The notes beneath the pieces are model-generated. The model had not been told where the DNA came from. It made no database searches and saw only the letters and a program-made list of their open reading frames with translations. From positions 29,824,001-29,888,000 of the forward strand of contig CM097885.1 of the NCBI GenBank assembly GCA_044892525.1: a stretch of DNA of 64,000 nt, read 5' to 3'. The position numbers and the translations under genes are program-made. Below are positions 1-64,000 of this stretch, piece by piece (position 1 is the first letter of the stretch; each line of letters opens with the position of its first letter). The stretch comes from Schmidtea polychroa. Lineage: Eukaryota.

Positions 1-769
1 AATAAAATATAAAAATATCTTTTGGCTAAGATAAACATTTTTAGAAATTAAAATGTAAACAATAATTATTTAAAATTGAAAGTTCAAATATTGAATTAAA
101 AAAAATTTTTTTGGCAGAATGGGTTTATTTAATTATAGTTGAATTATTTGTATTTTTTTAAAGTTAAAAATGAAAGTGTGTATGTAAGTCATAAATATCA
201 TAAGAAAATTTAAATGATAAAAATTAATTTATTATTAAAAATAATTGAAAATATACAAAAAACAAATCAAATTTAAAAATATCAATAAAAATATTTAGAA
301 ATAAAAGTTAAAACAATTTTTAAAATTTAATATTTTTTTTTAAAAATGGAAGGTCAAATATCGAATTTAAAAATATTTTAATCCAAATTTAAAAAAAACA
401 TTTAATTATAATAATAATATTGAAATTTTAGATCAAGATGATAATAAACAATTAGAATGTTACAATTATATTTATGAAAAATATATATAAAATATCAAAC
501 TTTAAAGAAAATTATATCAGAATATGATTTTAAAGATAAAAAATATATTAAAATTTCAAATATATTTTAACAAAAAATATTGAAGTACCAACAGATTTAT
601 AATAACTCTAACAGTTATATAAATACATTTTTTTAGTTTAACTAATTCAATGAAAAAGAATTTTAAAACAATGAAAAATTCGAAATTCAGAACAATTCAG
701 AACCTCGTCCAAATGAAATTGGAAAAAGCCCTAAATAACTTTCCACCAGCATCCAAGATGAAAAACAAC
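1..769. repeat. Partial unit of the ~2.16-kb AT-rich satellite
   Basis: Matches the satellite text at about 14132-14900 up to GATGAAAAACAAC. Confidence 0.9.
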
Positions 770-1258
770 TGACTATTTCCCTTTAAAATTTTACCAATAA
801 GAACATTGTCGATTTAAATAGAGATTTCAAACATTTCCACCTTAACCGATCCCTCACCAAATATTTCTATCATTTTAAACACCTTAAAAATCGTATATTA
901 CCATCTTAACCAACCGACTTTAATATATCAGACCTTTAATATATCAATTCTCTTAAAATCCATAGAAAATTCTTCAAAATATGAATTTTATTTATTTGTT
1001 ACAGACATCCGTCCATTGAAATAATTTAGTATCTAAATTCATGTAGTAAGAGCCCATTAAAAAAATCAAAATTCACTAAAATCAATATTTTCTACAAATA
1101 TTTCACCACATTTACCATCAAATACCTAACTAGAAATGAAATATATTGATTGATCATAATTCTTCATCGATTCAGCTAATTATATAGCAATTATAACGTG
1201 ATATATCTTTCAAAATCACAAATTTCAGTATATTTTACAATAATTTTTACAAAAATTA

Positions 1259-1295
<37 letters not shown>

Positions 1296-1328
1296 TAATA
1301 ATAATAATATTAATAATATTAATAATAA

Positions 1329-1398
<70 letters not shown>

Positions 1399-1428
1399 AA
1401 CAACAACAAAGGATACAAAATACATTTA

Positions 1429-1812
1429 TTAATCATCAAATTTTTTATACAACAACCAAGCTAAACAATGTTGACCGCATGTTTGTGTCAAGGGATTTTG
1501 AAACATTGTTTTATTATATACAATAGGTTTCCCCATTGTTTGTAGTTTTGATACCAACAAAGCAGGGTAATAGAAACCCATAGGATCGAACACGAATATA
1601 TTACTAGGTTTCACATATATAGCAATCCAATGTTCTCCACCAAGATGAGACGATTGAGTATTGACGATTATGGCTTGATTATTGCTCAAATATGGGATTT
1701 TATCGAGAGGAAAAACTCCTACAAATTCATTTCCCAATATCTGTTTTCCAATTCTATTGACCTGAACAGAACTACTTTAATAAATTAAACAGTATTGAAA
1801 AACTTACTCCAT
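1429..1812 (-). CDS. Polinton adenain-type cysteine protease (PRO); spliced, with a 33-nt intron at 1775-1807
   Basis: GEHW, FDPMG and QTCGQHC motifs. Splicing GTAAGT...TAAAG gives the N-terminus MDSSVQVNRIGKQILGNEFVGVF. Confidence 0.85.
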
Positions 1813-1840
1813 GACAACTTTTTGGTGTTTCTGTATACAT

Positions 1841-3064
1841 TTATACTAGCACGGTTCTATTTGCAGTAATTTGAACTTCATTTTCAAATACTCCATATAT
1901 TATAACATGTACTGGTTCAGTAATGGCCTTTGCAAACTTTATATCCAGTCGTAAATTCCCGTTTTGTGGTAATTGACTCTGATTTAAATCAAAATCGGGA
2001 GCTAGAACAAATGTGAAAAATGGGTATTTGCTTTTAAATTCTTCAAGAGTTATTCCGCAATTCAAGTTTTTATCTAAATAACCCAGATTTCTAACAATAC
2101 TCTGCATATATGTCGCACAGTAATTATCATTCTCGAAATCTTGAGTATATGTTTCTCTATAATCAGTATTTTTCGATAAAGTCAATGAAGTAACACCAAA
2201 ATTTTTGAAAATTGAGCTGGAAGCAGTATACGATCCATTATATTGCGTTTCACTTTGAAATGTTACCAGAATAAAATTAGGCATTCTTCTGTCACCAAAT
2301 ATTTGTTCTTTATAGAATGATGAAGCACCTTTAGCAATAGCAAATTGTACAATTTCCTTTGTTTTTAAAGGATAAATTGCATGTTTTGAATTAAGCCCCA
2401 ATTGATGACCAGCTAATACTGACGGGTCTACTCGAACTCTTCTCACCAATAATTTTGCATCAACTAATTGACATATTGGTGCACCAGTTGCACTAGTAAG
2501 AGACAATGCAGAATCAGATCTTTTCAGTCTAATATGTATATTAACTCCCGGTAGTAAATATTTCGGTTGATCCATAAAATCAAGTTGTAATGATGAGCAC
2601 ATAGTGAATACTTTTGAGCCTTTAACCCACTTTTTTCTTTCATCATCTGCTGCTGCATAACCCATAGGTGTAAGACAGGTATTTTTAGTATCTGAATTGT
2701 AATTTAAAATAGTTTCTATCAAAGCCTTGTGAATGAATGTATTATTTCCACCCTCAATCTTGATATTATTAAATCCCAACACTGCATCTTTAAACAGAGT
2801 ATGAAACATGAAATTGTTTGGTAATACATCCGCATTGGCATCCAAAACCTTTCTATCTTTATCTACAACCTTGATCTGAACAGTCAATAAAGTATCGTTC
2901 AAATCTAAATATTCAGTTTGCGAACCATTAATATAAAACTCGATATCATTTCTACTATCAGTAATTGAATTCATAGGAAAAACTTCCTCAAAGGCACCAA
3001 ATTCTATTACTGCCTGGGGCGACGGTCTATCAAATATACATAATTCGGATTTACCACAAATCAT
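1841..3064 (-). CDS. Polinton major capsid protein (double jelly-roll, PY)
   Basis: 407 aa; KSELCIF, IEFYING..EYLDLNDT, FMDQPKYLLPGV.I.I.L and G.LRL.IKF motifs; lies in the morphogenesis module. Confidence 0.88.
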   Translation of the reverse strand: MICGKSELCIFDRPSPQAVIEFGAFEEVFPMNSITDSRNDIEFYINGSQTEYLDLNDTLLTVQIKVVDKDRKVLDANADVLPNNFMFHTLFKDAVLGFNNIKIEGGNNTFIHKALIETILNYNSDTKNTCLTPMGYAAADDERKKWVKGSKVFTMCSSLQLDFMDQPKYLLPGVNIHIRLKRSDSALSLTSATGAPICQLVDAKLLVRRVRVDPSVLAGHQLGLNSKHAIYPLKTKEIVQFAIAKGASSFYKEQIFGDRRMPNFILVTFQSETQYNGSYTASSSIFKNFGVTSLTLSKNTDYRETYTQDFENDNYCATYMQSIVRNLGYLDKNLNCGITLEEFKSKYPFFTFVLAPDFDLNQSQLPQNGNLRLDIKFAKAITEPVHVIIYGVFENEVQITANRTVLV

Positions 3065-3423
3065 TTTGCAAATATAGTTCCATGTCCTTTCATTCGTTTG
3101 TTTATACGCGATATTCCATGCCCTTTACGTTTTGGAGCTGGGACTGGAGGTGTATCTTTTTGAAACATACCAGCAACTCCAGGTAGAACCTTCCCTAACT
3201 CAGCTAAAGCATTTGTTTTTAGGGATGGTAATATTTTCTGTTCATTAATAATCACATCTTTTGCAGTTTTCATGCCAAAACTACCAATACGTTTAAGAAT
3301 GGGAAGTGCAAATCTCCCTATTGTTTTTAACCAACCTGATCCATACTGTTTACCAATAAAATATGGTAATTCACCACCAGATTGGCTATCACTATACATA
3401 CTAATAATATCGGAATTAGCCAT
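3061..3423 (-). CDS. Small basic Polinton virion/core protein with QxGG/QxGxG protease-site-like motifs
   Basis: QSGG, QYGSG followed by an amphipathic helix, and a basic tail. Start and stop overlap the neighbouring genes. Confidence 0.7.
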   Translation of the reverse strand: MANSDIISMYSDSQSGGELPYFIGKQYGSGWLKTIGRFALPILKRIGSFGMKTAKDVIINEQKILPSLKTNALAELGKVLPGVAGMFQKDTPPVPAPKRKGHGISRINKRMKGHGTIFAK

Positions 3424-4469
3424 CTACTTTACGAAAATGTAGTGTCAAATGAGTTTTTGAGTCTTTTGGGAAGTTTATAAGTTTTCCACTATCGTCACGA
3501 ATATTTATTTCTATATTGTTTATACATGAGCTTGAAATTGGTAAATACATGGGATTATCTATATTTATATTGACAACTTCATCATGTTCATATTTTCCAA
3601 TCCACACCGATTTCAATAGAGGAACACTGGAATCACCAACTATTATAGGCTCAATAATATTAGTATATATGAACATTTGTTGATGATGTTCAAGTATTCT
3701 TGGTTTACGTATACCAGCCGATTTTTCCCGATATTGCTGCTTCTCTAATCCAAGTGTATTTGTCAAATTTTTCGCAAATGTCATCATTCAAACTGAAGGT
3801 AAATAACAAATCTTTCACAATATCCAAACTTTTAAATATGTGTGAACAATTATACTTTAAATATTTAAGTAACACATCAAGTTTATCAATATATAATTCG
3901 TCAGCGAAGGTGAATGATTCTTCAACTTCATTATTATACGACACTGAAATTTTGATTTCTTCTCTCATTACACTGTTTGCTTCAAATAGATCAAAGCGTA
4001 ATAAATATTCTGTTTCCATAACTTCATTTTTCAACTTATTGCAACCCATTCGTCTGGCATCTTCAATATAATCGAATGTTATTGTAAATGGTTTAAAATC
4101 ACAACTGATATTTAATCCATCCTTGTAAAACATAGTGCAATGCTGATCTAATATTTGATTCGGAATATGATATGTTTTATCATAATTACTGATAATAAAG
4201 ATACCACTACATGTTTTCATAGCATTCCTTTTGAAATCAATCTTACATTGACTATAAAATGGGAATGTATTGTACACGAATGTAAAATCTTGCAGTGCAA
4301 CTTCCCAGTCACCATTTAAAGAAATCGGATTCTGGAGATTGACCATGAATTTACTGGCTTGATTATCTGAATAAATAAGCGGGCAACTATTGCTTGGTAA
4401 AATAGTATAAAAATTCACTTTACTAGGTCCTTTTCTGATATCCATGATGGGTTTTGATAACCATGCCAT
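3416..4469 (-). pseudogene. Minor capsid protein (penton, single jelly-roll) split by a frameshift near 3750-3790
   Basis: N-terminal FY..LPSNS...N..S.F...L...I.L.G.WEVAL lies in ORF 3705-4469. C-terminal IYTNIIEP..VGD..VPLL...P.Y.P....I.I.IRD..G..I.F...LHFR lies in ORF 3416-3787, in a different frame. Confidence 0.8.
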
Positions 4470-5470
4470 TTGACATAGTATTGTTTATCCTTGCCTTTAT
4501 TTTTAGTTTTCAAAATCTTCTGAATTCTAAATACTTTTGGGGGAGGAATAACTTGTAATTCCTGCTCATAAAATTTTCCTTGTACAATATTGTTATCATT
4601 GTCTTTGATGACATACATTACAGGATTCTGTTTAGTATTTATTTTTGAAATTACAAAGACTTCATCACTCCAATTCGTATCAAAATTTTTAATAAATGGT
4701 GATGCACTAATTTTACTAATTCTAACATGGTCACCTACTTTATATTTCGGTTTTGTAACTTTTTCAGATTTTTTAGAATAGATTGTTTTTGACGTGATAT
4801 CAGTCGGCCTTAATCCATTCAGTCCTTGATGTGATGAGTGATTATAACTGGTTATTATTTTTGGTAAAACCAATACCCATTTTTTATTACCTTGATGCAC
4901 GAATAATTTCTTTAGTCTATCTCTCAAAGTTCGGTTAAATCTTTCAACATGAGCAGCTTTGTATTGAGAATGTACTGAGTAATGGTTTATTTTCAATTTA
5001 TTGAGGATTTGCTTGACTTTACTGTTGTAGAATTCTTTACCTAAAATAATAATAATAATAATAAAAATAATAATATTAATACCTAAATCAGTTTGCAAGT
5101 TTTTAGGATGTCCATCTTTAAATAAATGATTAACAGCTTTGGACATTTCATCTGCAGATTTTGCCTTGACGGGTATTGCTCGGGCAAACCGACTGAATAC
5201 ATCAATACATGTTAAAATATATTTATACCCATTGTTAATTTTCGAATAGGGTATCATCTCCATCAAATCCATTTGCCATAAATCATTTATTCCATATGTT
5301 TTATATGCTCTTGTTGGGAATCGTTTCTGCATTGGTTTGTTCAAACTGTACGCAAGCTGGTCTGATAACCACTTCTGAGTTTCCTTTTTCGAATTCGGAA
5401 CTCTTTTCCTTAATTTTGCCACTCCACCAAAACCGGCTTCGTCTTCCGGGTTCGTCCAAATCTTCTCCAT
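4415..5470 (-). CDS. Polinton retroviral-like (RVE) integrase with C-terminal chromodomain; 42-nt intron at 5041-5082
   Basis: WQMDL, TD.G.EF (after splicing) and ERFNRT form the DDE triad; YYVKWHGY...SWI is a chromodomain. Likely start is MEKIW at 5470. Confidence 0.92.
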   Translation of the reverse strand: MEKIWTNPEDEAGFGGVAKLRKRVPNSKKETQKWLSDQLAYSLNKPMQKRFPTRAYKTYGINDLWQMDLMEMIPYSKINNGYKYILTCIDVFSRFARAIPVKAKSADEMSKAVNHLFKDGHPKNLQTDLGINIIIFIIIIIILGKEFYNSKVKQILNKLKINHYSVHSQYKAAHVERFNRTLRDRLKKLFVHQGNKKWVLVLPKIITSYNHSSHQGLNGLRPTDITSKTIYSKKSEKVTKPKYKVGDHVRISKISASPFIKNFDTNWSDEVFVISKINTKQNPVMYVIKDNDNNIVQGKFYEQELQVIPPPKVFRIQKILKTKNKGKDKQYYVKWHGYQNPSWISEKDLVK

Positions 5471-5528
5471 TACAACAAGAAGATTTAATATTAAATTTAA
5501 TGTCTGGTAATGAAGGATTAGCACCCAT
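5301..5528 (-). CDS. Candidate small N-myristoylated protein overprinted on the integrase 5' end
   Basis: MGANPS fits MGxxxS and is followed by CC. The ATG lies 4 nt after the upstream stop. Open in all three copies. Confidence 0.45.
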   Translation of the reverse strand: MGANPSLPDIKFNIKSSCCNGEDLDEPGRRSRFWWSGKIKEKSSEFEKGNSEVVIRPACVQFEQTNAETIPNKSI

Positions 5529-5531
5529 TGT

Positions 5532-6020
5532 TTATGATCGACTTCCTATTATTCCACCTAATAATGATATTGCTAAAGGTATCAATGCACCGATAAATCC
5601 CCCTTGTTGTTTATATATAATTTTTCTCATTTGTTGACGATTTTTATTATTTACTAATGATAGCAAAGGTTTCCTATGTTTACTCAATAATTGCTTTTTA
5701 GATTTACTGATTTTAATCTTGCCTTTGACTACTTTAAGTATAATATCGAGTAAATCATCGACAACATAATTTGGAAATGATTGCAAAATACTGTTTCTTT
5801 TCATACTTGGTGCCTTTAACAATGTATTGAAAAACGGGAAACTCCGATGATTTTTAACAACTTTTACTTTCTTAGTGGTTTTACTTTTAGGTTTAGGATT
5901 TTTCGAAATAAGATTCATTGCAGGAAAATTTTCTGTAATAAGATCTTTAGATGGAGTATAACTAGTTGTTGGTGGAACTTTTGTTTGTTTTTTACCCGAT
6001 ATCCTTGTTTTTGAAAACAT
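5532..6020 (-). CDS. Basic Polinton protein with an adenovirus pX-like C-terminus
   Basis: Lys-rich; ends QQGG|FIGALIPLAISLLGGIIG, resembling the adenovirus pX cleavage site plus hydrophobic tail. Confidence 0.72.
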   Translation of the reverse strand: MFSKTRISGKKQTKVPPTTSYTPSKDLITENFPAMNLISKNPKPKSKTTKKVKVVKNHRSFPFFNTLLKAPSMKRNSILQSFPNYVVDDLLDIILKVVKGKIKISKSKKQLLSKHRKPLLSLVNNKNRQQMRKIIYKQQGGFIGALIPLAISLLGGIIGSRS

Positions 6021-6033
6021 GATTTATATGTTT

Positions 6034-6345
6034 TCAACTTTGTTTCGAACTTTGTTTATATACCATGGCACCTTTTGGGTTGAAAATATCTGTTTTTACC
6101 CGTATATCATCAGGGCATTGTTGTGTGAAATCGAGAAATATATACCCATGCGGTATTTTCGTGGCATCTTGAAATGCACTGATAAGAAAATTACGGTTAT
6201 TAGGGTATGCTTGTCGTCCAAGAAAATCAATGACAGTTGCATCTCTAGGATTCTTGAAAATAACTAAATATTGTACATTTAAATTACGTGTTCGATGTGC
6301 ACCACCTTGATGAAATAGATTTTGTGTTATGAAAATAACTGTTAC
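6034..6345 (-). pseudogene. 3' half of the packaging ATPase (5' half deleted)
   Basis: Identical to the C-terminus of 31276-31914. Walker A and B are missing. Confidence 0.9.
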
Positions 6346-8390
6346 TGTCGCTAATTCTTGATCCTGATGACCAAATATCCGAATCAGAGAAAAGTACAAT
6401 AAAGGCCAAAATGGATGAAATACTAAGGATGACTACACAGGATCAAGCCCCATTCAACAGAATATCAATTGACGAATACCCCAAACAAGATAACGATTAA
6501 GAAGTTTTTGCAAATGAGTAGTCAAACAAAAATTTGGAAGAAATGAAAGCTTGGGCCGCCACAACCAGTTATCCCTGTGGTAAACACACAAATTCAACAA
6601 TCGAAGAGGATGAAAACATCGCAAAGGAATCAGAAATACAGAAAATTCACGAAAAAACCAATAAATTAGAGTCTGGAATACTGATGATGATGAAATGGAT
6701 ACAAACTCTAACCAATGAAATAAAAACTCTATCGGAAAAATTGGACAAATCGCAAAATGGGAATGAATCAGACGGAGGAATTCAAAGGAAAAGCTATGCC
6801 AAAATTGCCAAAAAATCAAATACAAATTTAAATCTCAAAGAAAATAACAAAAATTTAAATTTTACGAATTATAAAAATTCAGAAAATCCAGAAAATCCAG
6901 ATAATAATTTAACTTTCAAAGAAAATAATGAAAATTTAAATTCTACGAATTATAAAAATCCAGAAAACCCAGAAAATTCTGATAATAATTTAATTTTCAA
7001 AGAAAATAATGAAAATTTAAATTCTACGAATTATAAAAATTCAGAAAATCCAGAAAATTTAAAAGATTTTAAAAATTTAAAAAATGGAAAATCAATTAAA
7101 AATTTTAAAACTCAGTATACCTACTCCAAACACCGTGGCCTATATCAAACCAACATGCGCCACGGACTTAATAGAAAATAATAAGGCTGGTCTCTACAGA
7201 AACATCCATATGGATACAATCGTGGGCTCTGATAGGGTCGTATGGCTGATCCATTGGAATCTCTGTCACTGGTCAATATACCTAGCGGATAAAGAAAATA
7301 GGGAGTCGGTAATCCTTGATCCTGATGACCAATTATCCGAATCAGAAAAAAACACAATAAAAGCCAAAATGGACGAAATTCTAAGAATGACCACACAAGA
7401 ATAACAATTGACGAATACCCCAAACTATGACTGTGGGGTGTTCGTACTCCAATACATATCCGACTTCCTATCCAGTGACAGAGGGATCAGATTTACGACC
7501 CCAAACTCAATGGAAATCAGAGAGCAAATTAAAAATATCTTAATGGAAAATATAGACAAATATGATAGCCTAGCCTCAATCAAGAAAAATGAGGCTATTG
7601 AGGCTATCATAACCAGCTTCCGCCTACACAAGACAAACATCGACCAATTCCTCAAATGGTTCACTGATTTATTCAATAAAGATCGAAAGCCACAAAGGAA
7701 TCATAGAGATAAAACATATACAATTACCAAATGCTCCTACCAGATACAGAGAATATTCACAGTGGCACCTGGTAGGGCTATCAAAGAGATAGACAGAATC
7801 CTGGAACCGGCTACCGATTTAACATCAGCGGTGATAGACACATACTTCGAAAGACCCACTCCTCCAAAAATGAGAGAAAAACCAGCACCCATTAAAAGTG
7901 CTCCGGAGTGGGAAACAAATAAACCAATAACCAGGGCAGACATCGATGAAGCAATAATAAACAGCAAAGATGCTGCACCTGGTATGGACCAAATCCCACT
8001 TCGACAATGGAGGGAGTGGATGGCATTTGATGCGCTAACACCAATCTTCAACAAAATCCTGGAGACGCATCAAATTCCCGAAGTATGGAGAAAATATTTA
8101 TTTGAATTAAAGAATGAGAATCGTCAATTAAGTTTGGAAATGAAAAACATGAAGAAAATGATGGAACAAAAGATAAAATCAATTGAAACTTTAGAACAAA
8201 TTATCAAAGACTCTGCCAAAATTTCTACAGAAAATAGAAAAACACAACCAAATTCAGATGAGATTGTGAAAATTCGAGAAAAAGAGCATTATTTAAACAA
8301 AGTGTGTGTTACACATTAATTGTATACAAGATTGTTATCACAAGATTGCTTGTTTTTATTAATAAATTTTTGACTCTGACACCTCATGCT
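6346..8390 (+). mobile_element. Mosaic NeSL-like non-LTR retrotransposon remnant (ORF1, Ulp1 and pre-RT pieces), with antisense-28S segments at 6543-6583 and 8375-8390
   Basis: CHWSIY/DCGVF Ulp1 motifs and APGMDQI pre-RT motif; segments match 33680-33911 and 34564-34910; TAA at 7402; AATAAA at 8361. Confidence 0.82.
6836..7062 (+). repeat. 81-bp (27-aa) coding tandem repeat, ~2.8 copies, in ORF1 (also at ~37738-37964)
   Basis: KENN.NLN.TNYKN.ENPEN.DNNL.F is repeated. Confidence 0.85.
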
Positions 8391-9638
8391 GGTGTTCCTC
8401 ATCTGGGAAAAGTTTGCTGACTTATCTAAGATTTTTTAATTTTTAATTGAGCTTAATTCTGAATTTATTTCTTTTTGTAATTTTTCTATTGGTTTAAAAA
8501 TATTTTAAATTGATTTTAAATTTTTTAAATGATTTTTATTATTACTTTTAAAATTTCTTGGATTAATTTTATTATTTTTTGTATTTTTAATATTTAAATT
8601 TAAATCATGGGTATTTCCTTGAAAGTTTTTAAATTTTCTTGGATATTTATTTGAAAATTTAATTTCATGTTTAAATTTTTATTGTTTTCTTGAAATATTT
8701 TATTATTCTTTGAAATTAATTTTTCTTGTATTTTCTTGTATATATAATAAAATTCATGTTTTTATCCAAATTTAACATTATTTCCAAGCTTTTTTCTTGA
8801 TAAATAAATTTGTCTTGGATATTTTCTTGAAGATTTGACATATTGTGTATCACTTTTATTATTTCCATCTGTAATTTTCAAATTGAAGTTTTGTTTTTAG
8901 TATTTTTTATCTGGGAAAGGTTTAAAAAAATATCGAAAATATTAAAACAATACCATTTAATATTTATAATTTTATTGAAAATTTAGATCAAGATGATATT
9001 AAAAAAACTAGAATGTAAAAATTATATTTATAGAAAATTTATCTAAAAATTTATATAAGAATTTTGATAAAAAATAAATGATTAAACTACAAATGCTTAA
9101 AAATTATATATAACATTAAAAATATATCTAAACATTTAAACTTTAAAGAAATATATATTAAAATATAATTTTAAAGATAAAAAATCTTTAAATTTAAAAG
9201 AAATATGTTACCAAAGAATATGGAACTATCAACAGAAAATAATAAAAACTCTGAATGATAATTGAATAATAATTTTTAAAATGTTACTTATTCAATTAAA
9301 AACAAAAAACGAATCCAGATAATATTCAGGAAAGCAATAACAATGCCAAAAAACCAAGATCCAATAATGAAAAACGCAGCAACTCTGCCCAAAAAAATGA
9401 AATCAAAAATTCAGAGACTCCCATAAAACCATTAAACTTTGACAATAATGTCAAATCTAATGATATAAATATATTTCTATTCCATGAAAATACCAGATTA
9501 TCAAAAACATATATAGAAATAGAATATTATAAGAAGAAATTTGTAAAAATCTGTCAAAAATGATAAAAAATAGTGAATGTTATAAAAACGATAAATTTGT
9601 CGTTTAAATTATCGTTTTTATTGCAGTTTTAATTTTTA

Positions 9639-12600
9639 ATGTTTTGAGTATGATTTAATTATTTCAAGATTCATTAATAATAAAAATCAAGATTAAATTA
9701 ATTTTTGAAATATTAAATTTATCACAGAAAATATCTCAAAGTTAGAGGATATGGGTCTTTTATTAGAAATAAAATATAAAAATATCTATTGAATAAAATA
9801 AGCATTTTTAGAAATAAAAATGTAAACAATTTTAAAAATTCAATATTTATTTGAAATTTGGAAGTTCAAATATTAAATTAAAAAAAATCTTTTTTGGCAG
9901 AATAGGTTTATTTAATTATAGTTGAATTATTTGTATTTTTTTAAAGTTAAAAATGTAAGTGTGTAAAATATTATTGATATAAATAAAAAAAATATCATAA
10001 GAAAATTTAAATGATAAAAATTAATTTATTATTAAAAATAATTGAAAATATACAAAAAACAAATCAAATTTAAAAATATCAATAAAAATATTTAGAAATA
10101 AAAGTTAAAACAATTTTTAAAATTTAATATTTTTTTTTAAAAATGGAAGGTCAAATATCGAATTTAAAAATATTTTAATCCAAATTTAAAAGAAACATTT
10201 AATTATAATAATAATATTGAAATTTTAGATCAAGTTGATATTAAAAAATTAGAATGTTACAATTATATTTATGAAAAATATATCTAAAATATCAAACTTT
10301 AAAGAAAATTATATCAGAATATGATTTTAAAGATAAAAAATATATTAAAAGTTCAAAAATATTTTTACAAAAAATATTGAAGTACCAACAGATTTATAAT
10401 AACTCTAACAGTTATATAAATAGTTTTTTTAAATTTAACTAATTCAATGAAAAAGAATTTTAAAACAATGAAAAATTCGAAATTCAGAACAATTCAGAAC
10501 CTCGTCCAAATGAAATTGGAAAAAGCCCTAAATAACTTTCCACCAGCATCCAAGATGAAAAACAACGATAACTAAATGCCAATTAATAGTAAAATAAATA
10601 ATTTACAGTTTAATCAATAACTTATATATAATTAAAAATTAAAAAAATTAAATCATTAAATTATATTATATTTCTCATTATTCTTGAATGAAGAGTTTGA
10701 ACTTTTTGAATTCTATGATTGTTGAGTTCTCAATTTCAAAATTAGAGTATATGGGTCTTTTATTAGAAAGTTAATTTATTATTAAAAATAATTTAAAATA
10801 TACAAAAAACAAATAAAATATAAAAATATCTATTGAAGAAGATATGAAAATATTTGGAAATAAAAATATATACAATTTTCAAAAATTTATTATTTATTTA
10901 AAAAGTTCAAATATTGAATAGAAAAATATTTTATTCAAAATTCTAAAAAAATATCGAAAATATTAAAAAACCATTTAATTTTTATATAATTATTGAAAAT
11001 TTAGATCAAGTTGATATTTAAAAAATTAGAATGTAAAAATTATATTTATAGAAAATATATCTAAAAAGAATTTTAAATCAATGAAAAATCAAAATTCAGA
11101 ACAATTCAGAACCTCGTCCAAATAAAATTGGAAAAACCCCTTATAACCTTCCACCAGTATCCAAGATAAAGTACAACAAAAACGAAATGCCAAATTATAG
11201 TAAAATAATCAATTAACAGTTTAATATATATATATATATATATTTCATTTCTTATTCCTTGTGATCTCCAATGCTTCGAATTGAAACAGTTTTTCTCGTA
11301 TGTCTTGTGATGACATTTAGATAAAAACTTTCGTTTCTTGGAATCTGGATGTTAGTGGGCTGATAATATCTGGTTGGTAATTGGTTGTTATTATCTAGTT
11401 ATTATCTAGTTATATTCGATAACTAACAGCTTCTACAAAATCCAAAGAATCTACTAGGTCATCCTGGAAGACTAATCCGAGAAATTGATAACGTGTTTAG
11501 TCTTTTATCAAAAGGTGAATGCATTTAAAATTAGGACAGGATATGTTATCAGATTACACAAAAATCCATCATAATTTAATATCAAATAAAATAAGTAGAT
11601 TATTTAACAAAATTAAATTATTTTTAGATAAAGAAATACCAATCGAAACAAGAAGAAAATATGTCGTTTGTATTATGTTTTGAGTATGATTTAATTATTG
11701 GAGATTCAATAATAATAAAAATTAAGATTGAATTAATTGTTGAAATATTAAATTTATCACAGAAAATATCTCGATGTTAGAGGATATGGGTCTTTTATTA
11801 GAAAGTTAATTTATTAATAAAAATAATTTAAAATATACAAAAAACAAATAAAATATAAAAATATCTATTGCCTAAGATAAATATCTCAAAATTAGAGTAT
11901 ATGGGTCTTTTATTAGAAAGTTAATTTATTATTAAAAATAATTTAAAATATACAAAAATTAAATAAAATATAAAAATATCTTTTGGCTAAGATAAACATT
12001 TTTAGAAATTAAAATGTAAACAATAATTATTTAAAATTGAAAGTTCAAATATTGAATTAAAAAAATTTTTTTGGCAGAATGGGTTTATTTAATTATAGTT
12101 GAATTATTTGTATTTTTTTAAAGTTAAAAATGAAAGTGTGTATGTAAGTCATAAATATCATAAGAAAATTTAAATGATAAAAATTAATTTATTATTAAAA
12201 ATAATTGAAAATATACAAAAAACAAATCAAATTTAAAAATATCAATAAAAATATTTAGAAATAAAAGTTAAAACAATTTTTAAAATTTAATATTTTTTTT
12301 TAAAAATGGAAGGTCAAATATCGAATTTAAAAATATTTTAATCCAAATTTAAAAAAAACATTTAATTATAATAATAATATTGAAATTTTAGATCAAGATG
12401 ATAATAAACAATTAGAATGTTACAATTATATTTATGAAAAATATATATAAAATATCAAACTTTAAAGAAAATTATATCAGAATATGATTTTAAAGATAAA
12501 AAATATATTAAAATTTCAAATATATTTTAACAAAAAATATTGAAGTACCAACAGATTTATAATAACTCTAACAGTTATATAAATACATTTTTTTAGTTTA

Positions 12601-15600
12601 ACTAATTCAATGAAAAAGAATTTTAAAACAATGAAAAATTCGAAATTCAGAACAATTCAGAACCTCGTCCAAATGAAATTGGAAAAAGCCCTAAATAACT
12701 TTCCACCAGCATCCAAGATGAAAAACAACGATAACTAAATGCCAATTAATAGTAAAATAAATAATTTACAGTTTAATCAATAACTTATATATAATTAAAA
12801 ATTAAAAAAATTAAATCATTAAATTATATTATATTTCTCATTATTCTTGAATGAAGAGTTTGAACTTTTTGAATTCTATGATTGTTGAGTTCTCAATTTC
12901 AAAATTAGAGTATATGGGTCTTTTATTAGAAAGTTAATTTATTATTAAAAATAATTTAAAATATACAAAAAACAAATAAAATATAAAAATATCTATTGAA
13001 GAAGATATGAAAATATTTGGAAATAAAAATATATACAATTTTCAAAAATTTATTATTTATTTAAAAAGTTCAAATATTGAATAGAAAAATATTTTATTCA
13101 AAATTCTAAAAAAATATCGAAAATATTAAAAAACCATTTAATTTTTATATAATTATTGAAAATTTAGATCAAGTTGATATTTAAAAAATTAGAATGTAAA
13201 AATTATATTTATAGAAAATATATCTAAAAAGAATTTTAAATCAATGAAAAATCAAAATTCAGAACAATTCAGAACCTCGTCCAAATAAAATTGGAAAAAC
13301 CCCTTATAACCTTCCACCAGTATCCAAGATAAAGTACAACAAAAACGAAATGCCAAATTATAGTAAAATAATCAATTAACAGTTTAATATATATATATAT
13401 ATATATATATATTTCATTTCTTATTCCTTGTGATCTCCAATGCTTCGAATTGAAACAGTTTTTCTCGTATGTCTTGTGATGACATTTAGATAAAAACTTT
13501 CGTTTCTTGGAATCTGGATGTTAGTGGGCTGATAATATCTGGTTGGTAATTGGTTGTTATTATCTAGTTATTATCTAGTTATATTCGATAACTAACAGCT
13601 TCTACAAAATCCAAAGAATCTACTAGGTCATCCTGGAAGACTAATCCGAGAAATTGATAACGTGTTTAGTCTTTTATCAAAAGGTGAATGCATTTAAAAT
13701 TAGGACAGGATATGTTATCAGATTACACAAAAATCCATCATAATTTAATATCAAATAAAATAAGTAGATTATTTAACAAAATTAAATTATTTTTAGATAA
13801 AGAAATACCAATCGAAACAAGAAGAAAATATGTCGTTTGTATTATGTTTTGAGTATGATTTAATTATTGGAGATTCAATAATAATAAAAATTAAGATTGA
13901 ATTAATTGTTGAAATATTAAATTTATCACAGAAAATATCTCGATGTTAGAGGATATGGGTCTTTTATTAGAAAGTTAATTTATTAATAAAAATAATTTAA
14001 AATATACAAAAAACAAATAAAATATAAAAATATCTATTGCCTAAGATAAATATCTCAAAATTAGAGTATATGGGTCTTTTATTAGAAAGTTAATTTATTA
14101 TTAAAAATAATTTAAAATATACAAAAATTAAATAAAATATAAAAATATCTTTTGGCTAAGATAAACATTTTTAGAAATTAAAATGTAAACAATAATTATT
14201 TAAAATTGAAAGTTCAAATATTGAATTAAAAAAAATTTTTTTGGCAGAATGGGTTTATTTAATTATAGTTGAATTATTTGTATTTTTTTAAAGTTAAAAA
14301 TGAAAGTGTGTATGTAAGTCATAAATATCATAAGAAAATTTAAATGATAAAAATTAATTTATTATTAAAAATAATTGAAAATATACAAAAAACAAATCAA
14401 ATTTAAAAATATCAATAAAAATATTTAGAAATAAAAGTTAAAACAATTTTTAAAATTTAATATTTTTTTTTAAAAATGGAAGGTCAAATATCGAATTTAA
14501 AAATATTTTAATCCAAATTTAAAAAAAACATTTAATTATAATAATAATATTGAAATTTTAGATCAAGATGATAATAAACAATTAGAATGTTACAATTATA
14601 TTTATGAAAAATATATATAAAATATCAAACTTTAAAGAAAATTATATCAGAATATGATTTTAAAGATAAAAAATATATTAAAATTTCAAATATATTTTAA
14701 CAAAAAATATTGAAGTACCAACAGATTTATAATAACTCTAACAGTTATATAAATACATTTTTTTAGTTTAACTAATTCAATGAAAAAGAATTTTAAAACA
14801 ATGAAAAATTCGAAATTCAGAACAATTCAGAACCTCGTCCAAATGAAATTGGAAAAAGCCCTAAATAACTTTCCACCAGCATCCAAGATGAAAAACAACG
14901 ATAACTAAATGCCAAATAGTAGTAAAATAAATAATTTACAGTTTAATCAATAACTTATATATAATTAAAAATTAAAAAAATTAAATCATTAAATTATATT
15001 ATATTTCTCATTATTCTTGAATGAAGAGTTTGAACTTTTTGAATTCTATGATTGTTGAGTTCTCAATTTCAAAATTAGAGTATATGGGTCTTTTATTAGA
15101 AAGCTAATTTATTATTAAAAATAATTTAAAATATACAAAAAACAAATAAAATATAAAAATATCTATTGAAGAAGATATGAAAATATTTGGAAATAAAAAT
15201 ATATACAATTTTCAAAAATTTATTATTTATTTAAAAAGTTCAAATATTGAATAGAAAAATATTTTATTCAAAATTCTAAAAAAATATCGAAAATATTAAA
15301 AAACCATTTAATTTTTATATAATTATTGAAAATTTAGATCAAGTTGATATTTAAAAAATTAGAATGTAAAAATTATATTTATAGAAAATATATCTAAAAA
15401 GAATTTTAAATCAATGAAAAATCAAAATTCAGAACAATTCAGAACCTCGTCCAAATAAAATTGGAAAAACCCCTTATAACCTTCCACCAGTATCCAAGAT
15501 AAAGTACAACAAAAACGAAATGCCAAATTATAGTAAAATAATCAATTAACAGTTTAATATATATATATATATATTTCATTTCTTATTCCTTGTGATCTCC

Positions 15601-17239
15601 AATGCTTCGAATTGAAACAGTTTTTCTCGTATGTCTTGTGATGACATTTAGATAAAAACTTTCGTTTCTTGGAATCTGGATGTTAGTGGGCTGATAATAT
15701 CTGGTTGGTAATTGGTTGTTATTATCTAGTTATTATCTAGTTATATTCGATAACTAACAGCTTCTACAAAATCCAAAGAATCTACTAGGTCATCCTGGAA
15801 GACTAATCCGAGAAATTGATAACGTGTTTAGTCTTTTATCAAAAGGTGAATGCATTTAAAATTAGGACAGGATATGTTATCAGATTACACAAAAATCCAT
15901 CATAATTTAATATCAAATAAAATAAGTAGATTATTTAACAAAATTAAATTATTTTTAGATAAAGAAATACCAATCGAAACAAGAAGAAAATATGTCGTTT
16001 GTATTATGTTTTGAGTATGATTTAATTATTGGAGATTCAATAATAATAAAAATTAAGATTGAATTAATTGTTGAAATATTAAATTTATCACAGAAAATAT
16101 CTCGATGTTAGAGGATATGGGTCTTTTATTAGAAAGTTAATTTATTAATAAAAATAATTTAAAATATACAAAAAACAAATAAAATATAAAAATATCTATT
16201 GCCTAAGATAAATATCTCAAAATTAGAGTATATGGGTCTTTTATTAGAAAGTTAATTTATTATTAAAAATAATTTAAAATATACAAAAATTAAATAAAAT
16301 ATAAAAATATCTTTTGGCTAAGATAAACATTTTTAGAAATTAAAATGTAAACAATAATTATTTAAAATTGAAAGTTCAAATATTGAATTAAAAAAAATTT
16401 TTTTGGCAGAATGGGTTTATTTAATTATAGTTGAATTATTTGTATTTTTTTAAAGTTAAAAATGAAAGTGTGTATGTAAGTCATAAATATCATAAGAAAA
16501 TTTAAATGATAAAAATTAATTTATTATTAAAAATAATTGAAAATATACAAAAAACAAATCAAATTTAAAAATATCAATAAAAATATTTAGAAATAAAAGT
16601 TAAAACAATTTTTAAAATTTAATATTTTTTTTTAAAAATGGAAGGTCAAATATCGAATTTAAAAATATTTTAATCCAAATTTAAAAAAAACATTTAATTA
16701 TAATAATAATATTGAAATTTTAGATCAAGATGATAATAAACAATTAGAATGTTACAATTATATTTATGAAAAATATATATAAAATATCAAACTTTAAAGA
16801 AAATTATATCAGAATATGATTTTAAAGATAAAAAATATATTAAAATTTCAAATATATTTTAACAAAAAATATTGAAGTACCAACAGATTTATAATAACTC
16901 TAACAGTTATATAAATACATTTTTTTAGTTTAACTAATTCAATGAAAAAGAATTTTAAAACAATGAAAAATTCGAAATTCAGAACAATTCAGAACCTCGT
17001 CCAAATGAAATTGGAAAAAGCCCTAAATAACTTTCCACCAGCATCCAAGATGAAAAACAACGATAACTAAATGCCAATTAATAGTAAAAAAAATAATTAA
17101 CAGTTTAATCAATAACTTATATATAATTAAAAATAAATAAAAAAATTAAAAAAATTAAATCATTAAATTATATTATATTTCTGATTATTCTTGAATGAAG
17201 ATTTTGAACTTTTTGAATTCTATGATTGTTGAGTTCTCA
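9639..17239. repeat. ~2.16-kb AT-rich tandem satellite, ~3.5 copies, with internal subrepeats
   Basis: Marker GTGATCTCCAATG at 11261, 13430 and 15592. GAACAATTCAGAACCTCGTCC occurs twice per unit. Confidence 0.93.
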
Positions 17240-17429
17240 GTTTCTGGTTGTTTGGTAGTGGAAATCTCTCTGTCTTTGGCGGCCAATGCGTTCATATTTT
17301 CTTTTGAAATTTTGTTTTCGGTATTTCTTATCTGGGAAAGGTTGGCAGAGGTTTATATTATTTTCTTTATGTTCTTTGAGGTTTTATATAAAATATATTT
17401 ATCATTTATTTGTTCTTTGATAAAATTTT

Positions 17430-17812
17430 ATAATTTGGTAACCACTATCATTGAGTAGCCTACAGATGTCACAAGAGACTCAGACACTGTAGAGCTGTCA
17501 AATCCAATAGAACTCACAACTATCGAGCAACCATGTAGAAGCATGGAAAATAATGAGACCGCAATCTCTACAGTAAACAACGAAAACATAGAAATTGACG
17601 GAACAAGTCGGGGAATAATAATAAAACCCATTGCACCTGTACTCAAAGAAAATATATCAAATAACGAAACAAGAAGGCAATCAAGACAAGATAAAAATAT
17701 CAGATCCAAGAGTCAGAAGAAAGAAAGACAAATAATTGACTCCGATAGCCATTGATACCACAAAACAAAACAAAAAACTACGTACCGGTGGAGACCATCA
17801 ACGGCAAATAAT
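17430..17812 (+). mobile_element. Decayed retrotransposon ORF1 fragment (also at ~48297-48679)
   Basis: KNIRSKS.KK.RQ and CGTACCGGTGGA...TCAACGGCAAATA are shared with 33910-34220. Confidence 0.7.
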
Positions 17813-18037
17813 TGGCTTATGGTAGTTAAAAAACATCCAATAGCCAGTTAACCGAATGGAAAAATGCCTTGAAAATATTTTTAGCATAAAAGCCCACATA
17901 ATATAGTTAATAAACTATAATATGCAGGCAATTAGTTAATCTAAATTTCAATCTAGAAATTTAAAGTTAATTTTAAAAACGACATGAATGAATCATAAAG
18001 ACTCAATACATATCTACACAATGAATGATTCATAAAG

Positions 18038-18638
18038 AATCAAATCATCGCGTCAGATGGGGATGAAGTTCAAAATCTCGCAGTTTACACCACTCGAATT
18101 CTTACGCTTCCCCGACCGTAAAGTAAGTCGTCTACAAACGATTTAATGCCAACACGTAAATCATTAAAAATGATTCAAACATCCAAACTATTTTCATAGA
18201 ATGGTTAGAGTTTAAATATATGGCTAAGCCACATCCACTAACTTGCGTTAATGAATAATAATATTGCCTCATTACGAGGATGGCACAAAATATCATGATT
18301 TTTAGGCGAGATTCAGACTTAGAGGCGTTCAGTCTTAATCTCTCGGATGGTAGCTTCGTGCCACTGACCTTTTGATCAAGCACATTTACCAGTGATCCGA
18401 ATCTGCGGTTCCTCTCGTACTGACCAGAATTACTATTATCATGACAAATTATATAGTAGGGTAAAACTAACATGTCTCACAACAGTCTAAACCCAGCTCA
18501 CGTTCCCTATTAGTGAGTGAACAATCCAACGCTTTGCGAAATCTGCTTCGCAATGATAGGAAGAGCCGACAACGAAGGATCAAAAAGCGACGTCGCTATG
18601 AACGCTTGGCCGCCACAAGCCAGTTATCCCTGTGGTAA
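18038..18638 (-). rRNA. 28S rRNA 3'-terminal fragment (~600 nt, decayed pseudogene)
   Basis: Antisense of conserved LSU segments: sarcin-ricin loop GTTCCTCTCGTACT, AAACCCAGCTCACGTTCCC, GGATCAAAAAGCGACGTCGCTATGAACGCTTGG and CAGTTATCCCTGTGGTAA. Several substitutions fall at normally invariant sites. Confidence 0.93.
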
Positions 18639-20478
18639 TAGCACAAATTCGAAAATCGGAGAAGATGAAAACATCACAACAATATCAGAAATACAAAAAT
18701 TACATCAAAAAAACAGTCATTTGGAATCAGGAATGCAGATAATGATGAAAATGATGCAATCATTGACTGAAGAAATAAATACTCTAAAAAAATGATGGAC
18801 AAATCACAAAATGGGAATGAAACAGATAAAAATAATCAAAGAAACAGTTATGCCCAAATTGCCAAAAAATCAAATAGCAATTTAAATTTCCAAGAAAATG
18901 ATAAAAATTTGAATTTTACAAATTGTAAAAAAAATTCAAATTCGGAAGAAAATAATAAAAATTTAAATTTAAATTCAAATTTAAATACAGAAAATCAAGA
19001 GAATTTAAATATTTTAAAATCAAATATTAATGATTTTAAAATTTCGAAGAATACATCATTTAAAAATTTTAAAAATAAGAAAGATTTTATAAATAATAAA
19101 AATGATTTTAAGCCAATAATCAATCAACACTGAAATCCAGATCTGCGCTGAGAAAATTAATACTACAACACTGAATTCTCAACCAGTAGAATCAAACAGA
19201 AAGAGAAGAAAGGCAATCTTAGCAAGTGATGAAGAGCAAAATCTTCCAAAAAAGACTAATAATCATAAAGAGCAACCCATATTCGACCAACCTGAAAAAT
19301 TGATTGGAGGAGGACCAAGTGATAATGAGAACTTCCAGATCCACGTTACTAATGAACTAACCTACAAATGTGCTCTGATTGGATGCATATCCAAATCTGA
19401 ATCATTAGCCGGGATTAAACAGCATGTATCAAGAGCCCATAAAATCAGGACAACATACACTAAATGCCATCAATGACCAAACAATATTCAACAACATGAA
19501 ATTGAAGAACATGTCAAATATCATAAAGAGTTGACAAATAAATATAAAGATGCGAAAATGGATGTCATAATTCCAACAAAAAATGACATTCCTTCAAACA
19601 TCGCATGACTAGCACAGTCAGCTATCGAGGCTCAAATAAGATCAATCATAAAAGAGCCTAAGAACAAAGATAGCATAATCTGTTACTTAAATCCCCAGTG
19701 CGCTAATGACCTAATATCAAACAACAGGAATGGCCTCTTTAAAAAGTTAAAAATGGATGCCCTTGTTGGATGTGAGCTTACTATTTGGCTAATCCATTGG
19801 AATAAAAGTCATTGAACTGTATACCTTGCAGAAAGGAAAAACAGGACGTCAGTAATTATGAACCCTGACAATCAAATGTCTCAAGAACTTAAGATTTCCA
19901 TCAAAAAGAAAATAGATGATATACTGAGAATAACTTCCTCCGAGCAAGACAATGAAATGCAATTAATGAACATCCCAATCTATCCAACTCAGACAAACAA
20001 ATATGATTGTGGAGTGTTCGTTATTCAATATATAATGGACTTCCTAGAAAATCCGGAGAGGCCCATATTCAATATGCCCGACTCCGATAAAATAAGAACC
20101 CAAATAACATCAAGCATATTAGAGGATATCAAAAGATACAAAAAATGCTCAAATGAATCAAAGAAAGAAGATATAGAAGATGCTATAAACCAATTTAGAT
20201 TACACCAGCTATCAATAAACGATATACTAAATTGGCTCAAACACAGATTTCTAAAAGATCCTAAACCGAGAAGGGCATGCAGAAGCGAAAATAAAAAACC
20301 CAATCTATGCTCATACCAAATACAGAGGATATACTCAATAAACTCTGGCAAAGCGATAATGCAAATACATAATGAATCATGCAAGGTTATTGACCTAACA
20401 TCAACGTCAATGGACCTGCATTTTACAAAACCAAAGCCACCAAAAATACAGAACATGATTAATATTGCGTACAAAAGA
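18639..20478 (+). mobile_element. NeSL/R5-like non-LTR retrotransposon 5' part (ORF1, two C2H2-like fingers, Ulp1 protease); decayed, antisense in 28S, truncated by the Polinton
   Basis: QTNKYDCGVF; colinear with 34200-35385; stops and frameshifts at ~18790, 19131, 19474, 19606 and 19813. Confidence 0.87.
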
Positions 20479-20580
20479 AGTAGTAGGATGTGGGCTCCCC
20501 CGGCCAGGAGCTCCCCCGGCCACATATACCCCCTCCCCCCCCCCCCCGGGAAAAAATTTTTTTTTTAATTTTTTGTTTTA

Positions 20581-21130
20581 ATTAATTGGCCGGGCGGGCT
20601 CACACTTTTTTTCATCCCAAAAATTAATGTTCCTGCCAACAGATTTTATTGACCGATACCTCATCTTAAAGCTCAGTCCAAGACCTTTCGAATGAGCTAT
20701 AGGTATCATATATATCTTTAATAGTTTTAATGTTATTAACAATTGATGACCACCATCTTTTCAACGTTAAATTATTATTATTTTCCAAAATATTATTAAT
20801 TGGCCGGGCGGGCTCACACTTTTTTTCATCCCAAAAATTAATGTTCCTGCCAACAGATTTTATTGACCTATACCTCATCTTAAAGCTCAGTCCAAGACCT
20901 TTCGAAAGAGCTATAGGTATCATATATATCTTTAATAGTTTTAATGTTATTAACAATTGATGACCACCATCTTTTCAACGTTAAATTATTATTATTTTCC
21001 AAAATATTATTAATTGGCCGGGCGGGCTCCTACTTTTTTTCATCCCAAAGATAAATGTTCCCGCCAACATATTATATTGATCGATAGCTTATTTTAAAGC
21101 TCAGTCCAAGACCTTTCTAATGAGATATAG
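20581..21130. repeat. 214-bp subterminal tandem repeat, ~2.5 copies (also at ~51444-51993)
   Basis: TGGCCGGGCGGGCTC at 20587, 20801 and 21015. Confidence 0.92.
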
Positions 21131-21143
21131 ATTTTTATCATAC

Positions 21144-21580
21144 GATGACTCATCACATTTTTAGAACAAAGACAATGACTCATCACATTTTTAGAATGAT
21201 GTCTAATATTTTAGAATGATGCCTAATATTTTTAGAATGATTACGTCACATTTTTAGAATGATGCCTCTTATTTTTAGAATGATTACGTCATATTTTTAG
21301 AATGATGCCTAATATTTTTAGAACGATTACGTCATACTTTTAGAACGATGCCAAATATTTTTAGAATGATTACGTCATACTTTTAGAACGATGCCTAATA
21401 TTTTTAGAACGATGCCTAATATTTTTAGAACGATGTCTATTATTTTTAGAATGATTAGTCATACTTTTAGAACGATGTCTATTATTTTTAGAATGATTAC
21501 GTCATACTTTTAGAACGATGCCTAATATTTTTAGAATGATTACATCATAATTTTAGAACGATGCCTAATATTTTTAGAAT
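21144..21580. repeat. ~20-23-bp minisatellite (TTTTAGAAYGAT...); the copy at 52007-52380 is 63 bp shorter
   Basis: About 20 units of ttttagaatgattacgtcatac / ttttagaacgatgcctaatat. Confidence 0.9.
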
Positions 21581-21720
21581 TAATAATTTTGTTTTAATTA
21601 TCGATGATTATATAATTTTGTTTAAATCATTGATTATATAATTTTTTTTTGTTTTAATTATCGAATACGTAATAATATAATTTTGTTTAAATCGTTGATT
21701 ACATATTATTATTTTCTAAG

Positions 21721-22815
<1,095 letters not shown>

Positions 22816-23297
22816 GTTGCAAATATTAGTTAAAAAGATAAATTATTTCTACACACATACACAACCCATTAACCATTATTATTATCATTATTAGTGAAAA
22901 CCTCAAATATTTTTTACACACACACACAACCCATTAACAATTATTATTATCACTATTAGTGAAAACCTAAAATATTTTTACACACTAAGTTATGGGGTAG
23001 AGAATTATTATATGTTTGCAGTATTCTGTGTTTGCCTTTACAGGAAGTTGTCAATATGGAGCGATAATTTTATACATACATTCTATATACACATACCTTG
23101 TTTAACATGGGTGTATATACTCCTAGTCTATCCGACAAGATATTCTGTCCCCCTATGGGTAATGCTCACAAGGGTACTACTCACATTCAACATATCGCAA
23201 GGGTATATTAATTAAGGTTAGTAAATAAAACCTATCACACACACTATTTAAACGATAAAAATCAAGACAAGAGAGGACAAGGCAAAGTGTATGCATT

Positions 23298-23520
23298 TAG
23301 TATTGCCAGGCCTAATGAGCAGTGATCAAATATCTGTGCCTGAAAGACACGGTGGATATTTGTTCGCGTCCACAAGGGTCGTCTGTGCCTCCCCCAAGTG
23401 GGGTCAGAAGAACCTGGGCATTATAGCTTTCCGTACGGAACATTACGCCTAGCATGGGTAGTCAACTACCAGCACATTCGAAACGTATAATTTCAAAATA
23501 CATGCGTCATTGGCACTATA
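23298..23520. ncRNA. Candidate structured RNA (multi-hairpin, GC-richer island); copy at ~54149-54371
   Basis: Four to five hand-folded hairpins inside a closing stem; no ORF. Confidence 0.4.
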
Positions 23521-26503
23521 ACCAAATTAATTAATGTTTTCACTAACACAAATATATATTTACAGAGGCCTCCCACTAGTTGGATTACAACCGCCCACCA
23601 CGACGATCAGCTTGTAAATATATATTAATTAAGGGATAAAGAGGACCCACCCAACCCTATTATATTTAATTTACAAATTTTTCTCGCTCTTCTGCTGGTA
23701 TTCTATCTCAAAATTATCATCTCCATCGGGCCATTTGGAATACATCTTGCGAATTGGACATATTTCTTAGTTTCTGATGTGGCGTCAACTATCATTGCTA
23801 AAATTTATATTGATTTAAAAGCAATTAACTTACATTATCTAGCATTTTATCGTCACAGGCTTGATAAATTAGGCAACTGTTATTTGTGGTATACTTTTTC
23901 AATGTCATTTCCCACCATAAAACACAGATACCTAAATATAATATATATATTTTAAAGAATTAATTCATGTCTTACATTAATAATAATATTCTTCAGGTAG
24001 TACTTTACAATATCTAATTGCTAAAACATCGGTTTTCCCATTTTTCTTGACAATCGTTGAAAGTTTACATAATTTAAGTCTGATAATTCATGTTGAAGGA
24101 CACCCACAATCAGCTAATTCATTTAAGAAATCCGGAACATAGCAATGTTTCACCATTTTGTCTGGTTCATTTTTTTCTATAATTCATGTTTTAATAAGAA
24201 ATTTCTAAATCCAGAACATAAGTCATTTAGTGTTTCACCATTTTATCTGGTTCATCTTCTTCATAATCATATAATTCATTTTCTTCATTACTAAGTAAAA
24301 TAATTAAAATATTGTAGTAAATTCTTTATTTACTTACTTTATGGATACTAAAACGAAAGAAATAAAGTTATATCAAAAGTATATTTAAATAATTTAAATT
24401 TAAATAATTTAATTTAGTTATTTAAAAATATTTAAACAATTTAGTTATTTAAGCATATTTAAACATTAACATTATTATATAGTATAATTTTATATAATAT
24501 TATAATTTTATGTACACTTATATATCCTTCATTTAATTTTTTAAATTCAAAATTTATAATGAAGATTCTTTGAATTAAAAAATATTCTGTTAGTATTTCC
24601 AGGCAGTAAACAACGAATTCAATAATTAAAATCTTAATTTTCATGTTGTTAGGGTTGTGGCCAGAAGTTAATCGCCATCTAATCGTTTGTTCTCAATTTA
24701 GCTCATTTTTGTTCAAAACATTCAGGTGAGTTGTTATCTGGAAAGTTTCTTTGAGCTCAGTTTTGTTAAAACACTCACGGTATTTTTGAGGGACGTGTCA
24801 CTGGAAATAAATTAACAATGGGTAGTCATACATACATGTTGTTGGTTTGAACTGTTGATTTATTTTAGAAATATGTATATTAAAAACATTTAAGGTATCA
24901 TTCAGTAAAATAATATAGTATTTTTGAGTATTTTTAGTTGATTTATAAATAACAGTATTTTGATATATCAATAAAGACCATATACTCCTAGTTTATCCGA
25001 CAAAATATTCTGTCCCCCTATGGGTATTGCTAGCAAGGGTACTGGTCACACTCAACATGTCGCAATATTAATCATTTAGAAATTCTTAGGTAATTTAGTG
25101 AGATGATCGTGAATATTTTAAATGTAACTTTACACTTATGTCGAGCGACTAATTTATTGGTTAACTTTTTAGACATTTAAAGCAAAAGGTAATTTATTCA
25201 TCTAATGTTCGTTACAATAGATAATAATATGAGAAAAACATGGTCATTATTCATTGATAATTTTAAATTCTTTATCATTTAGAGTAAATTTGTTTGAGGC
25301 AAAAATAATTAAAGGAGTCATAATAGAAATATGGTTATCATTTATCCAATTAAGGGGCTTATTAGTTAGAAATATAAAGTAACAATTCTTTTCTAATTTA
25401 ATTAGATGATCATTAGACGTAGTATATCTTTGCGAGAAATTTAAGATGTTTGAGTAACCAAAACAATGATATTTTGGATCATCAATTTATGAATATTGGT
25501 TAATTTTGTTATTTTTAGTCATTTAAAATAATATTTAGCAAAGGTAATTTAGCAAAATATCATTTATCCATCCGATAATAATATTCCTTCAATAGATTTT
25601 ACCTTTAATATTCAACCGATTTAATTTCTAGAAATCTAATTAAAATCATAAAATTCCTTCAATAAAGTTAAATTTTCTTTAGCCGTTGTCGATTTCCAAC
25701 TTTTAAGTCAATATTTCTCAAGTTTTGTCACTGATGTTCCCACAATGAATAAAATAACTTCTTAAGTAAATAATTTAAAGCAATAACCTTTGATATCAAT
25801 CCCAATTAATTCTAAAGATTTCAAATATTTCATTGTGAAAACCAAGTAAATTGATCATTAACCCTAAACGACTTAATAAAACAATGGATAATTAATATAA
25901 AACTGGTTCTAAAACATAAATCTAAATTACTGTGCAATAACATTCATCACAACCTAATAAACCTCTAAAACGATATAATTTCACAGGAACTATTATTAAT
26001 TCATAGCTAAATACTGACTATTTCCCTTTAAAATTTTACCAATAAGAACATTGTCGATTTAAATAGAGATTTCAAACATTTCCACCTTAACCGATCCCTC
26101 ACCAAATATTTCTATCATTTTAAACACCTTAAAAATCGTATATTACCATCTTAACCAACCGACTTTAATATATCAGACCTTTAATATATCAATTCTCTTA
26201 AAATCCATAGAAAATTCTTCAAAATATGAATTTTATTTATTTGTTACAGACATCCGTCCATTGAAATAATTTAGTATCTAAATTCATGTAGTAAGAGCCC
26301 ATTAAAAAAATCAAAATTCACTAAAATCAATATTTTCTACAAATATTTCACCACATTTACCATCAAATACCTAACTAGAAATGAAATATATTGATTGATC
26401 ATAATTCTTCATCGATTCAGCTAATTATATAGCAATTATAACGTGATATATCTTTCAAAATCACAAATTTCAGTATATTTTACAATAATTTTTACAAAAA
26501 TTA

Positions 26504-26540
<37 letters not shown>

Positions 26541-26573
26541 TAATAATAATAATATTAATAATATTAATAATAA

Positions 26574-26640
<67 letters not shown>

Positions 26641-26670
26641 AACAACAACAAAGGATACAAAATACATTTA

Positions 26671-27054
26671 TTAATCATCAAATTTTTTATACAACAACCA
26701 AGCTAAACAATGTTGACCGCATGTTTGTGTCAAGGGATTTTGAAACATTGTTTTATTATATACAATAGGTTTCCCCATTGTTTGTAGTTTTGATACCAAC
26801 AAAGCAGGGTAATAGAAACCCATAGGATCGAACACGAATATATTACTAGGTTTCACATATATAGCAATCCAATGTTCTCCACCAAGATGAGACGATTGAG
26901 TATTGACGATTATGGCTTGATTATTGCTCAAATATGGGATTTTATCGAGAGGAAAAACTCCTACAAATTCATTTCCCAATATCTGTTTTCCAATTCTATT
27001 GACCTGAACAGAACTACTTTAATAAATTAAACAGTATTGAAAAACTTACTCCAT
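26671..27054 (-). CDS. Polinton cysteine protease (copy 2; intron 27017-27049)
   Basis: Identical to copy 1. Confidence 0.85.
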
Positions 27055-27082
27055 GACAACTTTTTGGTGTTTCTGTATACAT

Positions 27083-28306
27083 TTATACTAGCACGGTTCT
27101 ATTTGCAGTAATTTGAACTTCATTTTCAAATACTCCATATATTATAACATGTACTGGTTCAGTAATGGCCTTTGCAAACTTTATATCCAGTCGTAAATTC
27201 CCGTTTTGTGGTAATTGACTCTGATTTAAATCAAAATCGGGAGCTAGAACAAATGTGAAAAATGGGTATTTGCTTTTAAATTCTTCAAGAGTTATTCCGC
27301 AATTCAAGTTTTTATCTAAATAACCCAGATTTCTAACAATACTCTGCATATATGTCGCACAGTAATTATCATTCTCGAAATCTTGAGTATATGTTTCTCT
27401 ATAATCAGTATTTTTCGATAAAGTCAATGAAGTAACACCAAAATTTTTGAAAATTGAGCTGGAAGCAGTATACGATCCATTATATTGCGTTTCACTTTGA
27501 AATGTTACCAGAATAAAATTAGGCATTCTTCTGTCACCAAATATTTGTTCTTTATAGAATGATGAAGCACCTTTAGCAATAGCAAATTGTACAATTTCCT
27601 TTGTTTTTAAAGGATAAATTGCATGTTTTGAATTAAGCCCCAATTGATGACCAGCTAATACTGACGGGTCTACTCGAACTCTTCTCACCAATAATTTTGC
27701 ATCAACTAATTGACATATTGGTGCACCAGTTGCACTAGTAAGAGACAATGCAGAATCAGATCTTTTCAGTCTAATATGTATATTAACTCCCGGTAGTAAA
27801 TATTTCGGTTGATCCATAAAATCAAGTTGTAATGATGAGCACATAGTGAATACTTTTGAGCCTTTAACCCACTTTTTTCTTTCATCATCTGCTGCTGCAT
27901 AACCCATAGGTGTAAGACAGGTATTTTTAGTATCTGAATTGTAATTTAAAATAGTTTCTATCAAAGCCTTGTGAATGAATGTATTATTTCCACCCTCAAT
28001 CTTGATATTATTAAATCCCAACACTGCATCTTTAAACAGAGTATGAAACATGAAATTGTTTGGTAATACATCCGCATTGGCATCCAAAACCTTTCTATCT
28101 TTATCTACAACCTTGATCTGAACAGTCAATAAAGTATCGTTCAAATCTAAATATTCAGTTTGCGAACCATTAATATAAAACTCGATATCATTTCTACTAT
28201 CAGTAATTGAATTCATAGGAAAAACTTCCTCAAAGGCACCAAATTCTATTACTGCCTGGGGCGACGGTCTATCAAATATACATAATTCGGATTTACCACA
28301 AATCAT
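27083..28306 (-). CDS. Polinton major capsid protein (copy 2)
   Basis: Same protein as 1841-3064. Confidence 0.88.
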   Translation of the reverse strand: MICGKSELCIFDRPSPQAVIEFGAFEEVFPMNSITDSRNDIEFYINGSQTEYLDLNDTLLTVQIKVVDKDRKVLDANADVLPNNFMFHTLFKDAVLGFNNIKIEGGNNTFIHKALIETILNYNSDTKNTCLTPMGYAAADDERKKWVKGSKVFTMCSSLQLDFMDQPKYLLPGVNIHIRLKRSDSALSLTSATGAPICQLVDAKLLVRRVRVDPSVLAGHQLGLNSKHAIYPLKTKEIVQFAIAKGASSFYKEQIFGDRRMPNFILVTFQSETQYNGSYTASSSIFKNFGVTSLTLSKNTDYRETYTQDFENDNYCATYMQSIVRNLGYLDKNLNCGITLEEFKSKYPFFTFVLAPDFDLNQSQLPQNGNLRLDIKFAKAITEPVHVIIYGVFENEVQITANRTVLV

Positions 28307-28665
28307 TTTGCAAATATAGTTCCATGTCCTTTCATTCGTTTGTTTATACGCGATATTCCATGCCCTTTACGTTTTGGAGCTGGGACTGGAGGTGTATCTT
28401 TTTGAAACATACCAGCAACTCCAGGTAGAACCTTCCCTAACTCAGCTAAAGCATTTGTTTTTAGGGATGGTAATATTTTCTGTTCATTAATAATCACATC
28501 TTTTGCAGTTTTCATGCCAAAACTACCAATACGTTTAAGAATGGGAAGTGCAAATCTCCCTATTGTTTTTAACCAACCTGATCCATACTGTTTACCAATA
28601 AAATATGGTAATTCACCACCAGATTGGCTATCACTATACATACTAATAATATCGGAATTAGCCAT
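28303..28665 (-). CDS. Small basic virion/core protein (copy 2)
   Basis: Identical to 3061-3423. Confidence 0.7.
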   Translation of the reverse strand: MANSDIISMYSDSQSGGELPYFIGKQYGSGWLKTIGRFALPILKRIGSFGMKTAKDVIINEQKILPSLKTNALAELGKVLPGVAGMFQKDTPPVPAPKRKGHGISRINKRMKGHGTIFAK

Positions 28666-29711
28666 CTACTTTACGAAAATGTAGTGTCAAATGAGTTTTT
28701 GAGTCTTTTGGGAAGTTTATAAGTTTTCCACTATCGTCACGAATATTTATTTCTATATTGTTTATACATGAGCTTGAAATTGGTAAATACATGGGATTAT
28801 CTATATTTATATTGACAACTTCATCATGTTCATATTTTCCAATCCACACCGATTTCAATAGAGGAACACTGGAATCACCAACTATTATAGGCTCAATAAT
28901 ATTAGTATATATGAACATTTGTTGATGATGTTCAAGTATTCTTGGTTTACGTATACCAGCCGATTTTTCCCGATATTGCTGCTTCTCTAATCCAAGTGTA
29001 TTTGTCAAATTTTTCGCAAATGTCATCATTCAAACTGAAGGTAAATAACAAATCTTTCACAATATCCAAACTTTTAAATATGTGTGAACAATTATACTTT
29101 AAATATTTAAGTAACACATCAAGTTTATCAATATATAATTCGTCAGCGAAGGTGAATGATTCTTCAACTTCATTATTATACGACACTGAAATTTTGATTT
29201 CTTCTCTCATTACACTGTTTGCTTCAAATAGATCAAAGCGTAATAAATATTCTGTTTCCATAACTTCATTTTTCAACTTATTGCAACCCATTCGTCTGGC
29301 ATCTTCAATATAATCGAATGTTATTGTAAATGGTTTAAAATCACAACTGATATTTAATCCATCCTTGTAAAACATAGTGCAATGCTGATCTAATATTTGA
29401 TTCGGAATATGATATGTTTTATCATAATTACTGATAATAAAGATACCACTACATGTTTTCATAGCATTCCTTTTGAAATCAATCTTACATTGACTATAAA
29501 ATGGGAATGTATTGTACACGAATGTAAAATCTTGCAGTGCAACTTCCCAGTCACCATTTAAAGAAATCGGATTCTGGAGATTGACCATGAATTTACTGGC
29601 TTGATTATCTGAATAAATAAGCGGGCAACTATTGCTTGGTAAAATAGTATAAAAATTCACTTTACTAGGTCCTTTTCTGATATCCATGATGGGTTTTGAT
29701 AACCATGCCAT
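28658..29711 (-). pseudogene. Frameshifted minor capsid protein (copy 2)
   Basis: Same split as copy 1. Confidence 0.8.
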
Positions 29712-30712
29712 TTGACATAGTATTGTTTATCCTTGCCTTTATTTTTAGTTTTCAAAATCTTCTGAATTCTAAATACTTTTGGGGGAGGAATAACTTGTAA
29801 TTCCTGCTCATAAAATTTTCCTTGTACAATATTGTTATCATTGTCTTTGATGACATACATTACAGGATTCTGTTTAGTATTTATTTTTGAAATTACAAAG
29901 ACTTCATCACTCCAATTCGTATCAAAATTTTTAATAAATGGTGATGCACTAATTTTACTAATTCTAACATGGTCACCTACTTTATATTTCGGTTTTGTAA
30001 CTTTTTCAGATTTTTTAGAATAGATTGTTTTTGACGTGATATCAGTCGGCCTTAATCCATTCAGTCCTTGATGTGATGAGTGATTATAACTGGTTATTAT
30101 TTTTGGTAAAACCAATACCCATTTTTTATTACCTTGATGCACGAATAATTTCTTTAATCTATCTCTCAAAGTTCGGTTAAATCTTTCAACATGAGCAGCT
30201 TTGTATTGAGAATGTACTGAGTAATGGTTTATTTTCAATTTATTGAGGATTTGCTTGACTTTACTGTTGTAGAATTCTTTACCTAAAATAATAATAATAA
30301 TAATAAAAATAATAATATTAATACCTAAATCAGTTTGCAAGTTTTTAGGATGTCCATCTTTAAATAAATGATTAACAGCTTTGGACATTTCATCTGCAGA
30401 TTTTGCCTTGACGGGTATTGCTCGGGCAAACCGACTGAATACATTAATACATGTTAAAATATATTTATACCCATTGTTAATTTTCGAATAGGGTATCATC
30501 TCCATCAAATCCATTTGCCATAAATCATTTATTCCATATGTTTTATATGCTCTTGTTGGGAATCGTTTCTGCATTGGTTTGTTCAAACTGTACGCAAGCT
30601 GGTCTGATAACCACTTCTGAGTTTCCTTTTTCGAATTCGGAACTCTTTTCCTTAATTTTGCCACTCCACCAAAACCGGCTTCGTCTTCCGGGTTCGTCCA
30701 AATCTTCTCCAT
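29657..30712 (-). CDS. Chromo-integrase (copy 2; intron 30283-30324; D->N in IDVFSR)
   Basis: As copy 1, with a substitution at 30445. Confidence 0.9.
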   Translation of the reverse strand: MEKIWTNPEDEAGFGGVAKLRKRVPNSKKETQKWLSDQLAYSLNKPMQKRFPTRAYKTYGINDLWQMDLMEMIPYSKINNGYKYILTCINVFSRFARAIPVKAKSADEMSKAVNHLFKDGHPKNLQTDLGINIIIFIIIIIILGKEFYNSKVKQILNKLKINHYSVHSQYKAAHVERFNRTLRDRLKKLFVHQGNKKWVLVLPKIITSYNHSSHQGLNGLRPTDITSKTIYSKKSEKVTKPKYKVGDHVRISKISASPFIKNFDTNWSDEVFVISKINTKQNPVMYVIKDNDNNIVQGKFYEQELQVIPPPKVFRIQKILKTKNKGKDKQYYVKWHGYQNPSWISEKDLVK

Positions 30713-30773
30713 TACAACAAGAAGATTTAATATTAAATTTAATGTCTGGTAATGAAGGATTAGCACCCATTGT

Positions 30774-31262
30774 TTATGATCGACTTCCTATTGTTCCACC
30801 TAATAATGATATTGCTAAAGGTATCAATGCACCGATAAATCCCCCTTGTTGTTTATATATAATTTTTCTCATTTGTTGACGATTTTTATTATTTACTAAT
30901 GATAGCAAAGGTTTCCTATATTTACTCAATAATTGCTTTTTAGATTTACTGATTTTAATCTTGCCTTTGACTACTTTAAGTATAATATCGAGTAAATCAT
31001 CGACAACATAATTTGGAAATGATTGCAAAATACTGTTTCTTTTCATACTTGGTGCCTTTAACAATGTATTGAAAAACGGGAAACTCCGATGATTTTTAAC
31101 AACTTTTACTTTCTTAGTGGTTTTACTTTTAGGTTTAGGATTTTTCGAAATAAGATTCATTGCAGGAAAATTTTCTGTAATAAGATCTTTAGATGGAGTA
31201 TAACTAGTTGTTGGTGGAACTTTTGTTTGTTTTTTACCCGATATCCTTGTTTTTGAAAACAT
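30774..31262 (-). CDS. pX-like basic protein (copy 2)
   Basis: Two amino-acid differences from copy 1. Confidence 0.72.
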   Translation of the reverse strand: MFSKTRISGKKQTKVPPTTSYTPSKDLITENFPAMNLISKNPKPKSKTTKKVKVVKNHRSFPFFNTLLKAPSMKRNSILQSFPNYVVDDLLDIILKVVKGKIKISKSKKQLLSKYRKPLLSLVNNKNRQQMRKIIYKQQGGFIGALIPLAISLLGGTIGSRS

Positions 31263-31275
31263 GATTTATATGTTT

Positions 31276-31914
31276 TCAACTTTGTTTTGAACTTTGTTTA
31301 TATACCATGGCACCTTTTGGGTTGAAAATATCTGTTTTTACCCGTATATCATCAGGGCATTGTTGTGTGAAATCGAGAAATATATACCCATGCGGTATTT
31401 TCGTGGCATCTTGAAATGCACTGATAAGAAAATTACGGTTATTAGGGTATGCTTGTCGTCCAAGAAAATCAATGACAGTTGCATCTCTAGGATTCTTGAA
31501 AATAACTAAATATTGTACATTTAAATTACGTGTTCGATGTGCACCACCTTGATGAAATAGATTTTGTGTTATGAAAATAACTGTTACACCAACATGTCTG
31601 CTGATTTTTGTGAATAAATTATTAAAGTCCTTTTCTTTATTGGCTTCTTGATACAAATCATCGATAATGATGACATCATCTTTCTTCAAACGACTTGACC
31701 AGTTTTTATCAAAGCCCTTTACTATTTTCATGTTTTTCAACTGACAGAAACTTGATTGCGTCAATCCGTGTTCTTCGTCGGCGCCCCTATGCCAATAAAT
31801 ATTGTTGAATTTTGTTTTAAACAAATTTGATTTTAGTAATTTACAAACAAATAAAGTTTTCCCGCTACCACTTGGACCAACGATTTGGTATACTGCATCA
31901 TTTCGTAATTCCAT
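31276..31914 (-). CDS. Polinton genome-packaging ATPase (A32/FtsK-HerA family)
   Basis: Walker A GPSGSGKT, Walker B IIIDDL, SRH, ITQNLF, FKNPRD and PHGYIFLD motifs. Confidence 0.93.
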   Translation of the reverse strand: MELRNDAVYQIVGPSGSGKTLFVCKLLKSNLFKTKFNNIYWHRGADEEHGLTQSSFCQLKNMKIVKGFDKNWSSRLKKDDVIIIDDLYQEANKEKDFNNLFTKISRHVGVTVIFITQNLFHQGGAHRTRNLNVQYLVIFKNPRDATVIDFLGRQAYPNNRNFLISAFQDATKIPHGYIFLDFTQQCPDDIRVKTDIFNPKGAMVYKQSSKQS

Positions 31915-32018
31915 TTTTTAAATTTAAACTATATAATTATTGTTTATATTGATAATTTAAATGAACTCTGTTTTTAAATACCTATATATATCAAAGTTTT
32001 TAAAATTATTTCATTAAA

Positions 32019-32483
32019 ATGCTTTCAAATATAAATTACAGGGCAAAAACTGATGTATCAAAAATGGTATTTCCAATAGGGAAACCACAACAACTTATCA
32101 ATAGAAGTAATAAATATCCAATAATATATTTCAAAACTGGTAAATGTAGAATTATGGGGTGTAAGGAAATAATCAAAGCTAGTGAATATAATGTTTATGA
32201 TTTAGAAATACAATCGATAACCGTAACTTCCGATATAGGTTTTTCTTGTAATTTAAATAAATTAGCTAAATTAATACCATGCTTTTATGAACCAGAATTA
32301 TTTCCAGCTTTGAGATATATAAAATATAACCCTATGTGTGTAAATATATTCGCTAGTGGTAAGATAGTAATTCTTGGAATAAAAAATATTGATTACAAAT
32401 GTATAGTTGATAATATCATATCTGAAATTAAATCAATAATTGAAGGAAAAGAATTTTTAGATTTTTTATTATCACTTAATTAA
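32019..32483 (+). CDS. TATA-binding-protein-like protein (minimal TBP fold)
   Basis: IIYFKTGKCRIMG (repeat 1); LNKLA...YEPELFPALRY...VNIFASGKIVILG (repeat 2). Confidence 0.85.
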   Translation: MLSNINYRAKTDVSKMVFPIGKPQQLINRSNKYPIIYFKTGKCRIMGCKEIIKASEYNVYDLEIQSITVTSDIGFSCNLNKLAKLIPCFYEPELFPALRYIKYNPMCVNIFASGKIVILGIKNIDYKCIVDNIISEIKSIIEGKEFLDFLLSLN

Positions 32484-32591
32484 TTATTTATCATTCAATT
32501 AAAACAAAAACATACTGCAATCTGATTGGATGATAAACAATAGTCATAGGTATAAAAACCCTGTACCATTTCATTTTAATCATAATTCACA

Positions 32592-33011
32592 ATGACCAAG
32601 AAAATTTCAAGCACTGAAAAACCAAAAGTAGTTCCAGAACTTGTACAACCTGTTCAAATGTTCCACAACTACAAAATGTATTTTTTAAAAGAAGAAATCA
32701 ATATGAAATTGGTGTCACCGATCAAGCTAATTCCTACCCAATTTCAATTCTTAACCGGCACGCTTTCAATGTTAGATATTAAAACCATAGATGATGTTTT
32801 CAAAAGGTTGAATACGAATCTATCATGCAATCAATATGCATTTTTCAACAACCGATATGCAAAATTTTATGATTCCTTTGATGAAATCAGTTTCAAAGAA
32901 AACGAAAATTGGTATATAACAATTACAATCCAAGGATATAAAGTTGATAATAATGATGTGTATTCTCCAATTTGGAAAATTATGTCTGCTAGACTTTCAC
33001 AGTTATTTTAA
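32592..33011 (+). CDS. Hypothetical Polinton protein, possibly an OB-fold ssDNA-binding protein
   Basis: Clean 139-aa ORF; TATAAAA at 32550; AATAAA downstream. C-terminal beta pattern ITIQGY...PIWKI. Confidence 0.6.
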   Translation: MTKKISSTEKPKVVPELVQPVQMFHNYKMYFLKEEINMKLVSPIKLIPTQFQFLTGTLSMLDIKTIDDVFKRLNTNLSCNQYAFFNNRYAKFYDSFDEISFKENENWYITITIQGYKVDNNDVYSPIWKIMSARLSQLF

Positions 33012-33107
33012 TGTTGTATTTAATAAATGTATTTAGTCATATTTGTTTTCGCTTATATTCTATATTTTCTATAAACAAATATATACTATAGTTTTAAAAT
33101 ACTAATA

Positions 33108-33457
33108 ATGACTACAGAAAAAGGTTAATATGATTAGTTAATTATCGAATTATTTAATATTTAGAATTTATAATAAACTTTTTATTGGAAAAGTTAGCAG
33201 AAATATCTGGTGTGAAAATTGAGGACATATTATCTGTTACAAACGCATTAAATATCGGCTGGGTAGCAGAGAGTGAAGATTCGGAATTTGATGAAACAGA
33301 TGAAGAAAACACTCAAGATGATGAGGAAAGCATTCAAGAAATTGATGAACCTATGGAGGAATTTACGGATACTGAACCGTGTGTATATAGGGATTGTATA
33401 GATCATGTTGTTGAAAATGTTATGAACTGTGGAGATGATGAATGTGAATGTGGATAA
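33108..33457 (+). CDS. Acidic hypothetical protein, spliced (41-nt intron at 33124-33164)
   Basis: ATG ACT ACA GAA AAA G|gt...ag|AA TTT joins in frame to ORF 33185-33457 (MTTEKEFIINFLLEKLAE...). Confidence 0.65.
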
Positions 33458-36400
33458 CACGAGTAAGAGAAAAATTTTTTAGACGACCATCTGAAATAGT
33501 CCAAAAAATTAGACTAAGTATTTTGGCTAGTGTACAAATGCTACTGCAAAAACATTTTCAAAAAATGTGGTAATGAAGAGATTTTGACAATTGGAGGAGA
33601 TGAAATTCAGATTGCAGATCTTACAAAGTCAGAAATCAGCCAAAACAAACCAGATAATCAGAATACTTCAACAATTTCTGAATTAAAGAATGAGAATCGT
33701 CAATTACGTTTGGAAATGAAAAACATGAAGAAAATGATGGAACAAATGATAAAATCAATTGAAACTTTAGAACAAATTATCAAAGACTCTGCCAAAATTT
33801 CTACAGAAAATAGAAAAACACAACCAAATTCAGATCAGATTGTGAAAATTCGAGAAAAAGAGCATTATTTAAACAAAGTGTGTGTTACACATTAATTGTA
33901 TACAAGATTGTAGATGCAGTCATTGAGGAACCAGTCCAAGATACTGTGGACCTGCCAATACCAATAGAGCCCACAGTTGTCGAAGAACCACAGATAACCA
34001 CAAACAACGAAAATATAGAAATTAGTGAAACAGATAGAGATTTGGTAGAGAAACACACAACACCTGCACCAACATCAGTCAGCAAATCAAAACAACAACC
34101 AAAAAATATCCGGTCCAAGAGCATAAAGAAAAGAAGACAAGTGGATGACACCGAATACCAAGAAAACACAAAGGATAACAAAAAAATACGTACCGGTGGA
34201 GGACCGTCAACGGCAAATACTCCACTGACCAATCTTATTATACCAAATATGAAAATCAACGATGAACTAAAAATCCAATGCAATTGCAAAAAAAATAGAT
34301 ACTCGTACTCAACAGATACCAATGCCACCAAACACTTCAAAGAGTTACATCCACAATCCGGAGATCCAATAATAGAGTGCGGAATATGCAAAGCCATCAT
34401 CACTATCAATGAAGCAATAGAACATATAGCAGTCCATAGAGAGAACAATACAAAAGAAAGGAACATACAGCAGCCCGCAATCAAACCAACAGAGGAGGAC
34501 ATCCCTACGGAGACCAGCTGACTATCACAGACAGCGATAGAATATTACATAAAATTTCTATCGCTCAGTATACCTACTCCAAACACCGTGGCCTATATCA
34601 AACCAACATGTGCCACGGACCTGATAGAGAATAATAAGGCTGGTCTCTACAGTAACATCCATTTGGATACAATCGTGGGCTCTGATAGGGTCGTATGGCT
34701 GATCCATTGGAAACTCTGTCACTGGTCAATATACCTAGCGGACAAAGAAAATAGGGAGTCGGTAATTCTTGATACTGATGACCAAATATCCGAATCAGAG
34801 AAAAGTACAATAAAGGCCAAAATGGATGAAATACTAAGGATGACTACACAGGATCAAGCCCCATTCAACAGAATATCAATTGACGAATACCCCAAACAAG
34901 ATAACGATTATGATTGTGGAGTGTTCGTTCTTCAATATATAATGGACTTCTTAGAAAATCCAGAGAGACCCTTATTCAATATGCCTGATTCAGATAAAAT
35001 AAGAACACAAATTACAACGAGCATACTAGAAGATATCAAAAAATACAAAAAATGCAACAATGAAACAAAGAATGAAGACATAGAAGACGCCATAAATCAA
35101 TTTAGACTACACCAATTATCAATAAATGACATACTTAATTGGTTCAAGAACAGATTCCTAAAAGATCAAAAGCCGAGAAGAGCATGCAGAAACGAAAATA
35201 AAAAACCCAAGCTATGCTCATACCAAATACAGAGATTATATACAATAAACTCGGGCAAAGCAATAATACAAATTCACAATGAAACATGCAAAGTTATTGA
35301 CCTAACATCAACGGCAATGGACCTGCATTTTATAAGAACAAAGCCTCCAAAGATACAAAATATGATTAATATTACGGATAAAAGACCAGAATGGGAATCA
35401 TCAAAGCCATTTACAGAGAAAGATGTATCCATTGGAATAAAAAACAGCAAAGATGCAGCACCAGGAGAGGATGGAATTCCAATAAGAGCATGGAAAGAAT
35501 GGATGCCTGAAGACCCATTAACTCCAATATTCAACAAAATAATAGAATCCAAAAACATCCCAGATTCATGGAAAACTTATGTTACAAAGTTAATTAAAAA
35601 ACTAGGCAAAAGTAACCAAGCACACAATCCGGCAAATTGGAGACCAATAGCATTAATGCCCACAAGTTATAGAATTTTTATGAAAATCCTTAACAAAAGA
35701 ATTCTCCAATGGATCCACGAACACAGGTTAATTTCGAAATGGCAAAAGGCAGTGAATATATCCAATGGGTGTGATGAACATAATTACATCATCACTGTTC
35801 AAAAAGAAAAGCCCAACAGAAAAAGATACAAAGGATGTGAATGCCACCTAGTGTTCTTGGATCTTGCGGATGCCTTCGGCAGCATTCCACACGAAGTGAT
35901 CTGGCATACTTTAGAACAGAAAGGCCTAAATAAAAACACCATAAGCCTATTGCAAGAATGCTATAAAGACTGTCACACTATATATCAAAGTGGTGACACC
36001 AGATCAAGCCAAATCAAACAAGTAAAAGGTGTTAGACAAGGATGCCCACTATCAATGACCATCTTCAGCCTCTGTATTGAATATCTAATACAAGCTGCAA
36101 TAAATAGTGGGAAAGGAGTCGAGATCGCTGGAGAGAAAATAAGCATTTTAGCATATGCGGACGATCTCGTTCTTATGGCACCACAACACTATCAAATCCA
36201 AGAAATGCTCAACATAATAGTGGAACAAGCAAAGATGGCTCACCTTATATTTAAACCCGAAAAGTGTGGTTACTACCTAAATAAAAAAGATGCTATTGGA
36301 TGGGAAAACAACATCTTTCTCGACGGAACAAAGATCAAACATATAAATGAGGAAAATCTTTACACTTACCTTGGTGTCACAGTTGGTAGCACAAAGAAAA

Positions 36401-37081
36401 ACGATCTAAATCAAATTTTCAAAGAAGTTGAAGACAAAGCAATCAGCATTTTCAGATCTTCGTTGAGGGCTCACCAGAAAATCGAGGCATATAACATCTT
36501 TTGCCATTCAAAATTCATATTCATCTTGCAAGCCGAAGAAATAGCTAAAAGCGAAGCTGGAAAATTTGATGACAAAATTAGAATGCTAATAAAGGATAAA
36601 GAGGTGCTTGACCTACAACATAAAAGCCCTCTAATGGACGCAATTTTTTACTCCCCGACCGAAAAAGGAGGCATTGGTATTACAAAGATAGTAGACGAAC
36701 AGATCATACAAACAATTTCTCGTTTCCTAAAGTTGATAAACAGCAGTCATTCGGCAATAGTAAACATATTAACGGAAGAATTAATAGATGTAGCCGAAAC
36801 AAGAACCGATTCCCCCATCAACTCATTGTCAGATTCGTTAAAATGGTTAGATGAAACATATGCCCATAAAAGAACAAATTCGGCAAAAAAATCATGGTTA
36901 GATAGAGTAAAGAATGCAATAACTCAATTATACAACGATCATGATATCAAATTGACTTTCCTATCACGAAATATTGGCACTGGATGTAACATCAAATCCT
37001 ACAATCAAGAAAAACCTGAGGAAGTCTTTCCTCCATTCTTAGACGAAGCCTCAAAAAAGCTACACAAAATGATCAGAGAAG
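33453..37081 (+). mobile_element. NeSL/R5-like non-LTR retrotransposon, 3'-truncated (no RLE endonuclease)
   Basis: Coiled-coil ORF1 piece, C2H2 fingers, Ulp1 protease and RT in that order. Confidence 0.9.
33880..34521 (+). CDS. Retrotransposon ORF1 C-terminal part with two C2H2-like zinc fingers
   Basis: CNC...HFKELH and CGIC...HIAVH; in frame with the downstream ORF across a single TGA. Confidence 0.75.
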   Translation: MCYTLIVYKIVDAVIEEPVQDTVDLPIPIEPTVVEEPQITTNNENIEISETDRDLVEKHTTPAPTSVSKSKQQPKNIRSKSIKKRRQVDDTEYQENTKDNKKIRTGGGPSTANTPLTNLIIPNMKINDELKIQCNCKKNRYSYSTDTNATKHFKELHPQSGDPIIECGICKAIITINEAIEHIAVHRENNTKERNIQQPAIKPTEEDIPTETS

Positions 37082-37125
37082 GCCTATATCAAACCAACAT
37101 GTGCCACGGACCTGATAGAGAATAA
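34522..37125 (+). CDS. Ulp1-like (C48) cysteine protease plus non-LTR reverse transcriptase, truncated at ~37081
   Basis: HW..D..Q...DCG protease triad; RT motifs WRPIAL, FLDLADAFGSIPH, GVRQGCPLS, YADD and YLGV. Confidence 0.93.
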   Translation, partial: LSQTAIEYYIKFLSLSIPTPNTVAYIKPTCATDLIENNKAGLYSNIHLDTIVGSDRVVWLIHWKLCHWSIYLADKENRESVILDTDDQISESEKSTIKAKMDEILRMTTQDQAPFNRISIDEYPKQDNDYDCGVFVLQYIMDFLENPERPLFNMPDSDKIRTQITTSILEDIKKYKKCNNETKNEDIEDAINQFRLHQLSINDILNWFKNRFLKDQKPRRACRNENKKPKLCSYQIQRLYTINSGKAIIQIHNETCKVIDLTSTAMDLHFIRTKPPKIQNMINITDKRPEWESSKPFTEKDVSIGIKNSKDAAPGEDGIPIRAWKEWMPEDPLTPIFNKIIESKNIPDSWKTYVTKLIKKLGKSNQAHNPANWRPIALMPTSYRIFMKILNKRILQWIHEHRLISKWQKAVNISNGCDEHNYIITVQKEKPNRKRYKGCECHLVFLDLADAFGSIPHEVIWHTLEQKGLNKNTISLLQECYKDCHTIYQSGDTRSSQIKQVKGVRQGCPLSMTIFSLCIEYLIQAAINSGKGVEIAGEKISILAYADDLVLMAPQHYQIQEMLNIIVEQAKMAHLIFKPEKCGYYLNKKDAIGWENNIFLDGTKIKHINEENLYTYLGVTVGSTKKNDLNQIFKEVEDKAISIFRSSLRAHQKIEAYNIFCHSKFIFILQAEEIAKSEAGKFDDKIRMLIKDKEVLDLQHKSPLMDAIFYSPTEKGGIGITKIVDEQIIQTISRFLKLINSSHSAIVNILTEELIDVAETRTDSPINSLSDSLKWLDETYAHKRTNSAKKSWLDRVKNAITQLYNDHDIKLTFLSRNIGTGCNIKSYNQEKPEEVFPPFLDEASKKLHKMIREGLYQTNMCHGPDRE

Positions 37126-39292
37126 TAAGGCTGGTCTCTACAGAAACATCCATTTGGATACAATCGTGGGCTCTGATAGGGTCGTATGGCTGATCCATTG
37201 GAAACTCTGTCACTGGTCAATATACCTAGCGGACAAAGAAAATAGGGAGTCGGTAATTCTTGATCCTGATGACCAAATATCCGAATCAGAGAAAAGTACA
37301 ATAAAGGCCAAAATGGATGAAATACTAAGGATGACTACACAGGATCAAGCCCCATTCAACAGAATATCAATTGACGAATACCCCAAACAAGATAACGATT
37401 AAGAAGTTTTTGCAAATGAGTAGTCAAACAAAAATTTGGAAGAAATGAAAGCTTGGGCCGCCACAACCAGTTATCCCTGTGGTAAACACACAAATTCAAC
37501 AATCGAAGAGGATGAAAACATCGCAAAGGAATCAGAAATACAGAAAATTCACGAAAAAACCAATAAATTAGAGTCTGGAATACTGATGATGATGAAATGG
37601 ATACAAACTCTAACCAATGAAATAAAAACTCTATCGGAAAAATTGGACAAATCGCAAAATGGGAATGAATCAGACGGAGGAATTCAAAGGAAAAGCTATG
37701 CCAAAATTGCCAAAAAATCAAATACAAATTTAAATCTCAAAGAAAATAACAAAAATTTAAATTTTACGAATTATAAAAATTCAGAAAATCCAGAAAATCC
37801 AGATAATAATTTAACTTTCAAAGAAAATAATGAAAATTTAAATTCTACGAATTATAAAAATCCAGAAAACCCAGAAAATTCTGATAATAATTTAATTTTC
37901 AAAGAAAATAATGAAAATTTAAATTCTACGAATTATAAAAATTCAGAAAATCCAGAAAATTTAAAAGATTTTAAAAATTTAAAAAATGGAAAATCAATTA
38001 AAAATTTTAAAACTCAGTATACCTACTCCAAACACCGTGGCCTATATCAAACCAACATGCGCCACGGACTTAATAGAAAATAATAAGGCTGGTCTCTACA
38101 GAAACATCCATATGGATACAATCGTGGGCTCTGATAGGGTCGTATGGCTGATCCATTGGAATCTCTGTCACTGGTCAATATACCTAGCGGATAAAGAAAA
38201 TAGGGAGTCGGTAATCCTTGATCCTGATGACCAAATATCCGAATCAGAAAAAAACACAATAAAAGCCAAAATGGACGAAATTCTAAGAATGACCACACAA
38301 GAATACCAATTGACGAATACCCCAAACTATGACTGTGGGGTGTTCGTACTCCAATATATATCCGACTTCCTATCCAGTGACAGAGGGATCAGATTTACGA
38401 CCCCAAACTCAATGGAAATCAGAGAGCAAATTAAAAATATCTTAATGGAAAATATAGACAAATATGATAGCCTAGCCTCAATCAAGAAAAATGAGGCTAT
38501 TGAGGCTATCATAACCAGCTTCCGCCTACACAAGACAAACATCGACCAATTCCTCAAATGGTTCACTGATTTATTCAATAAAGATCGAAAGCCACAAAGG
38601 AATCATAGAGATAAAACATATACAATTACCAAATGCTCCTACCAGATACAGAGAATATTCACAGTGGCACCTGGTAGGGCTATCAAAGAGATAGACAGAA
38701 TCCTGGAACCGGCTACCGATTTAACATCAGCGGTGATAGACACATACTTCGAAAGACCCACTCCTCCAAAAATGAGAGAAAAACCAGCACCCATTAAAAG
38801 TGCTCCGGAGTGGGAAACAAATAAACCAATAACCAGGGCAGACATCGATGAAGCAATAATAAACAGCAAAGATGCTGCACCTGGTATGGACCAAATCCCA
38901 CTTCGACAATGGAGGGAGTGGATGGCATTTGATGCGCTAACACCAATCTTCAACAAAATCCTGGAGACGCATCAAATTCCCGAAGTATGGAGAAAATATT
39001 TATTTGAATTAAAGAATGAGAATCGTCAATTAAGTTTGGAAATGAAAAACATGAAGAAAATGATGGAACAAAAGATAAAATCAATTGAAACTTTAGAACA
39101 AATTATCAAAGACTCTGCCAAAATTTCTACAGAAAATAGAAAAACACAACCAAATTCAGATGAGATTGTGAAAATTCGAGAAAAAGAGCATTATTTAAAC
39201 AAAGTGTGTGTTACACATTAATTGTATACAAGATTGTTATCACAAGATTGCTTGTTTTTATTAATAAATTTTTGACTCTGACACCTCATGCT
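37081..39292 (+). mobile_element. Mosaic retrotransposon remnant (duplicate of 34590-34910, then the same chimera as 6500-8390)
   Basis: Direct sequence identity; includes the chimeric 411-aa ORF 37986-39221. Confidence 0.82.
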
Positions 39293-40540
39293 GGTGTTCC
39301 TCATCCGGGAAAAGTTTGCTGACTTATCTAAGATTTTTTAATTTTTAATTGAGCTTAATTCTGAATTTATTTCTTTTTGTAATTTTTCTATTGGTTTAAA
39401 AATATTTTAAATTGATTTTAAATTTTTTAAATGATTTTTATTATTACTTTTAAAATTTCTTGGATTAATTTTATTATTTTTTGTATTTTTAATATTTAAA
39501 TTTAAATCATGGGTATTTCCTTGAAAGTTTTTAAATTTTCTTGGATATTTATTTGAAAATTTAATTTCATGTTTAAATTTTTATTGTTTTCTTGAAATAT
39601 TTTATTATTCTTTGAAATTAATTTTTCTTGTATTTTCTTGTATATATAATAAAATTCATGTTTTTATCCAAATTTAACATTATTTCCAAGCTTTTTTCTT
39701 GATAAATAAATTTGTCTTGGATATTTTCTTGAAGATTTGACATATTGTGTATCACTTTTATTATTTCCATCTGTAATTTTCAAATTGAAGTTTTGTTTTT
39801 AGTATTTTTTATCTGGGAAAGGTTTAAAAAAATATCGAAAATATTAAAACAATACCATTTAATATTTATAATTTTATTGAAAATTTAGATCAAGATGATA
39901 TTAAAAAAACTAGAATGTAAAAATTATATTTATAGAAAATTTATCTAAAAATTTATATAAGAATTTTGATAAAAAATAAATGATTAAACTACAAATGCTT
40001 AAAAATTATATATAACATTAAAAATATATCTAAACATTTAAACTTTAAAGAAATATATATTAAAATATAATTTTAAAGATAAAAAATCTTTAAATTTAAA
40101 AGAAATATGTTACCAAAGAATATGGAACTATCAACAGAAAATAATAAAAACTCTGAATGATAATTGAATAATAATTTTTAAAATGTTACTTATTCAATTA
40201 AAAACAAAAAACGAATCCAGATAATATTCAGGAAAGCAATAACAATGCCAAAAAACCAAGATCCAATAATGAAAAACGCAGCAACTCTGCCCAAAAAAAT
40301 GAAATCAAAAATTCAGAGACTCCCATAAAACCATTAAACTTTGACAATAATGTCAAATCTAATGATATAAATATATTTCTATTCCATGAAAATACCAGAT
40401 TATCAAAAACATATATAGAAATAGAATATTATAAGAAGAAATTTGTAAAAATCTGTCAAAAATGATAAAAAATAGTGAATGTTATAAAAACGATAAATTT
40501 GTCGTTTAAATTATCGTTTTTATTGCAGTTTTAATTTTTA

Positions 40541-43500
40541 ATGTTTTGAGTATGATTTAATTATTTCAAGATTCATTAATAATAAAAATCAAGATTAAAT
40601 TAATTTTTGAAATATTAAATTTATCACAGAAAATATCTCAAAGTTAGAGGTCTTTTATTAGAAATAAAATATAAAAATATCTATTGAATAAAATAAGCAT
40701 TTTTAGAAATAAAAATGTAAACAATTTTAAAAATTCAATATTTATTTGAAATTTGGAAGTTCAAATATTAAATTAAAAAAAATCTTTTTTGGCAGAATAG
40801 GTTTATTTAATTATAGTTGAATTATTTGTATTTTTTTAAAGTTAAAAATGTAAGTGTGTAAAATATTATTGATATAAATAAAAAAAATATCATAAGAAAA
40901 TTTAAATGATAAAAATTAATTTATTATTAAAAATAATTGAAAATATACAAAAAACAAATCAAATTTAAAAATATCAATAAAAATATTTAGAAATAAAAGT
41001 TAAAACAATTTTTAAAATTTAATATTTTTTTTTAAAAATGGAAGGTCAAATATCGAATTTAAAAATATTTTAATCCAAATTTAAAAGAAACATTTAATTA
41101 TAATAATAATATTGAAATTTTAGATCAAGTTGATATTAAAAAATTAGAATGTTACAATTATATTTATGAAAAATATATCTAAAATATCAAACTTTAAAGA
41201 AAATTATATCAGAATATGATTTTAAAGATAAAAAATATATTAAAAGTTCAAAAATATTTTTACAAAAAATATTGAAGTACCAACAGATTTATAATAACTC
41301 TAACAGTTATATAAATAGTTTTTTTAAATTTAACTAATTCAATGAAAAAGAATTTTAAAACAATGAAAAATTCGAAATTCAGAACAATTCAGAACCTCGT
41401 CCAAATGAAATTGGAAAAAGCCCTAAATAACTTTCCACCAGCATCCAAGATGAAAAACAACGATAACTAAATGCCAATTAATAGTAAAATAAATAATTTA
41501 CAGTTTAATCAATAACTTATATATAATTAAAAATTAAAAAAATTAAATCATTAAATTATATTATATTTCTCATTATTCTTGAATGAAGAGTTTGAACTTT
41601 TTGAATTCTATGATTGTTGAGTTCTCAATTTCAAAATTAGAGTATATGGGTCTTTTATTAGAAAGTTAATTTATTATTAAAAATAATTTAAAATATACAA
41701 AAAACAAATAAAATATAAAAATATCTATTGAAGAAGATATGAAAATATTTGGAAATAAAAATATATACAATTTTCAAAAATTTATTATTTATTTAAAAAG
41801 TTCAAATATTGAATAGAAAAATATTTTATTCAAAATTCTAAAAAAATATCGAAAATATTAAAAAACCATTTAATTTTTATATAATTATTGAAAATTTAGA
41901 TCAAGTTGATATTTAAAAAATTAGAATGTAAAAATTATATTTATAGAAAATATATCTAAAAAGAATTTTAAATCAATGAAAAATCAAAATTCAGAACAAT
42001 TCAGAACCTCGTCCAAATAAAATTGGAAAAACCCCTTATAACCTTCCACCAGTATCCAAGATAAAGTACAACAAAAACGAAATGCCAAATTATAGTAAAA
42101 TAATCAATTAACAGTTTAATATATATATATATATATATATTTCATTTCTTATTCCTTGTGATCTCCAATGCTTCGAATTGAAACAGTTTTTCTCGTATGT
42201 CTTGTGATGACATTTAGATAAAAACTTTCGTTTCTTGGAATCTGGATGTTAGTGGGCTGATAATATCTGGTTGGTAATTGGTTGTTATTATCTAGTTATT
42301 ATCTAGTTATATTCGATAACTAACAGCTTCTACAAAATCCAAAGAATCTACTAGGTCATCCTGGAAGACTAATCCGAGAAATTGATAACGTGTTTAGTCT
42401 TTTATCAAAAGGTGAATGCATTTAAAATTAGGACAGGATATGTTATCAGATTACACAAAAATCCATCATAATTTAATATCAAATAAAATAAGTAGATTAT
42501 TTAACAAAATTAAATTATTTTTAGATAAAGAAATACCAATCGAAACAAGAAGAAAATATGTCGTTTGTATTATGTTTTGAGTATGATTTAATTATTGGAG
42601 ATTCAATAATAATAAAAATTAAGATTGAATTAATTGTTGAAATATTAAATTTATCACAGAAAATATCTCGATGTTAGAGGATATGGGTCTTTTATTAGAA
42701 AGTTAATTTATTAATAAAAATAATTTAAAATATACAAAAAACAAATAAAATATAAAAATATCTATTGCCTAAGATAAATATCTCAAAATTAGAGTATATG
42801 GGTCTTTTATTAGAAAGTTAATTTATTATTAAAAATAATTTAAAATATACAAAAATTAAATAAAATATAAAAATATCTTTTGGCTAAGATAAACATTTTT
42901 AGAAATTAAAATGTAAACAATAATTATTTAAAATTGAAAGTTCAAATATTGAATTAAAAAAAATTTTTTTGGCAGAATGGGTTTATTTAATTATAGTTGA
43001 ATTATTTGTATTTTTTTAAAGTTAAAAATGAAAGTGTGTATGTAAGTCATAAATATCATAAGAAAATTTAAATGATAAAAATTAATTTATTATTAAAAAT
43101 AATTGAAAATATACAAAAAACAAATCAAATTTAAAAATATCAATAAAAATATTTAGAAATAAAAGTTAAAACAATTTTTAAAATTTAATATTTTTTTTTA
43201 AAAATGGAAGGTCAAATATCGAATTTAAAAATATTTTAATCCAAATTTAAAAAAAACATTTAATTATAATAATAATATTGAAATTTTAGATCAAGATGAT
43301 AATAAACAATTAGAATGTTACAATTATATTTATGAAAAATATATATAAAATATCAAACTTTAAAGAAAATTATATCAGAATATGATTTTAAAGATAAAAA
43401 ATATATTAAAATTTCAAATATATTTTAACAAAAAATATTGAAGTACCAACAGATTTATAATAACTCTAACAGTTATATAAATACATTTTTTTAGTTTAAC

Positions 43501-46500
43501 TAATTCAATGAAAAAGAATTTTAAAACAATGAAAAATTCGAAATTCAGAACAATTCAGAACCTCGTCCAAATGAAATTGGAAAAAGCCCTAAATAACTTT
43601 CCACCAGCATCCAAGATGAAAAACAACGATAACTAAATGCCAATTAATAGTAAAATAAATAATTTACAGTTTAATCAATAACTTATATATAATTAAAAAT
43701 TAAAAAAATTAAATCATTAAATTATATTATATTTCTCATTATTCTTGAATGAAGAGTTTGAACTTTTTGAATTCTATGATTGTTGAGTTCTCAATTTCAA
43801 AATTAGAGTATATGGGTCTTTTTTTAGAAAGTTAATTTATTATTAAAAATAATTTAAAATATACAAAAAACAAATAAAATATAAAAATATCTATTGAAGA
43901 AGATATGAAAATATTTGGAAATAAAAATATATACAATTTTCAAAAATTTATTATTTATTTAAAAAGTTCAAATATTGAATAGAAAAATATTTTATTCAAA
44001 ATTCTAAAAAAATATCGAAAATATTAAAAAACCATTTAATTTTTATATAATTATTGAAAATTTAGATCAAGTTGATATTTAAAAAATTAGAATGTAAAAA
44101 TTATATTTATAGAAAATATATCTAAAAAGAATTTTAAATCAATGAAAAATCAAAATTCAGAACAATTCAGAACCTCGTCCAAATAAAATTGGAAAAACCC
44201 CTTATAACCTTCCACCAGTATCCAAGATAAAGTACAACAAAAACGAAATGCCAAATTATAGTAAAATAATCAATTAACAGTTTAATATATATATATATAT
44301 ATATATTTCATTTCATATTCCTTGTGATCTCCAATGCTTCGAATTGAAACAGTTTTTCTCGTATGTCTTGTGATGACATTTAGATAAAAACTTTCGTTTC
44401 TTGGAATCTGGATGTTAGTGGGCTGATAATATCTGGTTGGTAATTGGTTGTTATTATCTAGTTATTATCTAGTTATATTCGATAACTAACAGCTTCTACA
44501 AAATCCAAAGAATCTACTAGGTCATCCTGGAAGACTAATCCGAGAAATTGATAACGTGTTTAGTCTTTTATCAAAAGGTGAATGCATTTAAAATTAGGAC
44601 AGGATATGTTATCAGATTACACAAAAATCCATCATAATTTAATATCAAATAAAATAAGTAGATTATTTAACAAAATTAAATTATTTTTAGATAAAGAAAT
44701 ACCAATCGAAACAAGAAGAAAATATGTCGTTTGTATTATGTTTTGAGTATGATTTAATTATTGGAGATTCAATAATAATAAAAATTAAGATTGAATTAAT
44801 TGTTGAAATATTAAATTTATCACAGAAAATATCTCGATGTTAGAGGATATGGGTCTTTTATTAGAAAGTTAATTTATTAATAAAAATAATTTAAAATATA
44901 CAAAAAACAAATAAAATATAAAAATATCTATTGCCTAAGATAAATATCTCAAAATTAGAGTATATGGGTCTTTTATTAGAAAGTTAATTTATTATTAAAA
45001 ATAATTTAAAATATACAAAAATTAAATAAAATATAAAAATATCTTTTGGCTAAGATAAACATTTTTAGAAATTAAAATGTAAACAATAATTATTTAAAAT
45101 TGAAAGTTCAAATATTGAATTAAAAAAAATTTTTTTGGCAGAATGGGTTTATTTAATTATAGTTGAATTATTTGTATTTTTTTAAAGTTAAAAATGAAAG
45201 TGTGTATGTAAGTCATAAATATCATAAGAAAATTTAAATGATAAAAATTAATTTATTATTAAAAATAATTGAAAATATACAAAAAACAAATCAAATTTAA
45301 AAATATCAATAAAAATATTTAGAAATAAAAGTTAAAACAATTTTTAAAATTTAATATTTTTTTTTAAAAATGGAAGGTCAAATATCGAATTTAAAAATAT
45401 TTTAATCCAAATTTAAAAAAAACATTTAATTATAATAATAATATTGAAATTTTAGATCAAGATGATAATAAACAATTAGAATGTTACAATTATATTTATG
45501 AAAAATATATATAAAATATCAAACTTTAAAGAAAATTATATCAGAATATGATTTTAAAGATAAAAAATATATTAAAATTTCAAATATATTTTAACAAAAA
45601 ATATTGAAGTACCAACAGATTTATAATAACTCTAACAGTTATATAAATACATTTTTTTAGTTTAACTAATTCAATGAAAAAGAATTTTAAAACAATGAAA
45701 AATTCGAAATTCAGAACAATTCAGAACCTCGTCCAAATGAAATTGGAAAAAGCCCTAAATAACTTTCCACCAGCATCCAAGATGAAAAACAACGATAACT
45801 AAATGCCAATTAATAGTAAAATAAATAATTTACAGTTTAATCAATAACTTATATATAATTAAAAATTAAAAAAATTAAATCATTAAATTATATTATATTT
45901 CTCATTATTCTTGAGTATATGGGTTAGAGTATATGGGTTAGAGTATATGGGTCTTTTATTAGAAAGGTAATTTATTATTAAAAATAATTTAAAATATACA
46001 AAAAACAAATAAAATATAAAAATATCTATTGAAGAAGATATGAAAATATTTGGAAATAAAAATATATACAATTTTCAAAAATTTATTATTTATTTAAAAA
46101 GTTCAAATATTGAATAGAAAAATATTTTATTCAAAATTCTAAAAAAATATCGAAAATATTAAAAAACCATTTAATTTTTATATAATTATTGAAAATTTAG
46201 ATCAAGTTGATATTTAAAAAATTAGAATGTAAAAATTATATTTATAGAAAATATATCTAAAAAGAATTTTAAATCAATGAAAAATCAAAATTCAGAACAA
46301 TTCAGAACCTCGTCCAAATAAAATTGGAAAAACCCCTTATAACCTTCCACCAGTATCCAAGATAAAGTACAACAAAAACGAAATGCCAAATTATAGTAAA
46401 ATAATCAATTAACAGTTTAATATATATATATATATATATATTTCATTTCATATTCCTTGTGATCTCCAATGCTTCGAATTGAAACAGTTTTTCTCGTATG

Positions 46501-48106
46501 TCTTGTGATGACATTTAGATAAAAACTTTCGTTTCTTGGAATCTGGATGTTAGTGGGCTGATAATATCTGGTTGGTAATTGGTTGTTATTATCTAGTTAT
46601 TATCTAGTTATATTCGATAACTAACAGCTTCTACAAAATCCAAAGAATCTACTAGGTCATCCTGGAAGACTAATCCGAGAAATTGATAACGTGTTTAGTC
46701 TTTTATCAAAAGGTGAATGCATTTAAAATTAGGACAGGATATGTTATCAGATTACACAAAAATCCATCATAATTTAATATCAAATAAAATAAGTAGATTA
46801 TTTAACAAAATTAAATTATTTTTAGATAAAGAAATACCAATCGAAACAAGAAGAAAATATGTCGTTTGTATTATGTTTTGAGTATGATTTAATTATTGGA
46901 GATTCAATAATAATAAAAATTAAGATTGAATTAATTGTTGAAATATTAAATTTATCACAGAAAATATCTCGATGTTAGAGGATATGGGTCTTTTATTAGA
47001 AAGTTAATTTATTAATAAAAATAATTTAAAATATACAAAAAACAAATAAAATATAAAAATATCTATTGCCTAAGATAAATATCTCAAAATTAGAGTATAT
47101 GGGTCTTTTATTAGAAAGTTAATTTATTATTAAAAATAATTTAAAATATACAAAAATTAAATAAAATATAAAAATATCTTTTGGCTAAGATAAACATTTT
47201 TAGAAATTAAAATGTAAACAATAATTATTTAAAATTGAAAGTTCAAATATTGAATTAAAAAAAATTTTTTTGGCAGAATGGGTTTATTTAATTATAGTTG
47301 AATTATTTGTATTTTTTTAAAGTTAAAAATGAAAGTGTGTATGTAAGTCATAAATATCATAAGAAAATTTAAATGATAAAAATTAATTTATTATTAAAAA
47401 TAATTGAAAATATACAAAAAACAAATCAAATTTAAAAATATCAATAAAAATATTTAGAAATAAAAGTTAAAACAATTTTTAAAATTTAATATTTTTTTTT
47501 AAAAATGGAAGGTCAAATATCGAATTTAAAAATATTTTAATCCAAATTTAAAAAAAACATTTAATTATAATAATAATATTGAAATTTTAGATCAAGATGA
47601 TAATAAACAATTAGAATGTTACAATTATATTTATGAAAAATATATATAAAATATCAAACTTTAAAGAAAATTATATCAGAATATGATTTTAAAGATAAAA
47701 AATATATTAAAATTTCAAATATATTTTAACAAAAAATATTGAAGTACCAACAGATTTATAATAACTCTAACAGTTATATAAATACATTTTTTTAGTTTAA
47801 CTAATTCAATGAAAAAGAATTTTAAAACAATGAAAAATTCGAAATTCAGAACAATTCAGAACCTCGTCCAAATGAAATTGGAAAAAGCCCTAAATAACTT
47901 TCCACCAGCATCCAAGATGAAAAACAACGATAACTAAATGCCAATTAATAGTAAAATAAATAATTAACAGTTTAATCAATAACTTATATATAATTAAAAA
48001 TAAATAAAAAAATTAAAAAAATTAAATCATTAAATTATATTATATTTCTGATTATTCTTGAATGAAGATTTTGAACTTTTTGAATTCTATGATTGTTGAG
48101 TTCTCA
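40541..48106. repeat. ~2.16-kb satellite, ~3.5 copies (second array)
   Basis: Same as 9639-17239. Confidence 0.93.
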
Positions 48107-48904
48107 GTTTCTGGTTGTTTGGTAGTGGAAATCTCTCTGTCTTTGGCGGCCAATGCGTTCATATTTTCTTTTGAAATTTTGTTTTCGGTATTTCTTATCT
48201 GGGAAAGGTTGGCAGAGGTTTATATTATTTTCTTTATGTTCTTTGAGGTTTTATATAAAATATATTTATCATTTATTTGTTCTTTGATAAAATTTTATAA
48301 TTTGGTAACCACTATCATTGAGTAGCCTACAGATGTCACAAGAGACTCAGACACTGTAGAGCTGTCAAATCCAATAGAACTCACAACTATCGAGCAACCA
48401 TGTAGAAGCATGGAAAATAATGAGACCGCAATCTCTACAGTAAACAACGAAAACATAGAAATTGACGGAACAAGTCGGGGAATAATAATAAAACCCATTG
48501 CACCTGTACTCAAAGAAAATATATCAAATAACGAAACAAGAAGGCAATCAAGACAAGATAAAAATATCAGATCCAAGAGTCAGAAGAAAGAAAGACAAAT
48601 AATTGACTCCGATAGCCATTGATACCACAAAACAAAACAAAAAACTACGTACCGGTGGAGACCATCAACGGCAAATAATTGGCTTATGGTAGTTAAAAAA
48701 CATCCAATAGCCAGTTAACCGAATGGAAAAATGCCTTGAAAATATTTTTAGCATAAAAGCCCACATAATATAGTTAATAAACTATAATATGCAGGCAATT
48801 AGTTAATCTAAATTTCAATCTAGAAATTTAAAGTTAATTTTAAAAACGACATGAATGAATCATAAAGACTCAATACATATCTACACAATGAATGATTCAT
48901 AAAG

Positions 48905-49505
48905 AATCAAATCATCGCGTCAGATGGGGATGAAGTTCAAAATCTCGCAGTTTACACCACTCGAATTCTTACGCTTCCCCGACCGTAAAGTAAGTCGTCT
49001 ACAAACGATTTAATGCCAACACGTAAATCATTAAAAATGATTCAAACATCCAAACTATTTTCATAGAATGGTTAGAGTTTAAATATATGGCTAAGCCACA
49101 TCCACTAACTTGCGTTAATGAATAATAATATTGCCTCATTACGAGGATGGCACAAAATATCATGATTTTTAGGCGAGATTCAGACTTAGAGGCGTTCAGT
49201 CTTAATCTCTCGGATGGTAGCTTCGTGCCACTGACCTTTTGATCAAGCACATTTACCAGTGATCCGAATCTGCGGTTCCTCTCGTACTGACCAGAATTAC
49301 TATTATCATGACAAATTATATAGTAGGGTAAAACTAACATGTCTCACAACAGTCTAAACCCAGCTCACGTTCCCTATTAGTGAGTGAACAATCCAACGCT
49401 TTGCGAAATCTGCTTCGCAATGATAGGAAGAGCCGACAACGAAGGATCAAAAAGCGACGTCGCTATGAACGCTTGGCCGCCACAAGCCAGTTATCCCTGT
49501 GGTAA
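48905..49505 (-). rRNA. 28S rRNA 3' fragment (pseudogene, second copy)
   Basis: Same as 18038-18638. Confidence 0.93.
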
Positions 49506-51345
49506 TAGCACAAATTCGAAAATCGGAGAAGATGAAAACATCACAACAATATCAGAAATACAAAAATTACATCAAAAAAACAGTCATTTGGAATCAAGAA
49601 TGCAGATAATGATGAAAATGATGCAATCATTGACTGAAGAAATAAATACTCTAAAAAAATGATGGACAAATCACAAAATGGGAATGAAACAGATAAAAAT
49701 AATCAAAGAAACAGTTATGCCCAAATTGCCAAAAAATCAAATAGCAATTTAAATTTCCAAGAAAATGATAAAAATTTGAATTTTACAAATTGTAAAAAAA
49801 ATTCAAATTCGGAAGAAAATAATAAAAATTTAAATTTAAATTCAAATTTAAATACAGAAAATCAAGAGAATTTAAATATTTTAAAATCAAATATTAATGA
49901 TTTTAAAATTTCGAAGAATACATCATTTAAAAATTTTAAAAATAAGAAAGATTTTATAAATAATAAAAATGATTTTAAGCCAATAATCAATCAACACTGA
50001 AATCCAGATCTGCGCTGAGAAAATTAATACTACAACACTGAATTCTCAACCAGTAGAATCAAACAGAAAGAGAAGAAAGGCAATCTTAGCAAGTGATGAA
50101 GAGCAAAATCTTCCAAAAAAGACTAATAATCATAAAGAGCAACCCATATTCGACCAACCTGAAAAATTGATTGGAGGAGGACCAAGTGATAATGAGAACT
50201 TCCAGATCCACGTTACTAATGAACTAACCTACAAATGTGCTCTGATTGGATGCATATCCAAATCTGAATCATTAGCCGGGATTAAACAGCATGTATCAAG
50301 AGCCCATAAAATCAGGACAACATACACTAAATGCCATCAATGACCAAACAATATTCAACAACATGAAATTGAAGAACATGTCAAATATCATAAAGAGTTG
50401 ACAAATAAATATAAAGATGCGAAAATGGATGTCATAATTCCAACAAAAAATGACATTCCTTCAAACATCGCATGACTAGCACAGTCAGCTATCGAGGCTC
50501 AAATAAGATCAATCATAAAAGAGCCTAAGAACAAAGATAGCATAATCTGTTACTTAAATCCCCAGTGCGCTAATGACCTAATATCAAACAACAGGAATGG
50601 CCTCTTTAAAAAGTTAAAAATGGATGCCCTTGTTGGATGTGAGCTTACTATTTGGCTAATCCATTGGAATAAAAGTCATTGAACTGTATACCTTGCAGAA
50701 AGGAAAAACAGGACGTCAGTAATTATGAACCCTGACAATCAAATGTCTCAAGAACTTAAGATTTCCATCAAAAAGAAAATAGATGATATACTGAGAATAA
50801 CTTCCTCCGAGCAAGACAATGAAATGCAATTAATGAACATCCCAATCTATCCAACTCAGACAAACAAATATGATTGTGGAGTGTTCGTTATTCAATATAT
50901 AATGGACTTCCTAGAAAATCCGGAGAGGCCCATATTCAATATGCCCGACTCCGATAAAATAAGAACCCAAATAACATCAAGCATATTAGAGGATATCAAA
51001 AGATACAAAAAATGCTCAAATGAATCAAAGAAAGAAGATATAGAAGATGCTATAAACCAATTTAGATTACACCAGCTATCAATAAACGATATACTAAATT
51101 GGCTCAAACACAGATTTCTAAAAGATCCTAAACCGAGAAGGGCATGCAGAAGCGAAAATAAAAAACCCAATCTATGCTCATACCAAATACAGAGGATATA
51201 CTCAATAAACTCTGGCAAAGCGATAATGCAAATACATAATGAATCATGCAAGGTTATTGACCTAACATCAACGTCAATGGACCTGCATTTTACAAAACCA
51301 AAGCCACCAAAAATACAGAACATGATTAATATTGCGTACAAAAGA
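49506..51345 (+). mobile_element. Decayed NeSL-like retrotransposon 5' part (second copy)
   Basis: Same as 18639-20478. Confidence 0.87.
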
Positions 51346-52520
51346 AGTAGTAGGATGTGGGCTCCCCCGGCCAGGAGCTCCCCCGGCCACATATACCCCC
51401 TCCCCCCCCCGGGAAAAAATTTTTTTTTTAATTTTTTGTTTTAATTAATTGGCCGGGCGGGCTCACACTTTTTTTCATCCCAAAAATTAATGTTCCTGCC
51501 AACAGATTTTATTGACCGATACCTCATCTTAAAGCTCAGTCCAAGACCTTTCGAATGAGCTATAGGTATCATATATATCTTTAATAGTTTTAATGTTATT
51601 AACAATTGATGACCACCATCTTTTCAACGTTAAATTATTATTATTTTCCAAAATATTATTAATTGGCCGGGCGGGCTCACACTTTTTTTCATCCCAAAAA
51701 TTAATGTTCCTGCCAACAGATTTTATTGACCGATACCTCATCTTAAAGCTCAGTCCAAGACCTTTCGAATGAGCTATAGGTATCATATATATCTTTAATA
51801 GTTTTAATGTTATTAACAATTGATGACCACCATCTTTTCAACGTTAAATTATTATTATTTTCCAAAATATTATTAATTGGCCGGGCGGGCTCCTACTTTT
51901 TTTCATCCCAAAGATAAATGTTCCCGCCAACATATTATATTGATCGATAGCTTATTTTAAAGCTCAGTCCAAGACCTTTCTAATGAGATATAGATTTTTA
52001 TCATACGATGACTCATCACATTTTTAGAACAAAGACAATGACTCATCACATTTTTAGAATGATGCCTCTTATTTTTAGAATGATTACGTCATATTTTTAG
52101 AATGATGCCTAATATTTTTAGAATGATTACGTCATACTTTTAGAACGATGCCAAATATTTTTAGAATGATTACGTCATACTTTTAGAACGATGCCTAATA
52201 TTTTTAGAACGATGCCTAATATTTTTTGAACGATGTCTATTATTTTTAGAATGATTAGTCATACTTTTAGAACGATGTCTATTATTTTTAGAATGATTAC
52301 GTCATACTTTTAGAACGATGCCTAATATTTTTAGAATGATTACATCATAATTTTAGAACGATGCCTAATATTTTTAGAATTAATAATTTTGTTTTAATTA
52401 TCGATGATTATATAATTTTGTTTAAATCATTGATTATATAATTTTTTTTTGTTTTAATTATCGAATACGTAATAATATAATTTTGTTTAAATCGTTGATT
52501 ACATATTATTATTTTCTAAG

Positions 52521-52595
<75 letters not shown>

Positions 52596-52860
52596 CATAT
52601 ATACACCGAGTCTATCCGACAAGATATTCTGTCCCCCTATGGGTACTGCTCACAAATGTACTACTCACATTCAACAAGTCACAAATGTACTACTCACACT
52701 CAACAAGTCACATGGGTACTGTTCACAAAGCTACTGGTAAAAATATTCAAGACAAAACTTTCTAAATTCTAAATATTATTCTTTAAATATACACTAAAAT
52801 TTATTAACACATTCAAATTCATCATCTCCACAGTTCATAACATTTTCAAATACAATTTCA

Positions 52861-52896
<36 letters not shown>

Positions 52897-53249
52897 GCGC
52901 GCAGGGAATATTATTATCATATATACTCTTAATCCATCCGACAAAATATTCTATCCCTTTATGGGTATTGCTCATATGGGTAATGGTCAAAGGTGTACTA
53001 CTCACATTCAACATGTCTCAAAGGGTATAATATAATTATTATTAAATTCTGACCAACTTAAATCAATGAAGGGGTAGAACAAAAATATATTAAGTTGCGG
53101 TATTTTAAATTTAAAAATATTTTAAAAACTTATTTTGACACTAAAGTTTACTTAATTAACAAAGACATAATTATTGCACATGCTTTGCATAAATATTATT
53201 ATTTTTTAAATTTTCAATATTTTCTTTTAAAGTATTAACACGCGCGGGA

Positions 53250-53366
<117 letters not shown>

Positions 53367-53569
53367 GTTAACGAAAAATCTAAAATATGGTTTACACACA
53401 CAACCCCTCAACCATTATTATTATTATCAATATTAATAACCTAAAATATTTTCTACACACACACACACATGCACAACTCATTAACCATTATTATTATCAG
53501 TATTAGTGAAATTCTAAAATATTTTCTACACACATATACAACCCATTAAACTTTTATTATTATTATTAA

Positions 53570-53666
<97 letters not shown>

Positions 53667-56600
53667 GTTGCAAATATTAGTTAAAAAGATAAATTATTTC
53701 TACACACATACACAACCCATTAACCATTATTATTATCATTATTAGTGAAAACCTCAAATATTTTTTACACACACACACAACCCATTAACAATTATTATTA
53801 TCACTATTAGTGAAAACCTAAAATATTTTTACACACTAAGTTATGGGGTAGAGAATTATTATATGTTTGCAGTATTCTGTGTTTGCCTTTACAGGAAGTT
53901 GTCAATATGGAGCGATAATTTTATACATACATTCTATATACACATACCTTGTTTAACATGGGTGTATATACTCCTAGTCTATCCGACAAGATATTCTGTC
54001 CCCCTATGGGTAATGCTCACAAGGGTACTACTCACATTCAACATATCGCAAGGGTATATTAATTAAGGTTAGTAAATAAAACCTATCACACACACTATTT
54101 AAACGATAAAAATCAAGACAAGAGAGGACAAGGCAAAGTGTATGCATTTAGTATTGCCAGGCCTAATGAGCAGTGATCAAATATCTGTGCCTGAAAGACA
54201 CGGTGGATATTTGTTCGCGTCCACAAGGGTCGTCTGTGCCTCCCCCAAGTGGGGTCAGAAGAACCTGGGCATTATAGCTTTCCGTACGGAACATTACGCC
54301 TAGCATGGGTAGTCAACTACCAGCACATTCGAAACGTATAATTTCAAAATACATGCGTCATTGGCACTATAACCAAATTAATTAATGTTTTCACTAACAC
54401 AAATATATATTTACAGAGGCCTCCCACTAGTTGGATTACAACCGCCCACCACGACGATCAGCTTGTAAATATATATTAATTAAGGGATAAAGAGGACCCA
54501 CCCAACCCTATTATATTTAATTTACAAATTTTTCTCGCTCTTCTGCTGGTATTCTATCTCAAAATTATCATCTCCATCGGGCCATTTGGAATACATCTTG
54601 CGAATTGGACATATTTCTTAGTTTCTGATGTGGCGTCAACTATCATTGCTAAAATTTATATTGATTTAAAAGCAATTAACTTACATTATCTAGCATTTTA
54701 TCGTCACAGGCTTGATAAATTAGGCAACTGTTATTTGTGGTATACTTTTTCAATGTCATTTCCCACCATAAAACACAGATACCTAAATATAATATATATA
54801 TTTTAAAGAATTAATTCATGTCTTACATTAATAATAATATTCTTCAGGTAGTACTTTACAATATCTAATTGCTAAAACATCGGTTTTCCCATTTTTCTTG
54901 ACAATCGTTGAAAGTTTACATAATTTAAGTCTGATAATTCATGTTGAAGGACACCCACAATCAGCTAATTCATTTAAGAAATCCGGAACATAGCAATGTT
55001 TCACCATTTTGTCTGGTTCATTTTTTTCTATAATTCATGTTTTAATAAGAAATTTCTAAATCCAGAACATAAGTCATTTAGTGTTTCACCATTTTATCTG
55101 GTTCATCTTCTTCATAATCATATAATTCATTTTCTTCATTACTAAGTAAAATAATTAAAATATTGTAGTAAATTCTTTATTTACTTACTTTATGGATACT
55201 AAAACGAAAGAAATAAAGTTATATCAAAAGTATATTTAAATAATTTAAATTTAAATAATTTAATTTAGTTATTTAAAAATATTTAAACAATTTAGTTATT
55301 TAAGCATATTTAAACATTAACATTATTATATAGTATAATTTTATATAATATTATAATTTTATGTACACTTATATATCCTTCATTTAATTTTTTAAATTCA
55401 AAATTTATAATGAAGATTCTTTGAATTAAAAAATATTCTGTTAGTATTTCCAGGCAGTAAACAACGAATTCAATAATTAAAATCTTAATTTTCATGTTGT
55501 TAGGGTTGTGGCCAGAAGTTAATCGCCATCTAATCGTTTGTTCTCAATTTAGCTCATTTTTGTTCAAAACATTCAGGTGAGTTGTTATCTGGAAAGTTTC
55601 TTTGAGCTCAGTTTTGTTAAAACACTCACGGTATTTTTGAGGGACGTGTCACTGGAAATAAATTAACAATGGGTAGTCATACATACATGTTGTTGGTTTG
55701 AACTGTTGATTTATTTTAGAAATATGTATATTAAAAACATTTAAGGTATCATTCAGTAAAATAATATAGTATTTTTGAGTATTTTTAGTTGATTTATAAA
55801 TAACAGTATTTTGATATATCAATAAAGACCATATACTCCTAGTTTATCCGACAAAATATTCTGTCCCCCTATGGGTATTGCTAGCAAGGGTACTGGTCAC
55901 ACTCAACATGTCGCAATATTAATCATTTAGAAATTCTTAGGTAATTTAGTGAGATGATCGTGAATATTTTAAATGTAACTTTACACTTATGTCGAGCGAC
56001 TAATTTATTGGTTAACTTTTTAGACATTTAAAGCAAAAGGTAATTTATTCATCTAATGTTCGTTACAATAGATAATAATATGAGAAAAACATGGTCATTA
56101 TTCATTGATAATTTTAAATTCTTTATCATTTGGAGTAAATTTGTTTGAGGCAAAAATAATTAAAGGAGTCATAATAGAAATATGGTTATCATTTATCCAA
56201 TTAAGGGGCTTATTAGTTAGAAATATAAAGTAACAATTCTTTTCTAATTTAATTAGATGATCATTAGACGTAGTATATCTTTGCGAGAAATTTAAGATGT
56301 TTGAGTAACCAAAACAATGATATTTTGGATCATCAATTTATGAATATTGGTTAATTTTGTTATTTTTAGTCATTTAAAATAATATTTAGCAAAGGTAATT
56401 TAGCAAAATATCATTTATCCATCCGATAATAATATTCCTTCAATAGATTTTACCTTTAATATTCAACCGATTTAATTTCTAGAAATCTAATTAAAATCAT
56501 AAAATTCCTTCAATAAAGTTAAATTTTCTTTAGCCGTTGTCGATTTCCAACTTTTAAGTCAATATTTCTCAAGTTTTGTCACTGATGTCCCCACAATGAA

Positions 56601-57354
56601 TAAAATAACTTCTTAAGTAAATAATTTAAAGCAATAACCTTTGATATCAATCCCAATTAATTCTAAAGATTTCAAATATTTCATTGTGAAAACCAAGTAA
56701 ATTGATCATTAACCCTAAACGACTTAATAAAACAATGGATAATTAATATAAAACTGGTTCTAAAACATAAATCTAAATTACTGTGCAATAACATTCATCA
56801 CAACCTAATAAACCTCTAAAACGATATAATTTCACAGGAACTATTATTAATTCATAGCTAAATACTGACTATTTCCCTTTAAAATTTTACCAATAAGAAC
56901 ATTGTCGATTTAAATAGAGATTTCAAACATTTCCACCTTAACCGATCCCTCACCAAATATTTCTATCATTTTAAACACCTTAAAAATCGTATATTACCAT
57001 CTTAACCAACCGACTTTAATATATCAGACCTTTAATATATCAATTCTCTTAAAATCCATAGAAAATTCTTCAAAATATGAATTTTATTTATTTGTTACAG
57101 ACATCCGTCCATTGAAATAATTTAGTATCTAAATTCATGTAGTAAGAGCCCATTAAAAAAATCAAAATTCACTAAAATCAATATTTTCTACAAATATTTC
57201 ACCACATTTACCATCAAATACCTAACTAGAAATGAAATATATTGATTGATCATAATTCTTCATCGATTCAGCTAATTATATAGCAATTATAACGTGATAT
57301 ATCTTTCAAAATCACAAATTTCAGTATATTTTACAATAATTTTTACAAAAATTA

Positions 57355-57391
<37 letters not shown>

Positions 57392-57424
57392 TAATAATAA
57401 TAATATTAATAATATTAATAATAA

Positions 57425-57488
<64 letters not shown>

Positions 57489-57518
57489 AACAACAACAAA
57501 GGATACAAAATACATTTA

Positions 57519-57901
57519 TTAATCATCAAATTTTTTATACAACAACCAAGCTAAACAATGTTGACCGCATGTTTGTGTCAAGGGATTTTGAAACATTGTT
57601 TTATTATATACAATAGGTTTCCCCATTGTTTGTAGTTTTGATACCAACAAAGCAGGGTAATAGAAACCCATAGGATCGAACACGAATATATTACTAGGTT
57701 TCACATATATAGCAATCCAATGTTCTCCACCAAGATGAGACGATTGAGTATTGACGATTATGGCTTGATTATTGCTCAAATATGGGATTTTATCGAGAGG
57801 AAAACTCCTACAAATTCATTTCCCAATATCTGTTTTCCAATTCTATTGACCTGAACAGAACTACTTTAATAAATTAAACAGTATTGAAAAACTTACTCCA
57901 T
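57519..57901 (-). pseudogene. Protease copy 3 with a 1-nt deletion at ~57801
   Basis: GGAAAACTCC here versus GGAAAAACTCC in the other copies; could be a homopolymer sequencing error. Confidence 0.7.
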
Positions 57902-57929
57902 GACAACTTTTTGGTGTTTCTGTATACAT

Positions 57930-59153
57930 TTATACTAGCACGGTTCTATTTGCAGTAATTTGAACTTCATTTTCAAATACTCCATATATTATAACATGTA
58001 CTGGTTCAGTAATGGCCTTTGCAAACTTTATATCCAGTCGTAAATTCCCGTTTTGTGGTAATTGACTCTGATTTAAATCAAAATCGGGAGCTAGAACAAA
58101 TGTGAAAAATGGGTATTTGCTTTTAAATTCTTCAAGAGTTATTCCGCAATTCAAGTTTTTATCTAAATAACCCAGATTTCTAACAATACTCTGCATATAT
58201 GTCGCACAGTAATTATCATTCTCGAAATCTTGAGTATATGTTTCTCTATAATCAGTATTTTTCGATAAAGTCAATGAAGTAACACCAAAATTTTTGAAAA
58301 TTGAGCTGGAAGCAGTATACGATCCATTATATTGCGTTTCACTTTGAAATGTTACCAGAATAAAATTAGGCATTCTTCTGTCACCAAATATTTGTTCTTT
58401 ATAGAATGATGAAGCACCTTTAGCAATAGCAAATTGTACAATTTCCTTTGTTTTTAAAGGATAAATTGCATGTTTTGAATTAAGCCCCAATTGATGACCA
58501 GCTAATACTGACGGGTCTACTCGAACTCTTCTCACCAATAATTTTGCATCAACTAATTGACATATTGGTGCACCAGTTGCACTAGTAAGAGACAATGCAG
58601 AATCAGATCTTTTCAGTCTAATATGTATATTAACTCCCGGTAGTAAATATTTCGGTTGATCCATAAAATCAAGTTGTAATGATGAGCACATAGTGAATAC
58701 TTTTGAGCCTTTAACCCACTTTTTTCTTTCATCATCTGCTGCAGCATAACCCATAGGTGTAAGACAGGTATTTTTAGTATCTGAATTGTAATTTAAAATA
58801 GTTTCTATCAAAGCCTTGTGAATGAATGTATTATTTCCACCCTCAATCTTGATATTATTAAATCCCAACACTGCATCTTTAAACAGAGTATGAAACATGA
58901 AATTGTTTGGTAATACATCCGCATTGGCATCCAAAACCTTTCTATCTTTATCTACAACCTTGATCTGAACAGTCAATAAAGTATCGTTCAAATCTAAATA
59001 TTCAGTTTGCGAACCATTAATATAAAACTCGATATCATTTCTACTATCAGTAATTGAATTCATAGGAAAAACTTCCTCAAAGGCACCAAATTCTATTACT
59101 GCCTGGGGCGACGGTCTATCAAATATACATAATTCGGATTTACCACAAATCAT
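57930..59153 (-). CDS. Major capsid protein (copy 3)
   Basis: Same protein as the other copies. Confidence 0.88.
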   Translation of the reverse strand: MICGKSELCIFDRPSPQAVIEFGAFEEVFPMNSITDSRNDIEFYINGSQTEYLDLNDTLLTVQIKVVDKDRKVLDANADVLPNNFMFHTLFKDAVLGFNNIKIEGGNNTFIHKALIETILNYNSDTKNTCLTPMGYAAADDERKKWVKGSKVFTMCSSLQLDFMDQPKYLLPGVNIHIRLKRSDSALSLTSATGAPICQLVDAKLLVRRVRVDPSVLAGHQLGLNSKHAIYPLKTKEIVQFAIAKGASSFYKEQIFGDRRMPNFILVTFQSETQYNGSYTASSSIFKNFGVTSLTLSKNTDYRETYTQDFENDNYCATYMQSIVRNLGYLDKNLNCGITLEEFKSKYPFFTFVLAPDFDLNQSQLPQNGNLRLDIKFAKAITEPVHVIIYGVFENEVQITANRTVLV

Positions 59154-59512
59154 TTTGCAAATATAGTTCCATGTCCTTTCATTCGTTTGTTTATACGCGA
59201 TATTCCATGCCCTTTACGTTTTGGAGCTGGGACTGGAGGTGTATCTTTTTGAAACATACCAGCAACTCCAGGTAGAACCTTCCCTAACTCAGCTAAAGCA
59301 TTTGTTTTTAGGGATGGTAATATTTTCTGTTCATTAATAATCACATCTTTTGCAGTTTTCATGCCAAAACTACCAATACGTTTAAGAATGGGAAGTGCAA
59401 ATCTCCCTATTGTTTTTAACCAACCTGATCCATACTGTTTACCAATAAAATATGGTAATTCACCACCAGATTGGCTATCACTATACATACTAATAATATC
59501 GGAATTAGCCAT
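59150..59512 (-). CDS. Small basic virion/core protein (copy 3)
   Basis: Same protein as the other copies. Confidence 0.7.
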   Translation of the reverse strand: MANSDIISMYSDSQSGGELPYFIGKQYGSGWLKTIGRFALPILKRIGSFGMKTAKDVIINEQKILPSLKTNALAELGKVLPGVAGMFQKDTPPVPAPKRKGHGISRINKRMKGHGTIFAK

Positions 59513-60558
59513 CTACTTTACGAAAATGTAGTGTCAAATGAGTTTTTGAGTCTTTTGGGAAGTTTATAAGTTTTCCACTATCGTCACGAATATTTATTTC
59601 TATATTGTTTATACATGAGCTTGAAATTGGTAAATACATGGGATTATCTATATTTATATTGACAACTTCATCATGTTCATATTTTCCAATCCACACCGAT
59701 TTCAATAGAGGAACACTGGAATCACCAACTATTATAGGCTCAATAATATTAGTATATATGAACATTTGTTGATGATGTTCAAGTATTCTTGGTTTACGTA
59801 TACCAGCCGATTTTTCCCGATATTGCTGCTTCTCTAATCCAAGTGTATTTGTCAAATTTTTCGCAAATGTCATCATTCAAACTGAAGGTAAATAACAAAT
59901 CTTTCACAATATCCAAACTTTTAAATATGTGTGAACAATTATACTTTAAATATTTAAGTAACACATCAAGTTTATCAATATATAATTCGTCAGCGAAGGT
60001 GAATGATTCTTCAACTTCATTATTATACGACACTGAAATTTTGATTTCTTCTCTCATTACACTGTTTGCTTCAAATAGATCAAAGCGTAATAAATATTCT
60101 GTTTCCATAACTTCATTTTTCAACTTATTGCAACCCATTCGTCTGGCATCTTCAATATAATCGAATGTTATTGTAAATGGTTTAAAATCACAACTGATAT
60201 TTAATCCATCCTTGTAAAACATAGTGCAATGCTGATCTAATATTTGATTCGGAATATGATATGTTTTATCATAATTACTGATAATAAAGATACCACTACA
60301 TGTTTTCATAGCATTCCTTTTGAAATCAATCTTACATTGACTATAAAATGGGAATGTATTGTACACGAATGTAAAATCTTGCAGTGCAACTTCCCAGTCA
60401 CCATTTAAAGAAATCGGATTCTGGAGATTGACCATGAATTTACTGGCTTGATTATCTGAATAAATAAGCGGGCAACTATTGCTTGGTAAAATAGTATAAA
60501 AATTCACTTTACTAGGTCCTTTTCTGATATCCATGATGGGTTTTGATAACCATGCCAT
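59505..60558 (-). pseudogene. Frameshifted minor capsid protein (copy 3)
   Basis: Same split as the other copies. Confidence 0.8.
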
Positions 60559-61559
60559 TTGACATAGTATTGTTTATCCTTGCCTTTATTTTTAGTTTTC
60601 AAAATCTTCTGAATTCTAAATACTTTTGGGGGAGGAATAACTTGTAATTCCTGCTCATAAAATTTTCCTTGTACAATATTGTTATCATTGTCTTTGATGA
60701 CATACATTACAGGATTCTGTTTAGTATTTATTTTTGAAATTACAAAGACTTCATCACTCCAATTCGTATCAAAATTTTTAATAAATGGTGATGCACTAAT
60801 TTTACTAATTCTAACATGGTCACCTACTTTATATTTCGGTTTTGTAACTTTTTCAGATTTTTTAGAATAGATTGTTTTTGACGTGATATCAGTCGGCCTT
60901 AATCCATTCAGTCCTTGATGTGATGAGTGATTATAACTGGTTATTATTTTTGGTAAAACCAATACCCATTTTTTATTACCTTGATGCACGAATAATTTCT
61001 TTAATCTATCTCTCAAAGTTCGGTTAAATCTTTCAACATGAGCAGCTTTGTATTGAGAATGTACTGAGTAATGGTTTATTTTCAATTTATTGAGGATTTG
61101 CTTGACTTTACTGTTGTAGAATTCTTTACCTAAAATAATAATAATAATAATAAAAATAATAATATTAATACCTAAATCAGTTTGCAAGTTTTTAGGATGT
61201 CCATCTTTAAATAAATGATTAACAGCTTTGGACATTTCATCTGCAGATTTTGCCTTGACGGGTATTGCTCGGGCAAACCGACTGAATACATCAATACATG
61301 TTAAAATATATTTATACCCATTGTTAATTTTCGAATAGGGTATCATCTCCATCAAATCCATTTGCCATAAATCATTTATTCCATATGTTTTATATGCTCT
61401 TGTTGGGAATCGTTTCTGCATTGGTTTGTTCAAACTGTACGCAAGCTGGTCTGATAACCACTTCTGAGTTTCCTTTTTCGAATTCGGAACTCTTTTCCTT
61501 AATTTTGCCACTCCACCAAAACCGGCTTCGTCTTCCGGGTTCGTCCAAATCTTCTCCAT
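60504..61559 (-). CDS. Chromo-integrase (copy 3; intron 61130-61171)
   Basis: As copy 1. Confidence 0.9.
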   Translation of the reverse strand: MEKIWTNPEDEAGFGGVAKLRKRVPNSKKETQKWLSDQLAYSLNKPMQKRFPTRAYKTYGINDLWQMDLMEMIPYSKINNGYKYILTCIDVFSRFARAIPVKAKSADEMSKAVNHLFKDGHPKNLQTDLGINIIIFIIIIIILGKEFYNSKVKQILNKLKINHYSVHSQYKAAHVERFNRTLRDRLKKLFVHQGNKKWVLVLPKIITSYNHSSHQGLNGLRPTDITSKTIYSKKSEKVTKPKYKVGDHVRISKISASPFIKNFDTNWSDEVFVISKINTKQNPVMYVIKDNDNNIVQGKFYEQELQVIPPPKVFRIQKILKTKNKGKDKQYYVKWHGYQNPSWISEKDLVK

Positions 61560-61620
61560 TACAACAAGAAGATTTAATATTAAATTTAATGTCTGGTAAT
61601 GAAGGATTAGCACCCATTGT

Positions 61621-62109
61621 TTATGATCGACTTCCTATTATTCCACCTAATAATGATATTGCTAAAGGTATCAATGCACCGATAAATCCCCCTTGTTGTT
61701 TATATATAATTTTTCTCATTTGTTGACGATTTTTATTATTTACTAATGATAGCAAAGGTTTCCTATGTTTACTCAATAATTGCTTTTTAGATTTACTGAT
61801 TTTAATCTTGCCTTTGACTACTTTAAGTATAATATCGAGTAAATCATCGACAACATAATTTGGAAATGATTGCAAAATACTGTTTCTTTTCATACTTGGT
61901 GCCTTTAACAATGTATTGAAAAACGGGAAACTCCGATGATTTTTAACAACTTTTACTTTCTTAGTGGTTTTACTTTTAGGTTTAGGATTTTTCGAAATAA
62001 GATTCATTGCAGGAAAATTTTCTGTAATAAGATCTTTAGATGGAGTATAACTAGTTGTTGGTGGAACTTTTGTTTGTTTTTTACCCGATATCCTTGTTTT
62101 TGAAAACAT
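61621..62109 (-). CDS. pX-like basic protein (copy 3)
   Basis: As copy 1. Confidence 0.72.
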   Translation of the reverse strand: MFSKTRISGKKQTKVPPTTSYTPSKDLITENFPAMNLISKNPKPKSKTTKKVKVVKNHRSFPFFNTLLKAPSMKRNSILQSFPNYVVDDLLDIILKVVKGKIKISKSKKQLLSKHRKPLLSLVNNKNRQQMRKIIYKQQGGFIGALIPLAISLLGGIIGSRS

Positions 62110-62122
62110 GATTTATATGTTT

Positions 62123-62761
62123 TCAACTTTGTTTTGAACTTTGTTTATATACCATGGCACCTTTTGGGTTGAAAATATCTGTTTTTACCCGTATATCATC
62201 AGGGCATTGTTGTGTGAAATCGAGAAATATATACCCATGCGGTATTTTCGTGGCATCTTGAAATGCACTGATAAGAAAATTACGGTTATTAGGGTATGCT
62301 TGTCGTCCAAGAAAATCAATGACAGTTGCATCTCTAGGATTCTTGAAAATAACTAAATATTGTACATTTAAATTACGTGTTCGATGTGCACCACCTTGAT
62401 GAAATAGATTTTGTGTTATGAAAATAACTGTTACACCAACATGTCTGCTGATTTTTGTGAATAAATTATTAAAGTCCTTTTCTTTATTGGCTTCTTGATA
62501 CAAATCATCGATAATGATGACATCATCTTTCTTCAAACGACTTGACCAGTTTTTATCAAAGCCCTTTACTATTTTCATGTTTTTCAACTGACAGAAACTT
62601 GATTGCGTCAATCCGTGTTCTTCGTCGGCGCCCCTATGCCAATAAATATTGTTGAATTTTGTTTTAAACAAATTTGATTTTAGTAATTTACAAACAAATA
62701 AAGTTTTCCCGCTACCACTTGGACCAACGATTTAGTATACTGCATCATTTCGTAATTCCAT
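62123..62761 (-). pseudogene. Packaging ATPase copy 3 with a nonsense mutation (Q10*)
   Basis: CAA->TAA at 62734, upstream of Walker A. Confidence 0.85.
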
Positions 62762-62865
62762 TTTTTAAATTTAAACTATATAATTATTGTTTATATTGAT
62801 AATTTAAATGAACTCTGTTTTTAAATACCTATATATATCAAAGTTTTTAAAATTATTTCATTAAA

Positions 62866-63330
62866 ATGCTTTCAAATATAAATTACAGGGCAAAAACTGA
62901 TGTATCAAAAATGGTATTTCCAATAGGGAAACCACAACAACTTATCAATAGAAGTAATAAATATCCAATAATATATTTCAAAACTGGTAAATGTAGAATT
63001 ATGGGGTGTAAGGAAATAATCAAAGCTAGTGAATATAATGTTTATGATTTAGAAATACAATCGATAACCGTAACTTCCGATATAGGTTTTTCTTGTAATT
63101 TAAATAAATTAGCTAAATTAATACCATGCTTTTATGAACCAGAATTATTTCCAGCTTTGAGATATATAAAATATAACCCTATGTGTGTAAATATATTCGC
63201 TAGTGGTAAGATAGTAATTCTTGGAATAAAAAATATTGATTACAAATGTATAGTTGATAATATCATATCTGAAATTAAATCAATAATTGAAGGAAAAGAA
63301 TTTTTAGATTTTTTATTATCACTTAATTAA
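62866..63330 (+). CDS. TBP-like protein (second copy)
   Basis: Identical to 32019-32483. Confidence 0.85.
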   Translation: MLSNINYRAKTDVSKMVFPIGKPQQLINRSNKYPIIYFKTGKCRIMGCKEIIKASEYNVYDLEIQSITVTSDIGFSCNLNKLAKLIPCFYEPELFPALRYIKYNPMCVNIFASGKIVILGIKNIDYKCIVDNIISEIKSIIEGKEFLDFLLSLN

Positions 63331-63438
63331 TTATTTATCATTCAATTAAAACAAAAACATACTGCAATCTGATTGGATGATAAACAATAGTCATAGGTAT
63401 AAAAACCCTGTACCATTTCATTTTAATCATAATTCACA

Positions 63439-63858
63439 ATGACCAAGAAAATTTCAAGCACTGAAAAACCAAAAGTAGTTCCAGAACTTGTACAACCTGT
63501 TCAAATGTTCCACAACTACAAAATGTATTTTTTAAAAGAAGAAATCAATATGAAATTGGTGTCACCGATCAAGCTAATTCCTACCCAATTTCAATTCTTA
63601 ACCGGCACGCTTTCAATGTTAGATATTAAAACCATAGATGATGTTTTCAAAAGGTTGAATACGAATCTATCATGCAATCAAAATGCATTTTTCAACAACC
63701 GATATGCAAAATTTTATGATTCCTTTGATGAAATCAGTTTCAAAGAAAACGAAAATTGGTATATAACAATTACAATCCAAGGATATAAAGTTGATAATAA
63801 TGATGTGTATTCTCCAATTTGGAAAATTATGTCTGCTAGACTTTCACAGTTATTTTAA
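63439..63858 (+). CDS. Hypothetical/SSB-like protein (second copy)
   Basis: One amino-acid difference from 32592-33011. Confidence 0.6.
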   Translation: MTKKISSTEKPKVVPELVQPVQMFHNYKMYFLKEEINMKLVSPIKLIPTQFQFLTGTLSMLDIKTIDDVFKRLNTNLSCNQNAFFNNRYAKFYDSFDEISFKENENWYITITIQGYKVDNNDVYSPIWKIMSARLSQLF

Positions 63859-64000
63859 TGTTGTATTTAATAAATGTATTTAGTCATATTTGTTTTCGCT
63901 TATATTCTATATTTTCTATAAACAAATATATACTATAGTTTTAAAATACTAATAATGACTACAGAAAAAGGTTAATATGATTAGTTAATTATCGAATTAT

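Follow-up and report, generated by a model that had tools for sequence, protein, structure and literature searches.

A minimal TATA-binding protein encoded by Polintons as a probable late-gene switch acting through an ATAAAC box and host TFIIB

The window, that is, the whole 64,000-nucleotide stretch of Schmidtea polychroa DNA analyzed here, carries a Polinton that encodes a 154-aa protein with the TATA-binding protein (TBP) fold. Sequence comparisons indicated that this TBP-like gene is a fixed gene of the Polinton family in this host and of a wide clade of metagenome Polintons. We reasoned that the Polinton-encoded minimal TBP probably acts as a late-gene switch, working through an ATAAAC box and host TFIIB. 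It is an open question whether Polintons of animals have remained viruses whose life cycle is regulated, and the analysis bears on it.

A TBP-like gene of Polintons

The features of the Polinton copy are listed below in window coordinates.

20479..33452, Polinton copy; left TIR from AGTAGT at 20479, right end lost at a non-LTR (Ulp1-RT) junction
23114..23205, subterminal repeat, also at 21771, 22093 and 24980; in inverted orientation at both ends of full copies
26692..27012, minus strand, adenain-type protease; a query homologue matches Peptidase_C5 (32.2 bits)
27083..28306, minus strand, major capsid protein, 407 aa (Atlas 0.98)
28303..28665, minus strand, basic ORF, 120 aa (p120)
28658..29711, minus strand, probable minor capsid gene, here split into 254-aa and 123-aa ORFs; identity from synteny only
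29657..30712, minus strand, rve integrase with chromodomain
30283..30324, minus strand, in-frame AT-rich GT..AG insert of 42 nt in the integrase, likely a mini-intron
30774..31262, minus strand, p162, a conserved virion-module ORF
31276..31914, minus strand, packaging ATPase, A32-type, 212 aa (Pox_A32 31.2 bits, cut-off 22.8)
31983..31991, plus strand, TATATATAT, canonical-type TATA before the TBP-like gene; putative host-driven early promoter
32011..32015, plus strand, TCATT initiator-like site, its A 30 nt from where the TATA begins
32019..32483, plus strand, TBP-like ORF, 154 aa; N-lobe without helices H1/H2, C-lobe intact, TFIIB stirrup YEPELF
32525..32529, plus strand, CCAAT-like ATTGG upstream of p139
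32551..32558, plus strand, TATAAAAA upstream of p139
32592..33011, plus strand, p139, likely a T7 gp2.5/Enc34-type ssDNA-binding protein (SSB)
62866..63330, plus strand, second copy of the TBP-like ORF in a tandem duplicate, 0 nt differences

The original prediction had described an intact TBP ORF with both repeats, the first of them shortened, and no N-terminal extension, and this description holds. The reading frame is uninterrupted and carries the motifs FKTGKCRIMG and YEPELFPALRY...IFASGKIVILG; it matches Pfam PF00352 at 56.4 bits (cut-off 22.9), and TBPs made up 35 of its 36 PDB sequence matches. The AlphaFold (AF2) model, based on a 79-row alignment, has a pLDDT of 96 and proved a strong match to the TBP fold: Foldseek gave 44 matches at E≤0.001 (best E 4e-9), all matches listed being TBP chains, and the VIA structure comparison aligned 141 of the 154 residues at Z 12.6 and rmsd 2.5, with an identity of ∼27 to 32% to cellular TBPs and the first non-TBP at Z 6.3. 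Since Pfam, AlphaFold, Foldseek, and VIA agree, both TBP lobes are present in this small protein. The shortened first repeat and the missing extension were seen both in the model and in alignments.

The window copy has no pPolB and retains only its left TIR. Positions 6347 to 33153 and 37249 to 64000 form a ∼31-kb tandem duplication of 99% identity, which joins the Polinton, Ulp1-RT non-LTR pieces, and a ∼2.17-kb satellite and accounts for the identical second TBP-like ORF; a third, truncated module also lies in the window. Elsewhere in the genome, a natural full-length copy of 16.9 kb has AGTAGT termini and a 6-bp TSD and encodes a 1,348-aa pPolB, the protease, major capsid protein, p120, probable minor capsid protein, integrase, p162, ATPase, TBP-like protein, and p139. 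The TSDs of two natural copies are TATATA and GTCATG, the minor capsid gene of other copies is a single 355-aa ORF, and PF03175 (pPolB) matches are present in the host genome. The element thus has the hallmarks of a Polinton/Maverick (adintovirus; Polintoviricetes), namely AGTAGT TIRs, a 6-bp TSD, pPolB, rve integrase, A32 ATPase, adenain-type protease, and capsid genes, the minor one recognized by synteny. Assignment to the Alpha or Beta PolB group was dropped as inconsistent.

Among the individual gene products, the major capsid protein has a double jelly-roll, with PF21738 on 65%, as one of its top three Atlas clusters, and its profile found no match among PDB sequences. The top four VIA rows of p139 are ASFV CP312R, DUF2815, Enc34 SSB, and T7 gp2.5 at middling Z scores (6.4 to 7.2), and Atlas returned no usable match for it. 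We take p162 to resemble adintovirus pX-bearing proteins. The protease gene near 27012 to 27085 and several SSB relatives look intron bearing. Two palindromic Polinton copies (C1:179562801-179592800 and C1:4152724-4182723) have a mirrored structural module with a TBP-like gene on each side, and positions 34822 to 37125 (plus strand) of the window contain an ORF of a non-LTR retrotransposon that encodes an Ulp1 protease and a reverse transcriptase.

The TBP-like gene recurs throughout the host genome. An exact 32-nt stretch of it occurs 649 times, and all 150 matches listed encode the identical protein. Diverged host Polinton families (43 to 97% identity by tblastn) carry the gene as well: it was found in 20/20 ATPase-selected and 6/7 PolB-selected host regions, the seventh consisting of PolB pieces only, and no TBP-less Polinton family was found among these regions. 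A word search yielded 97 relatives, most of 144 to 180 aa, and the best 150 rows of a profile search were almost all of the short TBP-like type. After six distant loci (L115 to L120) were left out of 80 metagenome loci, 38 of the remaining 74 had a core Polinton gene and 58 had any element gene; on contigs of at least 4 kb, a core Polinton gene was present in 19 of 22. INPHARED contained no relatives; in IMG/VR, a single distant TBP from a large virus was found, and neither the ATPase nor the capsid had relatives there.

Polinton TBPs are graded in size, from ∼150 aa through a 167-aa form with N-lobe helix segments to full-length forms of 172 to 177 aa, whose genes neighbor integrase or capsid genes. 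The short forms make up one clade (100/99) in a 43-row tree, and the full-length Polinton TBPs join this clade (96/96, long branches). Three Polinton-type contigs (L117, L118, and L221) carry the less reduced full-length type; in L117, the TBP gene lies beside a Pfam PC4 coactivator gene, and L118 has a similar ORF. The dN/dS values against the window gene ranged from 0.18 to 0.37 in 24 of 28 pairs, the other four being saturated, and these sequence comparisons indicate that the gene is under purifying selection.

If the gene were a processed copy that the element had recently taken from host TBP and carried as a passenger, it would also be intronless, as it is. The tree and the AU test refuted that origin, since grouping with host TBP was rejected (P = 7e-15), and the low identity to cellular TBPs, the separate clade, purifying selection, and occurrence in every ATPase-selected host locus likewise speak against it, leaving it a negligible chance. 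The original prediction of a captured, highly diverged TBP-fold factor is borne out by the fold match, the sister copies, and the separate clade insofar as the protein is element encoded; capture particular to this element is not, the gene being old and clade-wide.

The ATAAAC box before structural genes

The TBP-like gene and the structural module are arranged head to head. The divergent layout over an AT-rich spacer of about 100 bp, as originally predicted, measured 104 nt (31915 to 32018) with TATATATAT within it, and the adjoining neighbor is the packaging ATPase, followed by p162, integrase, minor capsid, and major capsid genes. The following ATAAAC boxes were located in the window.

31941..31948, minus strand, TATAAACA box, putative late promoter; the ATPase ATG lies 33 nt after the start of ATAAAC
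31296..31301, minus strand, box 39 nt ahead of p162, in Tyr-Lys-Gln codons at the 3′ end of the ATPase
30851..30856 and 30772..30777, minus strand, two boxes before a short ORF and the integrase
29725..29730, minus strand, box of the minor capsid gene
28715..28720 and 28760..28765, minus strand, boxes upstream of the 120-aa basic ORF
28342..28347, minus strand, box of the major capsid gene, in Ile-Asn codons of the preceding gene

Counts were made in an upstream window of −70 to −8 after removal of near-duplicate upstreams (75% cut). A sense-strand (T/C)ATAAAC(A) preceded the ATPase by about 35 nt in 24/24 elements, against 1.64 expected from dinucleotide shuffles (maximum of 6 in 300), and in 21 of them it fell at −30 to −40. 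It was also found before the major capsid gene (11/14), integrase (7/14), minor capsid gene (6/10), p162 (2/3), PLA2 (7/8), and a 154- to 161-aa ORF family (8/11), and was less regular before p120 (2/8), the protease (3/6), and pPolB (1/4). SSB genes had it in 3/12 cases, that of the window included, and TBP genes in 2/46 (1.56 expected by dinucleotide shuffles). The reverse complement occurred 0 times in all structural classes, and ATAAAC was the top hexamer in an unbiased count. Where the box falls inside coding sequence, it occurs in two reading frames and is held at the codon level: Ile-Asn is written ATA AAC in 50/90 cases within the last 110 nt of genes versus 22/271 elsewhere. The 154- to 161-aa ORF family (e.g., L046:9591-10055 and L081:5870-6355) is conserved, often beside the protease or TBP gene, and has no Pfam match; a "DEDD" label for it was discarded as lacking Pfam support.

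The TBP genes have a promoter type of their own, with TATAWA in 23/46 versus 10 expected and a TCA(T/C) site 30 to 32 nt further on; the TCATT call in the window follows the Inr consensus. Some TBP-like genes of L072, L077, L090, and L093 to L095 are TATA-less, and this group shares TTTGTTTTA ∼45 to 55 nt before the ATG.

Given the strand specificity and locked position of the box, we regard as very unlikely two readings of ATAAACA in which TBP has no part, namely a forkhead-type site of the host and a poly(A) signal serving the gene upstream. The word does fit the forkhead consensus RYAAAYA and is frequently located close to the 3′ end of the gene before it, but GTAAAC was present in just 3/81 upstream windows versus 63/81 for ATAAAC, and the window's ATPase has no same-strand gene upstream. 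Only 3/73 sites have A as the base before the box, which is therefore not AATAAA.

The spacer TATATA and the repeat at 23114 to 23205 had been put forward as targets of the TBP-like protein. Both gave way to the ATAAAC box at 31941 to 31948, on the opposite strand, as the candidate target; the repeat was rejected as the main target, as it is not conserved across elements and was not found in the related metagenome elements. The same lack of conservation weighs against a role outside transcription, in which the protein would serve protein-primed replication or integration by bending the DNA of the termini or of the subterminal repeats. The TBP-like gene often adjoins an SSB-like gene and the subterminal repeats begin with TATATA, as such a role might have it, but a TFIIB stirrup would then be unnecessary, and we see only a slim chance for this explanation.

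As a control, 15 Polinton-type loci were chosen by ATPase alone from MAG contigs and scored at −100 to −8. The box preceded 9/11 structural genes in the 2 loci with a short TBP and 0/34 genes in the 13 loci in which no short TBP was seen. The missing TBP gene is not proven in these loci, since they are partial contigs (1.5 to 14 kb); their GC content is higher (0.38 to 0.56 in those shown), the assignment of some start codons is uncertain, and the L224 row, listed as an "integrase," looks retrotransposon derived. The ATPase of L212 has its box further out than −70. Of 92 other ORFs in host stretches, 1 had the box. Of the contigs with full-length TBP, L118 has 5 ATAAAC versus 1.2 expected and L221 has 0. 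Because the box is absent in relatives without the protein, the TBP-like protein is likely a built-in Pol II switch for late genes. A single branch of the ATPase tree (99/97, flagged for long branches) separates all 26 short-TBP elements from the rest, and box and gene may therefore represent a single shared inheritance rather than repeated coevolution. The contigs L212 to L226 are 15 prokaryotic MAG contigs with eukaryotic Polinton-type ATPases, probably through binning contamination.

Anatomy of the minimal TBP and a proposed mechanism

Residue numbers below are those of yeast TBP, mapped via an animal TBP alignment and the VIA range, and the contact list was taken from Table 1 of PMC12529657. 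Conservation refers to 202 family rows; N69 and V71 were assigned from a separate alignment, since the automatic 202-row alignment was shifted by two residues there. The N-lobe has lost 9 and 15 residues (N69-F116 spacing of 34 versus 43 and G125-N159 spacing of 19 versus 34), and the model has no helix of at least 4 residues before residue 79. Thus, the canonical helices H1/H2 and the basic regulator-binding patch are absent, whereas the 167-aa relatives retain both helix segments. In TBP, the available text of PMC7221094 describes this patch as the binding surface for TFIIA, TAF1, Brf1/2, and Mot1.

The family retains N69, F116, F190, P191, F207, and the stirrup residues E186, E188, and L189. 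Three of the four intercalating phenylalanines are therefore kept, the F116, F190, and F207 equivalents at 99 to 100%, while the F99 position is K or P, a loss that could weaken DNA bending. The DNA-binding face is changed at V122 (to R, 99%), T124 (to M, 99%), L205 (to N, 100%), V203 (to C, 82%), I194 (to R, 80%), and V71 (to N, 82%), and N159 is near-fixed as S or T. I194, V203, and L205 are the altered-specificity residues of TBPm3, according to the text available from PMC1636458.

These substitutions bear on whether host TBP/TFIID or a paralogue reads the box as a weak TATA variant, the element TBP being a general booster without specificity of its own. We think this unlikely. TATAAAC is one base away from the normal TATAAAA, the title of the solved structure 1qn3 names Arabidopsis TBP in complex with a TATA variant, C(−25), and the host genome has at least six TBP-family loci; a literature search on TATAAAC and Hoogsteen found no paper. 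On the other side, the base preceding ATAAAC is C, G, or A in 29/73 sites, the DNA-face substitutions are near-invariant, and the box is missing from the promoter class of the TBP gene itself. In addition, the TBP N-lobe reads the 3′ half of the box, where C is disfavored (PMC1636458, in the text available).

The TFIIB-binding glutamates E91 and E93 (E186 and E188) are kept in 94% and 99% of the 202 relatives, and no TFIIB homologue was found in the Polinton loci examined. As far as the text available from PMC7221094 goes, the two stirrup glutamates contact TFIIB and vary among viral TBPs, which keep the first at ∼40% and belong to viruses mostly encoding their own TFIIB. A complex of the TBP-like protein and a TFIIB core, which shares 92% identity with a host exon, was modeled and scored 0.52, and the best of three controls scored 0.00. 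The mark for this score is reached by 51/78 solved and 2/108 mismatched pairs, and scores of ≤0.60 comprise 5/78 solved pairs and all 4 passing mismatches. At least 84% of the contacts agreed between runs, with pLDDT of at least 84; TBP-TFIIB complexes have already been solved, and the predictor may have memorized them. The prediction weakly favors TFIIB binding.

The retained stirrup, the lost regulatory surface, and this weak complex prediction could serve a decoy that titrates TFIIB of the host or sits on its TATA boxes, damping host transcription, with the box belonging to another factor. Such a TBP decoy had been one of the roles first suggested; it is now less favored because the DNA face is near-invariant, and a TFIIB sponge would need no conserved, retooled DNA face. 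It also leaves the box and its link to the short-TBP clade unexplained, and we hold it to be quite improbable. The distribution of the box lends specific, though indirect, support to the other suggested role, in which host Pol II would be redirected to promoters of the element.

In the late-gene switch that we propose, host TBP/TFIID would start the TBP-like and SSB genes early from ordinary TATA and initiator promoters. The small TBP would then bind ATAAAC, a sequence disfavored by host TBP, and, once on DNA, would recruit host TFIIB and Pol II; it would escape Mot1/TAF1-type control, because the N-lobe docking surface is gone. Packaging and capsid genes would thereby be expressed late. The fuller claim, that an animal Polinton clade runs an early-to-late program with one ∼150-aa TBP respecified for (T/C)ATAAAC(A) and using host TFIIB, has in our judgment an even chance of being right. 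If true, this would be the smallest TBP-type factor and an independent counterpart, in one protein, of the late complex that herpesviruses build from six, as well as a compact natural orthogonal TBP-promoter pair. A dedicated capsid and packaging promoter class with its own factor makes a regulated Polinton life cycle testable, and the natural ∼175-, 167-, and 150-aa forms distinguish dispensable parts of TBP (the N-lobe helices) from the indispensable TFIIB stirrup.

Comparison with known systems

The closest parallel is herpesvirus vTBP (KSHV ORF24, EBV BcRF1, and CMV UL87), also a virus-encoded TBP fold with polar changes at V122, L205, and neighboring positions (PMC12529657, Table 1). Its TATT late promoter, like the Polinton box known from sequence, is a TATA variant before structural genes; it is used with host Pol II, as proposed for the Polinton box. 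The available text of PMC12529657 describes ORF24 as a protein of ∼750 aa with all four phenylalanines and without the TFIIB glutamates, predicted to clash with TFIIB and acting in a six-protein complex. The Polinton TBP, in contrast, has ∼150 aa, has lost F99 and the N-lobe helices, and retains the stirrup; no genes for partners were seen. It is a 154-aa single domain lacking the Pol II-binding N-domain and CTD expected of an ORF24/UL87 homologue, and herpesvirus rows in a BFVD search appeared only at E 5e-3 or weaker. By analogy, it is best read as a one-protein late-promoter factor, like herpesvirus vTBP but with host TFIIB.

With cellular TBP/TRF (PF00352), the Polinton TBP shares the two-lobed saddle, the C-lobe stirrup EPELF, F116/F190/F207, and N69; it differs in lacking the N-terminal extension, N-lobe helices, and F99, in its N159 to S, V122 to R, and L205 to N changes, and in forming a separate clade. 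Among described Polintons and Mavericks, we found no description of a fixed TBP-like gene with a shared promoter-like box. The literature search on Polintons with TBP, with Repbase and most subscription papers outside its scope, returned only Starrett et al. (2021; PMC8502044) and its preprint. The available part of that paper has a "TBP" key in the legend of its Fig. 5, for a non-animal MELD virus with adintovirus-like PolB; this is a single legend entry without family, structure, or promoter analysis, and the text of its Fig. S2, with the animal adintovirus maps, contains no TBP. Nor did TBP turn up in term searches of the text available from a preprint on a PLV framework (2026), a paper on a coral polintovirus, and a review of giant transposons.

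TBPs of Nucleocytoviricota and mirusviruses share the virus-borne TBP fold (BFVD matches; L119 to L121). They differ in that such viruses mostly have a viral TFIIB and a diverged stirrup (PMC7221094, in the text available), and the L119 large-virus TBP falls outside the Polinton TBP clade. The large-virus contigs L119 to L121 encode a 182-aa TBP between two genes. These flanking genes presumably encode DNA polymerase and ribonucleotide reductase.

In the host genome, 13 listed loci at C3 ∼38.2 to 39.1 Mb and C1 ∼23.8 to 24.2 Mb (L233 and L234) have frames of 301 to 310 codons matching the TFIIB family. Two further host loci we take to be BRF1-like. The two of the 13 TFIIB-family loci that were read are intronless, divergent 301-aa TFIIB paralogues.

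What the first reader, a model, noticed from the sequence alone, without database searches (positions are those of the whole stretch)
34510..34530. Conserved UGA-CUA stop between zinc-finger ORF and Ulp1-RT ORF: candidate programmed readthrough
Seen: two clearly diverged elements have an in-frame TGA at the same aligned codon, each followed by CTA: DIPTETS*LSQTAIE (TGA CTA T, 34519) and DIPSNIA*LAQSAIE (TGA CTA G, 19606). In the 33453 element it is the only stop in 33880-37081. Known: UGA-CUA(G) is a classic leaky-stop context, and the position corresponds to the Trp of the Ulp1 'WL' motif, a residue commonly inserted at UGA. Inference: ORF2 is made by readthrough, which is unusual for RLE-type LINEs. 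Caveat: the 19606 copy has other decay stops.
Basis: partly seen in the sequence, partly recalled or inferred. Interest (0 to 1): 0.72.

Follow-up and report, generated by a model that had tools for sequence, protein, structure and literature searches.

The report
Leaky stop codon in a retrotransposon
A jumping gene keeps a stop codon in the middle of its one long protein, at the same spot as a very distant relative, so the ribosome probably reads through it now and then to make the copying enzyme, a trick known from viruses but apparently not described for this class of element.

Summary
Observation confirmed. Copy A has TGA CTA T at 34519, its only internal stop in 1,103 codons. Copy B has TGA CTA G at 19606. 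The codon aligns with the Trp of Ulp1's 'WL' motif.

New evidence: a metagenome relative only 31% identical (L001) has TGA CTT at the same codon, again as its single internal stop, followed by 1,108 open codons (protease, RT, endonuclease). In the RT clade, 9 of 11 protein clusters have no member spanning the site, against 6 of 32 outside it. Two sister clusters carry Glu or Lys there in one continuous zinc-finger-protease-RT frame. A hairpin starts 11 nt after the stop in A; it is weak in B and absent in L001.

Best reading: programmed UGA-C readthrough in an R5/LIN-type (NeSL clade) element; copy B sits at the 28S rDNA site used by planarian LIN9_SM. Readthrough itself is inferred, not measured. 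Both window copies are broken, the poly(A) RNA run laid no reads, and the R5 paper was unavailable. The scan reported the same TGA earlier elsewhere in this genome (e1-7879953).

The parts
34519..34521 (+). In-frame TGA of copy A at the Ulp1 'WL' tryptophan position
34522..34524 (+). CTA codon after the stop (type II UGA-CUA context)
   Evidence: context from PMC3159437 passages
34533..34565 (+). Predicted 10-bp hairpin starting 11 nt after the stop; candidate readthrough stimulator
   Evidence: z=-5.65 against dinucleotide shuffles; 0 of 300 synonymous-codon shuffles fold as well, and it is the best of 69 windows along the ORF
33814..34518 (+). Copy A frame upstream of the stop (ORF1 C-terminal part; first ATG at 34249)
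34186..34203 (+). IRTGGG motif about 25 residues before the first zinc finger; candidate self-cleavage site for the protease (inferred)
34279..34437 (+). Two C2H2-like zinc fingers
   Evidence: Read from the translation; aligned with P0176; Pfam zf-BED only weak, E=0.042
34522..35037 (+). Ulp1-like (C48) protease domain, catalytic H (34720) and QxxxxDCG cysteine (34915) intact
   Evidence: Pfam PF02902 E=2.2e-11; 1euv_A
35614..36384 (+). Reverse transcriptase domain
   Evidence: Pfam PF00078 E=2.2e-29
37081..37404 (+). Duplicate of 34590-34913 that truncates copy A before the C-terminal zinc knuckle and endonuclease
   Evidence: the junction is also seen in contigs of runs X1, X5 and X7
33453..33911 (+). 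5' part of copy A with a coiled-coil-like frame, out of frame with the zinc-finger frame (decay or junction)
18265..18640 (-). 28S rRNA fragment ending at the LIN9_SM target site, directly upstream of copy B
   Evidence: Rfam LSU hit; PMC4640811 S6 Fig
18598..20478 (+). Copy B: decayed 5' half (28S-derived ATG, coiled coil, N-rich region, zinc fingers, stop, protease)
19606..19611 (+). TGA CTA of copy B
50473..50478 (+). TGA CTA of the duplicated twin of copy B (not independent)
37445..38995 (+). Copy C (twin near 6543-8100): family fragment that lacks the zinc fingers and the stop site

Best explanation
These are fragments of R5/LIN-type (NeSL clade) non-LTR retrotransposons. Their single ancestral ORF (coiled coil, zinc fingers, Ulp1-like protease, RT, endonuclease) carries a maintained in-frame UGA at the first conserved Trp of the protease. 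Most ribosomes stop there and release a short ORF1-like protein. A minority insert Trp, Cys or Arg via a near-cognate tRNA, helped by the C at +4 (UGA-CUA or UGA-CUU) and, in this host's family, by a hairpin 11-12 nt downstream, and make the full protein. This would set a ratio of RNA-binding protein to RT, as gag/gag-pol and alphavirus P123/P1234 readthrough do. Shown: the stop, its position, its conservation in a 31%-identical relative, one continuous frame across it, and fused relatives. Inferred: the readthrough event, the inserted residue, the hairpin's role and the purpose.
For: TGA-C at the same codon in A, B and L001; it is the sole internal stop in A and in L001. L001 is open for 1,108 codons after it, with protease, RT and endonuclease motifs. 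The window element and L001's protein cluster lie in one clade of 13 rows, SH-aLRT 99 (quick tree). In that group 9 of 11 clusters (19 member proteins) have no member spanning the site, against 6 of 32 protease-bearing clusters outside it (Fisher p=3e-4). Outside, 20 of 26 spanning proteins have W, as do most NeSL and Ulp1 rows in PMC4640811 S5 Fig. P0173 and P0176 have zinc fingers, protease and RT in one frame, with E or K at the site, and align across the stop in one frame with A and B. The first in-frame AUG after the stop is at codon 101 in A, past the catalytic His at 67, and at 49 and 48 in B and L001, yet the residues right after the stop are conserved. Variants in public contigs keep the frame on both sides: all 5 indel rows net to 0, -3 or -6, and 9 of 25 upstream and 5 of 8 downstream substitutions are synonymous, against about 20% expected (p=0.04, 0.01). 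UGA-CUA with a stem 8-12 nt downstream is the type II signal (PMC3159437).
Against: No translation data. The one poly(A) RNA run laid 0 reads, which is no test. DNA at the site was seen for only three distinct elements; the other clusters are inferred from gene-caller starts, which also fail to span the site in 6 of 32 outside clusters and in single members of spanning clusters (P0007, P0106). Both window copies are broken, and B has another W-to-TGA change. The hairpin is weak in B (8 of 300 shuffles as stable) and absent in L001 (71 of 300); contig variants at 34563-34565 would break its bottom pairs unless compensated. 67 of 107 variant rows were hidden, so a minority TGG allele is not excluded. 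In Candida Tca2, an in-frame gag-UGA-pol junction alone did not direct readthrough in a yeast reporter (PMC2194720 abstract).
Confidence: 0.72

Rival explanations
1. The UGA is a true ORF1 terminator and ORF2 is made as a separate protein by termination-reinitiation or internal, non-AUG initiation near the stop (SART1-, L1- or R2-like), possibly using the downstream hairpin.
For: Known for non-LTR elements; SART1 needs a downstream structure (PMC5972666 passages). B and L001 have an ATG overlapping the stop. Tca2 precedent for non-canonical bypass.
Against: That ATG is in the -1 frame and is absent in A; no in-frame AUG precedes the catalytic His in A. The stop falls inside a protease domain at a Trp codon. 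A plain terminator in AT-rich DNA need not be TGA three times out of three. Sister elements encode one fused protein.
Confidence: 0.12
2. The stop is a decay mutation: independent TGG-to-TGA changes in dead copies.
For: TGG to TGA is one transition. A and B are broken, and B shows the same change at another Trp.
Against: Per-element chance about 0.004, 0.004 and 0.016. L001 has a complete open ORF2. No clade protein has W at the site.
Confidence: 0.05
3. A-to-I RNA editing turns UGA into UGI, read as Trp, in part of the transcripts.
For: It would restore exactly the ancestral Trp; there is structure near the site in A and B.
Against: The A is predicted unpaired in A (0.03) and L001 (0.16), though 0.70 in B. 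From recalled knowledge, ADARs disfavour a 5' G and favour UAG. Edited RNA would be copied back as TGG by the element's own RT, erasing the stop (inference). Relatives have E or K, not W.
Confidence: 0.06
4. UGA is reassigned in the host, decoded as selenocysteine, or removed by splicing.
For: All three stops of copy B are TGA.
Against: A and L001 each have 15 TGG against 1 TGA. No SECIS family among 5 weak Rfam hits in L001, which includes about 360 nt after the ORF. The site is a Trp column, not a Cys column. The alignment is gap-free across the stop and the bases before the conserved Leu are GA, not AG.
Confidence: 0.05

Closest known systems
LIN9_SM / R5 (R5-LIN lineage of planarians, NeSL clade)
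   Same: Copy B's 5' junction is at the LIN9_SM 28S rDNA site, in the same orientation (PMC4640811 S6 Fig).
   Different: The element sequence after the junction differs from LIN9_SM. From memory, R5 was described with two ORFs; how they are joined could not be read.
NeSL-1 and Utopia-1_TSP
   Same: Zinc fingers, Ulp1-like protease, RT and restriction-like endonuclease in the same order (PMC4640811 passages and S5 Fig).
   Different: They are described as encoding one protein and mostly have W at this column; they target spliced-leader or U2 genes.
Type II viral readthrough (Sindbis and other alphaviruses, PSIV: UGA-CUA)
   Same: UGA-CUA upstream of the polymerase; stem about 8-12 nt downstream; some relatives carry a sense codon instead (PMC3159437, PMC13517186 passages).
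   Different: RNA viruses, with readthrough measured. Here it is a LINE, the stop is inside a protease domain, the hairpin is short and not found in L001, and nothing is measured.
MuLV gag-UAG-pol and Candida Tca2 gag-UGA-pol
   Same: In-frame stop upstream of protease and RT in a retroelement.
   Different: LTR elements; MuLV uses UAG-G with a pseudoknot; in Tca2 the local context was insufficient.
SART1 and L1 ORF2 translation
   Same: Non-LTR elements that make less RT than ORF1 protein (PMC5972666 passages).
   Different: They use reinitiation to give a separate ORF2 protein; no conserved in-frame AUG here.

Membership tests
NeSL clade non-LTR retrotransposon | N-terminal zinc fingers, Ulp1-like protease, RT in this order | tested here: met
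NeSL clade non-LTR retrotransposon | C-terminal zinc knuckle and restriction-like endonuclease | tested here: inconclusive
   Missing from the truncated window copies; the motifs are present, read by eye, in L001 and other clade proteins
NeSL clade non-LTR retrotransposon | RT phylogeny with named NeSL/R5 elements | tested here: inconclusive
   Tree of unnamed proteins only; no named R5/LIN sequence held
NeSL clade non-LTR retrotransposon | Single open reading frame (PMC3636483 passage) | tested here: not met
   One frame but interrupted by TGA in A, B and L001; met in P0173
R5/LIN lineage (LIN9_SM-like) | Insertion at the LIN9_SM 28S site | tested here: met
   Copy B junction near 18640; copy C retains a remnant at 37469
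R5/LIN lineage (LIN9_SM-like) | Sequence similarity to R5 or LIN9_SM proteins | not testable with these tools
   No named hit
Type II stop-codon readthrough | UGA-CUA or UGA-CGG context | tested here: met
   UGA-CUA in A and B; UGA-CUU in L001
Type II stop-codon readthrough | 3' stem after an 8-12 nt spacer, conserved with covariation | tested here: inconclusive
   Strong in A, weak and with a different 3' arm in B, absent in L001
Type II stop-codon readthrough | Measured readthrough product | not testable with these tools
   No RNA or ribosome data
Selenoprotein UGA | SECIS element; Cys in homologues | tested here: not met
Reassigned genetic code (UGA=Trp) | TGA used freely for Trp | tested here: not met
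   15 TGG against 1 TGA in both A and L001

The most novel reading that the evidence does not exclude
A whole deep clade of NeSL/R5-type LINEs, spread over several hosts, uses an ancient UGA readthrough placed on the substrate-tunnel Trp of its own Ulp1-like protease. Readthrough then rations RT and also gates a protease that cuts the polyprotein after a di-glycine motif upstream of the zinc fingers (motif in 7 of 14 zinc-finger proteins with a protease against 1 of 30 without, p=6e-4). The residue inserted could decide whether the protease works.
Probability: 0.3. Interest if true: 0.85.

Novelty: new variant of a known kind. Interest (0 to 1): 0.7.

Why it matters
RLE-type LINEs are described as single-ORF elements, and two-ORF LINEs are known to use reinitiation. 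I found no paper in the held library describing stop-codon readthrough in a non-LTR retrotransposon (searches; listings only for most hits). A stop kept between elements at 31% identity would show that a LINE lineage arrived at the viral way of rationing polymerase. It gives a short, directly testable signal, shows how a one-ORF element can become a two-product one, and means annotation pipelines are calling active elements of this clade broken or starting their ORF2 inside the protease.

Tried and rejected
No host genome is held, so copies could not be counted genome-wide. Two word-index protein searches with the junction region found nothing. Viral contigs: 0 of 101 candidates confirmed. Prokaryote genomes: 1 of 34, a distant RT. 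Metagenome scan: 14 loci of 325 candidates; only L001 has the protease region. Sequencing runs: no RNA holder listed; poly(A) run X15 laid 0 reads and X7 did not cover the site. Single-sequence AlphaFold model unusable, pLDDT 37. DNA alignment of A, B and L001 misaligned L001 and was not used. The careful tree did not finish; the quick tree is cited, with P0035 dropped for lacking the RT. I first counted P0007 as starting after the site; its cluster-mate P0176 spans it with Lys, so the cluster was moved. Seven of the 40 shown variant rows (34232-34243, beside indels and upstream of the first ATG) were left out of the synonymous count. The R5 and NeSL-1 papers are not held. The 'stop codon suppression' hit for TRE5-A concerns an engineered host gene. 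Only part 1 of 3 of S6 Fig was read.

Full report
Observation. The window is AT-rich (27% GC) repeat-filled eukaryotic DNA with a 27-kb near-exact duplication. Copy A has one frame from 33814 to 37125 with a single internal stop, TGA CTA T at 34519. Copy B has TGA CTA G at 19606; its twin at 50473 belongs to the duplication. Downstream of the stop lie a C48 protease (E=2.2e-11) and an RT (E=2.2e-29); upstream lie two C2H2-like fingers, read from the translation. The stop codon aligns with the W of the 'WL' motif of yeast Ulp1, 1euv_A. A is cut off at 37081 before the endonuclease. B ends at 20478 and has two further TGA stops, one at the W of the catalytic H-W. Copy C lacks the site.

What the element is. 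B begins at a 28S rRNA fragment on the minus strand, and its junction matches the LIN9_SM target of planarians (PMC4640811, S6 Fig part 1 of 3). That paper places LIN and R5 in the NeSL clade and shows Ulp1-like domains in NeSL and Utopia-1_TSP, mostly with W at this column (passages; S5 Fig).

Is the stop maintained? A search of 1.84 billion representatives with the post-stop protein ranked first a set of 31-39% identical proteins. Most begin inside the protease domain just past the site. One could be read as DNA: L001, 31% identical, has GCA TGA CTT at the same codon, an open frame for the 55 codons before it, and 1,108 open codons after it through protease, RT and endonuclease motifs. Under a simple decay model a lone stop lands on this codon as TGA with p about 0.004 in A and in L001 and about 0.016 in B. 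A stop inherited from a common ancestor across such divergence, with both flanks open, means the element functions with it. In a quick RT tree of 74 rows the window element and these proteins form a 13-row clade, SH-aLRT 99. Counting P0035 (dropped from the tree) and leaving out the fragment P0025, 9 of 11 clusters have no member spanning the site, against 6 of 32 outside (p=3e-4). This count rests on gene-caller starts and is weaker than DNA.

The two exceptions are informative. P0173 and P0176 run zinc fingers, protease and RT as one frame with Glu or Lys at the site, and align across the stop in one frame with A and B. So the fused protein exists naturally, and Trp is not obligatory in this clade. 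Whether these two lost the stop or branched before it arose is not resolved by the tree.

Public contigs. Laying four runs on 34200-35000 gave no variant row at 34519-34524 among 40 shown, but 67 rows were hidden, so a minority TGG allele is not excluded; X1 may be the window's own source, X7 did not cover the site and the RNA run laid nothing. The 5 indel rows net to 0, -3 or -6. Of the 33 substitutions counted, 9 of 25 upstream and 5 of 8 downstream are synonymous against about 20% expected, modest evidence that both sides are coding.

Signals. All three elements have C at +4. In A a 10-bp hairpin starts 11 nt after the stop (z=-5.65). It beats 300 of 300 synonymous-codon shuffles and is the most structured of 69 windows along the ORF. 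B has a weaker stem starting 12 nt after the stop, with a different 3' arm (8 of 300 shuffles as stable). L001 has none (71 of 300). Contig variants at 34563-34565 may break the base of A's stem. UGA-CUA with a stem 8-12 nt downstream is the type II viral signal (PMC3159437 passages). UGA readthrough mostly inserts Arg, Cys or Trp, and alphaviruses vary between opal and sense codons (PMC13517186 passages).

Mechanism. Most likely (0.72) is ribosomal readthrough giving much ORF1-like protein and little full-length protein. Reinitiation (0.12) is the main rival: it is known in SART1 and L1 (PMC5972666 passages), but there is no in-frame AUG before the catalytic His in A, and the overlapping ATG in B and L001 is out of frame. 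Editing (0.06), decay (0.05) and recoding or splicing (0.05) fit worse, for the reasons listed under rivals. Tca2 warns that an in-frame UGA context need not suffice in a reporter (PMC2194720 abstract). Conserved Trp residues form the tunnel that positions the di-glycine in Ulp1/SENP proteases (PMC4281951 passage); that this column is one of them (W448) is recalled. A di-glycine motif before the zinc fingers is enriched in protease-bearing elements (7 of 14 against 1 of 30; related sequences inflate this), which suggests self-cleavage. That step is speculative.

Novelty. None of eight library searches returned a description of readthrough in a non-LTR element; most hits were seen as listings only. 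The R5 paper, which from memory reports two ORFs, could not be read and may already note this boundary. What is added here is a distant relative with the same stop, fused relatives and the hairpin. Verdict: a real, maintained in-frame UGA; a new variant of a known kind; interest 0.7.

Noticed in passing
window 18598-18640 and 37445-37485: ORF1 appears to start at an ATG inside the antisense 28S target sequence and runs in frame into the element (B: MNAWPPQASYPCG; C: MKAWAATTSYPCG, already drifted from rRNA). The LIN9_SM 5' junction in PMC4640811 S6 Fig, read by eye, is also open from that ATG for 35 codons.
   Followed up: partly
window 34186-34203; about 19300-19320; P0173, P0176: A hydrophobic-x-GG motif 25-45 residues before the first zinc finger, enriched in protease-bearing elements; possible self-cleavage site.
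   Followed up: partly
window 6347-33153 and 37249-64000: 27-kb tandem segmental duplication at 99.1% identity, with a third partial copy at 768-6345.
   Followed up: no
window 27083-32000 (-), also 1841-6023 and 57930-62731: Polinton/Maverick-like fragments in pieces: integrase with chromodomain and an A32-like ATPase.
   Followed up: no
window 32004-32483 (+) and 62851-63330: TBP-like domain ORF (Pfam E=2.8e-15) directly beside the ATPase gene, on the opposite strand; captured or host fragment unknown.
   Followed up: no
window 19300-20478, 34500-35400, 37990-38990: Copies A, B and C are mosaics: B is far from A in the protease start but close after about 20000, while C is near-identical to A in the protease start and diverged after it. 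This suggests recombination or template switching between subfamilies.
   Followed up: no
window 34578-35000: In run X5 summed contig depth is about 15-30 times higher over the protease body than over the zinc-finger region, so this piece is amplified separately there.
   Followed up: no
P0009, P0011, P0012, P0014, P0024, P0161: A sister group of elements carries two or more tandem Ulp1-like domains; several predicted proteins there also start inside the first domain.
   Followed up: no
window 23513-23611 (-) and 54364-54462; 9767-17244: Weak SRP RNA-like match; tandem repeat of about 2.2 kb period.
   Followed up: no
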